A stretch of DNA of 64,000 bases from Treponemataceae bacterium (GTDB taxonomy: Bacteria > Spirochaetota > Spirochaetia > Treponematales > Rectinemataceae): assembly GCA_963667725.2 (NCBI GenBank), contig CAXXHO010000005.1:672001-736000 (forward strand), given 5' to 3'. Within the stretch, counting starts at the first letter, position 1. Every line of letters starts with the position of its first letter. Positions 1-64,000 of this stretch are shown here, piece by piece. The notes under the pieces are model-generated. The model saw only the letters and a program-made list of their open reading frames with translations. It made no database searches and was not told the origin of the DNA. A program made the position numbers and the translations under genes.

Positions 1-1173
1 TTTCGCGAGCCAAGCTTTCCATCGCCGCCAGTAAGCCTCGGCCTTCGCCGAACCCTCGGCGTAATCGTAGCCGGCCCAGAGCGGGATGAACTCGCCCTTG
101 ACGAGCAGAAGAGGCTTGTAGAGGGAAACGCAGGGGTAGGAAGTACCCGTGAACCACAGGACGGCAGCCTCGGGGCTCCTGTATTCGACCACCATGGACG
201 CTGTCGTGGCGGAAGCCGGAAAGCCGCCTGAGTGGACGCAGAGACTCTCCATGTGCTTCGCCAAGGGATGGGCCGGATCGAAAGGTCCGTGGGAGCGCAG
301 AATATTGAAGAAATCGAGAACGGCGGGCATCGCCGGCTCAGCTGGCGCCCCAGGAGCAGCCGCGGCAGCCGTTGCCGCCTGCGCGAGCTTCGCCCCGAAG
401 GCCCCGAGCAGAGAAAGGGAAAGGGCGCGACGCCGCTCGCCCCTCGTGAAACGCAGGTAGAAACGATTCTCGACATAGGCCTTGAAGGATTCCTTTTCGC
501 CCTTGCGGCCGGGATCGGCCTCGTCGGAACAGGCCGCCCTCTCGTTGACGGGCGAAATGGCCTTGCGCGTGGCGACATCGAGACGCTTGAAGTCCTCCTC
601 GATGCAGTAGGCGTTGGAAATGGCGTCGCGGTGGGGGATGGAGCGCCAAGCCCAGCGGTGCCCCGCCGTCTCGAGGATATAGGCGGCGGAAGAATCAGCG
701 ATTATGAAACTGTTGTCGTAATAAAGGGAGCCCTTGAGGGCGCCGTTGCCGCCCTGCTCGTACTTTTCGACGAAGGCGCAGATGAAATCCACGGCTTCCT
801 TGGCCGTCGCCGAGGAGCTCAGGGCCGCCCTCAGGATATCCATGCCCAGAACGCCGTCTTTAGCCGGCTTATAACGCGAGAAGACAGCCTCGTTGCCGAT
901 GGCGACGCCCTTCTCGTTCAGCCCCATCTCCCCGCCAGCCATCCAGGACGGCTTCGAGAGCGTGAAGGCCAATCCGGCGTCGCTCAACGGAAAAGTCCTG
1001 CCGCCCAGGACAACCTGCCCGGAAGCCGGCCTGCGCGGGACGACGCAGAGGGTCTGCGGCTCGTCCGGTTGCCTGTCGGAATTCTTGCCGAAGAAAGAGC
1101 CCGCGAACACGGCGTCCGCGCTGATGCCCTTGCCGGCGGCCTCGCCGACTGCGCAATAGAAAGTATCGCACAT
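1..1173 (-). CDS. Secernin / peptidase C69-family (Ntn hydrolase) protein, runs off the left edge
   Basis: Translated by hand from ATG at 1173 (absent from the ORF track): MCDTFYC...FFGKNSDRQPDEPQ...WMAGGEMGLNEKGVAIGNEAV, the typical N-terminal Cys-nucleophile motifs; GGGAGA RBS upstream. Confidence 0.85.
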   Translation of the reverse strand, partial: MCDTFYCAVGEAAGKGISADAVFAGSFFGKNSDRQPDEPQTLCVVPRRPASGQVVLGGRTFPLSDAGLAFTLSKPSWMAGGEMGLNEKGVAIGNEAVFSRYKPAKDGVLGMDILRAALSSSATAKEAVDFICAFVEKYEQGGNGALKGSLYYDNSFIIADSSAAYILETAGHRWAWRSIPHRDAISNAYCIEEDFKRLDVATRKAISPVNERAACSDEADPGRKGEKESFKAYVENRFYLRFTRGERRRALSLSLLGAFGAKLAQAATAAAAAPGAPAEPAMPAVLDFFNILRSHGPFDPAHPLAKHMESLCVHSGGFPASATTASMVVEYRSPEAAVLWFTGTSYPCVSLYKPLLLVKGEFIPLWAGYDYAEGSAKAEAYWRRWKAWLAK

Positions 1174-1305
1174 TTGTAATCTCCCAACGCTCAATGTAAA
1201 GCTTCCTGGCCTACGGCGCAAGGAGGAAAAATTCCCGCCCTTCCATCCTCCCGCCGCCCCGTCTCGGTTGACTCGAAAGAGCGCCGAAAGCATACTCTAT
1301 GGACG

Positions 1306-2136
1306 ATGATTGGCAGCATGTTCCGCAGGCTTTCTCTCGTCCTCGCCATCGTCTCCCTCGGCGCGGGACAAATCCCCGCTCAAGCCCTCACGGGCAAACT
1401 AGCCCTCACCCCGCGCTCCCCCGCCGGCCGCCCCCTTCCCGCCGAGACCGATCCCCGTTTCGTCGCGTCCATCTACGCGCTGAGAGACGCCGTCTACAAC
1501 GGCGCCCAGCCCGGCGAAGTCGAAAAGACGGCCCAAAGCCTCATCGAAGAGACGAAAACCCAGCCCCTCGGAGAAATCGACCGCTTCCTCATCCTCTCGC
1601 GGATCGAATACCTCCTCGGCCGTTCCTGGAACGAAGCCGGCGACAAGAAGAAAGCTATCCTCCATTTCGAAGCCGCCATGGACAAAGCCCAACGCTCCAT
1701 GGCATCGGGAGAGGAGCCCGCCGGCGTCATGGCCCTCACCAAGCCCCTTTCGGAACTCTGCCTTCTCAAGAACATGGGCTTTCTTATAGCGAACGGCCCC
1801 AAGATATCCCAGAACGCGAAAAAAGTGCTGGCCGCCGAACCGGGACACCCGGGAGCCCTCTCGATCCTCGCCGGCGCCAAGGCATACCCTCCGGCCATCT
1901 TCGGCGGAAACCCTAAGGAAGCCATAGAAGAGATGGAAACCCTCCTCAAAGCCCGCGACGAGGGCTTCGAGAAGGACGAACTCTTCGACATAAGGACCTG
2001 CGTCGCCACGGCCCTCATGAAACTCGACCGCAAGGACGAGGCGCGATTCTGGTTCGAGGCTGCCCTCGAGCTCTATCCGGGCAACAAATACGCCCTCGCC
2101 GAACTCGCGAAGACGAAACCAAAGGCGAAGCCATGA
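1306..2136 (+). CDS. Exported TPR-like helical protein
   Basis: Signal-peptide-like N-terminus; TPR-like helices (EARFWFEAALELYPGN); TTGACT-17-CATACT promoter upstream. Confidence 0.65.
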   Translation: MIGSMFRRLSLVLAIVSLGAGQIPAQALTGKLALTPRSPAGRPLPAETDPRFVASIYALRDAVYNGAQPGEVEKTAQSLIEETKTQPLGEIDRFLILSRIEYLLGRSWNEAGDKKKAILHFEAAMDKAQRSMASGEEPAGVMALTKPLSELCLLKNMGFLIANGPKISQNAKKVLAAEPGHPGALSILAGAKAYPPAIFGGNPKEAIEEMETLLKARDEGFEKDELFDIRTCVATALMKLDRKDEARFWFEAALELYPGNKYALAELAKTKPKAKP

Positions 2137-3272
2137 GCCTCGAAACCATCGTCACCGCCTACGCCATGGCCACGGCTGTCGCGGGCGTCCACATCTTCGT
2201 CGTCACTGCCCTGAACACGGCGTGGATGATGTACGCGAGCATTGTCAGCCCCAAGAAGACGGGCCCCCTCGTCAGCCTCCTCGTCCCGGCGCGCAACGAG
2301 GAGGCCCACCTCGGAGCCTGCCTCGACTCCCTCGTCGCCCAGAACTATGAAAACCTGGAAATCATCGTCTATGACGACGACTCCACGGACGGGACGAGGA
2401 AAATCCTCGATCAATACGTGAAGCGATACCCTGGCCTCGTCCGCGCCATCGGCGGAAAGCTCGAACCAGGCTGGTACGGAAAGCCCCTCGCCCTCCAGCG
2501 CCTCTCGGAAGCCGCGTCGGGCTCCTGGCTCTATTTCACCGACGCCGACACCGTCCACGAGCCCGACTCGGTGGGCTTCGCCCTCGGCAGCGCCGAACTC
2601 CACAAGGCCGACCTCGTCTCGGGCTACGTGCGCAACAAAATAGGCAGCTTCGGCGAGGGCCAGGTGGTTCCCGCCATCTACCTCCTCACCATGGTGGCCA
2701 TGCCCCTCTGGCTCATCCACCTCGCCAAGTCCTCCCTCATCTCCCACGCCATTGGACAGGTCATGCTCTTCAGGGCCTCATTCTACGAAAAAATCGGAGG
2801 CTACGACGCGGTGAGGCACAAGGTGTCGGAAGATGTCCACATGGCGAGGCTCGTGAAAAAACAGGGCGGCAAGGTCCTCTTCACCGACCTCAAGGAACAT
2901 ATCGCCTGTAGGATGTACAGCGATTACCGAAGCGCCATAGACGGCCTCTCGAAGAACGTCTACGACTACTTCAACAAGAACATCATCGTCCTCGTGGCCG
3001 TGACCGTCCTCGTGCCCCTCGTCTTCTTCATCCCCATACTCGGCTCAATCTGGCTCCCCGCCTTCCTGATCCAGGCCCAGCCCTGGTTCCGCCTCGGCTG
3101 CCTCTTCCTCGTGTCGGCCTGGGGCCTTCTGACCATGGAACGCCTCCTGCCCTGGTACGTTCCCCTCATCTACCCCCTCATCCTCGTCAACGTCCTCTCT
3201 ACCGCGTGGAGAGCCTGCAGGCTCTTCGCCACGGGCAAGGCCGTCGAGTGGAAGGGAAGGATGGTGAAATAG
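2133..3272 (+). CDS. Family 2 glycosyltransferase, membrane-bound
   Basis: VSLLVPARNEE, DDDSTDGT, GWYGKP, FTDAD, SEDV motifs; C-terminal TM helices. Confidence 0.9.
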   Translation: MSLETIVTAYAMATAVAGVHIFVVTALNTAWMMYASIVSPKKTGPLVSLLVPARNEEAHLGACLDSLVAQNYENLEIIVYDDDSTDGTRKILDQYVKRYPGLVRAIGGKLEPGWYGKPLALQRLSEAASGSWLYFTDADTVHEPDSVGFALGSAELHKADLVSGYVRNKIGSFGEGQVVPAIYLLTMVAMPLWLIHLAKSSLISHAIGQVMLFRASFYEKIGGYDAVRHKVSEDVHMARLVKKQGGKVLFTDLKEHIACRMYSDYRSAIDGLSKNVYDYFNKNIIVLVAVTVLVPLVFFIPILGSIWLPAFLIQAQPWFRLGCLFLVSAWGLLTMERLLPWYVPLIYPLILVNVLSTAWRACRLFATGKAVEWKGRMVK

Positions 3273-3274
3273 GC

Positions 3275-4009
3275 ATGGCGTATAAAAGAGGAAAGCCCTT
3301 GATAATAAAAAAGCCGCCATTCCTTGCGGCTTCGTATCTGCTCTGCTGGTTCGTCGCCCTCATAGGCTGGCCCATCGTCCAAGCCTGGTACGGTTACAGC
3401 GTGACAGGCAGGCAAAACCTGAGAAAAGCGGGCCGTCGCCCCCTCATCTTCGTCAGCAACCACTCCCTGCCCCTGGACAGCCTCATCCACGGCCTTTCCA
3501 TCCTGCCGGGCTTCAGCTACTTCACCATCATCGAGGAAACCGTCATGACGCCCATCCTCGGCACCCTCGTCCGCCTCCTGGGAGGCATCCCCATGCCCAC
3601 CGATTCGGCTCGGCTCAAGGACATAGACGAAGCCATGGACAGAGCCCTCGCGATCCGCGGACGCGTCTATTTCTACGCCGAAGGGGAATGCTTCCTCCTC
3701 AACCAGGAGATCAAACCCTTCAAGGCTGGCGCCTTCTACTACGCCATCAGGAACAGAGCCCTCATCGTCCCCGTCGTCACCGTGCTCAAGCGCCCGAACA
3801 GGCGCGTCCGCCCCGCCGTCCATATCCTCCCCGCCATGGAAGCGCCGGCCCCCACAGGCCACGCCGCCACCGACCTCCACAACGCCATCGTCACCTCGAA
3901 GCGCGTCCGCGCCGAGATGCAGGCCCTCATCGACGCCGAGGGCGGCGACAAAAGCCTCTACCGCGGCCCCATGCCCCGCATACGCGGCGTCAACGATCGC
4001 GAACGATAG
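3275..4009 (+). CDS. Lysophospholipid / 1-acyl-G3P acyltransferase (PlsC family)
   Basis: SNHSLPLD (NHxxxxD), FYAEGE and FKAGAF motifs; ATG 2 nt after the GT2 stop. Confidence 0.8.
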   Translation: MAYKRGKPLIIKKPPFLAASYLLCWFVALIGWPIVQAWYGYSVTGRQNLRKAGRRPLIFVSNHSLPLDSLIHGLSILPGFSYFTIIEETVMTPILGTLVRLLGGIPMPTDSARLKDIDEAMDRALAIRGRVYFYAEGECFLLNQEIKPFKAGAFYYAIRNRALIVPVVTVLKRPNRRVRPAVHILPAMEAPAPTGHAATDLHNAIVTSKRVRAEMQALIDAEGGDKSLYRGPMPRIRGVNDRER

Positions 4010-4153
4010 GAAATCGCCCCTAGACAGCCCATTCCCGAGCCCCTCCATTCCCCGCGAGCCTTTTGCCATTGCGGCCGAGCCCTTCCCGCATATACTTAAC
4101 CATAAACGTAGTGAATTTCGCAAAGTTGGCTAATCGAAAAAGGGAGGCTCCTG

Positions 4154-4675
4154 ATGCAAAGAAAAACGAACAAGGCTGTCTTGGCCGTCATCGCCATTGC
4201 TTTCCTCACCCTCGGTCTCTCGGGCTGCGACCTACTGCAGAACCTCCTGGGCGGCGGGGATACGGAAAACCAGGAACTGCTCTCCAAGCTTTTCGCCGCG
4301 CACGACAAGGCCACTCAGGAAATCCAGGCCTATGTCCAGGCCCACAATGGCGAGGGATATCCGGATTACCTGCCTGATGGTTTTTACTATTCCGACGCGG
4401 GGAGCGAGCGGACGAGGACCTTCACCGCCTACCTCAACGCCGACGGCGTCCAGCTGGACGGAACCGACATCAAGACCTTCAGCGGAACGCCGGGAGCGAG
4501 CGAGATCGTGGGAGACAACATGAACATCAGGTTCAGAGGATCAATTGGCGGAGACTATCTTCTTGAGTTCGCCTGGACCATGAGCTCGCCGTCCACGCGG
4601 AATTACTCGGAATGCAAGGTAAACGGCGAAGACATGCTGGATGATTTCCTCGGCATGGAGCCGCCCGCTCATTGA
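4154..4675 (+). CDS. Hypothetical lipoprotein
   Basis: Lipobox LSGC after a hydrophobic stretch; GGAGG RBS. Confidence 0.7.
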   Translation: MQRKTNKAVLAVIAIAFLTLGLSGCDLLQNLLGGGDTENQELLSKLFAAHDKATQEIQAYVQAHNGEGYPDYLPDGFYYSDAGSERTRTFTAYLNADGVQLDGTDIKTFSGTPGASEIVGDNMNIRFRGSIGGDYLLEFAWTMSSPSTRNYSECKVNGEDMLDDFLGMEPPAH

Positions 4676-4710
4676 CGACGTCCGCGAACGATAGGTACTG
4701 GTTGAAAAGC

Positions 4711-4827
4711 GGACAGGATAACAGGATGGGCAGGATTTACAAGAAAAGGATTTAGGTAAAGAGAAGAAAGCTCGATTCTTTACCCTAAATCTTACCTGTC
4801 GATCCTGAGGGTCCTGTTATCTTGTCC
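4711..4827. repeat. Family-2 repeat: 117-bp imperfect hairpin (MITE/REPIN-like)
   Basis: Begins GGACAGGATAACAGGATGGGCAGGAT, ends GTCCTGTTATCTTGTCC; related copy at 31434-31560. Confidence 0.8.
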
Positions 4828-5967
4828 TTATTTCCGCAACTCCTCGATAAGGGAGGAAAGCGGGCAGAAGACAATAGGCATGCCTTCGATTTCTCGTTTG
4901 ATGGGGCGTTGCGAGTCGGCGGCAACGACGATGTTGACCGAACCGGGATGGAGGGCTCGAAACGCCTTAAGCCCGGCAGGTTCGAAGGCATCGCCGCTCC
5001 ACTTCACCTCGATTGCTATAGGCTCGCTTCCGCGAGGCGCCAGGACGAAATCCACCTCATGTCCTTCCTTGTCGCGCCACGACAAAACTTCCTGATCTTG
5101 CGCGCCGGCTTTCAGCTCGTTCAAGACAAGATGCTCCCAGAAGATCCCTTTCTCCTTGGCGGAAATTTCATGCATGCCCTGAGCCCAGGCGACAAATCCC
5201 GTATCGAATCCATAGACCAAGGGCGTGGCGACTATCTCCCTGGCCGCGCGATTGTGGTAAGGACGAACAATGTGGACGAGCTGCGTAGCTTCGAAAATGG
5301 CGAGATAATTCATGATCGTTGGTCGACTTACTCCGCAGGAGGCCGCGAAGGAAGCGGCATTGAATCTTCCCCCGCTTTGCGCAAGAAGAAGTTCGGCGAA
5401 TTTTAAGAAAGATGAACGGCGCTCTAAACGAAAGAGTTCGAGAATATCCCGGGCCCAAAAGGCTTCCATCCACTCCGAGTAGTCCCTGTCGTCGCGTAAA
5501 TCGGAGAGAAAAAAACCGGGAAGGCCTCCCGAGAGAAATCGTTTCGTCCTGTTCCCGTATCCCGGGAAATTCATATCTTTTTCGCAAAGAGGCGTAAGCC
5601 TAAGTTCCGCTTTACGCCCAGCAAGCGTATCGCGAAACTTCACCGATGCCCCGAGGGTGGAAGAACCGGTAGCGACAATGCGGAGTTCGGGAAAGTGATC
5701 AGCCGCTATCTTAAGGAGAAGAGCCGGATCGTCGAGCCTGTGTATTTCATCAAGCGCGATAATGCCCTGACCAATCGCCTTGAGAAACGCTTCGGGATCA
5801 TCCATCTCCCGTCGTACGGAAGGCAGCTCGCAGTCAAAATACTCAACACCTTCAAGACTCTGGCAAAGGACAGTTTTACCCGATCGTCTGACTCCGGAAA
5901 GCCATACAATCGGTCGCTTGGACCATAGCGAACGTATCCTTTCCTGCCACCATGTTCGTAGAATCAT
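4828..5967 (-). CDS. AAA+ ATPase, AAA_14 + DUF4143 type
   Basis: Walker A GVRRSGKT, Walker B LDEIH, TGSS, LAGR; C-terminal EVDF...IEVK (PD-(D/E)xK-like). Confidence 0.88.
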   Translation of the reverse strand: MILRTWWQERIRSLWSKRPIVWLSGVRRSGKTVLCQSLEGVEYFDCELPSVRREMDDPEAFLKAIGQGIIALDEIHRLDDPALLLKIAADHFPELRIVATGSSTLGASVKFRDTLAGRKAELRLTPLCEKDMNFPGYGNRTKRFLSGGLPGFFLSDLRDDRDYSEWMEAFWARDILELFRLERRSSFLKFAELLLAQSGGRFNAASFAASCGVSRPTIMNYLAIFEATQLVHIVRPYHNRAAREIVATPLVYGFDTGFVAWAQGMHEISAKEKGIFWEHLVLNELKAGAQDQEVLSWRDKEGHEVDFVLAPRGSEPIAIEVKWSGDAFEPAGLKAFRALHPGSVNIVVAADSQRPIKREIEGMPIVFCPLSSLIEELRK

Positions 5968-6033
5968 AGCAGCATTATAATTAATTGCCTGACCAATCGC
6001 AAGTGTACTTTCATTTAGTCAAGACTGAATGAA

Positions 6034-6065
6034 GACAGGATAACAAGATGGGCAGGATTTACAGG
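6034..6065. repeat. Family-2 repeat, half copy
   Basis: GACAGGATAACAAGATGGGCAGGATTTACAGG, near-identical to 4712-4743; overlaps the stop codon of the wzi-like gene. Confidence 0.75.
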
Positions 6066-7858
6066 AAAACCTTGCAGCTCAGCTCCAGCACGTTCTTCCA
6101 TTCGGCATCGGGTACGGCGGCCCCGCCTCCCGTGCCGTCCTCCCACCAGGTGTAGGAAAGCCCGTAGCCAGCCCCGAACTCGAGGGGGACCTTAGCCCCT
6201 AGAATCTCAGGCGCTTTTGCGGGTCTCCAGTAGACCTTGAACTTAGCTATGTGGTTGTAGTCGTAGATGCCGTCGTGGAGGAAGTCCTTGTAATAATCGG
6301 AAACCCCGCCGGTGCCATAGTCCAGATAGTCTTCCACGTCGCCGTAGATCAGATGATTCGTCGTGACATAATTGGGATTATCCCCATGGCGGATGAAGCT
6401 GTACTGAAAATCGGCGCGCCAGTCGGCCGCGAGCCTGGTGTCGAGCTTGAGCAGCAGTTCGTCGGAGTTGGGTTTCAGGTGATAGCCCAGGTTTTCGCCG
6501 TCGTTGGTATAGTTGGTGTTGACCCGCAGCCGCGTATCGCTGTTCCATGTGGGCGGGTGGGTATAGACGAAAGGCTCGATCTTCGTGTACTGGGCCGTGA
6601 GCGACGCGAAGGGAAGCCAAGGAACATCGAGCTTTACCCCGCCCTGATAGGCGAACATGTTGCGCGCCTTGCTGAACCATTCATCGAACCCGGAAAGCTC
6701 CATCTCGTCGATGTAGAGGGAGGCGTAGGCTTTGCCTATCCGTTTCAGGAAAACCTGAATATCCCCGCCCAGGCTCATATTGTCCACGTCGGACTGCGTT
6801 ACCTGATACTCGACGGCGAACATCATCGGTGAAAGGTAGCCCAGCTCGAGACGCTTGGCGCCTATCATCGAGCCCGAGGCCGAAAGGCTGAGCCACTCGA
6901 AGGGAAAAAGCTCCAGCCGCTGGATGGCGAACATTTTCTGCTCGGTGACCGCCGTGGGATTGCCATTGATGTCGGTCGCCGTCGAACGGTCGGCGCCGCC
7001 TTTCTCCCAGTTGCCCAGGGATCCGACCATGTGGGAAATCGCGAAGATTTCCGATGGCCTGAACTGGACTTCCAGTCCCATAAAAGGCCGAGCGGTGCCC
7101 GAAAGCGTGAGAGAGCCTGAGCCCACGCCCCAGTCGCGCCGGAAGCGGGAGAGGCGGTACCTGAAAGCTCCCGAATCCGTCGCCCCGGCGATGTCGCTGC
7201 GGAGATCGAAACTCCAGGTGGGATAAGCTTCCTCCCCGTCGGTCGTTGGGGAGGTGGAGACTTTGTTGTGGGAGGTATCCCATTCCTTGGTGAAGGAGTA
7301 GGGCATGTAAAGATCGCGGTTCACCTTGTCGTAAGTTATACCGATGGTTCCCCAGAGGGAGAGCCAGGGCTCCGGATAAAGCTTCACGTAGGGCTGAACG
7401 AGGGAGTTGAGGTGCCAGAGATCGGCCACGTCGCCCGTCCCGCCCGTGGCGAGGTCAGCGATGCCCGCGGCATCGAAGCGACCGGTGGCCTCTATGTGGC
7501 CTCCCACCGCCGCCTTGGCGTTGGGCGCTTTCCAGAGAGCCTGCCCGATATCGCTCCGCGCCCCATCCTCGAACTCGGCGGCGATTCCCCGAATTTCGGC
7601 CCGCTCGATGGGGGAAAAGGCGTCCATATTCGCTTGGATCGTCGCGAGGAACTCGGCCACCTGCGCCCTCGTGTAGGGCTTCACCGACGATAGCCGCGTC
7701 AGCACGCCGCGCAGCTCGGCGGTCTCGATGACGCTATACACAGGATGCCCCAGCTCGACGGCGAGATGGGACTGGGCGACGGCCCTCGGCGCCGCCACGA
7801 ATCCGAGCGCGAAGACCAGCATGGCGCCAATAATCCATCGAAGCATATTTTTATTCAT
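6059..7858 (-). CDS. Capsule assembly Wzi-like outer-membrane protein
   Basis: Signal peptide MNKNMLRW...AVA; RRDWGVGSGSLTLSG motif; aromatic-rich beta strands; polysaccharide-locus context. Confidence 0.7.
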   Translation of the reverse strand: MNKNMLRWIIGAMLVFALGFVAAPRAVAQSHLAVELGHPVYSVIETAELRGVLTRLSSVKPYTRAQVAEFLATIQANMDAFSPIERAEIRGIAAEFEDGARSDIGQALWKAPNAKAAVGGHIEATGRFDAAGIADLATGGTGDVADLWHLNSLVQPYVKLYPEPWLSLWGTIGITYDKVNRDLYMPYSFTKEWDTSHNKVSTSPTTDGEEAYPTWSFDLRSDIAGATDSGAFRYRLSRFRRDWGVGSGSLTLSGTARPFMGLEVQFRPSEIFAISHMVGSLGNWEKGGADRSTATDINGNPTAVTEQKMFAIQRLELFPFEWLSLSASGSMIGAKRLELGYLSPMMFAVEYQVTQSDVDNMSLGGDIQVFLKRIGKAYASLYIDEMELSGFDEWFSKARNMFAYQGGVKLDVPWLPFASLTAQYTKIEPFVYTHPPTWNSDTRLRVNTNYTNDGENLGYHLKPNSDELLLKLDTRLAADWRADFQYSFIRHGDNPNYVTTNHLIYGDVEDYLDYGTGGVSDYYKDFLHDGIYDYNHIAKFKVYWRPAKAPEILGAKVPLEFGAGYGLSYTWWEDGTGGGAAVPDAEWKNVLELSCKVFL

Positions 7859-8102
7859 TCTTTTTCCTTTCAACCAAATCTTCGAGCGTCGGAAGGCCGG
7901 CCGGTTCGACAAATGCTATCTCCATACCGAGCTGTTCCAGCAAGGACAATACGGCACCAAAGGAAATACCCGCCTGCTTGCCATTCTCCAGCTTACTCAA
8001 GGTGACACGGCTGATACCCACGGCGGCGGCGAGTTCCGATTGCTTAAAGCCCTTCTGGCTTCTCAATGCTTTAATCGCTGGTCCGATTTCCCAATATTTC
8101 AT
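7851..8102 (-). CDS. HipB-like Xre HTH antitoxin
   Basis: IKALRSQKGFKQSELAAAVGISRVTLSKLENG HTH; overlaps the 3' end of hipA. Confidence 0.8.
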   Translation of the reverse strand: MKYWEIGPAIKALRSQKGFKQSELAAAVGISRVTLSKLENGKQAGISFGAVLSLLEQLGMEIAFVEPAGLPTLEDLVERKKNE

Positions 8103-9300
8103 CGGCGATATCCTTTTTTGGCTCTCCATCGCGCGAACTCATCCAGGAAGCGAGTACTTTCCTTCCCGTCGGGGCAAATTCAGGATTGGCGGCACTGTAC
8201 GCTTCCAGCTCGTCGACCGTCTCGGCGACAGCTCTGGCGCATTCATCGTACAGAGCTCCAGCCTCAGACTTCCCCAACTGACATTCGGCGATGCCGAAAT
8301 CGACAAGCTGCCTTCGCCCAGGCCAGAACTTCCTGCCGGAAAAAGTCAAAGCCGGCCTATCCTTCATCATATAGGCCGTCGTCGTTACCACATCATAGCA
8401 CGGGGCGAGATAACGATCGATTCTATCGGGAGAATAGAGTATCCCAAAATTCTTCAAGTGGGCATCCCCATTCCGCAACAGCATGGAAATAACAAGTATC
8501 ATGTAATACTGACGCAGCGAAGACTGTCGACGCTGCGGAGATACAAAATCCGCGATCGTCTTGGCAGCCTGTTCATAGCTGCCCGAATATTTTTCACCTT
8601 TATTCTTTGCCTGAAGGACGCAAAAATCCTCGAATCCCAAAAATCCTCCATCAGGCGATCGATCGAAACGTCCGGTGACGAAGAGCTTCCTATCATCGGA
8701 AAGAAAGAAGGACGAAACCGGAAGCCCAGCTTTCCGCGCAACCGTCATGCAGAAATATTCATTTTCCGCCAAGTGCGGAAATTCTTCTCCCCAAGTCTTC
8801 ACAATATAGTCGCTCACCGAAACCATGGACTTATCCCTCAGCCTTGCCAGCAACTTAGGCTGAATGCCCGATACAAACGAACTCTCGAGAAAAATTCCGA
8901 GGAGCCTCGCGAAAATATCATCTTCCCCAGAAGAGAGAATTTCATCGAGCGAGAGTGAAAGGGAGTCTCGATTGTCGCCTCTAAACAAAGGGCTTTCATA
9001 TTCCAGTCGTCCACGGACATTGCCCGATAGAAGACTCAGAAGGGAGAAATCGTCGGCAGCCCCGAATTCTTTCATCACCAACTGTTTTAAAAGCTCGAAA
9101 AGATAACCTTCGGGGAGATTCATCCCAAAAACCGGATGCAACCCTCCTGTCCAATTCCAGCTTCTCGCCCTATAGGGCATGGTAAGGGATACCCAGGGCA
9201 GAGCGCTTGAGCTTGAATCATAATTGAAGGAATAGGTGTCGCCGCTCCGGTACAAGGTACCGACGGTCATGCCATCAGCCTTCACCTTTATATAATCCAC
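8071..9300 (-). CDS. hipA: HipA-family toxin kinase
   Basis: N-terminal couple domain (SLTMP, NLPEG), SGIQPK, NGDAHLKNFG and LAPCYDV motifs; GTG start at 9300 with GAGGGAAGG RBS. Confidence 0.88.
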   Translation of the reverse strand: MDYIKVKADGMTVGTLYRSGDTYSFNYDSSSSALPWVSLTMPYRARSWNWTGGLHPVFGMNLPEGYLFELLKQLVMKEFGAADDFSLLSLLSGNVRGRLEYESPLFRGDNRDSLSLSLDEILSSGEDDIFARLLGIFLESSFVSGIQPKLLARLRDKSMVSVSDYIVKTWGEEFPHLAENEYFCMTVARKAGLPVSSFFLSDDRKLFVTGRFDRSPDGGFLGFEDFCVLQAKNKGEKYSGSYEQAAKTIADFVSPQRRQSSLRQYYMILVISMLLRNGDAHLKNFGILYSPDRIDRYLAPCYDVVTTTAYMMKDRPALTFSGRKFWPGRRQLVDFGIAECQLGKSEAGALYDECARAVAETVDELEAYSAANPEFAPTGRKVLASWMSSRDGEPKKDIADEILGNRTSD

Positions 9301-9390
9301 CCTTCCCTCCTGTTCAATATAATTATCATATACCTCTATACAATTTATTATGTTAACTATATTGAACATTGTCAAGCAAAAATTGGCAAT

Positions 9391-9428
9391 AAAAAAGGCC
9401 ACCCGCGAACGCGTCGCGGGTGGCCTTT
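9391..9428 (-). terminator. Rho-independent terminator
   Basis: AAAGGCCACCCGCGA-loop-TCGCGGGTGGCCTTT stem followed by a U-run on the minus strand, downstream of the MarR gene. Confidence 0.85.
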
Positions 9429-9451
9429 CCAATGAGCGAATCCATAGTCGT

Positions 9452-10120
9452 CTACATCGACACGGCATCCTTGTTGGATGAAGCTCCCTTGCTGAAAAGA
9501 GTGTCGGTACAGCCAAATAGGATATCGGCTAGATGAACCTTCGAGGCCCAAGCGCCGACACCGCGGTCCATCCCGCCAGCTAGATCCGCCTCGGCATTGT
9601 CGGGATCACCCTCGCCGCAGTCTTTTTCAAGACCGTTGAAGGTTTTAGCGGCCACGAACATGGCGCCGGGAAGAGCGAGAAGAGCTTCACGCCTAGCTTC
9701 CACGGGATTTTTCACGAAGGTTAGGCCGTGCCGCTCGCAGGAATAGTCGAAAAGAAAATCGAGCTCGGCGGGACCCTCGAGTACGAGGATGTCGAAGCCT
9801 TCTTTCGAAAGCCGAAGGACAAAGGCGTCGATCTTGTCGCGATAGAGGGAGGCGCTCCGCACCGCCCTCGTGAAGTAGGAGAGCGAACGGCGCAGCACCT
9901 CCTCCATGCCGTCGGAGGTGAGGATATAGCGCAGGCTGCGCCCCGAAAGGTGCATCAGCTTGACCCAGCCCCGCTCGATGAAACGCTTAAGGAGGGCGTT
10001 CGTCATTCCCAGGGACAGACCTGAGGCCCCGGCGAGGTCACGCTGCGAGGTGGTAGCGGAATCGTCCTGTTTTGAGTAGATGGTTTCAAGGAGTTGAAGC
10101 TCTGTATCGTTGGGGGTCAT
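9452..10120 (-). CDS. EPS-associated MarR-type winged-helix regulator
   Basis: SQRDLAGASGLSLGMTNALLKRFIERGWVK...YILTSDG. Confidence 0.8.
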   Translation of the reverse strand: MTPNDTELQLLETIYSKQDDSATTSQRDLAGASGLSLGMTNALLKRFIERGWVKLMHLSGRSLRYILTSDGMEEVLRRSLSYFTRAVRSASLYRDKIDAFVLRLSKEGFDILVLEGPAELDFLFDYSCERHGLTFVKNPVEARREALLALPGAMFVAAKTFNGLEKDCGEGDPDNAEADLAGGMDRGVGAWASKVHLADILFGCTDTLFSKGASSNKDAVSM

Positions 10121-11181
10121 GTTTCCTTAGGATGGAGAGAGATGGCGAAACGAAATAAAAGGCCTAGGATCATCAGGGATATTATTTCTACAGGGAAAGA
10201 CAGATATGCGGGAAGTCTGCTCGCGACGATAAATACTATTGCCAGACAGGCAGCCGCCGCGTAGAAGATGCCGAGTATATTGATCAGCCTATAACCGCTA
10301 TCGAAAAAGCGATGATGGATATGAAGCCTGTCGGGAGTGGCGATGCTCACACGCGCCGCAACCCTTCGAACAATGGCGCATAACGTATCGATCACAGGAA
10401 TGGCGAGGAGGACGAAGGCCGGAAGCAACCCTATCGTTTTCATGGTCGCGCCACCCGATTGGCCAATGAAAGGAATGACGGAAAGCGAAAAACCGAGAAA
10501 GAGACTCCCCGAATCGCCCATGAACATCTTGGCCCTGGGCGCCGGAAAATTGACGATAAGGAATCCCGCGATCGCTCCCGCGAGCATGATGCAGAGAAAG
10601 CTCGCGGCCGCGTCGCCGGCAAGATAATAGAATGCCGCATAGGCGATAGACGCGATAAAGGAAAGCCCGCCAGCGAGACCGTCCAATCCATCGATAAGAT
10701 TGATCGCGTTGGTCACTCCCACGATCCACAGGAAGCTGATGATAGCGGACAACCACCCAAGACTGCCCGCAAGCGCGTCGGGAGCATAGCTGAAGCCCTG
10801 GAAGCGATACCCTCCACCCGCCACCACGACGAGAGCGGCGCTCATCTGAAATAGAAGCTTGGTTCTCGCCTTCACGCCTTTCACATCATCGATGAGCCCG
10901 ATAGCGTGAACAAGCGCCGCGCCGATTATGAAGGGCGCGAGCCTGGCGAATCGCCCGGAAAACTTACGGTAAAGTTCCGCCTCGGCGATCAAGGGATAGG
11001 CTATCGCCGCGACGAAGAAAGCCCAGAACATGCCCACGCCGCCAAGACGCGGTACTTGGCCGGAGTGGATCTTTCGTTTCCCCAGGCTGTCATAAAGCTC
11101 GTTTTTAGCGGCAAATTCCAGGATAAAGGGCATCGCGCTCGCGGAGAGAGCCGTTGAAAGGATTATGGTCGTCCATTGCAT
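10117..11181 (-). CDS. wecA: Undecaprenyl-phosphate GlcNAc-1-phosphate transferase (WecA/TagO, MraY family)
   Basis: PRLGG, GLIDD, NAINLIDGLDGLA, FMGDSGS and DRLHIHH motifs. Confidence 0.88.
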   Translation of the reverse strand: MQWTTIILSTALSASAMPFILEFAAKNELYDSLGKRKIHSGQVPRLGGVGMFWAFFVAAIAYPLIAEAELYRKFSGRFARLAPFIIGAALVHAIGLIDDVKGVKARTKLLFQMSAALVVVAGGGYRFQGFSYAPDALAGSLGWLSAIISFLWIVGVTNAINLIDGLDGLAGGLSFIASIAYAAFYYLAGDAAASFLCIMLAGAIAGFLIVNFPAPRAKMFMGDSGSLFLGFSLSVIPFIGQSGGATMKTIGLLPAFVLLAIPVIDTLCAIVRRVAARVSIATPDRLHIHHRFFDSGYRLINILGIFYAAAACLAIVFIVASRLPAYLSFPVEIISLMILGLLFRFAISLHPKET

Positions 11182-11202
11182 AGCTTCCCTTCTTTTTTTA
11201 GC

Positions 11203-11748
11203 TCAACCAACCTGAGCGTCGGGAAGAAGGCAACGGAAGAAAGAATTGGGAATCCTAAAGCTTTTCGTGGTGCCGCGGCGAGAGTACAACGTTAATGTCA
11301 CGGTATCGCCTTCGGCAAGGCAAGCGGCATGTTTCCCCAGATCGTCGAGCCCCAGAAGGAAGGTCACGGTAGCCTCGGAGTTGCCGTCTTCCAGATTCCT
11401 GATTTTCGTCATGCCAATCATGCTGAGGCTGCAATTGGAGGGAAAAAGCCATTTCAGTTCACCAGAAAGCGTAAAATCGCCGTCGCTGACGATGGTCACC
11501 ATCAATGCCTTGAGATTGTAGGATTCGGATAGGCTGGCACACAGCATCACCTTGGAAATGTCGTTGGTCGATACCGCGAAATCATCCCTTACGGAGAGAA
11601 GGGGGGGATCCCTGTCAAGCTTTTCGAAGAAGATGGTATGGAGAGTCGTGTCCACCAGAACTTCCGCAACGGTAACCTTCTGGGCGAAACAGTGAAATCC
11701 AAGGCAAAAGAACAAGGCAAAAACGCAGAATGCGACATTTTTTCTCAT
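11203..11748 (-). CDS. Hypothetical exported protein
   Basis: 181-aa ORF with signal-peptide-like N-terminus, co-oriented with neighbours. Confidence 0.55.
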   Translation of the reverse strand: MRKNVAFCVFALFFCLGFHCFAQKVTVAEVLVDTTLHTIFFEKLDRDPPLLSVRDDFAVSTNDISKVMLCASLSESYNLKALMVTIVSDGDFTLSGELKWLFPSNCSLSMIGMTKIRNLEDGNSEATVTFLLGLDDLGKHAACLAEGDTVTLTLYSRRGTTKSFRIPNSFFRCLLPDAQVG

Positions 11749-11883
11749 ATGTTTTTAAGAATAAAGATCTTCAAACTTTTTGTTCTGTTTCACCGTCTAG
11801 ACTATTTTTATATGTGAATAATCTTATCCCTTTCCTCCTGTGGAAATAAATTTAAATCCAGTTTCAATACGCCGTCAAGCTAA

Positions 11884-13119
11884 TTATTTCTTGTTCATTA
11901 TTTTTCGCCGCTTATTCTCCCCCGAGAACTTTGCCCTGACTTCGGGGTCGGAAACGAGCTTGCCGAAGGCATCGAGCACAAAGGCAAGAAGAACGGAGAG
12001 GAATCCACCGGCCATCGTGCCGACAACACAAATCATGGACCGCGAGGGTTCGCTTTTCTTTTCGGGCGGGATAGCCCTGTCGATCACCTCGACGAAAACT
12101 TTTTCGGTGGCATCCTGCAACTTCATGCTCTCAAGGCTAGAAAGAAGGGTACCATAGACTTTCGTGGCAAGCTCCAGCTCGGCCGTGAGATTCGCGTACT
12201 CCATGAGGGCGGCCGGCGTTTCGCTCATCGAAGGCCCCACCCCGCCGCCGGTTTTCTCAAAATCAGCCATCTGCTTCTTGACCGCATCGAGCTGAGTCTT
12301 GGCTGAAACGACCTTGGGATTGTCCGACGAGAGCGCGCTCTCGAGACGGGATATCTCAATTTCCAAGGTAATCTTTTGCTGTATCAACGCTTGATAGAGC
12401 TGCAACCCCCCAGCGCTCTGAACCTGAGGTTGGACGAACTTGTTTTTCTTTTGGTAAGCAGTCAGCTTGTTCTGGGCCGCGCGGACTTTCTGCTCCTGCT
12501 CGGTAGCCTGTTGTTCGAGAAGTATGATGTTTTTCCCGCTCGAAGACAGCACCCTGTCCGCGAGATCCTTTTGGATCATATCCAAGGCGCCATTCGCGAT
12601 AGTGCTGGAGAGCGTGGCGCTCTTGGTCTTGGCAACGATCTTCATCACGCTGGTTTTCGCGTCAGTAGATACCGACAGGACATCTTTCCGTAAAGCTTCA
12701 ACCGCGGCTCCCATAGGCGTGCCTTTTTTAATTTTTTCCGGATGCTCGATGAGGACAGGGATAAGGTTGAGCTCAGCTACAAGATTTTCCGCGAAACTGC
12801 GGCTCTTGAGAATAGCCTCGATCTTTATTGCAGGATCGCTGGAACTCCCTCCGGGCAGGCTCACCCCCGCCATCGCGGCGAGGCCCGCGTATTGAGAGAG
12901 CAGGGATGAAGAAGACCCGGATATCGGCAGCACCGTGGCGGAGGCTGTAAACATATTGGGCTGCAGGAGGGCGTAGACCACCGACAGGACAGCCGCAGCC
13001 GCCGTGACGGCCACTATGAGCATCTTGCGCCGCCACAGGGTGGCGGCGAGATCCACGAGACTGATCTCTTCGTCGCCACCGGAAGCCGGCGTTTTATTTT
13101 CCATTTCGTTGTCGGACAT
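11884..13119 (-). CDS. Polysaccharide co-polymerase / chain-length determinant (Wzz/GumC-like)
   Basis: EEISLVDLAATLWRRK N-terminus, coiled coil, VIDRAIPPEKKSEP followed by C-terminal TM helix. Confidence 0.85.
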   Translation of the reverse strand: MSDNEMENKTPASGGDEEISLVDLAATLWRRKMLIVAVTAAAAVLSVVYALLQPNMFTASATVLPISGSSSSLLSQYAGLAAMAGVSLPGGSSSDPAIKIEAILKSRSFAENLVAELNLIPVLIEHPEKIKKGTPMGAAVEALRKDVLSVSTDAKTSVMKIVAKTKSATLSSTIANGALDMIQKDLADRVLSSSGKNIILLEQQATEQEQKVRAAQNKLTAYQKKNKFVQPQVQSAGGLQLYQALIQQKITLEIEISRLESALSSDNPKVVSAKTQLDAVKKQMADFEKTGGGVGPSMSETPAALMEYANLTAELELATKVYGTLLSSLESMKLQDATEKVFVEVIDRAIPPEKKSEPSRSMICVVGTMAGGFLSVLLAFVLDAFGKLVSDPEVRAKFSGENKRRKIMNKK

Positions 13120-13132
13120 AGAAGCTCCTCGC

Positions 13133-16100
13133 TCAGAGACCCAGGAGGGAAACAGTGCTCATGACGGTGTACATGATCTTATACCCCGAGTCGATAATAT
13201 CCTTGAAGTAGCCCCAGCCTACGTTGATCTTGGAGGACTTCGCCACGACGACGACCGTATCGCCCGGGTAGAGCTCAAATTTGAGAATGCTCGGCCTGAA
13301 GAAGAGGAAGCCCTTGCCCTCGGTGCTGTCCAGCTTGCCCGACGCGCGCATTATATAGGTTTTCTGGAGGTCGGCGTTGTTCGAAACCCAACCGGATTCG
13401 GCGATGGCTTGGCGAACCGTTAGCCCATCCCTAAAGGCCACGACATTCTGGTCCGAGACTTCGCCCGACACAAGAACATAGGTGGGAGTAGTCGGCACGA
13501 AGATGAGATCGTCGCGCTCCAGAACGACATTGGAAGACGAGCGGGCAAGCTCTTCGACTGTGTGGGGAATATCAATGGAAATCCTACCGAAACCGTCCTT
13601 GTACATTTGTTTGAGGCTGCCCAATCTGGCCCGCTGCACGGCGAGATCGATCTGAAGGTTAGCCACGACGGCGGCGGCGGAGCTAAGAGCGGTATCGGTA
13701 GAATTAGGCAGGGCGTTCCCCGCCCCCGTGACGGCTTCCAATTGGGAAATGATACGGTCAACCTGCTTCTTCTGGTTTTCGGCAGCCGTTCTGCGGATGA
13801 GGATAATGCCCTTGGGGTAAGCTCGGGAGTCATAACCGCCGGCGGCCTGAAGAGCGTCGGCAAGCCTCATACCGTCCTTGAACTCGATGGACTGAGGCGC
13901 CTGAACCGCTCCCCGTACCGTCACTATCGGCAGATTTTCCTCAGGAAGAAGCCGCTTGAAGGAAATGGCATCCCCGGGCTGAAGCACCAGCTTGCTGGCC
14001 GACTGCCGCTTGAGATATTCCTCAAGATAGATATTCAGGGTTTCTCCGTTCGTCCTGGTGACAACTGCCTTGAGGGAATCAAGATCTATCTTCAGCTTCA
14101 CCGAGCGGAGCACTTGGGAAAATTCCATGTTGTCATAGTAGGGAATGACCTTAGGCTCCTGGACCTCACCGGAAGCAGTCACGGGAAGCTTACTGTACTT
14201 GGGATAGAAGATTACGTTGTCGCGTGGTTGGAGCTCTACATCGGTCCTGCCCTGGACAATACTGGAAGGGGAGAAGCTCAGAATTGTCTCGGAATCCATG
14301 CCGCGACGCCGGACTTCGGCGTAAGATGTGTCGGTTTCGATGAGAATATCATCCTCGGCGAGGATATGAGAAAGCTGCAAGCCTTCGTACCAGGCATAAC
14401 GACCGGGATATCGCGTGGTACCCTTAATGAGTACGGTGTCGGGATTACGGGAAAAATCGTAGGTCTGGGTTTTTTCATCGGCCGGAATGAGCCTGATGAT
14501 ATCCCGGGGGAATATTCTTTCATCCTGCAAGCCCACCAGGACGGCGTAAGGACTGAAGGTCTTGTATTCAATCCTCCCCCCCATGATCCAGCGTTCGATT
14601 TCCGCGAAATAAAGGTAGGTAGCGCTGACGATCTGTTCCGGCGTGATGATCTCCGAAAGAAGCTTAGGCGCATCGGTAGAATAGAGACCGGTGCGCCGGG
14701 CGGAGCCTACCACGGCGTATGCATTGCCGAAGTGATCAAAGTCGGGTTTTTCGGGAAGATAGCCGACATTGACGAAGCGAATGTAATCCTGGGCTCTGAG
14801 ATCCATATCCATTTTGCCGGCAAGCACTTCGCGCGGCGAGAAGCTTTTGAATTCCCAGCCTCCATCGGGTTTTCTCCGGGTGAGCTCAGCATAATCGAGA
14901 TTAGTTTCCTGGAGTATCTGCTCCGAGGTGACCACAGAGGAGAGTTTGAGCGTAGGAGTACGGGCGTAGGGGCCGACATAACGAATAACCCCAGAAACAT
15001 TGACGATTTCAAGGAAGAACCCAACATCGGGGGATATATCGGATGAGTTCGGCGCGGAAAGCGCCCCCACCGCGGATGGAGCCGCAGGCGATGATGCAGG
15101 TGGCGCACCCTCGACCGATATCGCCGTTATCTGCCCATTCTGCGTTCCATTATTTATGGGACCCAAGGTCTGGTTTTGAACGGGCGGAGAGAGAGTCGAA
15201 TAGTATTGGATCATATCCTTAGGCTGCAATTCGATATCAAAGATGCCGGAACCTACTTCCCTGGGAGCAAAGGTGACGGTCTGTTTTTTGCCGCCCCTGA
15301 GAGGTCTGACGATTTCGGCATAGACCTGATTCATGATGAGAAGGGGCTTAACCATAGTTTGAATGGCCGAAAGCTTCATACCCCGCTTCCAGGCAAAGAT
15401 GCCGGAGAACTGAGTAGGTCCCGTAATGAGGACAGCTTCAGGGTAACGATCGAAGTCGGGTGTTTCGGGCCTGTAATTAACCTTCACAAGCTTTATCTGA
15501 TCGCGAGGACCTACTTCGAAGTCCCATGCACCGCTCAGCACCTCTCCGGGTCTGAAGGTCAAATACTCGTTTTTCCCATCGGCCCTTAGCCGCAGGATTT
15601 CGGCATAGTTCAGGTTCGTATCCAGCAGCATCTGATCTTTTGTTATGAGCGTCGAAAGTTTCATGCTCGGCCGCAGCGCAAACAGCTCAGGCTTTGTCAC
15701 CTGGCCGGTGAGCTGAACTACATCGGCAAATTTCTCGACATTCGCGGCGGCAAGAGTCCCACCGAACGTAGTCTTCTTTACGAGTCTGATGGAATCCCTG
15801 GCGCGAAGCGCTAGGTCGAATTTTCCCTCCAGCACTTCACGCGGGGCGAAAGTAGCGTATTCGCTGCTTCCATCGGCCTTGAGCCTTGTCAACTCGGCGT
15901 AATCGAGATTGGTCTCCTCGAGCATCTGATCGGCAGTAATCACCGACGAGAGCTTGAGCGTGGGCGTCCGAGCCCAGGGGCCTGAGTAGCGAACCGCCCC
16001 AGAGACCGTCACCACTTCGAGGAAGCGGCCCAGATCCGAGGGAGAAACGGAGGATGCTTCCGCGGGCGCGATAACAGTGGAGGCGGGCGCAGGGGGAGAT

Positions 16101-19100
16101 CCAGGTGATTGGACAGGAACAGCAGGACTTGCAGGACCTACAGGAGTCGTCTCAGTAGAGACGGCCTCAGTAGAGGCGGCCTCGGCGGGAGCGGCGGTCG
16201 GTAACGTTAAAATGGCAGGGTCTGGCCCCATGGTTTCGGCGCCTAGTTTAGTAGCCGACACCGGCGCCGTCGTATAAAGGCGCACTGAATCACGGGCCAT
16301 TAGTGTAAGATCAAAAATGCCGCCAGCCACTTCCTTCGGGGAGAAGGTGAGGTATTCGAATTTGTCGCCACCTAGAGGGCGAACAATTTCCGCATAGACT
16401 TGGTTGATCACGAGCGAGGGCTTGGACTTCGCGAGCAGCGAGGAAAGCTTCATGTCCTCGCGCCAGGCGTAGAGGCCACCGAACTGAACAGGGCCCGTCA
16501 CCTGGACAGCAGCGAAGAAGCGATCGAAATCGGGTTTCGCGGGACCGTAACCCACTTTTAGGAGCTTCACCATGTCACGGGCGCTCAGGTCGAAATCCCA
16601 GGATCCGTCCAGTACTTCAGAAGGCCTGAAGGTCACGTACTCGTTCTTTCCATCGGCCTTGAGCCGCGTAATCTCGGCGTAGTTGAGGTTCGTGTCCAGC
16701 AGCACCTGATCCTTCGTCAGGATCTTCGAAAGCTTCATGCCAGGGAGAAGGGCGAAGAGCTCGGGACGAGCAGCCTGACCGGTGAGTTGCACAACGTCAG
16801 CGAACTTCTCAATATCCACTGCACCAAGAGTTCCACCGAATATAGTTTTCTTGACAAGCCGGATCGAATCCTTAGCCTGAAGGGCAAGATCATACTTCCC
16901 TTCAAGGACTTCGCGCGGGGCGAAGGTTTGGTATTCGGAAGAACCATCGGCCTTAAGCCGGGTGAGTTCAGCGTAATCGAGGTTGGTCTCTTCGAGCATC
17001 TGATCGGCGGTGATCACCGACGAGAGCTTCAAGGAAGGAGTCCTGGCATAAGGGCCGATATAGCGAATAGTGCCAGATATCGTTACCACTTCAAGGAAAC
17101 GTCCAAGATCGGAAGGAGAAGCTTCGCTGATCACCTCAGCTACCGAAACCGGCGCCGTTGAACCAGCGACAGGAGTAGCTGGCGTCGTTGTTTCAGTCGG
17201 CAATTCAGCAGCCAGTTTAGCAGTCGCCGCTGGCGCCGTCGTATAAAGCTTCACCACGTCGCGAGCCTGAAGCTCAAGATCGAAGGAGGCATCAGCTACT
17301 TCGCGCGGCGCAAAGGTCAGGTATTCGTATCGTCCACCACCCTTGGGTCTCACTACTTCAGCATAATATTTATTGGTCTCCTGAGCGGGCTGAGCCAGCG
17401 AAAGAAGAGCCGAGAGCTTCATGCCGCTTTTCCAGGCGTAGAGGCCGCCGAACTGGACGGGACCTATCACCTGAACAGCGGAGGAGAAACGATCGAAGTC
17501 GGGCTTTGCGGGAGCGTAACCGACTTTGAGGAGTTTCACCACATCGCGAGAGCCCAAGTCGAAATCCCAGGAACCGTCCAAAACTTCGGAAGGCCTGAAG
17601 GTCAGGTACTCGTTCTTCCCGTCGGCCTTGAGGCGCGTTATCTCGGCGTAGTTGAGGTTCGTATCCAGCAGCACCCGATCCTTTGTCAGGATCTTCGAAA
17701 GCTTCATGCCAGGGAGGAGGGCAAATAGCTCGGGACGAGCAGCCTGACCGGTGAGCTGCACCAGGTCGGCAAACTTCTCAATATTCGCGGGGGCAAGAGC
17801 TCCACCAAACGCAGTTTTCTTAACGAGACGAATCGAGTCCTTGGCTTGTAGCGCGAGGTCAAATTTCTTCGCAAGCACATCCTTAGGAGCAAAGGTCTGA
17901 TATTCGTAGCTACCATCATCCTTTAGCCTCGTAAGTTCAGCGTAATCAAGGTTGGTTTCTTCAAGCATCTGATCGACGGTGATCACCGAGGAGAGCTTCA
18001 AGGTAGGCGTACGAGCCCAGGGGCCTGTATAGCGAACCGCCCCGGAGACCGTCACCACTTCGAGAAACATGCCCAGGTCGGCGGTAGATTCGGCGGAGAG
18101 TTCTGAAGGCATTCCAGTAGAAACCGCAGCGGCAATAGAAGGCGCTGTCGTTTCCCCAACCGCAGCGGGAGCGGGAACAGGCGCAGCAGTGGTCGCCGCC
18201 ACAGGTTCGGCAGCCGCAGGTACCGCAGGCGCCGGCACAGCCGCGGGGACTTCTACGCCCTGTTTGAGGGGAGTGGCGGGAACCGTCGTATAGAAGCGGA
18301 CAGAATCCCTCGCCTTCAGGGAGAGATCGAAGATGCCAGCGGCCACTTCCTTCGGGGAGAAGGTCAGGTACTCGAATTTGTCGCCACCCAAAGGGCGCAC
18401 AATCTCGGCATAGACTTGGTTGATCACAAGCGAGGGCTTGGCCTTCGCGAGTAGCGAGGAAAGCTTCATATTCTCGCGCCAGGCGTAGAGGCCGCCGAAC
18501 TGGACTGGCCCCGTCACCTGAACGGCGGCGGAGAATCGATCGAAGTCGGGCTTCGCGGGAGCGTAACCTACTTTAAGGAGCTTCACCACATCTCGGGAGC
18601 CCAGTTCGAAATCCCAGGAACCGTCCAGCACCTCGGAAGGCCTGAAGGTCACATACTCGTTCTTCCCGTCGGCCTTGAGGCGTGTTATCTCGGCGTAGTT
18701 GAGGTTTGTGTCTAGAAGCGCTTGATCCTTCGTCAGGATCTTTGAGAGCTTCAGCCCCGATCCCAGGGCATAGATTTCCGGTCTCGAAACCTGGCCGGTG
18801 AGACTGACCGCGTCGGGGAACTTGTCGAAATCATGGGTGGTCGCGTCGGCGCCACGTTTCACGAAGCGCACTTTATCGAGCCTCGCGAGTGTAGAGTCCT
18901 TCGCCCCGGAGAGAATTTCCCGAGGCGAGAAGGTGAAGTATTCCTCGGCCCCGGAGGCGGTCTTTCGGATTATCTCGCCATAGAAAGGGTTGGCGTCGAG
19001 GGTGAGTGCGTTATTAGAAAGGAGGCCTGAGAGCGTCGAGCCTTCCTTATAGAGATAGAACCCGGGATATTTTACCGGTCCCGATACCACGAGGGTGTCG

Positions 19101-20557
19101 GCGAAGCGGTCGAAATCGGGGTCGAGCCCCACATCGTCGTAGCGGTACAGCACTACCCTGTCGAACTCGGCGAGGGGGATATCAGTACCCGAAAGAACGT
19201 CGCGAGGGGAAAAAGCGAAGGACTTGTCCCTGCCCGAAAGATCCATGCGGTACACGCGGCCGTAGAAGAGATTCGTTTCGGCGACAACTTGGGCTTTGGA
19301 CAAGAGTTCCTTTAGCGTTTTGAAAGAAGAAATCTCATAACGGCCAGCGTATTTTACAGGGCCGCTCACTTGGGCCTGACCCACGAGAAGCTCGGTGACC
19401 TTGCCGAAATAGACGAAGTCGCCGTCGGAGGCGAGCTTCGAGGAGAAGGAAGCGTTGGATAGATCGCCCGAGACAAGGCTTTTGCCCGATTCGGAGAAGC
19501 GAAGCAGCGTCACGCCGCCGGAGCGAGCCGAAGGCAGGGCGCCGCCCGCGAGCCCGAGCGCGGTCGCGATGCTGGTGTCGCCTTTCAGTTCATAGATGCC
19601 CGGTCGCTTGAGTTCGCCGGCCAAGGCCGCCACGGGACCGATGCCCGGCACGAAGAGGGAATCGCCCTCGCGAATGCGCAAGTCTATGGGAAGGCCTTTC
19701 ATAAGGCTGTCGTAAAAATCAATTTCCAGTTTTTCAGCCACACCCTTAGTCTGCCTCGTGAGCACGACCTTGCGCAGCGAACCCGTCTTCTTGATCCCGC
19801 CCGCCCTGGAGAGGACGGTGAGAATCGTATCGGCCCCGGAAGCGAGGACCGTGCCGGGATTCCCCGCATAGCCCGAAACGAAGACCGGGAACTGCCGCAA
19901 GGTGGCGAGGGTGAGGCTCATTTCGAGCTTCTTGTAGCGTCGATCGAGCATGCTCTTGATGACGGTCCGCACCGTGGCGAGATCCTGGCCCCATACCGCG
20001 ATCTGTCCGGCGGGAGGAAGGAAGATATATCCATTGCGGTCAACCGAGAGCGTATAGGAGGCTGAAATTTCCTTGATATCGACAGGATCGCCCCAGAGGT
20101 AGAGAACGAGGCTGTCGCCAGGTCCCAGCACATAATCGTCGCCGATGGAAGCGAGCGAGGGCGCTGTGGGCTTTTCGAAGAGCGAATAGCCGAACTGGGA
20201 AAGTTCCTGTGCGGGAGTGCCGAGGCCCGTGGCCATGCCGGCGAACATGGATTCAAGCGGAGAGTTGATGGCGTTAATCGGGGCGACAGTAGGAGCGGCG
20301 GTAGCCGACGTCCCCGGGGAAGCGAGGGCATTCACGGTAGGCTGTGCGGGAGCCGTGGTCGGTGCGGTTCCACCCGAAGCGCCCTGAGCGGCCAGCGCCT
20401 GCGCAATCGCCGCTTGGTCCATGGCTTGAGCGCCGGCTGAGAAGGATAAGCTCACCGCAAAAGCGAGCGAGCAGGTCAAGGCAATTGCTTTTCTTCTATT
20501 GATCGGCACTTTCAAACTCCGGATTCGTGGTGTTGCTTGTTCAGTATAATACATCAT
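13133..20557 (-). CDS. Giant SLBB-domain polysaccharide export protein (Wza/KpsD/OtnA-like), 2474 aa
   Basis: FGYSLF...DYVLGPGDSL Poly_export motif, many SLBB repeats, C-terminal LYPGDTVVV; true start may be slightly downstream. Confidence 0.88.
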   Translation of the reverse strand: MMYYTEQATPRIRSLKVPINRRKAIALTCSLAFAVSLSFSAGAQAMDQAAIAQALAAQGASGGTAPTTAPAQPTVNALASPGTSATAAPTVAPINAINSPLESMFAGMATGLGTPAQELSQFGYSLFEKPTAPSLASIGDDYVLGPGDSLVLYLWGDPVDIKEISASYTLSVDRNGYIFLPPAGQIAVWGQDLATVRTVIKSMLDRRYKKLEMSLTLATLRQFPVFVSGYAGNPGTVLASGADTILTVLSRAGGIKKTGSLRKVVLTRQTKGVAEKLEIDFYDSLMKGLPIDLRIREGDSLFVPGIGPVAALAGELKRPGIYELKGDTSIATALGLAGGALPSARSGGVTLLRFSESGKSLVSGDLSNASFSSKLASDGDFVYFGKVTELLVGQAQVSGPVKYAGRYEISSFKTLKELLSKAQVVAETNLFYGRVYRMDLSGRDKSFAFSPRDVLSGTDIPLAEFDRVVLYRYDDVGLDPDFDRFADTLVVSGPVKYPGFYLYKEGSTLSGLLSNNALTLDANPFYGEIIRKTASGAEEYFTFSPREILSGAKDSTLARLDKVRFVKRGADATTHDFDKFPDAVSLTGQVSRPEIYALGSGLKLSKILTKDQALLDTNLNYAEITRLKADGKNEYVTFRPSEVLDGSWDFELGSRDVVKLLKVGYAPAKPDFDRFSAAVQVTGPVQFGGLYAWRENMKLSSLLAKAKPSLVINQVYAEIVRPLGGDKFEYLTFSPKEVAAGIFDLSLKARDSVRFYTTVPATPLKQGVEVPAAVPAPAVPAAAEPVAATTAAPVPAPAAVGETTAPSIAAAVSTGMPSELSAESTADLGMFLEVVTVSGAVRYTGPWARTPTLKLSSVITVDQMLEETNLDYAELTRLKDDGSYEYQTFAPKDVLAKKFDLALQAKDSIRLVKKTAFGGALAPANIEKFADLVQLTGQAARPELFALLPGMKLSKILTKDRVLLDTNLNYAEITRLKADGKNEYLTFRPSEVLDGSWDFDLGSRDVVKLLKVGYAPAKPDFDRFSSAVQVIGPVQFGGLYAWKSGMKLSALLSLAQPAQETNKYYAEVVRPKGGGRYEYLTFAPREVADASFDLELQARDVVKLYTTAPAATAKLAAELPTETTTPATPVAGSTAPVSVAEVISEASPSDLGRFLEVVTISGTIRYIGPYARTPSLKLSSVITADQMLEETNLDYAELTRLKADGSSEYQTFAPREVLEGKYDLALQAKDSIRLVKKTIFGGTLGAVDIEKFADVVQLTGQAARPELFALLPGMKLSKILTKDQVLLDTNLNYAEITRLKADGKNEYVTFRPSEVLDGSWDFDLSARDMVKLLKVGYGPAKPDFDRFFAAVQVTGPVQFGGLYAWREDMKLSSLLAKSKPSLVINQVYAEIVRPLGGDKFEYLTFSPKEVAGGIFDLTLMARDSVRLYTTAPVSATKLGAETMGPDPAILTLPTAAPAEAASTEAVSTETTPVGPASPAVPVQSPGSPPAPASTVIAPAEASSVSPSDLGRFLEVVTVSGAVRYSGPWARTPTLKLSSVITADQMLEETNLDYAELTRLKADGSSEYATFAPREVLEGKFDLALRARDSIRLVKKTTFGGTLAAANVEKFADVVQLTGQVTKPELFALRPSMKLSTLITKDQMLLDTNLNYAEILRLRADGKNEYLTFRPGEVLSGAWDFEVGPRDQIKLVKVNYRPETPDFDRYPEAVLITGPTQFSGIFAWKRGMKLSAIQTMVKPLLIMNQVYAEIVRPLRGGKKQTVTFAPREVGSGIFDIELQPKDMIQYYSTLSPPVQNQTLGPINNGTQNGQITAISVEGAPPASSPAAPSAVGALSAPNSSDISPDVGFFLEIVNVSGVIRYVGPYARTPTLKLSSVVTSEQILQETNLDYAELTRRKPDGGWEFKSFSPREVLAGKMDMDLRAQDYIRFVNVGYLPEKPDFDHFGNAYAVVGSARRTGLYSTDAPKLLSEIITPEQIVSATYLYFAEIERWIMGGRIEYKTFSPYAVLVGLQDERIFPRDIIRLIPADEKTQTYDFSRNPDTVLIKGTTRYPGRYAWYEGLQLSHILAEDDILIETDTSYAEVRRRGMDSETILSFSPSSIVQGRTDVELQPRDNVIFYPKYSKLPVTASGEVQEPKVIPYYDNMEFSQVLRSVKLKIDLDSLKAVVTRTNGETLNIYLEEYLKRQSASKLVLQPGDAISFKRLLPEENLPIVTVRGAVQAPQSIEFKDGMRLADALQAAGGYDSRAYPKGIILIRRTAAENQKKQVDRIISQLEAVTGAGNALPNSTDTALSSAAAVVANLQIDLAVQRARLGSLKQMYKDGFGRISIDIPHTVEELARSSSNVVLERDDLIFVPTTPTYVLVSGEVSDQNVVAFRDGLTVRQAIAESGWVSNNADLQKTYIMRASGKLDSTEGKGFLFFRPSILKFELYPGDTVVVVAKSSKINVGWGYFKDIIDSGYKIMYTVMSTVSLLGL
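14730..18815 (-). repeat. Four tandem intragenic units of about 1 kb in the SLBB protein
   Basis: Repeated blocks DTNLNYAEITRLKADGKNEY / GPVQFGGLYAW / P-A-T-rich linker / ETNLDYAELTR; boundaries approximate. Confidence 0.85.
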
Positions 20558-20623
20558 TTTTATTTATTTCCTATAGTGACAAACATCGTGGATGTTTTCT
20601 AGAAACGGCAAAACATCAATTTT

Positions 20624-21610
20624 TCAAGCGGTCTGGGGACGCAGATGATCGTGCAGCCTGTTAAACAGGTGGGAACAGGTGCAGGTTTCATAAAAGGACT
20701 CCAGGTAATCCTGCCAGCCATGGGAAGGGAAGGAGAGGCTCGCGTGGATTTTGGAACAGGCGAGGTGACAGCAGGGCGGTCGCGGCGCCCTGCCGGGGGA
20801 GGTTTCGGCAGGGACGTGGCACAAGGCCACCGGGCGCTCGATGAGACGGTACTTCAAGGCAAGGCGGGCGTTTTCGGCCGCGAAACCGGCCCAGGATATT
20901 TTGCCATCATCAATATAATGGTAGATGCCGCCTGAAATCGGCAAGAAAGGCGTATTTTCGCCGGGGAAAAGGCTTAAGGAACCTTTTTCGCGGAGGGCCA
21001 TGCCGAGGAGGGCGTCGGCAAGGTTCCGGACCCAGGTGGGCGAGGCGACTTCGTCGTTGACGATGGCAAGATCGGTACCTGTCAGGGAAGCGCGGATGAG
21101 CCCAAGAAGGAGGTTGGCGAAGGGGCCGAACTCCTCGTCGCCATAGAGCCAGCCTGTGCGCAGGACGAGGGATGAGGGATTGGCGGCCAAGAGGGCACGC
21201 TCACCCTCAAGCTGGTACCGGCCAAGAACGTTGACCGGGCGGCAACTTCTCGATTCGGCGTAGCCGCGAGAGACAAGGTTGCCTGAAAAAACATAGTGCG
21301 TGCCCACTGAAATAAAGCGGACTTTGAGCCGCAAAGCCATGGCCGCCAGAAGGGACGGAAGGACGGCGCTTTGGTAGCGGGGATTATCAGGTTCGCGCTC
21401 GCAGCGATCGGGATCGAAGTCGGCCCCACAATAAATAAGATGGGTGAGGCGCGGGGCCGCTTTGAGCCTTGCCTCCAGGTCATCTAGCGCATGGGCACTG
21501 GGAGCGGCAAGCTCGGGCCCAGTACCGATAACCTCGACACGCAGCTTGCCGAAGGCCAATGAGGCGGCCTGGCCGAGCATCTTGTGTATTCCTACTATAC
21601 AGACTGCCAT
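20624..21610 (-). CDS. RmlD-like (dTDP-4-dehydrorhamnose reductase fold) protein with degenerate active site
   Basis: LRTGWLYG, VNDEVASPT and RAPRP are conserved, but GIHKMLG, GTHYVF and NVLGRYQ replace GxxGxxG, STDYVF and YGxSK. Confidence 0.7.
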   Translation of the reverse strand: MAVCIVGIHKMLGQAASLAFGKLRVEVIGTGPELAAPSAHALDDLEARLKAAPRLTHLIYCGADFDPDRCEREPDNPRYQSAVLPSLLAAMALRLKVRFISVGTHYVFSGNLVSRGYAESRSCRPVNVLGRYQLEGERALLAANPSSLVLRTGWLYGDEEFGPFANLLLGLIRASLTGTDLAIVNDEVASPTWVRNLADALLGMALREKGSLSLFPGENTPFLPISGGIYHYIDDGKISWAGFAAENARLALKYRLIERPVALCHVPAETSPGRAPRPPCCHLACSKIHASLSFPSHGWQDYLESFYETCTCSHLFNRLHDHLRPQTA

Positions 21611-21648
21611 GGTAATTATTTAAATTGTTTGCCGTTGCTTCAGGCGGT

Positions 21649-21687
21649 AAAGTTAAAAATTGGGGTCAGACCCCGATTTTTAACTTT
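21649..21687 (+). repeat. REP-like palindrome, copy 1
   Basis: AAAGTTAAAAATTGGGGTC-A-GACCCCGATTTTTAACTTT. Confidence 0.9.
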
Positions 21688-21689
21688 GT

Positions 21690-22802
21690 TCAGCGAGTGA
21701 TGTAGTTCTTCTCTATCCAGGTTCGGTACTCGCCTGAACGGACATGGGAGCACCATGCCTGGTTGTCCAGATACCAGCGGACGGTGGCGCGAAGGCCAGC
21801 GTCGAAGGTGAAATGTTGTTTCCAGCCAAGTTCATTTTTCAATTTGGAACAGTCGATGGCGTAGCGACGGTCGTGGCCGGGGCGATCTTTCACGTAGGTG
21901 ATGAGGGCTTCGAGGGAGGCTGGATTTCGGTTGCTCTCTTCAGCGACGAGGGCAATGAGACGGCGCAGGAGCGTGATGTTCTCCCATTCATTCTCGCCGC
22001 CGATGTTGTAGGTTTCGCCAGCCCGACCACGATTCATGATAGTCCACACCGCTTCATTGTGGTCTTCCACGTAGACCCAGTCGCGGATATTCCTGCCGTC
22101 GCCGTAGACGGGAAGCGCCTTCCCCTCGAGCATGTTGAGGATCATCAAGGGAATCAGCTTTTCCGGGAATTGATACGGTCCGTAATTGTTGGAACAGTTC
22201 GAGACTGTGACCGGGAGGCCGTAGGTGTGGAAGTAGGCTTTCGCCAGATGGTCGCTGGAGGCTTTGGATGCCGAATACGGCGAACGCGGATCGTAGGGTG
22301 TGGATTCTGTGAAATAGCCCGAGTCACCCAGGGAGCCGAATACCTCGTCGGTGCTCACATGATGGAAGAGAACATCGCCGCGGGCGCCGCCTGACGCGGC
22401 ACCTGCGGCACCGACGCCCCAGGCTTTTCGCGCGACATCGAGCAACGTATAGGTACCAAGGACATTCGTTCTGATGAACGCTTCGGGTCCGAGAATCGAG
22501 CGATCGACATGGCTTTCCGCGGCGAAATGAACCACCGTGTCGATGTCATAGTCGACAAAGACCTTCTCGACGAGGCCGCGGTCGGTGATATCGCCCTTGA
22601 CGAAAGCGTAGCGGGCGGCGGCGCTTGTGCCACCGAACCGCGCGTCGATATCGGCAAGACTCTCCGGATTCCCCGCATAGGTGAGCGCGTCCAGGTTGAT
22701 AACGCGTCCGGCGAAGTCAGGCCTGGCGAAAAGCCAGTGGATGAAGTTCGATCCAATGAAGCCCGAACCGCCGGTGACAAGTATTGAAGACAATTTTCTC
22801 AT
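21690..22802 (-). CDS. rmlB: dTDP-glucose 4,6-dehydratase
   Basis: TGGSGFIGSN, HFAAESHVDRSI, STDEV, YSASK and DRPGHDRRYAID motifs. Confidence 0.95.
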   Translation of the reverse strand: MRKLSSILVTGGSGFIGSNFIHWLFARPDFAGRVINLDALTYAGNPESLADIDARFGGTSAAARYAFVKGDITDRGLVEKVFVDYDIDTVVHFAAESHVDRSILGPEAFIRTNVLGTYTLLDVARKAWGVGAAGAASGGARGDVLFHHVSTDEVFGSLGDSGYFTESTPYDPRSPYSASKASSDHLAKAYFHTYGLPVTVSNCSNNYGPYQFPEKLIPLMILNMLEGKALPVYGDGRNIRDWVYVEDHNEAVWTIMNRGRAGETYNIGGENEWENITLLRRLIALVAEESNRNPASLEALITYVKDRPGHDRRYAIDCSKLKNELGWKQHFTFDAGLRATVRWYLDNQAWCSHVRSGEYRTWIEKNYITR

Positions 22803-22820
22803 TGGAATTCCCTTTCTTGG

Positions 22821-22857
22821 AAGTTAACAAATGGGGTCAGACCCCATTTGTTAACTT
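22821..22857 (+). repeat. REP-like palindrome, copy 2 (perfect)
   Basis: AAGTTAACAAATGGGGTC-A-GACCCCATTTGTTAACTT; encodes the end of the RAYT (KLTNGV*). Confidence 0.92.
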
Positions 22858-23589
22858 TATACGCTTGGAGATGGCAGCTGGACTGAGACCGAGGTAGCGG
22901 GCGATCTGCGATTGGCTGTAACCATCGCGAAGGGCACTTTCAATTGCTTCGTCGCGTACTGCACGCTCTATACCATCACGCTTACGCGCTAAATTCGCTA
23001 TAAGGAAATGCTGCGGGAGCGATTTGCACATGGCAAGCCTCAAGGAGTCAGGGGCTTCGGCATCAGCAGGCTTGACTCCGGCGACTTCGGCTCGCGGCAA
23101 GAACTTTGTGCTGAAGAATTCTGTAAGTTGGGCGATTTCTTCCTGGCTTAGCGCAGGATTTTTCGTGACCGAACTCGCCCAGGGGTATTCGCCGATCCGC
23201 GATGTCATGCCTTTTTTGATGGGATTACGCTCGATATATTTTATAAGAACGTTAAGGTACTTTTCATCGTGCACAAACCAGGATTTAAAACGGCCTTGCC
23301 AGAGAGAACCGACGCGGTCGTATTTACGATTAAAATATTGCGTATAGTCCTGGTCCAAGCGCTTGAGCGCTGACGAAAGATTCTCAAACCGCGTTTCCAA
23401 CAACAAATGATAATGATTCGGCATAAGGCAGTAGGCAACGACATCGAAATCAAAGGCCGATTTTTGGTTGTCGAGGAGGTCCAGGAATCGCCGACAATCT
23501 GGATCGTCCATAAAGATTAAGCGCTTTTCCACACCTCTGTTTATGACATGGTAGAGGCCGATCCGATTCATTCGCGGCAATCGCGACAT
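22837..23589 (-). CDS. REP-associated tyrosine transposase (RAYT; IS200/Y1 HUH family) with C-terminal HTH
   Basis: MSRLPR...YHVINRG, AYCLMPNHYHLL (HUH), LWQGRFKS, YIERNP (catalytic Tyr), YPWAS; C-terminal SQSQIARYLGLSPAAIS; GGAGG RBS before ATG 23589. Confidence 0.9.
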   Translation of the reverse strand: MSRLPRMNRIGLYHVINRGVEKRLIFMDDPDCRRFLDLLDNQKSAFDFDVVAYCLMPNHYHLLLETRFENLSSALKRLDQDYTQYFNRKYDRVGSLWQGRFKSWFVHDEKYLNVLIKYIERNPIKKGMTSRIGEYPWASSVTKNPALSQEEIAQLTEFFSTKFLPRAEVAGVKPADAEAPDSLRLAMCKSLPQHFLIANLARKRDGIERAVRDEAIESALRDGYSQSQIARYLGLSPAAISKRIKLTNGV

Positions 23590-23658
23590 GGCCAGGCACC
23601 TCCGCGTGCAATATTTATGCGCACGGCAGGCAGCTAAAAGATTCAAAGGCCGGGGCAA

Positions 23659-23695
23659 AAAGTTAAAAATTGGGGTCAGACCCCGATTTTTAACT
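23659..23695 (+). repeat. REP-like palindrome, copy 3
   Basis: AAAGTTAAAAATTGGGGTCAGACCCCGATTTTTAACT; encodes LKIGV* of the sugar transferase. Confidence 0.9.
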
Positions 23696-24374
23696 CGGCA
23701 GGGGGCTTAGGCAGATCCGCAAACCAGGTATTCCACAGCTGCGTCCGTGGGCTTACGAGCGACCACGCGGTTAGGAAAATGAGCGTGAAATAATTGCCGA
23801 GGCTCCTGTGCCGCGTCCACCAGACCTCGAGATCGCCCTTGTAGGGAGCGATGACGGTATCATGAAAATGGTCGCGGTCGCCCTGGATCTCGTCGAGAAT
23901 GGATTCCTCGTCGCGGAAAACCACGGATCCGATACCCGTGAGACCTGGCGGCACGGCGTCGATGGCGGCGCGCACCTGCGCCGAATACAGCTCGTAATGG
24001 CGCCTCGCCTGGGGGCGGGGACCCACGAAGCTCATCTGGCCCAGGAAAATGTTGGCGAGCTGGGGAAGTTCGTTGATCTTGGTTTTGCGCAGAAAATTGC
24101 CCATGGGGAGGATACGCGGATCATTCTTCTGCGTGAGGACGCCGCCCGGCAGGTTGGGGCTGTTTTTAAGCATGGTGGCGAACTTGAAAACATTGAAGTC
24201 GCGGCCGCCAAAGCCGACGCGGGGCTGGAGATAAAAAATATAGTGTTCGCCAGTGAGCTTCAGGCCGACCATGATGGGCAGCATGAAGGGGAAGAGAATG
24301 AGCATGGCGACAGAGGAAAAAATGATATCGAAGAGGCGTATGAGCATTGGCGCGAATGTAGACACTGAAGGCAT
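23676..24374 (-). CDS. Bacterial sugar transferase (priming phosphoglycosyl transferase)
   Basis: RLFDI, KFATM, DPRI, LRKTKINELPQL, MSFVGPRP and PGLTG motifs. Confidence 0.9.
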   Translation of the reverse strand: MPSVSTFAPMLIRLFDIIFSSVAMLILFPFMLPIMVGLKLTGEHYIFYLQPRVGFGGRDFNVFKFATMLKNSPNLPGGVLTQKNDPRILPMGNFLRKTKINELPQLANIFLGQMSFVGPRPQARRHYELYSAQVRAAIDAVPPGLTGIGSVVFRDEESILDEIQGDRDHFHDTVIAPYKGDLEVWWTRHRSLGNYFTLIFLTAWSLVSPRTQLWNTWFADLPKPPAELKIGV

Positions 24375-24384
24375 GGGCCGTCCT

Positions 24385-24424
24385 AAAGGTTGAAATTTGG
24401 GGTCAGACCCCGTTTGTTAACTTT
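24385..24424 (+). repeat. REP-like palindrome, copy 4
   Basis: AAAGGTTGAAATTTGGGGTCAGACCCCGTTTGTTAACTTT; encodes KLTNGV* of AbiEii. Confidence 0.88.
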
Positions 24425-25129
24425 TGAAGGTCATCGGCGAGAAGGGCTTGGAGGTAGCGCCAATAATCGTCGGAGAGAGCGGTATCGACAATCGGTCCCA
24501 ATGGGAGGAAGCGACGCATCTCGTTCCGGAAGTCTTCCCGGATCGAAGCATCAGCGCCGATACTCCCGATACGCGCCGTGAGTGAGTCAAAAAATCCTGA
24601 CGTCGTTTTATGGTGATCTAGTATTTTTTGGGCAATAAAATCGGTATTCAACGCGACACCCTGTCGCTCGAGCCAGGCAATATCCCATAGATCGCGGTTT
24701 TTAATTCTATTCGGCCTGAATGCCAGAGCGAGGAATTTATCGGCGAGTATTTCCTCCCGGCTCTGCGCGCGAAGGATGAGCCCCGAAGTTCCCATTTCCA
24801 CACCGTATCGATTGCGAAGCATCATGGGGCGGAATTCGTGGCTAGGGATCGAGCAGATATCGATATGGATACGTTGGGCTTTCAGATCTTTCCGCTCCGG
24901 CCGCGTCCGCACTATCACCTTCCACGTATCGACGTTCCCAGCCTCCCGAACCGTAACAAGCCCTAAGGCAGGTGCCTCCGATGAAGGTAAGCAGGACCAA
25001 CAGGCCAGCGTCGCTCATCAATCGCAGGATATCGTGATGGAGCAACTCCTTTTCGACGACAGGACGAAGCACCGCGAGTTCGGGGCTATTGCGGATCGCT
25101 TCGTCGACGAGCGCGTCAAAGAGGCTCAT
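24403..25129 (-). pseudogene. AbiEii-type nucleotidyltransferase toxin, frameshifted by an internal deletion
   Basis: N-terminal frame VEKELLH...FIGGTCLRACYGS; C-terminal frame EILADK...RDLWD; the expected R-x-S-E-D-L-D segment is missing near 24940. Confidence 0.75.
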
Positions 25130-25680
25130 CTTTCATCCTTTTGCGCAACGAGACTCATATCGACAAGATCCATGGGCCTTTTGGCCGAACGCATATCCGC
25201 AAGCGCGAGGGCGATCGAAGCCCGCCAGAGTCGACATTGCCCGTCCCAGCTTAGCTCAGAAGCGAGGCGCGAAGGATCTTTGCCGGTATGGATGAATTCG
25301 ATAGTGCCAAAGCCCTCGCACTCAATTTTTCCGGATCGACCCGAACTCATGACTGTAATCCAGGAAAATGGAATCTGGGATATGAGTCCCGCGTCAGATA
25401 GCACCGTTTCACGACTCAGATAATTGAAACGCTCGGCTCGCAGACGGGCCGCGGCATGGAACAGCACTCTATCCCGCGGGTAATCTACTTTTTCGTAGAT
25501 ATAGAGGTTCCTGCATAGCCGTTTCAGCGATCCCATCCTCGATGCCCTGGAAACGAGGGTCTTGAAGGTATCGTAGGATAACTCGGGCAAAAGAGCGTGG
25601 AGATCGCGCAGGGAGAAAAGGTAGTGCTCGCGGTCAGCAAGCCGCGCGAGTGTCTCAGAAAAGATCCTGACTGGCTGCAT
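25126..25680 (-). CDS. Type IV TA antitoxin, AbiEi family
   Basis: LKRLCRNLY and YLSRETVLSDAGLISQIP motifs; overlaps the abiEii start. Confidence 0.8.
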   Translation of the reverse strand: MQPVRIFSETLARLADREHYLFSLRDLHALLPELSYDTFKTLVSRASRMGSLKRLCRNLYIYEKVDYPRDRVLFHAAARLRAERFNYLSRETVLSDAGLISQIPFSWITVMSSGRSGKIECEGFGTIEFIHTGKDPSRLASELSWDGQCRLWRASIALALADMRSAKRPMDLVDMSLVAQKDER

Positions 25681-25712
25681 TTCCGCTCCGATCGACTGCT
25701 GATAAGCGGCAA

Positions 25713-25729
25713 GTTACACTAAGTGTAAC
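25713..25729. promoter_or_regulatory. Inverted repeat in the abiE promoter (likely autoregulatory operator)
   Basis: GTTACACT-A-AGTGTAAC lying between/over TCGACA-17-TAACTT on the minus strand. Confidence 0.55.
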
Positions 25730-25751
25730 CTAGTGTCGATCAAAATTCAAT

Positions 25752-25790
25752 AAAGTTAAAATTTGGGGTCAGACCCCGTTTGTTAACTTT
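25752..25790 (+). repeat. REP-like palindrome, copy 5
   Basis: AAAGTTAAAATTTGGGGTCAGACCCCGTTTGTTAACTTT; the PIN gene stop lies in the right arm. Confidence 0.9.
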
Positions 25791-26190
25791 TGGGCCAAAG
25801 AATCTTTAAGCCGAAATCCTTGAACCTCTCAAATTCTCCATCTTTACTCACTATCGTCATATTCCTTCGAATACATTGCCAGATCAACATTCTGTCGAAG
25901 GGATCATTGTGCGTGTTCTCGGCCAAGTTCACATAACTGCTCGCTTCCTCGGGAGTCAGGTCGATAAGCTGAAAATCCATCTTCTCCGCAAAAGAAATCA
26001 AGTCTTCAATAGGCAGGCCACCAAGATCCAGTTTCTTGATCCTTGTCTTTATCGCGATTTCCCAAAAAGTGACGGCACTAACAAAGACTTCATTGTGTGG
26101 ATTCTTGAGTTCCGACAGCACTTTTTCCGGCAAGGATTTGGATCGAGTGACCGACCAAAGAAATGCGCGGGTATCCAGCAGGTACTTCAT
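25783..26190 (-). CDS. vapC: PIN-domain (VapC) toxin
   Basis: YLLDT, VSAVTFWEIAIK, HNDPFDRMLI and VSKD motifs. Confidence 0.9.
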   Translation of the reverse strand: MKYLLDTRAFLWSVTRSKSLPEKVLSELKNPHNEVFVSAVTFWEIAIKTRIKKLDLGGLPIEDLISFAEKMDFQLIDLTPEEASSYVNLAENTHNDPFDRMLIWQCIRRNMTIVSKDGEFERFKDFGLKILWPKS

Positions 26191-26429
26191 TCCAGACCTA
26201 CGAGCTCTTCTTCCGTCATCTTGAAATCAGCAGAAAATCGTACCGTATACTTGCCGTCAAGAATCCCTAGTTTCCTTTCTTTCTTCTCTTCAAGGTCCTC
26301 GAAGGGTACAATCATCGCAACGGGCTTTTTCTTTTTACCATAGAGAATTCCAAACTTCTGGCCTTGCCGTACCTTTTCGAGAACTTCCGAGAATTGAGCC
26401 TTCAGCTCACCGACAGGCAGTGTTTTCAT
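26187..26429 (-). CDS. Phd/YefM-family antitoxin
   Basis: MKTLPVGELKAQFSEVLEKVRQG...PVAMIVP; overlaps the vapC start; TTGTCAAGTTGACAA palindrome at its -35. Confidence 0.85.
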   Translation of the reverse strand: MKTLPVGELKAQFSEVLEKVRQGQKFGILYGKKKKPVAMIVPFEDLEEKKERKLGILDGKYTVRFSADFKMTEEELVGLE

Positions 26430-26493
26430 ACCCAAAGCGTACCTATACTATTTTTGTTTGTCAAGTTGACAAGTTTGATTTCGATACATTGTT

Positions 26494-26526
26494 GGACAGG
26501 ATACCAGGACCGCCAGAATGTACAGG
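26494..26526. repeat. Family-2 repeat, degenerate half copy
   Basis: GGACAGGATACCAGGACCGCCAGAATGTACAGG, 8 bp upstream of REP copy 6. Confidence 0.6.
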
Positions 26527-26534
26527 AAAGCTAT

Positions 26535-26561
26535 AAAAGTTAAAAATTGGGGTCAGACCCC
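26535..26561 (+). repeat. REP-like copy 6 (left arm + core)
   Basis: AAAAGTTAAAAATTGGGGTCAGACCCC. Confidence 0.88.
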
Positions 26562-26615
26562 GGTTCTATCGCGGAACCGTTTGACATAGTATCGGTTCTG
26601 CGGTAGACTCGATCT

Positions 26616-27809
26616 ATGAATACACTATACGAAATCCTCGATTCGTTGCGTATTGTTCAGGCGCGGCTGGAAGATGCGCTCAAGACGCCCGCCAGGCCTT
26701 GGCAAGGCGGCGCGGCGCTACGCGGCGGCGCGGCCCTGAAAGACAGATCAATGCTTCTCTATGGTCCGCGCGGGGTCGGTAAAACAACCTTTCTTGTGCG
26801 CGAAGCCAAAGCGAGGGGAGCCGTCTACCTCAGCATGGATCATCCCGCCCTTGCAAACCTATCGGTCTATACTGTCGCGGAAGCGCTGTTTCAGCGAGGA
26901 GTGATGCAGGTCTGCCTGGATGAAATCCACTACGCGACACATTGGAGCGAGGATCTCAAGGCCTTGTACGACGCGTGGCCTGATCGCTCCATCTGGGCTT
27001 CCGGATCGGATTCGCTCCTGTTGTCATCGGGAATAGGGGATCTTTCGCGACGCTACATCGGCATCGCCATGCCATTTCTGTCGTTTCGGGAGTTTCTGGT
27101 TCTCAAAGGATATCCGGATTTCGGAGTCCATGACCCTTTCTCGACGGATACCACATGGGTGTCGAGCGTCATGGCGGCAGGCAACATTCTTAGGCTTTTC
27201 GAAACCTATTTGGTATCAGGTCTACGTCCGCTTTTCATGGAGGGCGAAGACCGCTACGCCACCCGGATATTGCAGGTCGTTCAAAAGACGCTTGAAGCTG
27301 ATATCCCACGTATTGTGCAAACGGTGGCCCAAAATCATTTTAGCCTGATGAACGCGGTGCTCGGATATCTATCACAGACGAATATTCCCGTGGTACAGGT
27401 AAATTCACTCTGCCGCGAGTGGAATGTCGGAAAAGAGAAGCTCTATGCCCTTTTGCAGGCAATGGAGCAAACAGGCTTGATCAGGATTGTACGAAAGCCG
27501 AGCGATCACGCGGCGCGATCGATCGGCGCCAAGCTCTTTCTGGCAGATCCATCCCTGTACCCGGCGCTCAGCGGGAAGGAAGGCAACGCGCGGGAAGCCT
27601 TTGTGGCCTGCGCGTTTTCTTCAGCGAGGCATAGGGTCTACGCCGCTCAGGATGAACAGGAAGGTGATTTCCTCGTGGATGACTCTTTTCTGATTGAGAT
27701 TGGCGGATCGCGAAAACCTCGGAAGAAGGCGAATTTCGTGATTCGCGACGGCGCGGATTATCCCGTACCGGGAGTAATCCCTTTATGGATGATGGGATTC
27801 GGCTGGTAG
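26616..27809 (+). CDS. AAA+ ATPase, AAA_14/DUF4143 type
   Basis: GPRGVGKT, LDEIH, ASGS, LSRR, KLFLADP and GDF...IEIGG motifs. Confidence 0.85.
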   Translation: MNTLYEILDSLRIVQARLEDALKTPARPWQGGAALRGGAALKDRSMLLYGPRGVGKTTFLVREAKARGAVYLSMDHPALANLSVYTVAEALFQRGVMQVCLDEIHYATHWSEDLKALYDAWPDRSIWASGSDSLLLSSGIGDLSRRYIGIAMPFLSFREFLVLKGYPDFGVHDPFSTDTTWVSSVMAAGNILRLFETYLVSGLRPLFMEGEDRYATRILQVVQKTLEADIPRIVQTVAQNHFSLMNAVLGYLSQTNIPVVQVNSLCREWNVGKEKLYALLQAMEQTGLIRIVRKPSDHAARSIGAKLFLADPSLYPALSGKEGNAREAFVACAFSSARHRVYAAQDEQEGDFLVDDSFLIEIGGSRKPRKKANFVIRDGADYPVPGVIPLWMMGFGW

Positions 27810-27810
27810 C

Positions 27811-27837
27811 AAAAGTTAACAAACGGGGTCAGACCCC
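27811..27837 (+). repeat. REP-like copy 7 (left arm + core)
   Basis: AAAAGTTAACAAACGGGGTCAGACCCC; supplies the GV* end of vapC and abuts the ATPase stop. Confidence 0.88.
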
Positions 27838-28242
27838 AGCGGAAGGATCCATAAGGGAGAGGTCACGGAAATATTCGCGGTAGTAGCCGCGGTCGCGAGC
27901 CAGGAGACGATCGGCATTCAAACGCGCGTGGGCAGCGATTAGAAAATCAGGCAGAACGCGTCGGGACTGGCCGCGGTTTTTCAGGTACGAAGCGTAGATC
28001 GAGCCTGCGAGCGTGGCGCTCTCAAGGGAGGCGGGCAGGAACTCAAGGCCCACATCGCCCAGGAAGGCCGCGAGTTGCTGGTCGGAAGCCAAGGCTGGCC
28101 TTAGTTCGGCGATAACAGATTCGCAGACAACCAGCCTGCCCGAAGCTCGGGCTTCAGCTAACGCAGCTTCCGAATTCGCTGCGTGGCGCGGATCATCGGT
28201 AAGAATATCGAGAAGCACCGATGTGTCGACAGCGGTTGTCAT
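27829..28242 (-). CDS. vapC: PIN-domain (VapC) toxin
   Basis: AVDTSVLLD, VIAE, LPDFLIAAHA and LLARD motifs. Confidence 0.88.
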   Translation of the reverse strand: MTTAVDTSVLLDILTDDPRHAANSEAALAEARASGRLVVCESVIAELRPALASDQQLAAFLGDVGLEFLPASLESATLAGSIYASYLKNRGQSRRVLPDFLIAAHARLNADRLLARDRGYYREYFRDLSLMDPSAGV

Positions 28243-28463
28243 CCGCGAACCTCGTCCAAATACGCATCGACATCGGAGATGCCCCCAGGAAGATGCCCTT
28301 TACCCCGCCATGTTCTCAGCGCGTCCTGAGGTTCTTTCTTGGTTCCGATGATTTTACCCTGTACCAGCTCGAATTCGATGATCGTACCAGGACGGATGCC
28401 CAGCTTGGTGCGTATAGCCTTGGGCAGGGTTATCTGGCCTCGTTCGGATACGGTAGTTTTCAT
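28239..28463 (-). CDS. AbrB/MazE/SpoVT-family antitoxin
   Basis: MKTTVSERGQITLPKAIRTKLGIRPG. Confidence 0.88.
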   Translation of the reverse strand: MKTTVSERGQITLPKAIRTKLGIRPGTIIEFELVQGKIIGTKKEPQDALRTWRGKGHLPGGISDVDAYLDEVRG

Positions 28464-28520
28464 ACTTTTATAGTAAGTATTCATATTTTTTTTGTCAAGG
28501 CTGGTATTGGGCTAGGGCAA

Positions 28521-28558
28521 AAAGTTAACAAACGGGGTCAGACCCCGAATTTTAACTT
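28521..28558 (+). repeat. REP-like palindrome, copy 8
   Basis: AAAGTTAACAAACGGGGTCAGACCCCGAATTTTAACTT; the dehydratase stop overlaps the arm end. Confidence 0.9.
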
Positions 28559-29747
28559 ACATCTTGGCGTCGAGGAATTTGCCGGTTTCTTTGTGGGCGA
28601 ACTCGGGGATGGTGGCGTTGAAGAGGTCGATAAGCTGGGCGCGGGTCCAATGGCCTTTTTCGCGCATAACGCGTATCTCGGACTCGAAGCGTTTGAGGGC
28701 GGGCGCGTCATAGGCAGGTTCATTTTTGATGACGCCGATGGATTCGAAGCGGTCCAGGTCGAGGCTTTCCTTATCGGTGAAGAATTCCTCAAAGTCCTTT
28801 TCGCCCGTCGTGTCGCTCGCGAAGAAGAAAACGGGCCACTTGCCCTGCGCTTTCAATTCGCCCACGCGGGCGCGAGCTTCATCCTCGCTCGCACACTCCA
28901 CTGGCTCATAGCCCCGATGTTTCAAATATCTTTCCGCGATCTCGGAGAACGTTATGAGATTGGCCTCCGCGTTGAGTTTTGGAAAGAAAAGATCGCGGTT
29001 TTCGCCCAGAAGGGCGGACATCAGACAGAGCTCGCCCGATTCCTTGGGCGTGACAAAGTAGCGCCTGACATCGTTGGGAGCGGAAATGGGCTGTTCTTTC
29101 TCAAGGCGTCTATTGAAACCATAGAGTAGGCTTCCATCGGAGAAGGCCACGTTGGCGAAACGGGCGGTGGAAACGGGCAGCTCGAGGCTCCGGCGCATAA
29201 GAAAATATTCCATAATACGCTTGCTGGCGCCCATCATGTTCACGGGATTAGCCGCCTTGTCTGTCGACACGCAGAAATATTTCCTCGCGCCCGCCGCGGC
29301 GGCCTGCCTCATAGTTTTATCGGTGTTAAACACATTGACGTCGACCATGCGCATCAAGGTATAAGGATCCTTCTCGCTGCGCACATGTTTCAGCGCGGAA
29401 AGATTGAGCACGTAATCGTAACCGGGGCCGTTCTTCATGAAGGCGTCGAAGATGTCGCTGCCCGCGTCGATGGCGAAGGTGGCGAATTCGCCCGAAGAAT
29501 AGCCGATGGACGAGCGCAGGTCGCGCACCAGCTCGACCATGTTGTTCTCGCTGATGTCCACCACATGAAGCAGCTTAGGATCGCGCCTGAAAATCTCGCG
29601 CGTGACCGCCTGCCCAATGGAACCAGCGCCGCCTATAACAAGAAAACGCGAGGCCTTGACGAAGCGCGACAGCTCGACCTCGCGGGAAGCCAGATCGGCA
29701 GCGAAGAGTTCTTCCTTTCTGCCGATGATATCAAGAATGGAATCCAT
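28557..29747 (-). CDS. UDP-N-acetylglucosamine 4,6-dehydratase family protein (Polysacc_synt_2)
   Basis: GGAGSIG, SALKHV, STDKAANPVNMMGASK and RFANV motifs. Confidence 0.85.
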   Translation of the reverse strand: MDSILDIIGRKEELFAADLASREVELSRFVKASRFLVIGGAGSIGQAVTREIFRRDPKLLHVVDISENNMVELVRDLRSSIGYSSGEFATFAIDAGSDIFDAFMKNGPGYDYVLNLSALKHVRSEKDPYTLMRMVDVNVFNTDKTMRQAAAAGARKYFCVSTDKAANPVNMMGASKRIMEYFLMRRSLELPVSTARFANVAFSDGSLLYGFNRRLEKEQPISAPNDVRRYFVTPKESGELCLMSALLGENRDLFFPKLNAEANLITFSEIAERYLKHRGYEPVECASEDEARARVGELKAQGKWPVFFFASDTTGEKDFEEFFTDKESLDLDRFESIGVIKNEPAYDAPALKRFESEIRVMREKGHWTRAQLIDLFNATIPEFAHKETGKFLDAKM

Positions 29748-29767
29748 AGCGCACCTTATTGTAAGTA

Positions 29768-31408
29768 GGGATTCCTGAAGAACCCGCTTTTCAATCTTTC
29801 AAGCCGCTCTCAACAGCCCCATTGGTATAAATTTTAATCGTTCTGCTATTTCAATAATCGTATCAATGAGCAACACAAAAAGGGCTTTCGCCTTTCTCCT
29901 TGCCAACACCATGAGGTTCATCACCAAGAATACCATCATGATGGAAGTCTCGCTCGTTTCCTTAAGCTTCGTTCCAATACTATCGAGCGTATAACGTCGT
30001 TTCGCTTCTCCAAACTTGCCCTCTACCGCGATCCTCATGCTCTCATCTTCTCGCTCGATTCTTTTTTGTTCACGTATTCGTTCTTTATTCTTGCCGTTAA
30101 CCTTGAACGGCCTTCCCAGCTTCGGCCCCGATAATCGTATCCCATACTCTTGGCAGTACTGCAGATTCTCCCTCGTCCTATAGATCTTATCGGCGCATAC
30201 CGCTTCTGGATATCTCCCATATCGCCGCTTATAGCTTTCTATTTGCCCTTTCAAATCTTTGCATTCGTTGTAGGAATCCCATGAGAGCCTATAGACTTCC
30301 GCCATTCCATCAACAAGGCTCAACGAGAGCTTCGCTCCAAACTCATACATTCCTCGGGCCTTTCCTCTCGCGATCGGACGCACCCAAGGCTTACTTATGC
30401 TTAAGATCCTTCCTTCTATCGACCAGGTGTCACTGCGGTACAATTCTCTCTGCTGGCGGACCAATTCTCCGATTACCCACAGATCCTGCCGCTGCTTTCT
30501 CGAGAGCGAAGTTATCCCTACTTTGTCCTTGTATTCATTGATCAACCGCAGGTTCCGCTCGACATATTGGATCTGCGTTTTCAACGCTCTCCTTATCGTA
30601 TTCACTCTCGGCTTTCGGTTCCGTATGAAGGTCAGAAACTCTTTTCTCGCCTTCTTCCTATACGTCCTTGGTTTTTCCCAACCCTCCGGCATTTCTTTCT
30701 GGAGCGTATCGATGATACTTTCAGTCTTCCTTCTCGCTTCATCCAGCAAGGTCACATCATGGGGGAATCTCATATCTTCGGGAGCGCAGGTAGCATCAAC
30801 GATCAAGGTCCCTTTATTCTCTTGCCCTTTCTCTTCTCCATCCCCTGCGCCGTTGCCTTTATCTTCATCATCATGGTGTTCATCGTCGGCTTTGCTCTTC
30901 TCGATGATCAATGAATTCACTTCTTTCAGGACGTCAGCAGATAATCGTTTCCTGAAATGCACCATCATGCTCGGATCGAAAGGTATCTCATATTTGTATC
31001 CTTCGTATCCTAAGAAGAACTGTAGATAAGGACTCTCTCGAATATCCTCCACCAGTTCTTCATCTGAAAGATTCTTCTTCTCTTTTATTATGAGAGCGCC
31101 TAACGCGACTCTCACCGGTATCGCCGGCCTTCCATTATTAGCGACGAACAGCTTTGAATATTTCTCTTCGACATCTTTCCAAGGGATCAGGCTTGCCAAG
31201 ATTACCCAACGATTATCCGCTTTCAAGCTGCCGCCGAACACCATGTCGAACTGATCAAACTCAGGCGTATACTTTGGTATTCTGTACATCTTCGCCTTCC
31301 AAGTGCACGACTTTTTCACGCTTTTCTTCAATTTCCGTGCACTTTTCCGGTCCATTATATCATATATTCCTTTAACTGATTTGACTTTATTTCTTTTTCA
31401 GGAGCCCC
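29768..31408 (-). mobile_element. Intact IS5-family insertion sequence
   Basis: TIRs GGGATTCCTGAAGAA / GGGGCTCCTGAAAAA; 6-bp target duplication TAAGTA at 29762-29767 and 31409-31414. Confidence 0.88.
29799..31355 (-). CDS. IS5-family DDE transposase
   Basis: GRPAIP, FDPSMMVHFRKR, IVDATC, EFGAK, ADKIY and RIAVEGKFGEAKR motifs; start may be MYRIP. Confidence 0.9.
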   Translation of the reverse strand: MDRKSARKLKKSVKKSCTWKAKMYRIPKYTPEFDQFDMVFGGSLKADNRWVILASLIPWKDVEEKYSKLFVANNGRPAIPVRVALGALIIKEKKNLSDEELVEDIRESPYLQFFLGYEGYKYEIPFDPSMMVHFRKRLSADVLKEVNSLIIEKSKADDEHHDDEDKGNGAGDGEEKGQENKGTLIVDATCAPEDMRFPHDVTLLDEARRKTESIIDTLQKEMPEGWEKPRTYRKKARKEFLTFIRNRKPRVNTIRRALKTQIQYVERNLRLINEYKDKVGITSLSRKQRQDLWVIGELVRQQRELYRSDTWSIEGRILSISKPWVRPIARGKARGMYEFGAKLSLSLVDGMAEVYRLSWDSYNECKDLKGQIESYKRRYGRYPEAVCADKIYRTRENLQYCQEYGIRLSGPKLGRPFKVNGKNKERIREQKRIEREDESMRIAVEGKFGEAKRRYTLDSIGTKLKETSETSIMMVFLVMNLMVLARRKAKALFVLLIDTIIEIAERLKFIPMGLLRAA

Positions 31409-31433
31409 TAAGTATTTTCGGCAAAAAAAGTTA

Positions 31434-31560
31434 GACAGGATAACAGGATCTATCACGATTAACAAAAAAATCTTTCTGGTAAAGAGAAGAATCTCTCTTT
31501 CTTTTCTTTCTTTACCCAAAACTCTTCCCTGTCAGTCTTGCCCGTCCCGTTATCCTGTCC
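31434..31560. repeat. Family-2 repeat: full hairpin fused directly to REP copy 9
   Basis: GACAGGATAACAGGAT...GGTAAAGAGAAGAA...TCTTTACCC...CCCGTTATCCTGTCC. Confidence 0.8.
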
Positions 31561-31585
31561 AAGTTAAAAATCGGGGTCAGACCCC
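31561..31585 (+). repeat. REP-like copy 9 (left arm + core)
   Basis: AAGTTAAAAATCGGGGTCAGACCCC. Confidence 0.88.
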
Positions 31586-31644
31586 ATATGGTGCAAATTG
31601 TAAATACAATTGACAATATACACCAGGCTACCTATACTTATACT

Positions 31645-32808
31645 ATGATCCCACGAATCCTGGCTGGAAAAATCGTTCAATGGAGCGGCGAGTACCCGGT
31701 TGTCACTGTCACGGGGCCTCGCCAATCGGGAAAGTCGACGCTCTGCAAGGCACTGTTTCCGGACAAACCCTATGTCTCGCTGGAGGAAAGTTCCCTGCGA
31801 CTCCAGGCAATCGAAGATCCGCGCGGCTTTCTGGCGCGATATCCGGACGGAGCCATACTGGACGAAATCCAACGGGTGCCCGAACTATCGTCTTATATTC
31901 AGACTATTGTGGACAGCCGCGACAGGCCGGGGATGTTCATCCTGACGGGGAGCCAGCAGTTCGAGCTTATGGCTGGTGTCTCGCAATCGCTGGCCGGACG
32001 CACGGCTATAGCGCGCCTTCTGCCCCTGAGCTACCAAGAACTCTACTCCACACGCTCCGCCCCAGATCTTTCGACTATGCTCTATACCGGATTCTATCCC
32101 CGTATCCATGACAAGAAGCTTGATCCATCTGAGGCGATGTCCTTCTATTTTTCGACCTATGTCGAGCGGGACTTGCGGCAGATTCTTCAGGTGAAAGATT
32201 TGGGCAACTTCGAGCGATTCATGCGCCTTCTGGCGGGACGCAATGGCCAGATTCTGAACGCGAGCAGCCTGGCGGGTGAATGCGGCATCAGCCATGGGAC
32301 CGTGAGAGGCTGGATCAGCGTCCTTCAGCAAAGTTCTCTGGTATACCTTCTTCAGCCATACTATCGGAACCTTGGCAAGCGTCTGGTGAAGTCGCCGAAG
32401 CTGTACTTCCTCGACACCGGATTGCTGTGCTGGCTTCTGAACATTTTCAGTCCCGAGCACCTGAATACCCACCCTTTGCGAGGGGCGATTTTCGAAGCTT
32501 ACGTCGTCGCGGAATTCCTCAAGTCACTGTATAACCGCGGGAAGCCGGACACCCTTCTCTACTTCAGGGATCAGAAAGGACATGAGGTGGATCTGCTTTC
32601 GGAAACTCAGCCAGAAACCCTTCTGTGTGAAATCAAATCATCCGCTACCTTCCATCCTGATTTTATTGCAGGGATGAACTATGTTGAAACTTTGCTGGCG
32701 CAGCCGGCCCAGCCGGTCAAAAAGCGGCTTATCATGGGGTCTTTGGATGAACCTTACTGGTTCAAGGACACCCAGGTACTCAGCTATCCCAATGCGGGCG
32801 ACGTGTGA
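31645..32808 (+). CDS. AAA+ ATPase, AAA_14 + DUF4143 type
   Basis: MIPR..GPRQSGKST, LDEIQR, LTGSQ, SLAGR, KSPKLYFLDTG and EVDL...EIKS motifs. Confidence 0.9.
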   Translation: MIPRILAGKIVQWSGEYPVVTVTGPRQSGKSTLCKALFPDKPYVSLEESSLRLQAIEDPRGFLARYPDGAILDEIQRVPELSSYIQTIVDSRDRPGMFILTGSQQFELMAGVSQSLAGRTAIARLLPLSYQELYSTRSAPDLSTMLYTGFYPRIHDKKLDPSEAMSFYFSTYVERDLRQILQVKDLGNFERFMRLLAGRNGQILNASSLAGECGISHGTVRGWISVLQQSSLVYLLQPYYRNLGKRLVKSPKLYFLDTGLLCWLLNIFSPEHLNTHPLRGAIFEAYVVAEFLKSLYNRGKPDTLLYFRDQKGHEVDLLSETQPETLLCEIKSSATFHPDFIAGMNYVETLLAQPAQPVKKRLIMGSLDEPYWFKDTQVLSYPNAGDV

Positions 32809-32834
32809 AAAGTTAAAAATCGGGGTCAGACCCC
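32808..32834 (+). repeat. REP-like copy 10 (left arm + core)
   Basis: AAAAGTTAAAAATCGGGGTCAGACCCC; first base is the A of the ATPase TGA; core supplies the GV* end of ImmA. Confidence 0.88.
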
Positions 32835-33390
32835 GGTCATTAACTGTCGAGAAGAGATGTTCTCATCGCTGATTCTTCTAGAAACAACATTTTCAGACAC
32901 TCCAAAGTATTCTATGGCGGCATCTGCGATAACTCGCTTGAGATATTCAGCAGATCGCACCGTGATAACCGGATCATGCGTTTTTTGGTATGCAACCCGT
33001 TGCTCATCGAAGAAGCGGCGAAGCTCTAGCGAAGGCACAAGGAGATTGCCCGCAAAATTATTGGCTTGATACTCGAACCATTTATGGGCTTTATCTGATT
33101 TTAAGCGATGGAAATTAATATAGTCGTCGAGATCATTAAATCGTTGTTTAGGATAAAGCTCCGCATGAAGGATGATATGACTTATCTCATGAGCCATGGA
33201 AAAACGAAGGCGATTCACATAACGTTCATCCATGTATTCATACTCATCAACATGCATCGTTCGAAAGTCAAAGGCCTTCGATATCGATAGGAAATATCCT
33301 ACAACGAGCAAAACGAGATCTAAAATGCTCTACTTTGGCTTTTATCTCATCGTCCTCCATGAAGGGAGGGCAAAGATCTTCATTCGCCAT
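32826..33390 (-). pseudogene. ImmA/IrrE-family metallopeptidase, frameshifted near its 5' end
   Basis: RFSMAHEISH and EYQANNFAGNLLVP motifs; likely natural start ATG 33390 (MANEDLCPPF...PIDIEGL*) is out of frame with the catalytic part. Confidence 0.65.
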
Positions 33391-33751
33391 CAGTGCTTCT
33401 CGAAAGGATCTCGATGATCTTTCTAAAATCCTCTTCTGTAGGCTTTACATTGTCCACCGTTCTTAAGAAAGCGGGGAGCTGGCCTAAAATCACCTCATTC
33501 GTCATGATGAATTTTGGAATACTCCCGGCTGCAACTTCCGCCTTTGCTATGAAGTCCTGAATGGAATTTGGAGGAATTCCCACTACCAAAGCAATTCTTT
33601 CCAATCGATCGTGGTCGGTGGGTGGAGCCATGAGCTCTCTTTCGATCTTGCTCCAATTGCTTGGATCTTCCCCCGTGGCCTTGCAGAATTCCCGCAAGGA
33701 AATACTTTTAGAAATCCTCAAGTCTTTAACTTCATTGCCAAACATCAGCAC
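33380..33751 (-). CDS. Xre-family HTH regulator (partner of ImmA)
   Basis: FGNEVKDLRISKSISLREFCKATGEDPSNWSKIER. Confidence 0.8.
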   Translation of the reverse strand: MLMFGNEVKDLRISKSISLREFCKATGEDPSNWSKIERELMAPPTDHDRLERIALVVGIPPNSIQDFIAKAEVAAGSIPKFIMTNEVILGQLPAFLRTVDNVKPTEEDFRKIIEILSRSTDGE

Positions 33752-33900
33752 CTCCGTGTGTGGTATTTTTATACCACACTCTTAATTTACTACGTATTGG
33801 TGCTATGTCAACCACAAATCATACTAATTTTACAAAATATATTTCATCAATATTTATCTCAGCGACAACAATCTATACCACTACTTTTTCTTCCTTCAGG

Positions 33901-33927
33901 AAAAGTTAAAAATTAGGGTCAGACCCC
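33901..33927 (+). repeat. REP-like copy 11 (left arm + core)
   Basis: AAAAGTTAAAAATTAGGGTCAGACCCC; supplies GV* to the DegT fragment. Confidence 0.85.
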
Positions 33928-34323
33928 CAAATGTGACTTTAGGGAGTCGCAGACTAGGTCTACTTCGGCTATCGTCATCGTGGGATAGAGGGGAAGCGTG
34001 AGTTCGTGTTCGCTGATGTACTGGCTCTTGGGCGTTGGGCCAACCCTGTCCTTGTACGCGGTGAAGCTCTGTATCGAAGGATAGTGGATGGAAGTCTGGA
34101 TGCCATCCTCCTTCATCCGCTCAATGAGCGCGGCCCTATCGATTTCTTTGGAAAGAAGAACCGGCATGATATGGTAGGTAGGAGTTCCTCTATCGTAATG
34201 GCGGAACGGAACGCTCAAGAATTCTTTCATCGCGTCCAGCCTGAAAAAATACCGCGCCACAAGCGCCGCGCGGGCGGCATTCGCCTCTGGCAACTTAGCA
34301 AGCTGCACAAGCCCCAAAGCGGA
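33919..34323 (-). pseudogene. 3' fragment of a DegT aminotransferase, near-identical to about 38790-39176
   Basis: Near-identical protein sequence LGLVQLAKLPEANAARAALV...EVDLVCDSL; no 5' part. Confidence 0.9.
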
Positions 34324-34363
34324 AAAGTTAAAAATCGGGGTCGGACCTCCATTATTAACTTTT
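34323..34363 (+). repeat. REP-like copy 12 (degenerate)
   Basis: AAAAGTTAAAAATCGGGGTCGGACCTCCATTATTAACTTTT; abuts the manC stop. Confidence 0.8.
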
Positions 34364-35503
34364 TCAGGTGTAAGTTCCAGGAAAACGATGTTGAATTTCG
34401 GAATGTAGCTTTTTTAGTTCCTCAACCTTGGACTTTGGACAGATGAGAGTAGCGTCGGCTGTGTGGACGATCACCATCTCGTCGCAACCGAAACAGGCTA
34501 CCAAGTGGTTGGGAACTGTGGAGACGACGAGCGTGTTGTCGCATTCCTTGAAGATGACAGGTACTTCCACGTTGTCGGAAGCAGTGAGCATAGATGTATT
34601 GCCTGATTCATCGGTTTTAGCTAAGGAACCATACGCAGTCCAGGAACCGATATCCTTCCAATCGAGATCGAGGGCGACGCAGGCGATGCTGACATCAGGG
34701 TCTTGGGATGCGGGTTCCATGATACCATAATCGACCGACTTCTTTTTTATGGTTGGGTAGATACTTTCCATGAGCGCTGTGCGAGCGGCTGGATCGGGCT
34801 CGTCCACGATAGTTTTGATCGCGGAAAAAACCTCAGGTTCATAGTGGTTCAGAAGCTCAAGAAAGCGGGACGCCTTCCATACAAACATACCTGAATTCCA
34901 GAGATAGCAATTGCTACCAGCCTTCAGATAAGTTTGCGCGGCGGCCAAATCGGGCTTTTCCTTGAAACGTCGTACGCGCCTAATCCCGTTTTCGGCGAGG
35001 GGTTCGCCTAATTCCAGATAGCCATAAGCAGTCGAAGGAAAGTGAGGTCTGATCCCAAAGGTGAGAAGAAGGTCGGGTTTTTCCTCTACGAGTGCAAAAG
35101 CATGGAAAAGCGATGCACGGAAGGAATCTAGCGGTCGCATCACGTGATCGGAGGTGAGAAAGGCGACGACGGCATTGGGATCGACAGCTCGGGCGAGCGC
35201 GCAGGAGTAGCCTATGGCCGCCAGGGTATCGCGGCCGACAGGCTCGCCGATATAGGTCGAGAGGGAAGGAATGCGCTTCCGCACCGCCGCCTCGTGCCGG
35301 GCGCCACCACAAACCCAGCGACGATTCTCGGGCAGTACGCCCAGGAGCCTGTCGAAGGCTTCCTCGAGGAGACTCCTATCCCCAAGCACGGGAATAAGCT
35401 GTTTGGGCAGCGATTCCCTGGAAAGAGGCCAGAGCCGAATGCCAGAACCTCCGGCGAGAATGACGGCATAGCGATTCGATATTTTATTAACTAACATCAT
35501 CAA
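34364..35503 (-). CDS. manC: Mannose-1-phosphate guanylyltransferase
   Basis: ILAGGSGIRLWPLSRESLPKQ, EPVGRDT, FKEKP, WNSGMF, SVDYGIME and WKDIGSW motifs. Confidence 0.92.
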   Translation of the reverse strand: MMMLVNKISNRYAVILAGGSGIRLWPLSRESLPKQLIPVLGDRSLLEEAFDRLLGVLPENRRWVCGGARHEAAVRKRIPSLSTYIGEPVGRDTLAAIGYSCALARAVDPNAVVAFLTSDHVMRPLDSFRASLFHAFALVEEKPDLLLTFGIRPHFPSTAYGYLELGEPLAENGIRRVRRFKEKPDLAAAQTYLKAGSNCYLWNSGMFVWKASRFLELLNHYEPEVFSAIKTIVDEPDPAARTALMESIYPTIKKKSVDYGIMEPASQDPDVSIACVALDLDWKDIGSWTAYGSLAKTDESGNTSMLTASDNVEVPVIFKECDNTLVVSTVPNHLVACFGCDEMVIVHTADATLICPKSKVEELKKLHSEIQHRFPGTYT

Positions 35504-35559
35504 TTTTTTCTCAGATTACTTCTTAAAAGATTTTCATATAATTTATTCAAAATCATCTC

Positions 35560-36729
35560 TCATTTATATGTATCAAGTAATTGCCTTAGTTCATAGAGAT
35601 TTTCATAAATATCGTATTGGTGATTTCCAACAAATAGCCCGTTCTGGTCTATCCACTCAGCATTCTTAAGTTTACCATGAATGGTATGTGGTAAAAATTT
35701 TATGACTTTTTTCATCGCAAAATTGCCAGCCACAATTGGGCGGCACTCAATTCCATTTTTTATCAGATATTTTGCTAGGTTTTTTCGATCAATGCCAGAA
35801 TTAGGCCGAGAGATAAAAGCGAAACCGAACCAGGAACTTGATCCAATTTCTTTTTGTATTATAAAGCGCTTATCCGTGCCAAATAGCTCAAGGAATGCCT
35901 TTGCATTCTTTCTGCGATACTCCAAGAATAATGGCAACTTCTTAAGTTGCTCATTTCCAATTGCACCCTCAATCTCAAGCGGCCTAACATTATATCCAGG
36001 TAGTACAAAATTCCATGATTCTTCAAAAGGATCGTCGCTTTTTATTCCCGATACTTTATTAAGCTTAGGAAGGTTCCTAGTCCAACCATGAGCTCGAAGG
36101 CAAAGGAGAATTTGATAGAGTTCTTCATCGTCTGTTACAACAAGGCCACCTTCCATGGTTGACATGTGATGGCTGAAGAAAGTGCTAAAAGATCCCATTA
36201 TGCCGAAAGTTCCTGCTTGACGTCCATGATAAATCGCACCAAGCGACTCACAATTATCTTCAATAAGAGCAATGTCTTTATATTTAATAATTTCTTTAAT
36301 TGCATCAAAATCATTAGGATTCCCAAGGAGGTTAACGGCAACAATTAACTTAGTTTTTTCAGAAACTGCACTGCTAAGCGCTTTCAAATCATAATTGAGA
36401 GTTTCCAAATCAATATCAACGAATTTTAGCTTAAGCCCATACTGAGTAAGCGGATAATAAGTTGTAGGCCAAGAAACCGCTGGGACTATCACCTCATCGC
36501 CAGGACAAATTTTATTCTCCATTCTAAAAAAGAGGGAGCCTACCATTATTAAGTTTGCCGATGATCCTGAATTTACCATTACAGCATATTTTGATCCAAC
36601 GAAGCTTGCAAAGTTCCGCTCAAATTGGATAACATTCTCGCCCATTGTGCACATTCCAGAAGCTGCAACCCGGGAGATAGCATCAAGCTCAGCTTGGTCC
36701 CACGATGATGTCGCAAGAGGATATTTCAT
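35560..36729 (-). CDS. colD: GDP-4-keto-6-deoxy-D-mannose 3-dehydratase (ColD-like)
   Basis: DegT fold with His in place of the PLP Lys (FFSHHMSTMEGG); LRAHGW and PGYNVRP motifs; adjacent to gmd and an fcl-like gene. Confidence 0.8.
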   Translation of the reverse strand: MKYPLATSSWDQAELDAISRVAASGMCTMGENVIQFERNFASFVGSKYAVMVNSGSSANLIMVGSLFFRMENKICPGDEVIVPAVSWPTTYYPLTQYGLKLKFVDIDLETLNYDLKALSSAVSEKTKLIVAVNLLGNPNDFDAIKEIIKYKDIALIEDNCESLGAIYHGRQAGTFGIMGSFSTFFSHHMSTMEGGLVVTDDEELYQILLCLRAHGWTRNLPKLNKVSGIKSDDPFEESWNFVLPGYNVRPLEIEGAIGNEQLKKLPLFLEYRRKNAKAFLELFGTDKRFIIQKEIGSSSWFGFAFISRPNSGIDRKNLAKYLIKNGIECRPIVAGNFAMKKVIKFLPHTIHGKLKNAEWIDQNGLFVGNHQYDIYENLYELRQLLDTYK

Positions 36730-37649
36730 AATTGTTTCCCCTGTTCCAAGAAATATTGATATGTTAGCTGTAAACCTTTTTCAAGAGAAGTGTGCGCTTT
36801 CCATCCAAAAGTATGTAATGAGGAAATATCAACAAGCTTTTGCTCCATCCCCTCAGGTTTGCTTTTATCGTGTGTAAAACTTCCTGAATAGCCAATGACT
36901 TTTGCAACTGCTTTATAATACTCATCTATACTATAATCGTAACCAAGGCCAGCATTGATAATACTTGGCATAGCGTCGAAATGTTCAATAGCATAGAAGA
37001 CGAAATCCGCAAGGTCACCTGCATACATGAATTCCCTTCTGGCTTTACCAGATCCCCAAATATCGACGGAATCGCGTCCTTCGCATTTTGCATCATGGAG
37101 TTTTCGGATCACAGCAGGGATCATATGTGAGTAGGCAGGATCGAATTTATCCCATTTCCCATAAAGGTTACATGGTATAATCGTTTTATAGGCAATTCCT
37201 GGATGTTCTCGTTCAAGATAGCTGCAAAGCCGTTGAACGGCAATTTTAGCAATTGCATATCCCTCATTAGTTGGTTCAAGCTCTCCTTTTAGGATTAAAT
37301 TTTCCTGTAGAGGATTATGGGCTGTTCGGGGGTACATGCATGAACTCCCCATATTGATTAAGTAAGGTACCATAGTTCTAGCAGCTGCGAGTACAACGTT
37401 CTTTCCAAGCTCAAAATTCTCTACCAGAAAACGAGCTGGCTCTCTGATGTTGGCCTGAATACCTCCTACGATACCAGCACAATGTATAATAACATCAGGA
37501 TTAGTGAGACGTACAAACGATAAAACAGCATCCGTATCCAAGAGATCTAGTTCACTTCTGGCTGGTGCAACAACATCATACGTACCCGTAAGGCGCTCTA
37601 CGACATTATGACCAACTAATCCATTTCCACCTGTAATAAATATACGCAT
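36726..37649 (-). CDS. GDP-L-fucose/GDP-colitose synthase family (Fcl/ColC)
   Basis: GGNGLVG, VGGIQAN, GSSCMYP, LEPTNEGYAIAK and PCNLYG motifs. Confidence 0.88.
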   Translation of the reverse strand: MRIFITGGNGLVGHNVVERLTGTYDVVAPARSELDLLDTDAVLSFVRLTNPDVIIHCAGIVGGIQANIREPARFLVENFELGKNVVLAAARTMVPYLINMGSSCMYPRTAHNPLQENLILKGELEPTNEGYAIAKIAVQRLCSYLEREHPGIAYKTIIPCNLYGKWDKFDPAYSHMIPAVIRKLHDAKCEGRDSVDIWGSGKARREFMYAGDLADFVFYAIEHFDAMPSIINAGLGYDYSIDEYYKAVAKVIGYSGSFTHDKSKPEGMEQKLVDISSLHTFGWKAHTSLEKGLQLTYQYFLEQGKQL

Positions 37650-37651
37650 GA

Positions 37652-38686
37652 TCAGTCTTCTTTTCCGCCAAAAGTAGTATTTAAAAGATCATATCGAACC
37701 ATCTTCCTACAAAGCTCTTTTACATTTGTAGTTGCTGTCCAGCCAAGCTTTTGTTTTGCTTTACTCGGATCCCCTAACAAAAATTCAACTTCTGAGGGAC
37801 GGAAATAACGAGGGTCGACCTCTACACGAAGCTCACCACTTCTTGCATCATAACCTTTTTCCTCAATACCTGCGCCATGCCATTCTATATTGACCCCAAT
37901 TTCATTGAAGGCGAATTCCACAAACTCACGGACTGAATGAGCCTTCCCTGTAGCAATAACATAATCATCAGGCCTATCTTGTTGCAGCATAAACCACATT
38001 GCCTCTACATATTCCTTTGCATAACCCCAGTCACGTTTTGCATCTAGATTTCCAAGCTTTAATATCTTTAAGCCATTGTTTTTTATTGCAGCAACTGCTT
38101 TAGTTATCTTTTTTGTAACAAAGGTTTCTCCTCGACGTGGTGATTCGTGATTAAATAGAATTCCATTGCATGCAAAAAGATCATATGACTCTCTATAATT
38201 TACTGTTACCCAATAAGAGTAGAGTTTTGCAGCAGCATAGGGCGATTTTGGGTAAAAAGGTGTCTTTTCACTTTGAGGCTGTGTCCCAGGTAGACCACCA
38301 AATAATTCCGAAGTAGAGGCTTGGTAAAACTTTGTTTTAATCCTAAGATCTCGAATTGCATCAAGAAGACGTATAGTGCCAATCCCATCAACCTCAGCAG
38401 TATATTCAGGCACTTCAAAAGATACTGCAACATGAGACTGAGCACCAAGGTTATAAATTTCATCCGGATGAATTTTTTCAACAAGCCTATGAAGATTGCT
38501 TGAATCAGCGAGATCTCCATGATATGTATGGAAATGCGCATTAGAAAAAAGATGGTCGATTCTTTGAGTGGTAAATACTGAAGATCGACGGAGAATACCA
38601 TGGACTTCATAACCTTTGTTAAGTAAAGACTCAGCAAGATAGGATCCATCTTGGCCAGTAATACCAGTTATAAAAGCTGATTTCAT
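37652..38686 (-). CDS. gmd: GDP-mannose 4,6-dehydratase
   Basis: [30 protein letters not shown] and [13 protein letters not shown] motifs. Confidence 0.95.
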
Positions 38687-38762
38687 AGTTATACTCCTGC
38701 ACCCGATATAATGAAAATTGTAGCCAACAAAATAACTGAGCCAATATTACCAGTAGACCTTT

Positions 38763-39920
38763 TTAGGGTCCGACAAGCTTAACGTTCTTTTCGAGCGAAT
38801 CGCATACGAGATCCACTTCGGCTATGGTCATGGTGGGATAGAGGGGAAGCGTGAGTTCGTGTTCGCTGATGTACTGGCTCTTGGGCGTCGGACCAACCCT
38901 GTCTTTGTACGCGGTAAAGCTCTGTATCGAAGGATAGTGGATGGAAGTCTGGATGCCATCCTCCTTCATCCGCTCGATGAGCGCGGCCCTATCGATTTCC
39001 TTGGAAAGAAGAACCGGCATGATATGGTAGGTGGGAGTTCCCCTATCGTAATGGCGGAACGGAACGCTCAAGAATTCTTTCATCGCGTCCAGCCTGAAAA
39101 AATACCGTTCCACAAGCGCCGCGCGTGCGGCATTCGCCTCGGGCAACTTAGCAAGCTGCACAAGCCCTAAAGCGGAGCGGACTTCGTCGATACGATAATT
39201 GAACCCTGGCTCCACGACATCGTAGGTAGCCGCGCGGCCTTTCATCCTGTCGAAACTGGCGACCGTCATCCCATGGGAACGCAAATTCTTGCACTTCTGA
39301 AACAACTCAGGATCCCGCGTGGCGACCATACCGCCCTCGCCCACCGCCAGATTCTTGTTGGAGAAGAAACTCCAGGCCGAAATATCGCCAAAGGTACCGA
39401 GCTTCCTGCCCTTATAGGATCCGCCATTCGAATGCGCGCAGTCTTCAATAAGCTTAAGATTATGCTGCTTGCAGATATCGACGATCGCGTCCATGTCGCA
39501 GGCATACCCCGCGTAGTGCACGATCATCACCGCCTTGGTCTTGGGCGTAATCTTAGCCTCGATATCGACAGGATCCATCGCCCAATCCTCGAGCGACGTC
39601 ACATCCCCAATCACCACCTCGCCGCCCGACACCCTCACCGAATTGAGATCGGCGATAAACGTGAGCGAAGGCACGATCACCTCATCCCCAAGCTTCACCC
39701 CACAGGCCAGCACGGCGATATGCAGCGCCGCCGTCCCATTCGAAACCGCCACGCACTTCGAACCCTCGCCGAGTTCCTTTGCATAGGCTTCTTCAAAATC
39801 CAAGGTCCTCTGCCCCATCGTGATCCACCCCGACTTAAGGGTATCCATCACGGCGCTATATTCGCGTTCATCGTAATTTAGCTTAAAAAGCTGTACCTTC
39901 CACTGAATAGTTCCCGCCAT
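38763..39920 (-). CDS. DegT/DnrJ/EryC1/StrS aminotransferase
   Basis: SNGTAALH, EDCAHS, SFFSNKNLAVGEGG and GFNYR motifs. Confidence 0.92.
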   Translation of the reverse strand: MAGTIQWKVQLFKLNYDEREYSAVMDTLKSGWITMGQRTLDFEEAYAKELGEGSKCVAVSNGTAALHIAVLACGVKLGDEVIVPSLTFIADLNSVRVSGGEVVIGDVTSLEDWAMDPVDIEAKITPKTKAVMIVHYAGYACDMDAIVDICKQHNLKLIEDCAHSNGGSYKGRKLGTFGDISAWSFFSNKNLAVGEGGMVATRDPELFQKCKNLRSHGMTVASFDRMKGRAATYDVVEPGFNYRIDEVRSALGLVQLAKLPEANAARAALVERYFFRLDAMKEFLSVPFRHYDRGTPTYHIMPVLLSKEIDRAALIERMKEDGIQTSIHYPSIQSFTAYKDRVGPTPKSQYISEHELTLPLYPTMTIAEVDLVCDSLEKNVKLVGP

Positions 39921-39931
39921 AATCACCTTCC

Positions 39932-41107
39932 TTATCGCCTTGGCAAACGCCCACCGAGCGTCACATCAAAAATGAGATCCCTGTTCTTCTCCACAAATTC
40001 CAACACCCTTTCAGGCTTCTTCGTATCAGTAGGCAGATTAACTACATGAGCGGCGGCAAATACCGCATTCGGATACCGTTCCGGTTCAAAACCCCACTTA
40101 CTCAAATCACCCTCGACAGGATGCAAAGGCGAACGGAACCAATCCCCCAAAGGAATTCGCGCTTCCTCAGCCTTTCGTATAAACCCATCGCGATCATGCA
40201 CCAGGAGAGGATACTTAAGGAACAAATGATCAGGGTGCAACTCAGGAGCCACATGATTAAGCCCCCTTTCAGCCAGATACTCCGTATACAAAGCCCCATT
40301 CGCCTTCCTGAGCGCGTTCACAACAGGTAACTTCTTCAGTGCTCTTACTGCCGCACGCTTTTGTACTCCTGACATACCAAGAAGGTAATCTTTGGGCATC
40401 TCTATCCCTTCAAGCTCCTCTCCTGTAGAAGAACCGGTGACTAAGTTTCTCTTACTCAAGTATCGATAAGCTTTCACAAAAGAGTAATACGTCACAGGGC
40501 TTATAAGCCGTCTCACTCGCATGAGAGTCCATAACATAATCTGCGTTTGTGCTGAAGGTTGTGGTAAGGAGGTACAAAATTCAGCAACTTTAGGCTCAAG
40601 CTCCTTATCGTTCACAAGTGCATAACCCCCAATGCCAGTAGAAAAAGGCTTATTCCATTGACTCGAATAGAAAGCCGCATCGCACCAAGAGCCATTGGGT
40701 CTACTCTTGTAGAATCCACCAAAACCGTGTGTACAGTCTTCAATTGTCTTGATCCCTCTTGTACGACAAAGATCAACAATCTCGTCTACATGCGCCGAAA
40801 GTCCATATGTGTTCTGGCAGAGCACTATCTTTGTTGCAGTATTGATAACAGCTTCTACTTCCTCAGGTTTTACCGAGAAGCATCGAAGATCGATATCAAT
40901 ATATTTCGGCTTAGCACCTAAGTAGTGAATTGCATTCGGTACAACAACACATGTATAGGCCGGTAATATTACTTCATCACCTATTCCGATCTCTAAAGCT
41001 TTCAAAATTGCCCATAAAGCTACACGACCTTTTATAAAAAAGGTAAGATCACCAGAATTTAAAATTATGCTATGTATAGATGAATCTAGAAATTCATTAA
41101 TATTCAT
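39932..41107 (-). CDS. DegT-family PLP-dependent protein
   Basis: GDEVILPAYTC, IEDCTHG and SSQWNKPFSTGIGG motifs. Confidence 0.8.
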   Translation of the reverse strand: MNINEFLDSSIHSIILNSGDLTFFIKGRVALWAILKALEIGIGDEVILPAYTCVVVPNAIHYLGAKPKYIDIDLRCFSVKPEEVEAVINTATKIVLCQNTYGLSAHVDEIVDLCRTRGIKTIEDCTHGFGGFYKSRPNGSWCDAAFYSSQWNKPFSTGIGGYALVNDKELEPKVAEFCTSLPQPSAQTQIMLWTLMRVRRLISPVTYYSFVKAYRYLSKRNLVTGSSTGEELEGIEMPKDYLLGMSGVQKRAAVRALKKLPVVNALRKANGALYTEYLAERGLNHVAPELHPDHLFLKYPLLVHDRDGFIRKAEEARIPLGDWFRSPLHPVEGDLSKWGFEPERYPNAVFAAAHVVNLPTDTKKPERVLEFVEKNRDLIFDVTLGGRLPRR

Positions 41108-41146
41108 GAATAATCCTTCATTATATTTATCGCGAAAATTATTTTA

Positions 41147-41755
41147 TTACCTCAGTAATGTATTAACGATGTACTTTAAATCGATAATCAATGAACAATT
41201 CTTCATATACTCTATATTGAGCTTAACTTTATCAGGGAATATTACTTCATCATTGTATTCTTTAGGATTATCAACATTTGCAAGGATCTCTTCTTCATTT
41301 GCATATTTCACAGTTGCAGGGCCAGTAATTCCGGGTCTTAGCGCCAAGACTTTCTTTCCTTCTCCTTCAAGCTTGTCCCAGTAACCTGGAACATCCGGCC
41401 TTGGGCCAACAAAACTCATCGTTCCAGCAAATATATTAAACAATTGAGGAAGCTCATCAAGTTTCCATAAACGAAGAATTTTTCCAGCTTTTGTTACCCG
41501 GATATCCCCTGCAACAGTGATTGTTGATATGTTTTTATGATTACTATACATGGTTCTGAATTTGTTGACTCTGAATTTACATCCCCCTTGCCCAATTCTT
41601 ATTTGTCTATAAAGCACTGGACCAGGCGAGCTAAACTTTACAAATATAGCAATAATAGTCAAAGGGATGAATAGAAAAGCTATTCCAAGTGATGAGATCA
41701 ATATATCGAAAGCTCTTTTACCATATTTAAAATAAATATCATCTTTAAATTCCAT
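41147..41755 (-). CDS. Bacterial sugar transferase (priming phosphoglycosyl transferase)
   Basis: KRAFD, KFRTM, KLDELPQ, MSFVGPRP and PGITG motifs. Confidence 0.9.
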   Translation of the reverse strand: MEFKDDIYFKYGKRAFDILISSLGIAFLFIPLTIIAIFVKFSSPGPVLYRQIRIGQGGCKFRVNKFRTMYSNHKNISTITVAGDIRVTKAGKILRLWKLDELPQLFNIFAGTMSFVGPRPDVPGYWDKLEGEGKKVLALRPGITGPATVKYANEEEILANVDNPKEYNDEVIFPDKVKLNIEYMKNCSLIIDLKYIVNTLLR

Positions 41756-41825
41756 TAATTTTATTCCTTGAGCAAATCATTACTATGATAATTAAAAAGA
41801 CATCATAAGATGATAACCTTGCCTA

Positions 41826-42040
41826 GTACCCTGTAACATGTATATCTTTCCAGTCAGAATTGCGGATAGACGTTTCAGCTTCGTCCTTGCGTCATGTGTT
41901 GTGAATTGCCAGTTAACGCCGAGTTGGTTTTTGTATCGAATTACATACCAACCCGAGAGTTCACCATTCAGGTTATGGAGACAATCGATATTCCTTTTTG
42001 ACAAACACTACTGACCAAGTGCAGAAAGCGCAATTCCCAA
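41826..42040 (-). mobile_element. IS630-family right-end remnant
   Basis: Carries TIR GTACCCTGTAACAT and codes WQFTTHDARTKLKRL, matching the element at 58472-59721. Confidence 0.8.
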
Positions 42041-42126
42041 CCGCTAAGAATCTGTCTACAACTATTTCATTATATTAGTTGCTTTTATTTTGCTCTTTTT
42101 ATAATTTTTTCGAGCATCCAGGGGCT

Positions 42127-42957
42127 CTACCATTTTGTTGCAAATCGAAATCCTGCTTTTGATAAAATAGCTTTAATAGGTTTTCTTAGTTTTGTTGGTA
42201 CAATAAGAGTACTATAAAAGTAAAATCTCATCTTTAAGATTCCTAAATTTGATACAAATCCACGCTTTTGATATTCAATATCATTATACCCATGTTTTTT
42301 GAATTTTTTTACAGCTGAAGGAATCCATTTCCCCATAGTCGCCATATGGACAGAATGCAACAAAGGACGTCTGTCGGAAACATAATCAACATAATAAGCT
42401 TCTTTACTGTCTGCCGCATTTTTAGAAAATTCGTTTTCTAAATCCCAGGCAGTTTTTGACCCATCTCCAAGTATATTTAGAATTTCATTTCTATCCCAAA
42501 TAGAAGTACCTATTGAAACACCGTATGCTTTATTTCTTGGTATCATCTCAACATTACGATTGTCTTTGTACTGTATATATTTACGATTGTATGGCTTAGA
42601 AATGGGCAATCTATAGTATTTAATTTTGTTTTTTTCGATAAAATCGAGTACTTCTTCTATTTCATCGCTATAAACCTTATCGAAAATATAAAAATCATCA
42701 CATGATAAAAGTATAAAGGGGCTTTTTGTTTGGCTAATCGTATTGATCGCCGCTTTGGTCCAAGTTACATCTTTACCGCATAATACCGTTTCCGCCACAT
42801 CGCTGTGCAAATCACATTCTTGCTCAGCTACTAGAATCCTATATTTACAATCTTTCCAGTTTAATTTTAAGTAATAAAGATAGTATTCAACAATGTCTCT
42901 GTACTTGTCACAGCTTATAACAATAATAGACATTCGATTATCCATTTCCATTTTCAA
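42127..42957 (-). CDS. Hypothetical protein, possibly glycosyltransferase-like
   Basis: SIIVISCDKY...LLSCDDF (DxD-like); polysaccharide-locus context. Confidence 0.55.
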   Translation of the reverse strand: MKMEMDNRMSIIVISCDKYRDIVEYYLYYLKLNWKDCKYRILVAEQECDLHSDVAETVLCGKDVTWTKAAINTISQTKSPFILLSCDDFYIFDKVYSDEIEEVLDFIEKNKIKYYRLPISKPYNRKYIQYKDNRNVEMIPRNKAYGVSIGTSIWDRNEILNILGDGSKTAWDLENEFSKNAADSKEAYYVDYVSDRRPLLHSVHMATMGKWIPSAVKKFKKHGYNDIEYQKRGFVSNLGILKMRFYFYSTLIVPTKLRKPIKAILSKAGFRFATKW

Positions 42958-43229
42958 TTCCCTTCAATTTAGATTAGCCAGCAACATCTGACTTGTTGTA
43001 TCATTAATAAATCAAAACTACAAAGCGTTTAATTGTAAACAGTGAATTCTCACCATTACGAAATGTACATCCGTAAGAAGAAGGATCGATCCTGTAGGGT
43101 AGTAGCGCAAGGCGTTCTTTTTTCATCGTTGCCTTCGGTAGACAAGATCATGGACAACATTGACGTTACTTCTATGGATTAGGCATTCTGTAAAAGACAG
43201 GAAACTAGTGTTATTGCTTTTCCCTCAGT

Positions 43230-44114
43230 CTAATATATCAGTGAACCGTCTGCTACCTTTTTCAGGTGTGCTCCATATGGAGATTTACCATACCTATTAG
43301 CAGATTCAATCAATTCTTTCTTTGAAATCCATCCATTTCGATAAGCGATTTCTTCAGGTGCAGAAATCTTAACACCTTGACGCTTTTCTATTACTTGCAC
43401 AAATGTGGAAGCATCAATAAGGCTATCCATCGTACCTGTGTCTAGCCAAGCAAAGCCACGACCAAGAATCTGACCCTTTAGAGTGCCATCTTGTAGGTAC
43501 ATATTATTAAGGGTAGTTATTTCTAACTCCCCGCGAGTTGAAGGCTTTACTTTCTTTGCAAAATCGACTACACGTCTATCATAGAAGTATAGCCCGGTTA
43601 TACAATAGTTTGATTTCGGATGCTCCGGTTTTTCTTCTACAGATAAAATATTCCAATCCTTATCAAATTCCATAATACCGAAGCGCTCTGGATCGTTTAC
43701 ATAGTAGCCGAAAATTGTAGCATAGCCATTCTCAGCGTTTACTACAGCCTCTCTCAGGAACTTTCCAAGCCCTCCACCATAAAAAATGTTGTCACCAAGA
43801 ATCATTGCACAAAAATCATCGCCAATGAACTCTTCACCGATAATAAAGGCCTGAGCAAGGCCATCAGGATTCGCCTGCACGCTGTAAGAGAGATTAATGC
43901 CAAACTGATGTCCTTCTCCGAGCAACCTCTTAAAGTTCGGCAAATCTGACGGTGTAGAAATGATAAGTATGTCCTTTATTTCCGCCAACATCAGGGTTGA
44001 TAGCGGGTAATATATCATCGGCTTATCATAGACAGGCAGCAATTGTTTAGAGGTTACCATGGTTAATGGATACAACCGTGTCCCTGCTCCACCAGCTAGA
44101 ATGATTCCTTTCAT
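43230..44114 (-). CDS. rmlA: Glucose-1-phosphate thymidylyltransferase
   Basis: [39 protein letters not shown] and WLDTGT motifs. Confidence 0.96.
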
Positions 44115-45055
44115 ATCGCACCTCCCATGTTTTTGTAATTTATAAATTCGCTATAATCTCTTATGTAGTCATCTGCTCTAAAATAATCAGATGCCGCAAC
44201 ACAGAGAACAGAGTCTTTCTTAAGCCACAGCATTTCTCGCCATATTGTATGTTGAATTACGATTCCAATCGATGGATCATTTAGAATTATTTCCTCTCGA
44301 TTTTTACCGTTATCAAGCACCAATTTTATCTTTCCATAAGGGCAGAAAAGAAGCTGCTCCAATTCTTTGTGAGCGTGGAATCCACGTCTAACTCCTTCCG
44401 GTACTTTTGAGATGTAATATATCCGCTTTACATTAAAAGGTATGTCATGATTTGCTTCAAAGAATGAAAGCTCGCCAGCATCCACTGTGGGAATTGTTTT
44501 TATCTTGATTATCCTACAGCCCGCTACTTCTCCTCTTTTCATTGTTTTATTTTGATAGTCATCACCATTCAATATAGAATACCATATGAGATTTTTCACA
44601 CCCTCATACCTATAGAGTATTTCATTAGGAATGTCGAGTGCTTCTTGGAAATCATGCTTATTATAAAATCTGCAAGCACGCTCATTCGCTTTAGAAACGC
44701 ACCAATATATACTATTTAATCTCAATTCTTCAAAGGCAACACGGATAATTTCCACCATCCCAAACCACGAATATCCTTTGCCCATTGAAGCTTTTCTAAC
44801 GGTTATTGCAAACTCAGCATTTCCTGCCTCTTTATCAATGTGCTTAAGGCTTACAGTACCCATGTACTCATCGGCATCAGATGCTATTGTCATGTGAAGA
44901 TTATTTGAAGTATCTGCACTAGATTCAATAAATTTCTCGCAATCCTGAAGACTTTTGTGTGCAAAATTAGTCGATAAATTATTCGTAACATCATCGTCAT
45001 GCATCCATTCTAACATAAGAGGCGCATCTTCAATTTTTAACTTTCGCAAATACAT
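44111..45055 (-). CDS. GNAT N-acyltransferase fused to an FdtA/QdtA-type cupin 3,4-ketoisomerase
   Basis: N-terminal RimJ-like GNAT (AEFAI...GKGYS...NERA); C-terminal KRIYY...RGFHAHK...DYIRDY cupin. Confidence 0.8.
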
Positions 45056-45070
45056 AGTTTTTATCCCTCT

Positions 45071-46162
45071 TTAATAATTATTTAGCGTATCAATAATGTA
45101 TTGTATTTCTTCATCTTTGAGCCCAATATAAATTGGGAGGCTCAACTCATGTGCTGCATAGTATTCAGCCTTCGGAATTTGCCCAGCTTTGTAGCCTAAA
45201 TCTTTGTAGCACACAGCCAGATGGCAAGAAATCGGATAGTGAATTTGGGTTTGAATTCCCTCTGCTTTCAAGTAATCATGTAATCCATCACGATCTTCAC
45301 AGATGATCGGAAACACATGGAAAATATGATAAGTGCCAGGTCTGACTTCTGGAACCATTAATTTTTTATTTTTTATTCCATCAATGTATTTTGCAGCAAT
45401 TTTATTGCGTTCCATGTTTCCTGCATCAACATACTTTAGACTGACACCAGTAATAGCTGCCTGAATCTCGTCCATACGACTATTAATGCCAAGCAGTTCG
45501 TGCTTATACTTAATTTTACTGCCATAATTTCGTAGCATACTAATACGATCAGCAAGTTCATCATCGTTGGTTGTCACGGCACCAGAATCACCAAAAGACC
45601 CGATAGGCTTCATCGGATAGAAACTGAAGCATGCAACATCACTAAAAGTTCCGCACATTCTTCCTTTGTAAAGAGCACCATGACTCTGAGCACAGTCTTC
45701 GACAACTTTAAGATTATACTTCTTTGCAATTACCATTATTGCATCCATTTCACATGCCTGACCATAGAGATGTACAACCATTACTGCCTTTGTTTTTTCG
45801 GTTATTGCAGCTTCTAATGCCTGGGGATCAATACCGAAGTAATTATCCGCTTCTACGAACACCGGTTTTGCACCATTCTGTGTTATAGCCAACGCTGTAG
45901 CAATGAAAGTATTCGTTTGAACGATTACTTCATCTCCCTTTTTAATACCAGATGCTGATAAAGCAAGACGAAGAGCATCAAGACCATTACCCACTCCGAT
46001 ACAGTGTTTGGCTCCCATGTATTTTGCATAATCAATCTCAAACTTTTTTAGCTCATTCCCAAGGATATACCATCCTGAACGAAGCGCACGAAGAGCAGCT
46101 TCTTCATACTCATTCTGGTATTTAATGTATTGTCGACTTATTTCCGCGAAACTAATATTCAT
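45071..46162 (-). CDS. dTDP-3-amino-3,6-dideoxyhexose transaminase (FdtB/QdtB-like DegT)
   Basis: [38 protein letters not shown] and [10 protein letters not shown] motifs. Confidence 0.85.
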
Positions 46163-46225
46163 TTTAATCCTCCATTTGTCTAATATCATGAATTCTCTTT
46201 AGATACTTAATTTCCGAAATTGAAT

Positions 46226-47755
46226 TTAAATTCTCTTTTTTACTTCAAATACGCTTAATATAATTAAAATTTCTTTACACCGCATAATTAAAAGCATTAA
46301 TATATACAAAGTGAGACCTGCAATAGTAACAACGCTAAACCTTAAATATAATGAAATTCCTGTCATTCTTTTTTTCATTAACAATATTACTATAGCCATA
46401 ATACTCACACTTAGCATCGATTTTATGACTGTTGGTAACATCTCGCGTATACTAATAATATAAAGACTCTTTTTAGCTTTCACAAAAATCAATATTGTAG
46501 TAAATAGTATCGAAAATACTATTGATATGACAACACCCGATACTCCTAGCCTTTTTGATAAAAAATAGGCTGTAATTGCAGTTACAAAAAGTGATATACT
46601 ACTATTAATCATAGGAATTTTTGTTTGCTTTTTCGTATAATATACACGAATCAACAAATTTCTAATACTGTCAAAAACAAAAGCTATTGAATATATAAAT
46701 AAACAATTGGCTGTAGCTGTTATTGCATTTTGATCAAATTGTCCTCGACCAAATGTAATGCTTACAATGTCATTCGAAAATATAGCAGAGATAACCGATA
46801 TTGGCAGCAATACCACTATGATGATTCTCAATGCATGAGATACTAGAGAAGTAAATCTAATATTATCTTCAATTGCAACTGACGATATTTCCGTATAATA
46901 TACTGTTATAATTGTTGTGGAAATTAATGTTGAAATAAAGTTGAATAATGTGTTTGAGTAAGATAAAATTGATACCGCTCTAGTCCCTGTGCCAGATGTA
47001 ATTATCCTAGTAATAAGTTGATTAAGTTCAATCGTTGCATTACTCAACAACACAGGGACAATTAAAAGTAAATATTTTTTTAATTCCCGAGTGAAAATGT
47101 GAATTGTTGGAATATAAAGAATATACTTCTGTGTCTTAGTTATTAATAATATTAGCTGAAGAAAGAATGAGAATGGCACTGAAATAGCAAGAGCTGTAAC
47201 GCCGATATACTCCTTAAGTAGAACCATACAAAGAATGGATGTAATACTATAAATTATTGAAGCTAACGCACCATAACCATACACGCTTTCAGCATTCAAT
47301 ATGCCCGTCAGCATGCTAGTTAGTAAAGAAAACAATATTGTTAATGAGTAAATGCGGATATATAGGACAACTTCGTCAAATACTTCTCCTGTATATGATG
47401 GAACTATAAGTTTTGATATAAGGGGTGCTCCAATATATAAAAAGATAATTATTATTATAGCAAACAGCGAAAGCGCTGTGAGCAGAGAGGAACAGATAAT
47501 ATAAGTTTCTCTCTTACCTTTTATTGCTTTGGTCTGTATATAAAATGGCACAAATGTCACTGCTAAAGCAGAAGTCATTCCAAAAAAGACATTTGTCACA
47601 AATCCAGATGCTACAAAATATGCATCCGTACTACTTGATGCACCATAAAAACCAGCTATTGCCATTTCACGAATCAGACTTATCAACTTAGATGTCATCA
47701 TTAAAACAGTCAGTATTCCAATGGATTTAGCGACATTATTTTTTTTATTCGTCAT
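46226..47755 (-). CDS. MurJ/MviN-like lipid-linked oligosaccharide flippase (Wzx role)
   Basis: IREMAIAGFYGASSSTDAYFVA and FGRGQFD motifs; about 14 TM segments. Confidence 0.8.
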   Translation of the reverse strand: MTNKKNNVAKSIGILTVLMMTSKLISLIREMAIAGFYGASSSTDAYFVASGFVTNVFFGMTSALAVTFVPFYIQTKAIKGKRETYIICSSLLTALSLFAIIIIIFLYIGAPLISKLIVPSYTGEVFDEVVLYIRIYSLTILFSLLTSMLTGILNAESVYGYGALASIIYSITSILCMVLLKEYIGVTALAISVPFSFFLQLILLITKTQKYILYIPTIHIFTRELKKYLLLIVPVLLSNATIELNQLITRIITSGTGTRAVSILSYSNTLFNFISTLISTTIITVYYTEISSVAIEDNIRFTSLVSHALRIIIVVLLPISVISAIFSNDIVSITFGRGQFDQNAITATANCLFIYSIAFVFDSIRNLLIRVYYTKKQTKIPMINSSISLFVTAITAYFLSKRLGVSGVVISIVFSILFTTILIFVKAKKSLYIISIREMLPTVIKSMLSVSIMAIVILLMKKRMTGISLYLRFSVVTIAGLTLYILMLLIMRCKEILIILSVFEVKKRI

Positions 47756-47855
47756 ATTCTTCGCCTTTTTATATATGCATATCTTATCTTTGCTCGTATA
47801 TCACTCTCCCTGATAAGATTAATAGTATTACTCTCTATGATATATGTTTACTACA

Positions 47856-49043
47856 CTAAACTATTTTTATCCTGCTTTCAATGTCTTGTTTTCTCATCAT
47901 AAGTCCAACAAACATGAAAATATATATGTTCTGTAGATACGTCCCAGAGAATTGGAGCATCACAAATCCAAGAGTTAAAAATATGAACCCTAAATCTTTA
48001 TAAATTGATGAATGCATAATAATTGACTTTATAACTATAAATGTAACATAAATTGCAAGGAGTCCACCAATTATCACCCCAAAGTCAATCAATAATTCTA
48101 AATATAAGTTGTGCGGATATGAATTATTAATCAGTCCTAATTCGCCTGATGCTCCATATCCAAGAATTGATCTATCTCTAATTAATTCCATTGCATTCTT
48201 CTGAATCATAAGCCTTCCACTATCATTGAATATTGTCTCAGAAAGTATGGTTTTTAGAGTCCGGCTTCCCATTCCTTGATTAACTAGATAATTATTAAGT
48301 GAGGTAGCAAAGAATCGATAATTGCCAGTAAAAATGACTAATACTATTCCAAATAAAACAACAATTCGACGAACTTTTTTATCATCAATTCCAAATATTG
48401 CTTTTAATAATATAAATATACCATAGCAGAACAATGGTCCCCTCGCACCATATACCACAATCATAGTTAATTCAAATAACACAAACAAAGTATTGAGAAA
48501 ACGGCATCCATCTCTTCTGAAAACTTCATTTGTCTGGATTATTGCACATAACAAAACTAAATACGAGAAGGCCATATCATACTCAACTAAATGGTTTCTA
48601 TTAAAGTAATGGAGAGTCAAAACAACTCCCATGAAGTAAGATGTGCTTAATATTTTAGAATATAAGCAGTTCAAATCCCCAATTGCATACAAAAAAACTA
48701 AATATGGTATGCATAATAAAAGTGTTATAATTGTATATGGTAGTATATTCTCTGGAAGCAGGAAACCAGATAGCCAGGCATATAAGTAGCTAATTCCAAA
48801 GAATGTTTCTAATAATACTAAAATAAGCAACTCACTATTTTTAAGATATTTTAAACAAAGCAAAACAGCCAAAAAACTACCGCAAAATCTGATATAAGTA
48901 TAAAACATATCTGAAAATGGCAAGTAATTTAGAATAAATCTCCCTTCAATAATAACAACAGTAAGCATCAAGTAAATGCATATAGCCCTGCTCATTACAA
49001 TGTCTTTTTTGCTATATGCTAATCTATCTTTTGCTTTTCTCAC
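47856..49043 (-). CDS. O-antigen polymerase/ligase-like membrane protein (Wzy-like)
   Basis: Multi-TM; YGARGP, DSGR and YPHNLYLE motifs. Confidence 0.75.
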   Translation of the reverse strand: MRKAKDRLAYSKKDIVMSRAICIYLMLTVVIIEGRFILNYLPFSDMFYTYIRFCGSFLAVLLCLKYLKNSELLILVLLETFFGISYLYAWLSGFLLPENILPYTIITLLLCIPYLVFLYAIGDLNCLYSKILSTSYFMGVVLTLHYFNRNHLVEYDMAFSYLVLLCAIIQTNEVFRRDGCRFLNTLFVLFELTMIVVYGARGPLFCYGIFILLKAIFGIDDKKVRRIVVLFGIVLVIFTGNYRFFATSLNNYLVNQGMGSRTLKTILSETIFNDSGRLMIQKNAMELIRDRSILGYGASGELGLINNSYPHNLYLELLIDFGVIIGGLLAIYVTFIVIKSIIMHSSIYKDLGFIFLTLGFVMLQFSGTYLQNIYIFMFVGLMMRKQDIESRIKIV

Positions 49044-49068
49044 AGTAATGCTCTTTTAATTAAAAATT

Positions 49069-49761
49069 GGGGCTGTACTAGATAAAAGTCTAAATTGAGC
49101 ACCATTTTCTAAGAATTTTAAGTTGATTCTTTGGTGTTCCGTAGTTGAATCGGAACTCACATTCTTTCAGGAACAAATAGAAATATTTCTTTTCTATTCC
49201 ATTGTACTTTCTTAAGACTCTCTTAGCCTGGTTCCAGAAGTTTTCAATTCCGTTAATGTGATTCTTTTCATCAACAAATATATCTGAATGATTTATTCGA
49301 AGATGATGGAATTCACTAACATCCAATGCATCGTAACTATGATAGGCATCAGTATAGACAACGCTATCGGGCTTGATTTTTCGGGCTATTTCGTTCATTA
49401 AGGTCTTTGTCTTGGTATTCTCCACAACAACGGTGAAAACCTTGCCATGGCGCTTTAGCATGCCAAAGACGACTACTTTCCCAGCAGCGCCTCGGCCTCG
49501 TTTATTTTTTCGAACTCCACCGAAGTAGCTTTCATCGATTTCTACTTCGCCATTGAATACTTCTGCTGCTTCCTGGGCTAAATAGAAAGCAATAACTTGA
49601 CGAATTTTCCGATAGAAAAGAGCTGCAGAATTAGGATGAATTTCTAGTATATTTGCAGCAGATCTAGCAGTTACTTCTAGCACAAAGAATTCGAGGAGTC
49701 TTTCTTGTGTTCTTTTCATTAACCTGCAATGACTTATGATCACTTTTTAAGTATAACATCC
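49069..49761 (-). mobile_element. IS1595-family (IS1016-like) element; transposase at 49090-49743
   Basis: VEIDESYFGG, RGRGAAGK, VYTD, NHINGIENFW and ECEFRFN motifs; GGGGCTGTACTAGAT end at 49069, other end degenerate. Confidence 0.85.
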
Positions 49762-49959
49762 GATTATCTGCTTTTAGGCTCCCGCCAAACACCATGTCAA
49801 ACTGATCAAATTCAGGCGTATACTCTGGAATTCTGTACATCTTCGCCTTCAAAGTGCACGACTTTTTTATGCTTTTCTTCAATTTCCGTGCATTTTTCCG
49901 GTCCATTATACCACATATTCCTTTGTCTGATTTAACTTTATTACTTTTTCAGGAGCCCC
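49762..49959 (-). mobile_element. 5'-end remnant of the IS5-family element
   Basis: Near-identical to 31210-31408, including TIR TTTTTCAGGAGCCCC and MDRKNARKLKK...ADNR; truncated at the IS1016-like element. Confidence 0.85.
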
Positions 49960-49971
49960 TATATATCAATG

Positions 49972-51069
49972 CTACAATCTATAAATAGAATCAAGTATTA
50001 TTACTTTTTCATCCCAGCAGTATTCATGAGCCTTTTTTAGTTCGTTTTTAGCAAATTTTGATAATAATTCTGGTTCTTTCATAATCTTCATAATTGCACC
50101 ACGAATTATATCTGAATTATCAGTATCAACAGCAAGACCAAATCCATTAGCCTCAACTCTATTGCCAATTGCCAAGCCCTTCGTTGCAATCATAGGAGTT
50201 CCTGTATGAATTGCCTCAAAATACTTTACAACCTCGGCAACACCCTGCATATTTGGATCATCGCGATTATACCCGCAGAATAAAATATCTGTGTTGTTAT
50301 AAAGAAATTCAGAATCCTTAATCCCATTATAAGGACCATTAATATGTACATTATAGTAATTGGATTCTAACTTCTTTAGTATAGGAAAATCTATACCTCC
50401 ACCATTGATGTCTACTCTCACGTTATCCAATCCTTTAACTGACTCAAATAAAGCAGTAAATGGCTTTATCATTCCCCTGACAACGCCATGATATCCTATT
50501 CTGAGAATTGGAGATTCAACCTTTGAAACATTATTAAAAGTTACTCTATCTGGATAATTCTTCAAGGGATAGAGTTTATCTTGTACCTTGCTGTATGCAG
50601 GTTCCAGATATGCATCATTTTCGTAGAGTGCTGCGTAACTGTGCTTAATCAACCATTCTACTAAATCATGCTTAAAGCACTTCTTTGGTGGATAATTGCC
50701 TTCATAGAACTCATGCATATCAAATACATATGGCATTTTTTTACTATGTAAAGCAAACCCAATTAAAGTATCCAACTTATCATGACAGTGGAGATAATTT
50801 GGAGATTTGTTTTTGATATATTTTTTACATTCATATGCAAATTTAAGAAAAGCAACAATCTGCTTCTTCCCCGAACCATACATAGACGGAATCTGGAAGC
50901 GGACTATTTCAATACCGTCAATTATTTCCTTTAGAGGCCTTTTAGCGCTGATATCTCGATCCCAGCAGAGTATCGTAACCTGAATTCCACGAGACACAAG
51001 GTACTTTGCTTCTTTATATACTCTGACATCCGGATGAAATCCATTGTCAAGTATCATAGTAATATTCAT
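49972..51069 (-). CDS. Glycosyltransferase family 4
   Basis: DVRVYKEA, HCHD, FDMHE and KYFEA...GTPMI motifs. Confidence 0.8.
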   Translation of the reverse strand: MNITMILDNGFHPDVRVYKEAKYLVSRGIQVTILCWDRDISAKRPLKEIIDGIEIVRFQIPSMYGSGKKQIVAFLKFAYECKKYIKNKSPNYLHCHDKLDTLIGFALHSKKMPYVFDMHEFYEGNYPPKKCFKHDLVEWLIKHSYAALYENDAYLEPAYSKVQDKLYPLKNYPDRVTFNNVSKVESPILRIGYHGVVRGMIKPFTALFESVKGLDNVRVDINGGGIDFPILKKLESNYYNVHINGPYNGIKDSEFLYNNTDILFCGYNRDDPNMQGVAEVVKYFEAIHTGTPMIATKGLAIGNRVEANGFGLAVDTDNSDIIRGAIMKIMKEPELLSKFAKNELKKAHEYCWDEKVIILDSIYRL

Positions 51070-51100
51070 AGAATGCCTTAATATTTCTAGTCAATAAATA

Positions 51101-52288
51101 TCAATAAAAACTATCTGCAGCAATAAGCTTTTCGATAATGAACTCTTGTTCTTCCTTCAGCAATTCCGGGTAAATAGGAATTGCAAATGTTTCCTTACAC
51201 AAGATTTCTGTAACAGGTAAATCTCCTGCCACATATCCAAGATTCCAAAATGCCCCCTGCTGATGCAACGCTATAGGATAATATGTACCACAGGGAACTC
51301 CCTCTGCCTTCAGATACTCCATAATCTTTTGAGCATTCTTGTGCCTTAATGCATATATGTAGTATGAATGATAGCTATATTCAGAAACAAAAGGTATGAT
51401 ATAATTCGTTTTTTTTAGCCTTTCATTATAGTTTTCCGCATTATTTCGACGTCCTTCTATGAACTTATCAAGATGAGTAAGCTTCTTTCTAAGGATGGCG
51501 GCTTGAATTGCATCAAGCCTCGAATTGTATCCAATCAAGTAATTGTAATACTTGTCAAAGCCTATAGGCATATCTCTTTGAAGAGTCTCCCCTCTTGCTT
51601 CCAATATTCTCTTCAAGGTATACAATCCATCAGCTCCAGAGCCATGTACCTTTAGAGACTTACATGCACGAGCTATTGCTTCATCATCTGTAAGTATCAT
51701 TCCACCATCACCATCACAACCCAAATTCTTTGTCGGGAAAAATGAGAAACAGGCAACATCGCCAATAATCCTTTTTCTCTCGCCTTTATACCTGGTGCCT
51801 GCAGCTTGAGCACAATCTGCAATTACTTTTATGTTATATTTTATTGCAATAGCTTTGATTACATCCATATCTGCACTTTGGCCATATATATGTACAGGCA
51901 TAATCGCCTTTGTATTAGCTGTTATTTTGCTCTCAATCATACAAGTATCTATACAGTAATTATCTTCGCATACATCAATGAATATTGGTGTAGCCCCAAC
52001 AGTAACTATACTCTCAGCTGTTGCAAAAAAAGTAAAACCTACTGTGATAACCTCATCACCAGGTCCAATGCCTAAAGCACGTAAAGCAAGCACTAAAGCA
52101 TCTGTACCGTTACCGCAAGAAATACCATACTTTACACCATTATACGCAGCGAATTCCTCTTCAAAGGCAGTAACTTCTGGACCACCGACATACTGTCCAC
52201 TACGGAGTACACTCAATACCGCTGCTTCATACTCCACAGCATAGGTTTCATGTTGCCTTTTGATATTCATCAATTGAATCTTTTCCAT
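51101..52288 (-). CDS. DegT aminotransferase (WbpE-like)
   Basis: NGTDAL, SFFPTKNLGCDGDGG and GYNSRLDAIQAA motifs; adjacent to a WbpB-like oxidase. Confidence 0.88.
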   Translation of the reverse strand: MEKIQLMNIKRQHETYAVEYEAAVLSVLRSGQYVGGPEVTAFEEEFAAYNGVKYGISCGNGTDALVLALRALGIGPGDEVITVGFTFFATAESIVTVGATPIFIDVCEDNYCIDTCMIESKITANTKAIMPVHIYGQSADMDVIKAIAIKYNIKVIADCAQAAGTRYKGERKRIIGDVACFSFFPTKNLGCDGDGGMILTDDEAIARACKSLKVHGSGADGLYTLKRILEARGETLQRDMPIGFDKYYNYLIGYNSRLDAIQAAILRKKLTHLDKFIEGRRNNAENYNERLKKTNYIIPFVSEYSYHSYYIYALRHKNAQKIMEYLKAEGVPCGTYYPIALHQQGAFWNLGYVAGDLPVTEILCKETFAIPIYPELLKEEQEFIIEKLIAADSFY

Positions 52289-52302
52289 TTTGCATCCCTC
52301 TC

Positions 52303-53385
52303 TTACTTTTTATCGAACATGTCTACCATATCTATGGTAGAGAAATCCTTAAGTGGTAGTTTCACAGGTTGTCCTGTTTTTTGGCTCTTGTAAATAGCCA
52401 AGACAATTTCCAGTGCATTCTTTCCAGCCTGAGCATCAACATAAGGTGGGCGATTATTCAGAATTGCACTAATTACATCTGAAAATAAACGGCTATGTCC
52501 GTTACCATAAACATTATTGGTAATTTCAAATAACTTTACATTTTCATCGTCTCTTTCGGTCTCATTCTTGAAATTCCAAACATCTATATTATTAGTAGAT
52601 GCTCCACCCACTTTAACTGTACCATTTTCGCCAAATATATATAAGGTTTCCTCTAAATTTTCTGGGTAGACATTCGTCGTTCCTTCAATTGTTCCAATTG
52701 ACCCATTTTTAAATTTAAGAACAGCCATACCTACGTCCTCAGCTTCTAAATACCTATGAAACTGCTGGCGGGTTACGCCATAAACTTCCTCAACTTCCTC
52801 CCCAAACATCCATCGTAGAAGATCAATACCATGGATGCATTGATTCATTAATGCTCCTCCGTCTTGAGCCCATGTACCACGCCAAGAAGCTTGATCATAA
52901 TAGTTTTTATTTCTATTCCAACGTATACTGATACTACCATGTGATAGTCTGCCAAATCGGCCATTATCCAATGCATCTTTTGTTTTTCGGATTGCTAGAT
53001 TAAACCTATTCTGATGGCATGCAGATACCTTTACATCATTGCGTTTAGCTCTAAGAATAATCTCATCCGCGTCGTTAATACTCATAGCTATGGGCTTTTC
53101 AATAATTACATTAATTCCACAATCAATGCAATATAAAGCTATCTCAGCATGTTTCCCACTTTCCGTAGCAATACTAACTAGGTCCAATTGATTTTCAGAA
53201 ATAAGTTGTTTATAGTCGCTATATCGCTTAATCGATTTATTATTTTGTAAATCGTTTTTTGCTAGCACATTCTCCATTCTTCCTGGAACAATGTCACATA
53301 CACCAACAATTTCAAGGTTGTTTTCTCTTGCTGCAATAATGTGATTCGTTGAAATTCTACCACAACCAATAAGTGCATACTTCAT
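52303..53385 (-). CDS. Gfo/Idh/MocA oxidoreductase (WbpB-like nucleotide-sugar 3-dehydrogenase)
   Basis: IGCGRIS, IEKP, HQNRFN and WRGTWAQDGGALMNQCIH motifs. Confidence 0.88.
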   Translation of the reverse strand: MKYALIGCGRISTNHIIAARENNLEIVGVCDIVPGRMENVLAKNDLQNNKSIKRYSDYKQLISENQLDLVSIATESGKHAEIALYCIDCGINVIIEKPIAMSINDADEIILRAKRNDVKVSACHQNRFNLAIRKTKDALDNGRFGRLSHGSISIRWNRNKNYYDQASWRGTWAQDGGALMNQCIHGIDLLRWMFGEEVEEVYGVTRQQFHRYLEAEDVGMAVLKFKNGSIGTIEGTTNVYPENLEETLYIFGENGTVKVGGASTNNIDVWNFKNETERDDENVKLFEITNNVYGNGHSRLFSDVISAILNNRPPYVDAQAGKNALEIVLAIYKSQKTGQPVKLPLKDFSTIDMVDMFDKK

Positions 53386-53416
53386 TGGAAATCCTCCCAT
53401 AATTAATTACTATTTT

Positions 53417-54754
53417 CTATATAGCACAATACGCCCTATTGCATTCATTTGGACTAGGTCTGCCTTCTATTTGATCAATCAGTACTTTGACCAAATTCTT
53501 ATAATCAAACTCTTCTGCAATTGCACGGCAGTTCCGGCAGTAAAGATCATACTCTTCTTTTGGCATATTACTGAACCTAATAATGCCGTCTGCTATTGCT
53601 TTGGGGTTGTTCTCGGTGATAATACCGCAATTTCTTCCAGATACCATATCATACTTTGGCTTAAGTGTAGCAAGTACTGGTCTACCGCTAGCAAAATACA
53701 TAAACAGCTTGTTGGGGCTCAATCCAAAACGGGTGATAGGCGTATTCATAAAGTTAAAAATATTAATATTACACCGAGAAAGCATGTTAGGTGCATATTC
53801 TACTGAAAGACGTCCTTTAAATTTGATGTTTGTTAGCCCGTACTCATCAACCTTTGTTTCAAGCTCTTCTCTATGATCACCATCGCCATATATCAAAAGT
53901 ATAATGTTATTTTCTCTTCTATCTTGGAGTATCTTGGCTGCCTCCACAACAACATCCAAATCATTGGCTCGTCTTATTGCGCCAAGATACGCGACCTTAT
54001 ACTTGTCAGTATCTAGGTCGTCATCTTTAAGAATCAGTTCACTCATATTTCTATCCACCGATTCAAGATCAACGCCATTATTAAGGTATCCGATCTTATT
54101 GATGTCCACATTGCCGCCATGAGCTTTATCCCAACCCTTTTCTAAAATGTAGTCTCTGCCTCCTTCAAATGAAAAGATTATACCATCACTATCTCTATAA
54201 GACTTATATTCCATAAAGTATAGCAACTTTGCTAGAATGCTGCCTTTCTTGATATAGCCCATATCAATAAAATCTTCTGGCCACAAATCAAGAACATCGT
54301 AAATAACCCTTGTCCTATAGTTACGTTTATATTTCAAGAACACATTACCGAAGAGCCCTGCAAAGTCACTGACGATAACATCGGGCACAGGTAATTTTTT
54401 TCTAAGACTCCACACAGCATGTTGGAACTTAATAGACGACAACACTCGTTTAGCACTGTTACCTGTGTAAGTCATTGTCTTTAAAACAAGGAATTGAGCT
54501 CCATCAAATTCAACAAATTCAAATCCCCCCCTCCCTTCAAGCAGATGCTTCTTTGTTCCGTGAATTTGACTCCCACATACAATAATTACTTTATAACCAG
54601 CTTCATTAAGGTGCTGACTAAGGACAATTTGCCTAGTTCTTTTCGATCTGGGGACCGAATAAGGATTAATAATCCAAACTAATTTTTGTTTTACTTGCAC
54701 CTCTATTCCCTCACGCTCTATATTTCGGAAAAAATCCACTATCTTTAATCTCAC
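53417..54754 (-). CDS. Glycosyltransferase family 4 (WbuB-like)
   Basis: DVLDLWPE, NNGVD and SPNKLFMYFASGRPV motifs; true start probably near 54697. Confidence 0.82.
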   Translation of the reverse strand: MRLKIVDFFRNIEREGIEVQVKQKLVWIINPYSVPRSKRTRQIVLSQHLNEAGYKVIIVCGSQIHGTKKHLLEGRGGFEFVEFDGAQFLVLKTMTYTGNSAKRVLSSIKFQHAVWSLRKKLPVPDVIVSDFAGLFGNVFLKYKRNYRTRVIYDVLDLWPEDFIDMGYIKKGSILAKLLYFMEYKSYRDSDGIIFSFEGGRDYILEKGWDKAHGGNVDINKIGYLNNGVDLESVDRNMSELILKDDDLDTDKYKVAYLGAIRRANDLDVVVEAAKILQDRRENNIILLIYGDGDHREELETKVDEYGLTNIKFKGRLSVEYAPNMLSRCNINIFNFMNTPITRFGLSPNKLFMYFASGRPVLATLKPKYDMVSGRNCGIITENNPKAIADGIIRFSNMPKEEYDLYCRNCRAIAEEFDYKNLVKVLIDQIEGRPSPNECNRAYCAI

Positions 54755-55757
54755 TCTGATTCCTTAATCCGACAAGTTCCTGATATTTTTCTATTATGTA
54801 CACCTTTCGTCCAATATGAAACCTGCAAGGTTCTCCACGATAGAAAGCACTCTTAAACTTATATAGATTGTCTTCACTTGAACCAACTCCTCCACCAAGA
54901 TGAAGCGTTTTACAGCCATTGTAGCATCCCCACAAAGCAGCCGCATAAAGAAGAAGGTTAGTAGGAGCTAAGTTCTTATACTCAGGAAGAGATCCAGAAA
55001 GATGGTAATTCAGCTTACCTTTAGTAGCCAATATTATTGAAGCAGCGATCACTTTCCCATCAAGTTCGGCATAAAATATCTGTACCTCTTGCGGCAATTC
55101 CATCATCAAACTCTGATAAAACTCTGGCTTGAAGTAATAGTAAGCTTCAGCATTGTTCTTATCCATCGTCAAGTTATAGACTTCACGAAACTTATTGAAT
55201 ATCTCTGGATATCTACCGTTATAAATCACAATGCGAGACTTTTGAGCCTTTCTAATCATGTTGCGATTCTTACTAGTAAGATTAGTCCAAATAGTATCCA
55301 GAGAGGACAAATCCATCGCAATAGTGTTACCAAGAGCCAGTATATCATAAAAAGAATCCGCGTGCTTATGATTCTCCAACACTGGATGGTACCTTACAAA
55401 CTCACTAACCACATTGTTTTTTTGACACCAAGACTGGTAGCAATCAAAAAGCTCTAAACTGCTCCCTTTACCCTCAATCAACCAGCCACCGTATCCATAA
55501 GGAGTAATAAAATCAAACCATGTATCAGCTTCAATTTTCTCAGAAAATCGAAAATCATTGTATATATCCCTCTGCATGACGACATTTATACCGCGAACAT
55601 CCTGCCCCTCGTAATAGAACAAAAGGGGTACACCATCACCATTATTCTGAAACGCTTTAGCATACCCGCTCAGGTAGTAAACATCATAGGATTGAAAGGA
55701 ACGAACAACAGCATCCCATTCTTTGCTATGCTCAATTGTATAAAATGTTAATGGCAT
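54711..55757 (-). CDS. FemAB-like GNAT acyl/aminoacyl transferase
   Basis: TPYGYGG, EFVRYHP, RNMIRKA, YHLSGS and HLGGG...LYKFK motifs. Confidence 0.8.
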   Translation of the reverse strand: MPLTFYTIEHSKEWDAVVRSFQSYDVYYLSGYAKAFQNNGDGVPLLFYYEGQDVRGINVVMQRDIYNDFRFSEKIEADTWFDFITPYGYGGWLIEGKGSSLELFDCYQSWCQKNNVVSEFVRYHPVLENHKHADSFYDILALGNTIAMDLSSLDTIWTNLTSKNRNMIRKAQKSRIVIYNGRYPEIFNKFREVYNLTMDKNNAEAYYYFKPEFYQSLMMELPQEVQIFYAELDGKVIAASIILATKGKLNYHLSGSLPEYKNLAPTNLLLYAAALWGCYNGCKTLHLGGGVGSSEDNLYKFKSAFYRGEPCRFHIGRKVYIIEKYQELVGLRNQSEIKDSGFFPKYRA

Positions 55758-56775
55758 TAGCCTTATCCCAATTAAAAAAGTTTTTTATGACTTCAACTTC
55801 TCTGTCCATATCTTCTATCGAATAACGTTGATCGCAAATTAAACTCAGTTCTTCATCGTAAATATCTCTATAAGCTCCATGACTTCTAGACAATGGCCAG
55901 TGCACAGGGCAATAAATAAAATTCTTTATGAGATATATTTTTAGAGCATCCCTCAATCCGTTCCTAACTAATATCGGTACGAATAACGGAGTGTCAGTTG
56001 GACCTAGTGTAGCCTTCCATAGCTTTATTCCAGGAATATTCTGGAGCCCACTAATCAGATGATGTGCATTTCTTCGGCGTGCTTCAATAACCGCTTTTAT
56101 ATCCACATCTGCAATCTCTCCAGTATAACCAACGTAGTCATGATTAAGCATATCTTCGGCAGAAGAAAACAGTTTCAGAAATTCTAGTTTATCTGCCTTA
56201 TCACCAGCCATGTATGCGGCTTTCAATCTAGCTGCTTTATCTCGCATTTCGCAATAAGCAGTATTCAAGTTCACAGGCTTAGAAATACAAAAATCTCCTG
56301 TCAACTTTCTGACCTCAGAAAAATTGCAATATTGCCATTTACGGTAACTACAGAAAGCATAGTCGACTTTTATACTAGGGCCATTCAATTTATGAGTCGA
56401 ATCGTAAATTGTAATTTTGCCATTATCGCTTTCTGCCAGCGCAATCTTCGCGTTAAAAGGTTCCTCGTAACCGAAGAAATCAAAAATCAATACTGCATCA
56501 CAATTATTAGTCGGGTAATCAATACTCTCTTCACTAACTTTATAGAAACGAACATCTACACCATTCCGCTCAAACGGTTCAATCATAGACTCACAACAGT
56601 AAGAGGGAAGCATCACTGAGCCAAGTTGTCGCTCTGCCTTAATATCTTTAATAATGAAATCGAGAGCAGTTCTTCCAGATAGAAGATGAGCTAAATTATT
56701 TTTGGTTTTTTCTTTCTTCGTTGTTTTTTTCTGCCAAAACTCGCTACCTATTTCATTAATATTTGATCTATTCAT
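55732..56775 (-). CDS. Divergent DegT-like PLP-fold protein
   Basis: EIGSEF, SGRTAL, LPSYCC, SYRKW, PVHW and CDQRY motifs. Confidence 0.65.
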   Translation of the reverse strand: MNRSNINEIGSEFWQKKTTKKEKTKNNLAHLLSGRTALDFIIKDIKAERQLGSVMLPSYCCESMIEPFERNGVDVRFYKVSEESIDYPTNNCDAVLIFDFFGYEEPFNAKIALAESDNGKITIYDSTHKLNGPSIKVDYAFCSYRKWQYCNFSEVRKLTGDFCISKPVNLNTAYCEMRDKAARLKAAYMAGDKADKLEFLKLFSSAEDMLNHDYVGYTGEIADVDIKAVIEARRRNAHHLISGLQNIPGIKLWKATLGPTDTPLFVPILVRNGLRDALKIYLIKNFIYCPVHWPLSRSHGAYRDIYDEELSLICDQRYSIEDMDREVEVIKNFFNWDKANAINILYN

Positions 56776-57397
56776 GTAATTTTCTATACTTATGAAAATC
56801 TATCTCAATACCTTCGCCACGAACTTGAACATCGCTCCTCTTAACTACTCTTAAAATTGTCATTAAAAATATCTTTACATCAAAAGCAAACGATATTTTT
56901 TGGATATACTCAATATCAAACTTGAATTTATCTTCCCAGCTAAGTTTATTCCTCCCATTTACTTGAGCCCATCCGCTTATACCAGGTTTAACATCATGTC
57001 TTCGAATTTCCTCCTGATTGTAATAAGGTAAATACTTGACTGATAATGGGCGAGGTCCAATGAAACTCATCTGACCGAGTAGAATATTAACTAATTGTGG
57101 TATCTCATCTAAACTGGTTTTTCTCATAATACGTCCTATCCTTAGCATTCTTTCTCTATCAGATAGTTTTTTACCATTAATTACATCAACCTTCTTCATA
57201 GTTCTCAATTTAAATATTGTGAATCTTTTATTCTTATAGCCAATTCTTTCTTGTTTATAGATTGGCGAAGATTCTGGATCTTCCGCCAGTATTAATAATA
57301 AACAAATTACCAATACTGGTAATAATAATATTAATAAGATACCGGCAAACACCCTATCAAAAATGGCTTTTATAAAAATATATTTCATAATATGCAC
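56768..57397 (-). CDS. Bacterial sugar transferase (PglC-like)
   Basis: KLRTM, SLDEIPQ, MSFIGPRP and PGISGWAQVNGRN motifs. Confidence 0.9.
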   Translation of the reverse strand: MHIMKYIFIKAIFDRVFAGILLILLLPVLVICLLLILAEDPESSPIYKQERIGYKNKRFTIFKLRTMKKVDVINGKKLSDRERMLRIGRIMRKTSLDEIPQLVNILLGQMSFIGPRPLSVKYLPYYNQEEIRRHDVKPGISGWAQVNGRNKLSWEDKFKFDIEYIQKISFAFDVKIFLMTILRVVKRSDVQVRGEGIEIDFHKYRKLHE

Positions 57398-57566
57398 TAC
57401 CCATTATTGTATAATTTCTTGTTGTAGCCGATGGCAAATTGCTGGAAATCGCTTGAACTGAACTTTTAAAAGTATCCATGAATTGAGGAATATAAATCTA
57501 ATAAGATAAAATCTAAAAAGCTTTTACTCAACTGGGTTAATTCAGGTGTTGCCAATTGGACAATTT

Positions 57567-58235
57567 CTACAAAGGTTTAATTGTTTTCGTAAATTCTTTT
57601 GCTGGATTACCATATACCTTTTGATCAGACTCTAGATTTTTAATTACATTAGATGCCATCCCAACAAAGTTAAAATCCCCTATTTTTAAATAGTTATTGA
57701 ATGTACTATTAAGTCCGAAAAAATTACCACTCCCTATCTCCGATGAACTACCAATAACATTATGAGCCGCTACAAAATTATAATTACCCAATTTAGTATT
57801 ATGTCCAATAAGTGAATTTGAATGTATAGTACAATGATAACCAATTACTGCGTTAGGGTTGACGACTACATTAGCCATTATCGAAGTACCCTTACAAATC
57901 TTTGCAGATCGTGCAATTGTTGCAGTATGATGAATAAATGTATAAAACTTATTTTCTGGAATATTAAAGCTATTCAACAACTTAATTCTTTCCCTCATTA
58001 AATCAGGGCGATATAACTGATAAATGAACTTAACATCATTATAATCTTTAAATTTCGCGTATGCTTCATATGTTTTACATAATAAAGGGAATCCATTTAT
58101 TGTATCTCCCATCGTTTCGTCATCGAAGGCAAATCCAAGAAACTCGACACTGCCATTTTTAATTTCCATGTCGTAAAGTTGTTCAGCAATTACGACAGCT
58201 GAACCTTTACCACCAATAATTACTACTTTATCCAT
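57567..58235 (-). CDS. NeuD/PglD-like hexapeptide-repeat acyltransferase
   Basis: N-terminal IIGGKG Rossmann-like segment, hexapeptide repeats, C-terminal YGNPAK. Confidence 0.85.
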   Translation of the reverse strand: MDKVVIIGGKGSAVVIAEQLYDMEIKNGSVEFLGFAFDDETMGDTINGFPLLCKTYEAYAKFKDYNDVKFIYQLYRPDLMRERIKLLNSFNIPENKFYTFIHHTATIARSAKICKGTSIMANVVVNPNAVIGYHCTIHSNSLIGHNTKLGNYNFVAAHNVIGSSSEIGSGNFFGLNSTFNNYLKIGDFNFVGMASNVIKNLESDQKVYGNPAKEFTKTIKPL

Positions 58236-58471
58236 ATTAAACCTCCAACCATTAAAATTTATTTAAGCACTTTCAAAAGTCATGCAATGAGAGAATATTT
58301 GTGAAAAACTGGGGCAGAATCTGAACAATGGCGCTGTCTAGACAGACATCAACAGAAGGAGTCCCAACTGATAAAAATATATAAGAAATACTTGGTGGCA
58401 TGCAAAGACTACTTAAACTTAGCTTCAATCTTCAAGCAGGATTCGAAGAATACCTGACTAAAGAGTTACTA

Positions 58472-59721
58472 GTACTGTGTAACAGCTAATAGTTTACAAT
58501 AAATGTTTCCCATGCTATCCTCTAAATGGTGTACCATGAAGAAGGGTAGCAGTATGGCAAAGACCAAGAAAAAGATTGTGTTATCCTCGGAGCAGCGTAC
58601 CACGTTGCTTGCCTTTTTATTTCACGAATCGAAAAGCGTGCGGCTTACCCGAAGAGCTCAAATAATTCTTGCCCTGGATACTTCAACCGGCCATCTACCG
58701 CTTCATGATGAGCAAATTGCTTCGACCTGCCAGGTAAGTAGGCAAACAATACAAGTCGTTAAAGACGCTTTCATGCGCAGCCCTTCTCTTGAATCCTTTC
58801 TTCAGAGAAAGAAAAGGGCAACACCGCCTGTCGCACCAAAGGTTACTGGCGATGTTGAGGCGCACATCATCGCCTTATGCTGCAGTAGTCCTCCTGAAGG
58901 GTATTCGCGTTGGACGGTTCGATTATTGGCCGATAAATGCGTTGAACTCGGCATTATCGATTCCATTTCTCCAATGACGATCAATCGGACATTAAAAAAA
59001 ACGAATTTAAGCCGCACCTGAAGAAATGCTGGTGCATTCCTCCCCAGCACAATGGCCGCTTTGTTGCCGCCATGGAAGATGTCCTAGAGGTATATAGCAG
59101 GCCTTATAACGTTCATCGTCCGGTGGTATGCATGGACGAAAAGCCGATTCAATTAATGGCTGATCGACGCCGCCGCATTTCTATGAAGAAAGGAAAACCA
59201 GAGCGGCAAGATTCCGAATATGCCCGCAAGGGTACCTGCAGTATTTTTCTGTTCACTGAACAATTGAAAGGGTGGCGAGCCGCTGACGCTCATGAACATC
59301 GAACCCGTGTTGACTGGGCAAATCAAATTGAACATCTTCTCACGGTTGATTATCCGGCAGCTGAAAAGATCGTTCTCGTAATGGATAATTTGAATACCCA
59401 TGGGATCTCATCGTTATACGATTCATTCCCACCATGGAAAGCATTCGAACTCTCCCAGCGGCTGGAGATTCACTACACACCAAAACATGGGAGTTGGCTC
59501 AATATTACTGAAATTGAACTTTCTGCCCTTGGTCGGCAGTGCTTGGCAAAAAAAAATATAGATTGTCTCGGTACATTGAATACTGAACGTTTAAGTTGGT
59601 CTGTAAGCCGAAACAAAAATCAACGCGGTGTTGATTGGCAATTCACGACTCACGATGCAAGGACAAAGCTTAAACGACTGTATCCTGTTCTCACTGGAAA
59701 TATTTAGATGTTACAGGGTAC
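58472..59721 (+). mobile_element. IS630-family element with frameshift-split transposase (58503-59021 and up to 59707)
   Basis: TIRs GTACTGTGTAACAGCTAA / GTACCCTGTAACATCTAA flanked by TA; A8 slippery run at 58994-59001; CMDEKP, VMDNLNTH and TPKHGSWLN motifs. Confidence 0.9.
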
Positions 59722-59733
59722 TAGCTTTTTCAT

Positions 59734-60621
59734 CTACTTACTCAAATTCATGATCTTTTCGTGCTTCTCTAGAATCTTCTTTGCATTGGCTACCATGGGC
59801 GGCCCGATAAATTTTCCGTTCATGACAGCAACACCTTTCCCTTCTTTCTGAGCGGTTTCGAAAAGAGCAAGCATCTCATTGGCATCCACTATTTCCTGCT
59901 CGGAAGGGGAAAAATACTGATGCACAAGCGGAAGTTCCTTCGGATGAAGCACGAGCATACCCTCGAAACCGAGGTTTTTTGCCAACCTGATGTTTTTCTC
60001 AAGATCCTCAAGATCGTGCACATTAATATGGACAGTATCGATCGGGACAACATCGTTCGCTTTCGCGGCCATTGCGATCAGCGCCCTGGGAACATAGAGC
60101 GATTGCCCATCATGATCGTGGATTCCTCCGAGATCTGTGATGAAATCTTCACAGCCAAAAGCTATTCCTACAACTCGTCTGGATGCGGCGCAGATATCGC
60201 TTGAATTGATCGCAGCCGCAGCAGTCTCGATAAGTGGTATTATCTTGTAAGTTCCAAGCTCAATTCCTTTTTCATATTCGATTGTCTCAAGAAGTTTGTC
60301 AAAAAAATAGATATCTTGGCCCGTATGGCTCTTTGGGTACATAAAACCGGTAATCCCAGGGATCGCAAGGTCGTAGATGTCCTTCAGGAGTTGTCCGCTT
60401 TCACGGTCGTTGACCCGAGGGAAAATCACCCTCCCGGTAAAAATTCCCTCCTCCACCATTTTCTTAATCAATGCCCTAGCGACCGCTTTATTTGCAGGCG
60501 GTTGAACGGAATCTTCGATGTCCAGCAGCAATACATCGGCATCTGAGCGTGATGCGCTCATCATGAGTTTCTCGTTGTGCCCGGGAACGAACATGAGACT
60601 TCTCATCGGAAATTTAGCCAT
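59734..60621 (-). CDS. CitE/malyl-CoA lyase family (HpcH/HpaI) CoA-ester lyase
   Basis: RSLMFVPG, LDIEDSV, PRVN, LIET, FGCEDF, LGFEG and IGPPM motifs. Confidence 0.88.
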   Translation of the reverse strand: MAKFPMRSLMFVPGHNEKLMMSASRSDADVLLLDIEDSVQPPANKAVARALIKKMVEEGIFTGRVIFPRVNDRESGQLLKDIYDLAIPGITGFMYPKSHTGQDIYFFDKLLETIEYEKGIELGTYKIIPLIETAAAAINSSDICAASRRVVGIAFGCEDFITDLGGIHDHDGQSLYVPRALIAMAAKANDVVPIDTVHINVHDLEDLEKNIRLAKNLGFEGMLVLHPKELPLVHQYFSPSEQEIVDANEMLALFETAQKEGKGVAVMNGKFIGPPMVANAKKILEKHEKIMNLSK

Positions 60622-61099
60622 TGAACTTCTCCTTGCATGCGATCAGTACATGCCTTCTAAAGACAAGCACATCTGCTCCATCCTGGTTCGATGCAATCGT
60701 CTCAACGTAGATTATCCCTCTATCTGGTTTGGTCACCGAAATTCTCTTGTCCAAAATAGTCGTTCTTACATAAATAGTATCATTAACGAATACAGGCGTC
60801 AAATGTTTGACACTTTCATACTCTAGATTGGCTATAGCCTTACCGCTGATATCAGGAACCGTTATGCCGACAGCCAAGCTGAAGACCAAAGTACCTACAA
60901 CAAGTATTCTGCCATGCTGGGACCGGTTCGCAAAATCTGCATTGGTATGAAGTGGGTGGTGGTTCATAGTTAGAAGACAGAAAAGATTGTTGTCGCTTTC
61001 AAAAATTGTTTTTGAAGCCGAATGTTTGATCGTCTCTCCAATAACAAATTCTTCAAAATAATGACCGATGCATGATGCTTCCATGCATTCCTCCTTCAT
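60614..61099 (-). CDS. MaoC-family (R)-enoyl-CoA hydratase
   Basis: GHYFEEF, ESDNNLFCLLTMNHHPLH and PVFVNDTI motifs. Confidence 0.88.
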   Translation of the reverse strand: MKEECMEASCIGHYFEEFVIGETIKHSASKTIFESDNNLFCLLTMNHHPLHTNADFANRSQHGRILVVGTLVFSLAVGITVPDISGKAIANLEYESVKHLTPVFVNDTIYVRTTILDKRISVTKPDRGIIYVETIASNQDGADVLVFRRHVLIACKEKFNG

Positions 61100-61154
61100 A
61101 CTATGATGATATTAGCAATTAAGCTGTGGTGCTTCGCCGTCCAAAACTGAAGTG

Positions 61155-61353
61155 GGGGTTCCTAAAGAACCCTTTTTTCTATCTCCCAGGCAGCGCCTAA
61201 CTGCCTTTTATTCCAAAGAAATGAGTTCCAAACCAGTTCGATTATGGCATCAATAAGCGGCACAAAAAAGGCTTTCGCCTTTCTCCTTGCCACCACCATG
61301 AGATTCATTACAAGGAATACCATCATGATGGAGGTCTCACTCGTCTCTTTCAA
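61155..61353 (-). mobile_element. 3'-end remnant of an IS5-family element, interrupted by IS1634
   Basis: Codes LKETSETSIMMVFLVMNLM like the 29799 transposase; end GGGGTTCCTAAAGAACCC; homology resumes at 63282-63360. Confidence 0.8.
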
Positions 61354-63276
61354 CTGACGTTGTACAGTGTGTGGTATAATACAGTAAGCAATAAAGCAGC
61401 TTAATATATTATACTGACAACAAATAACTAAAAACGGACTATACAAAAAGCATGATGCAAATGCGGTATAAGATATTTATAAATATTCGAAATAAAACTT
61501 TACAGATAAAACACTATGTTGTATAATTAGCGGTATAATGAACGTACGGAAATGTACCCTAAAGAATGCTCAAGGCGGTACCTATACGTACCTTCAACTT
61601 GTGCACAACTACCGCGTCAAGGAAACAGGAAAGACCAAAACCAATGTCCTTATGAAGCTCGGACGGGAAGATCAGATCGAGCCTTCCTACATCCAGGCGA
61701 TCATCAAGGCACTGTCTGCGGTCTTAGGCGAATATCCTTCTGAAGTCCCCGCCGGATTTGACTTCCATTCAAGTCGGGAGCTTGGGGGCACCTGGCTTCT
61801 AGATGCCCTATGGAATCGTCTTGGCATGGCAAAGGCTATCAAAGGGCTTCTTAACGAACGCCAGTTCGCCACACCCGTTGAACGGCTCTGCTTTGCCATG
61901 GTTTCAGGAAGAATACTCGCTCCGGGTTCGAAGCTTTCTCTTGAGCACTGGGTTTCAAAGAAAGCCTTTATTAAAGACCTTAACGAGGTAGACGTTCATA
62001 ATCTTTATAGGGCGATGGATCTTCTTGTGGCGTCGAACGAGGAACTCCAGAAGCAGATATTCACCGAAGTGTCGAAGAATACGCATCTCGACGTGGATCT
62101 CATCTTCCTCGATACGACGAACACCTATTTCGAGACCGATGAAGATGCTTCCAGCTCGGGACTCTTAAAACGTGGCCACAGCAAGGATGGGCACCCCGAG
62201 CTACCCTTGGTTTCGATTGCCTTTGCGGTGACGCGTAGCGGCATTCCCCTTCGCTGTTGGGTATTCCCTGGCAACACGAGCGACCAGACGATCGTCGAGC
62301 AGGTGAAAGCTGATTTAGGGCAGTGGAATCTTGGGCATGTCGTCATGGTTCAAGACGCAGGATTCAACAGTGCCGACAACCGAAGAATCCTTTTACGAGA
62401 ATGCGGTGACTATATTATCGGTGAGAAGCTTCGTGTTGGCACTGATGGCGCTGCTGTAGAAGCCCTGCACCGGAAAGGGCGATTTAGAATCCTAGAGAAC
62501 GGTCTTGCGATAAAGGATGTCGTTCTCGATGCGGGAACGGCAACGGAGCGCCGATTTATCATCGTCAAGAATCCGGAAGCCGAGACGCGCGACCGGGTCA
62601 TACGCGGACAAATTATCGACGCCACGAAACGAAAGCTTGACGAACTGTCACAGTATACGGGGAAAGCGCATACGAAAGCAGCCTGTGCGCTACGATCTCA
62701 TTCTGCCTATGGCAGATACATTAGGCAGGATACGAAGGGTGTCTTGCACCTCGACACCGCCAAGATAGCCTCAGAAGAACTCCTTGACGGCAAGTTCCTT
62801 GTGTCGACGTCCAGTATGAAGCTGGATGCTGCAGACATTGTGGCCGGCTACAAGCAACTGTGGGCTATAGAGCGAGTATTCAAGGATATGAAAAACACCT
62901 TGGATATTCGTCCCGTATACCACCGACTTGATGATCGAATTCGAAGCCATATTCTTATTTGTTGGCTTGCCATGGTACTGGTACGGTATGCAGAGAATAT
63001 AGCGGACCGGTCCTGGTACCAGATTGAAAAAGCGTTGGCTGATGTTACTGCAGGGCTTATTGAGAACGACAATGTAAGCCTCTGGTATTGCTCTGATATT
63101 TCCGACGAGGCGAAGGACATTTTCAAGCGCTTAACTATTGAATTACCAAAGAAAGTTCTTGCTACAGTAGCAAGAGATCCTGTTGCGGTATAAAAGATTT
63201 TCGACTGCAATCGTATAACTCTATTATTTATAGAGTATTAGCAAGATTTTCTATACCGCGCACTGTACAACGCCAG
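61354..63276 (+). mobile_element. IS1634-family insertion sequence; transposase at 61538-63193
   Basis: TIRs CTGACGTTGTACAGTGTGTGGTATA / CTGGCGTTGTACAGTGCGCGGTATA; 5-bp TSD TTCAA; FLDTTNTYFE, GHSKD, DAGF and IERVFKDMK...RPVYHR motifs. Confidence 0.92.
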
Positions 63277-63574
63277 TTCAACTTCGTGCCAATTCGATCG
63301 AGCGTATAACATCGCTTCGCTTCTCCGAATTTGCCCCCAACTGCTATCCTTGTACTTTCATCGTGGCGTTATATTTTTCTCTACTCTCGAAGTATCTTTT
63401 TATTCTTACCTTACCCCAGATACCTAGAGCATGGCCACTTCCAAAGTGGGCATTATAAATGCATTGATCCAGCGAAGTGTCAAGAAAATGCTAGCGCGAT
63501 AAAGTTCTTCGATTGTTTACACAAAAATATTTACAGGCTCGGAAGATGTTCGGCACTTGTTGGAGACCGACTCG

Positions 63575-64000
63575 CTATATCAAGCGCAATTTTCGGTATG
63601 CATCCCATACAGCATCAATGACTTTCCCCGGTTTTACACAATCGCCAACAAACAGTATGTCAGTTTCTTTCGAGTTCAAATAATCAAAACTTAAAGGATT
63701 TGCTTCTAATCCGACACATACAACAATTTTATCCACTTTAAGGCTCCACTTTACCCCATCAGATACTTCACAATTAACAATAGTATTATCAATTGCTACT
63801 ACATTCGTATTCACATGAATCGAAATCTTGTATTTGTTTAGTAACAATAATAAATGCTCTCTATTCGCCCTAAAAGAATCCTTTGCAATTAATGTGTCAC
63901 TCTCTATTAAATACACCTCACCTCCGTTCTGCGCCATATTAATTGCAGCTTCGACTCCAATTAATCCACCACCTATTACTGCGTATTTCCCCTCAAATTG
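63575..64000 (-). CDS. C-terminus of an FAD/NAD(P)-dependent oxidoreductase (NADH:flavin oxidoreductase-like), runs off the right edge
   Basis: VIGGGLIGVEAA...VVCVG...VGDCVKPGKVIDAVWDAY. Confidence 0.8.
   Translation of the reverse strand, partial: QFEGKYAVIGGGLIGVEAAINMAQNGGEVYLIESDTLIAKDSFRANREHLLLLLNKYKISIHVNTNVVAIDNTIVNCEVSDGVKWSLKVDKIVVCVGLEANPLSFDYLNSKETDILFVGDCVKPGKVIDAVWDAYRKLRLI

Follow-up and report, generated by a model that had tools for sequence, protein, structure and literature searches.

The analysed stretch of DNA (the window, 64 kb on contig C5 of a 4.22 Mb genome) contains a 13-kb island in which nearly every gene junction carries a short palindromic repeat. An earlier note made from the window sequence had placed 11 units of one gene or one two-gene module between these repeats. 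Pfam bears out and names all of them, although AbiEii proves to be split into two ORFs. The genes and elements of the island are as follows, with the Pfam units numbered in brackets.

20624-21610, minus strand: rmlD-like gene
21690-22802, minus: rmlB-like dehydratase (unit 1)
22837-23589, minus: RAYT-like Y1 HUH transposase, 250 aa, ATG at 23589, with a C-terminal helix-turn-helix (unit 2, Y1_Tnp+HTH)
23676-24374, minus: Bac_transf sugar transferase (unit 3)
24403-25129 and 25126-25680, minus: AbiEii, split into two ORFs, and AbiEi (unit 4)
25783-28484: PIN/Phd, minus (unit 5); AAA_14 ATPase, plus, 26616-27809 (unit 6); PIN/MazE-AbrB, minus (unit 7)
28557-29747, minus: Polysacc_synt_2 (unit 8)
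29799-31355, minus: IS5-type transposase (also unit 8)
31431-31560: 130-nt palindromic element
31588-33751: AAA_14/DUF4143 ATPase, plus, PADLOC candidate PDC-S01 (unit 9); M78 peptidase/HTH pair, minus (unit 10)
33919-34317, minus: DegT 3' (C-terminal) fragment, 132 aa (unit 11)

The AbiE unit lacks about 130 bp relative to its counterpart on contig C4. The DegT fragment, which sits between two repeats, duplicates the 3' end of the DegT gene that stands complete at 38763-39926.

The repeat unit is 25 nt long and consists of the tag AAGTTAA-N5 followed by the hairpin GGGGTC-A-GACCCC. Allowing one mismatch, the core GGGGTCWGACCCC matches 11 times in the window, always within 21662-33927 (chance expectation 0.03), while the whole pattern AAGTTAA-N5-GGGGTCAGACCCC with up to three mismatches gives 20 matches against 0.00 expected. 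Twelve of these are on the plus strand, and the 8 on the minus strand fall at the same sites, so that at 8 of the 12 sites, where the tag is found on both strands (up to 3 mismatches), two units overlap back to back in a 37-nt palindrome. Every site has a plus strand unit in the same orientation, as do all seven cores of a second array on C4; the central base on the plus strand is A at 11 sites and G at the degenerate twelfth. The 12 palindromes of one polarity described in the earlier note are therefore present, with its coordinates off by 0-2 nt, and its AAGTTAA-N5-hairpin unit stands, refined in length and in the pairing of units. Together they span 21650-34361:

21650-21686, R1: two-armed 37-nt palindrome of two overlapping REP units, between rmlD and rmlB
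22821-22857, R2: two-armed palindrome, codes for the last six codons and TGA stop of the RAYT
23660-23696, R3: two-armed palindrome upstream of the RAYT; core TGA is the Bac_transf stop
24387-24423, R4: palindrome with a weaker left tag (AGGTTGA); core TGA is the AbiEii stop
25753-25789, R5: two-armed palindrome, PIN stop in the right arm
26537-26561, plus, R6: single REP unit (tag and hairpin), precedes the plus strand AAA_14 gene
27813-27837, plus, R7: single REP unit; core TGA is the stop of the second PIN gene
28522-28558, R8: two-armed palindrome at the 3' end of Polysacc_synt_2
31561-31585, plus, R9: single REP unit directly next to the 130-nt palindromic element; the AAA_14/DUF4143 ATG follows 2 nt later
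32810-32846, R10: palindrome; core TGA is the stop of the M78 peptidase gene
33903-33939, R11: core AGGGTCAGACCCC, second (right) arm weak; core TGA is the stop of the DegT fragment
34325-34361, R12: core GGGGTCGGACCTC, degenerate

Folded as plus strand single-stranded DNA, R1 reaches -15.3 kcal/mol (z -6.1), and R6 folds weakly (-6.9 kcal/mol, z -1.6). As the earlier note had stated, there is no intact copy elsewhere in the 64 kb: core and 25-nt pattern searches found none outside 21650-34361, and beyond the array only a decayed remnant, TTAGGGTCCGAC, is left, where the complete DegT gene has its stop (~38763-38774).

Pairing of the RAYT-like protein with the repeat

The RAYT-like protein matches Pfam Y1_Tnp (1.1e-12) and scores 71.2 bits with NCBIfam REP_Tyr_transpos, under the cut-off of 80; in the PDB it matches E. 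coli TnpA-REP alone (4er8, E 0.001). The enzyme is predicted to be intact, judged by the HUH and catalytic Tyr motif (H59, H61, Y118, N122, P123), which is invariant in 20 of 20 RAYT homologues. Its C-terminal tail, KLTNGV/KLKIGV, is found again in close homologues, and a second RAYT on C4 is 86% identical.

Repeats flank the RAYT gene in the window, on C4 and in G020, L023, L024 and L165, in the last as doublets in inverted orientation, and R3 is found in five of five aligned loci. Among 80 loci with RAYT homologues, 5 (L023, L024, L043, L064, L085) have an exact 13-nt core about 900 nt or less from the gene. The homologues of L043, L064 and L085 are 35-42% identical to the RAYT, and on the metagenome contigs L150 (32% identity) and L174 (49%) the gene likewise has the core nearby, with the tag altered to AATTTAAG and the core kept in L174. 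In other phyla, too, the hairpin is found next to RAYT homologues (32-42% identity), and the core is there also in places where no T-run comes after it. Five whole genomes of core-carrying RAYT-homologue hosts hold 74, 19, 19, 10 and 8 cores, against 0 in every case for the reversed control pattern.

The genome-wide count shows that the repeats are clustered rather than dispersed in this genome. The 4.22 Mb contain 29 copies of GGGGTCNGACCCC (C5 13, C4 13, C6 2, C3 1; none on C1, C2, C7 and C8); with 12 copies in the window array and 7 in the C4 array, about two thirds lie beside the genome's two RAYT genes. The tagged repeat is present in only 2 of 40 relatives. In the 94%-complete genome G005 repeats are present and no RAYT was found with this query. 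The core start GGGGTCAG fits GGGGWSAS, the motif described for repeats flanking TIRYT genes in the account of that family (PMC3733652). We conclude that the repeats are cognate REP/TIR elements of the RAYT-like HUH transposase, of the TIRYT type by the GGGGWSAS fit, in agreement with the RAYT-tied REP-type hairpins first proposed for this locus.

Another reading takes the palindromes for attC sites of an unusual kind, a CALIN on which one of the three integron integrases of the genome would act in trans; these integrases score 447-462 bits against a curated cut-off of 265. The GTTAAC-type ends of some repeat copies are loosely like attC R boxes. However, the integrase-side attC sites, where a loose R-box pattern matched 15, 19 and 17 sites beside the three integrases, are mostly 96-141 nt long and have their own consensus, unlike the 25/37-nt repeat, and C1, C7 and C5:525-552 kb carry none of the 29 cores. 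The palindrome is near perfect, with neither extrahelical bases nor an unpaired central spacer, its arm order GTT...AAC is the reverse of attC, and the core is a dispersed repeat (the 74 copies above) in an unrelated host with a RAYT homologue. This makes the attC reading highly improbable, and we rejected the repeats as attC sites: the genome's integrons use unrelated sites of ~100-140 nt and hold no repeat copies. The locus itself was correctly described as free of a tyrosine integrase, with no integron integrase found within 120 kb of the array, but the genome has three.

Module differences among related loci

Ten homologous loci differ by whole modules, namely toxin-antitoxin, AbiE, ATPase and sugar genes. 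Homology to C4 starts at 21652, at R1, stops at 23695, at R3, and picks up again at 27841, after R7. Homology to C4, L016 and L024 stops at 25775-25789, at R5, that to L016, L024 and L165 begins at 28517-28520, at R8, and a 98.4% block common to a near-identical strain begins at 32808, at R10. In the comparison with 12 other loci, a repeat is no more than 25 nt away from 31 of 68 homology-block ends, whereas only 7.6% of positions are that close. This figure is descriptive only, since the loci are related and the repeats lie in intergenic DNA, a usual place for homology blocks to end in any case. The other 37 ends lie away from repeats, with clusters at the AbiEii indel, the IS5 element and the 130-nt element.

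C4 has neither the Bac_transf unit at this place nor the [PIN/Phd + AAA_14] block. In G020 and L024 one repeat joins AbiE directly to Polysacc_synt_2, the PIN/Phd, AAA_14 and PIN/MazE-AbrB units being absent between them, and G020 (L017), L023, L165 and L174 lack a counterpart of rmlD and R1. Neither the near-identical strain nor G005 has the IS5-type element. Module gains, losses and reorderings among related loci often break at the repeats; yet a strain of 95-96% identity keeps the gene order over nine repeats, and some large differences end away from repeats.

The strong form of the earlier interpretation is a true cassette platform, an HUH counterpart of the integron in which the RAYT would excise repeat-bounded modules as single-stranded circles and reinsert them at repeats. 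L024 has a derived extra PIN/MazE unit with an extra repeat between rmlB and the RAYT, where five other loci have one site, and the [PIN/Phd + AAA_14] block, on one side of Polysacc_synt_2 in the window, is on the other side in G005. The uniform orientation at 12 of 12 sites and in 7 of 7 C4 cores, the non-functional DegT fragment between two repeats, the toxin-antitoxin and defence content often held by integron cassettes, and a gene set that travels with the RAYT down to 49% identity point the same way, as does the in vitro strand transfer described for other TnpA-REP members (PMC8266576). In contrast, the common modules are uniformly diverged (82-83% identity between C5 and C4, 82-86% to G020 and L024), a pattern in keeping with vertical descent of the array as a whole and later indels, not with repeated capture. 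The array is stable in the 95-96% identical strain, and one repeat site differs without cargo: C4 alone has a repeat inside the AbiE operon, its genes unchanged. Nor is there a uniform cassette design, as units lie on both strands with promoter-like sites before the toxin-antitoxin units and the array has no attI-like entry site or common promoter; among the contig joints, whose sides are no longer than the repeat, there is no circle, no deletion from one repeat to another and no joint of an excised module. We therefore regard the cassette platform as unlikely. The claim that the RAYT captures, excises or shuffles genes is not borne out: given the uniform divergence (~82% identity between the in-genome loci), the kept order, the repeat change without gene change and the large differences that end away from repeats, integron-like capture remains unproven on the sequence comparisons, and the earlier interpretation as a whole is partly supported.

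Possible roles of the repeats

Hypervariable polysaccharide and defence islands typically undergo homologous recombination, IS activity and horizontal replacement. If modules were shifted by these processes here, the repeats could be passive terminator or mRNA-end elements, or selfish REPs at gene ends. A terminator-like pattern is present on the gene-sense (minus) strand of 8 of the 12 repeats and on at least one strand of 10, and the stop codon lies inside or overlaps the repeat for 8 of 10 minus-strand (or operon-terminal) genes with a repeat directly downstream. The window has a G+C content of 47.6% against 55-56% for the genome and holds four IS types, backbone divergence is uniform, and large strain differences end away from repeats, as in a ~21 kb replacement relative to the near-identical strain, for which the window has no repeat at ~39.7 kb or 61.3 kb. 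But an identical 13-nt core and 7-nt tag are unexpected of independent terminators, the core accompanies RAYT homologues across phyla even without a T-run, and terminator-like sites are weakly enriched over the region (25 versus 18.7 +/- 4.5 in shuffles). Moreover, only 18 nt separate rmlB from the repeat before it, too few for a promoter of its own, and a strong terminator there would silence rmlB, rmlD and the export gene, and in many locus pairs the break lies 0-5 nt from a repeat edge. Purely passive repeats are thus conceivable but doubtful.

We favour, as reasonably probable, that the cognate REP/TIR repeats are seeded by the RAYT and that repeat-by-repeat recombination, by the RAYT or the host, shifts modules. 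Three observations are counted for this explanation as signs that the repeats are active DNA ends: the AbiE repeat found only on C4, the C4 counterpart of R7, a full palindrome whose core is split by an IS110-family element, and the DegT fragment, which breaks off exactly at the tag-side edge of R12. Against it count the uniform divergence, the order kept in the 95-96% identical strain, the block ends and the ~21 kb replacement away from repeats, the lack of a RAYT hit in G005, the score under the NCBI cut-off and a tag other than GTAG. TnpA-REP is described as cleaving single-stranded REP 5' or 3' of the hairpin, the strand being passed to an incoming 3'-OH (PMC8266576). By analogy with E. 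coli and other TnpA-REP enzymes in vitro, the RAYT would bind the hairpin on single-stranded DNA and nick beside it, and the cut end would be joined to another 3'-OH. New units may be seeded in this way, mostly nearby, at gene junctions that tolerate insertion. With direct copies around a module, repeat-by-repeat recombination could delete modules and occasionally join in foreign ones, driven either by RAYT catalysis or by host slippage or homologous exchange between the 25-37-nt repeats; the island would therefore evolve stepwise, a gene or module at a time. Stop codons also come with the unit on the gene-sense strand, as does a hairpin with a T-run resembling a weak terminator.

Relation to known systems

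Like this array, integrons and CALINs line up gene-sized units, every unit with a hairpin-forming site behind it and all sites in one orientation; they also have in common toxin-antitoxin and defence cargo, stop codons overlapped by some site variants, and an IS110-family insertion into a site. The IS110 family habitually targets attC and REP sites. Here, however, the locus has no integrase, attI or common promoter, the 25/37-nt sites do not have attC architecture, turnover is slow, and the genome's real integrons use other sites. The 'peel and paste' elements of IS200/IS605 belong to the same enzyme superfamily, and same-strand direct hairpins could delimit an excisable single-stranded segment on its left and right. 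Unlike them, the island has no repeated identical element and no TnpB, and its two RAYT units are 82% identical in DNA and lie in syntenic loci. HUH relaxase recombination between two oriT copies, which deletes the DNA between direct nick sites, is a formal precedent from a different enzyme family and a conjugative context.

Closer relatives are the REPtrons or REPIN-RAYT systems (E. coli TnpA-REP, 4er8), which are described as having an HUH, single-Tyr enzyme whose gene is flanked by its own hairpin repeats, with a 5' tag and hairpin unit and back-to-back doublets; low-copy flanking repeats with 12-14 occurrences are recorded there for RAYT groups 1 and 4 (PMC8266576, PMC5581495). Relative to these descriptions, the tag here is neither GTAG nor CGTC, the copies number tens, not hundreds, and are clustered in few accessory islands, the assembly has two RAYT copies, and the protein has an extra HTH domain and a score under the NCBI family cut-off. 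The TIRtrons or TIRYT elements, whose genes fall into four groups (Di Nocera, De Gregorio and Rocco 2013, PMC3733652), are similar in having a RAYT-like Y1 HUH gene between inverted repeats without a GTAG tag, and GGGGWSAS is given there as common to the repeats of several TIRYTs. Compared with the elements as described in that account, the present repeats keep AAGTTAA as a fixed tag at a distance of 5 nt from the hairpin, a conserved HTH lies at the C terminus of the protein, and repeats stand at nearly every junction over 13 kb, marking the module differences between genomes.

Repeat units and the RAYT gene

The twelve repeats of the window (R1-R12) are partnered, as REP/TIR elements, with a RAYT of the TIRYT type, and as a local array they mark the seams of an island of polysaccharide and defence genes. 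The source assembly comprises 4.22 Mb in 8 contigs (C1-C8, the window lying on C5), and the G+C content of the window is 47.6% compared to 55-56% for the contigs. Between ~10 kb and ~58 kb almost every gene is on the minus strand and serves the synthesis or export of surface polysaccharide, among them GT4, Wzz, a 2474-aa export protein, rmlD/rmlB, several DegT, a flippase, Wzy and glycosyltransferases; four IS types are interspersed. The anti-phage genes of the island are AbiE, PDC-S01-type ATPases, M78/HTH and PIN toxins. The 2474-aa protein (13133-20557) is of the polysaccharide-export type with an EpsE/Wza-like N-terminal part, and its gene contains internal DNA repeats, as several stretches at 15.2-18.1 kb align to one common part of related contigs. 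The island also holds four different IS transposases and a HipA-type kinase gene:

8071-9516, HipA-type kinase gene
29799-31355, IS5-type transposase
49090-49743, IS1595 transposase
58503-59707, HTH_32 and DDE_3 pair
61538-63193, DDE_Tnp_1 transposase

A search of the window for the core GGGGTCWGACCCC with at most one mismatch gave 11 matches, all within 21662-33927 (0.03 expected), while the 25-nt pattern AAGTTAA-N5-GGGGTCAGACCCC with up to three mismatches gave 20 (0.00 expected), twelve on the plus strand and eight on the minus strand coinciding with them. These positions deviate by at most 2 nt from those of the earlier note, and all gene units named there were confirmed by Pfam; AbiEii is split into two ORFs in the window and lacks ~130 bp compared to contig C4.

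Repeat sites of the window (plus strand; the core is exact in ten)
R1, 21650
R2, 22821
R3, 23660
R4, 24387
R5, 25753
R6, 26537, single unit
R7, 27813, single unit
R8, 28522
R9, 31561, single unit
R10, 32810
R11, 33903, one core mismatch
R12, 34325, degenerate

When the copies are aligned in register, the constant part consists of the 7-nt tag, a 5-nt A/T-rich spacer and the 13-nt core, and 52 tagged units give the consensus aAAAGTTAAaAAtt-GGGGTCAGACCCC. A second tag is present on the opposite strand at most sites, so that two units overlapping on the self-complementary core form a 37-nt palindrome. As single-stranded DNA this palindrome folds with -15.3 kcal/mol on the plus strand (z -6.1) and -12.9 kcal/mol on the minus strand, whereas single units, confined to R6, R7 and R9, fold weakly (-6.9 and -4.2 kcal/mol, z -1.6 and -1.0). 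Rfam returned no match with E up to 1 across 18000-38000.

The RAYT gene (22837-23589, minus strand) lies between R2 and R3 and encodes 250 amino acids from a start common to five aligned loci, with a Y1_Tnp domain (Pfam 1.1e-12) and a C-terminal helix-turn-helix. The protein scores 71.2 bits against the NCBIfam equivalog NF047646, below the curated cut-off of 80, and its sole PDB match is E. coli TnpA-REP (4er8, E 0.001) in an alignment that spans the HUH and Tyr motifs. The motifs H59-Y60-H61 and Y118-I-E-x-N-P are invariant in 20 of 20 sequences; H59, H61, Y118, N122 and P123 are invariant and the helix-turn-helix is conserved among 20 homologues of 44-86% identity plus the query. The family comprises 898 proteins at E up to 1e-5, and the close relatives stem from a Rectinemataceae MAG. 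The RAYT is predicted to bind and cleave its own repeat in single-stranded form.

The repeats also contribute to the ends of the neighbouring genes. On the minus strand the unit reads AAG TTA AAA ATC GGG GTC TGA, and the TGA of the core terminates six ORFs (RAYT, Bac_transf, AbiEii, the second PIN, M78 and the DegT fragment); a further ORF has its stop within the tag, another overlaps the final bases of a repeat, and two stop 3 nt past one. The resulting repeat-encoded C-terminal tail is common to close RAYT homologues. A GC hairpin followed by a T-run is found on the minus strand at 8 of the 12 repeats, and terminator-like sites are weakly enriched over the region (25 compared to 18.7 +/- 4.5 in shuffles). 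As rmlB starts 18 nt after R2, strong termination at this repeat would keep transcripts from reaching rmlB, rmlD and the export gene.

Genomic distribution and pairing with the RAYT

The earlier note had called for a genome-wide count of the motif, and this count shows clustering: GGGGTCNGACCCC occurs 29 times in 4.22 Mb (C5 13, C4 13, C6 2, C3 1, and none on C1, C2, C7 and C8), falling in about five accessory regions. A second array with seven cores is located at C4:22831-29641 and contains a second RAYT copy (86% protein and 82% DNA identity, loci syntenic). Since the contamination of the assembly is estimated at 6.3%, C4 may represent either another replicon or a co-assembled relative; in either case the C4 array is an independent homologous locus. 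The GC skew of C5 and C4 has a noisy profile without a usable switch for placing the array on the leading or lagging strand.

Most of the remaining cores are found among tandem AAA_14/DUF4143 genes on C4, C6 and at C5:745-757 kb. A second repeat family, a palindromic ~130-nt element with the ends GGACAGGATAAC...GTTATCCTGTCC, separates such tandem, diverged ATPase genes (PADLOC candidate PDC-S01) and directly abuts R9 in the window:

31431-31560, window
4711-4827, window
L005, locus C5:745001-762000
L002/L003, loci C4:60001-92000
L006, locus C6:18001-34000

At L005:258-8389 all six consecutive ORFs are of the AAA_14/DUF4143 type with a spacing of ~1.45 kb; in L002 this holds for four of six ORFs, the other two encoding PRiA4_ORF3 proteins.

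The repeat and the enzyme occur together. R2 and R3 flank the RAYT in the window, and it is also repeat-flanked on C4, in the relative G020 and at the loci L016, L024 and L165. At L165 (70% identity) the flanking doublets are inverted, which is the classical layout; at L024 the alignment places the upstream repeat with one core mismatch, and at L023 the downstream copy lies at the contig end. A relaxed 11-nt core was found in 8 of 80 loci with RAYT homologues from named genomes, and in five of these (L023, L024, L043, L064, L085) the exact 13-nt core is within ~900 nt of the RAYT gene, including three homologues of only 35-42% identity (L043, L064, L085). The other three loci have lone matches with different flanks, distant from the RAYT gene. 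Core-flanked homologues are further found on the metagenome contigs L150 (32%) and L174 (49%), the latter with the tag AATTTAAG and an unchanged core.

Among 40 relatives, 38 have neither a close RAYT nor the repeat, one has both and one has the repeat only. The tagged repeat is confined to G005 (6 pattern matches) and G020 (9) and absent from both same-genus genomes, and a reversed control pattern gave no match in any of the 40. Whole-genome core counts in five hosts with RAYT homologues are 74, 19, 19, 10 and 8 (control 0), the 74 copies being scattered over many contigs of an Acidimicrobiales host, the genome of L085. In the Vicinamibacterales genome G043, which carries the 35% homologue of L043, the core is repeated head to tail every ~42 nt:

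C2:3396-3619, head-to-tail core run (G043 contig)
C34:17686-17828, head-to-tail core run (G043 contig)

On another metagenome contig (L104:6002-6602) a classical 155-aa IS200-type TnpA (Y1_Tnp 4.9e-41) lies between two copies of the same GGGGTCTGACCCC hairpin as studied here and adjoins BrnA-type antitoxin units, each followed by this hairpin.

Module differences between loci

The alignment with related genomes that the earlier note had proposed reveals whole-module differences, with many breaks at repeats. Between window and C4, homology blocks at 81-83% identity (21652-23695, 24385-25775 and 27841-29711, plus the IS5 element) end at R1, R3, R4, R5 and R7, and at the matching places nothing on C4 corresponds to the Bac_transf, PIN/Phd and AAA_14 units. 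Relocation of Bac_transf on C4 is disfavoured: as G020, too, has a second Bac_transf located after Polysacc_synt_2, the C4 gene is more likely the counterpart of that one than a relocated copy. In G020, Bac_transf is interrupted by a copy of the IS1595 element. In G020 and L024 a single repeat joins AbiE to Polysacc_synt_2, three units being absent, and G020 also lacks rmlD and R1. L024 has an additional PIN/MazE pair with an additional repeat between rmlB and RAYT; as this gap holds one repeat site in the window, C4, G020, L023 and L165, a gain in L024 is the parsimonious reading. In G005 the PIN/Phd and AAA_14 block is on the opposite side of Polysacc_synt_2, with a HicB unit and then a complete DegT after it, and in L162 one repeat joins Bac_transf to AAA_14. 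Over the comparisons with 12 loci, 31 of 68 homology-block ends are within 25 nt of a repeat, positions that make up 7.6% of the sequence, a descriptive figure only, since the loci are related and the repeats are intergenic, where blocks tend to end anyway. The arms of hybrid repeats are too alike to place an exchange point within the repeat.

Five other arrays with at least three cores were annotated (L165, L174, L104, L142, L162), and all five contain polysaccharide-type genes; L165 and L174 share the combination of RAYT, rmlB and AAA_14/DUF4143 with either Bac_transf or AbiEii. PADLOC names AbiEi and AbiEii, assigns the two ATPases to the candidate family PDC-S01 and places the M78 protein near CapP/RmrA.

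One repeat site also differs with no change of genes. The junction of AbiEi and AbiEii holds a repeat unit on C4 only; it is repeat-free in G020 and L024, and a different short filler occupies it in the window. At C4:27503-28898 (L001 12503-13898) an IS110-family element (DEDD_Tnp_IS110 and Transposase_20) lies inside a repeat core, and its removal in silico restores the full palindrome between AbiE and PIN/MazE. Elements of the IS110 family target REP hairpins as well as those of attC sites.

The DegT fragment (33919-34317) duplicates the last 400 bp (3' end) of the complete DegT gene, which lies 4.4 kb away at 38763-39926. On the left it is bounded by R11, as in G005 and a near-identical strain (metagenome contig Ga0074195_1003118), and on the right it stops exactly at the edge of the R12 tag. 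A decayed remnant of the core marks the end of the complete gene. R12 and four sugar-nucleotide genes (34364-38686) lie between fragment and complete gene. In the near-identical strain and in G005, a single uninterrupted DegT adjoins the repeat. Identity to the near strain is 98.4% for the fragment, above the 95.8% of the full gene and the 95-96% of the backbone, and both a resident and an imported origin are possible. According to PMC8266576, TnpA-REP joins an incoming 3'-OH to the cut end in vitro; the fragment end at the R12 tag edge would fit this chemistry.

The earlier note had proposed that the RAYT may capture, excise or shuffle genes. In favour of this, the same gene set recurs with RAYTs down to 49% identity. 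Shared modules, however, show a single divergence level per locus pair, and the near-identical strain, whose RAYT is 92% identical, is collinear at 95-96% from 18225 to 29763 across nine repeats. It differs only past 29763, where it lacks the IS5, has another unit replacing AAA_14/DUF4143 and carries a complete DegT. There, too, ~21 kb of polysaccharide genes (39700-61349) are replaced by one Bac_transf-like gene in this strain, with no repeat at either window position, and G005 has repeats while a RAYT was not found with this query. No excision joint was seen in the contigs of X1-X3, and no read of the one raw-read run (X24) mapped; joints at or near repeats (e.g. 27843>32808 and 32846>25752) have sides of 28-40 nt, which is the repeat length and makes them uninformative on excision, and the joints 24441>25392 and 24349>25644 fall inside genes. 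We consider RAYT-driven capture or shuffling in this island possible but unlikely.

It is similarly improbable, in our estimate, that RAYT/TIRYT enzymes and low-copy repeats form a second, integrase-free route to gene-cassette arrays, in which an HUH nuclease would recombine tag-plus-hairpin single-stranded sites and thereby assemble and reshuffle defence, toxin-antitoxin and sugar-modifying modules in surface-polysaccharide loci. If true, such array building would give the long-puzzling 'domesticated' transposases a host-level role. Why RAYT-type transposases persist as one or few copies, and of what use their repeats are to the host, is described as open in PMC5581495 and PMC8266576. The present system is a small, tractable case, with ~30 repeats rather than hundreds, two diverged arrays in one assembly and an intact enzyme, and at least ten natural variants of the locus differ by whole modules at repeats. 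Should the RAYT drive these changes, this would represent an integron-like mechanism based on an unrelated recombinase, acting where phage receptors (surface polysaccharide) and anti-phage genes co-locate. If not, the locus is still an example of how low-copy REPs can structure an island, supply genes with stop codons and attract IS110-family elements.

Relation to integrons, REP-RAYT systems and TIRtrons

The genome contains three integron integrases (462, 454 and 447 bits, curated cut-off 265):

C7:37069-37989, integron integrase
C1:34408-35331, integron integrase
C5:550880-551806, integron integrase, with its own attC array, ~142 kb from the window array

Within 25 kb of the three integrases a loose R-box pattern detects 15, 19 and 17 attC-like sites, mostly 96-141 nt long, which share one consensus unlike the window repeat. 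None of the 29 cores is inside the three integron arrays. The repeats of the window are not attC sites: attC sites have the organization R''-L''...L'-R' with extrahelical bases over about 57-141 nt, in contrast to the 37-nt near-perfect hairpin of the window. Integrons and CALINs are further defined by an IntI and attI beside the array, and the window array has neither. IS200/IS605 elements form several near-identical units with their own left and right end hairpins, whereas here there are only two diverged RAYT copies.

The Y1 HUH domain with one catalytic tyrosine, the flanking repeats and the host co-occurrence are all shared with REP-RAYT systems and TIRtrons. Unlike in the classical REP-RAYT groups 2 and 3, the hairpin foot does not carry GTAG (or CGTC). 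The high-copy, extragenic dispersal of the repeat typical of classical REP-RAYT systems is also absent from this genome. No description of RAYT- or REP-bounded gene-cassette arrays was found in the literature searched. In Di Nocera et al. (2013, PMC3733652), TIRtrons are RAYT-like genes flanked by non-GTAG inverted repeats, several of which share GGGGWSAS and some of which form moderate repeat families 'in dimers or clusters'. The window core GGGGTCAG fits this motif. TIRtrons are the closest published kind, from which, as from REP-RAYT systems, the present system is set apart by its array arrangement, the tag, the helix-turn-helix domain and its behaviour at module seams.
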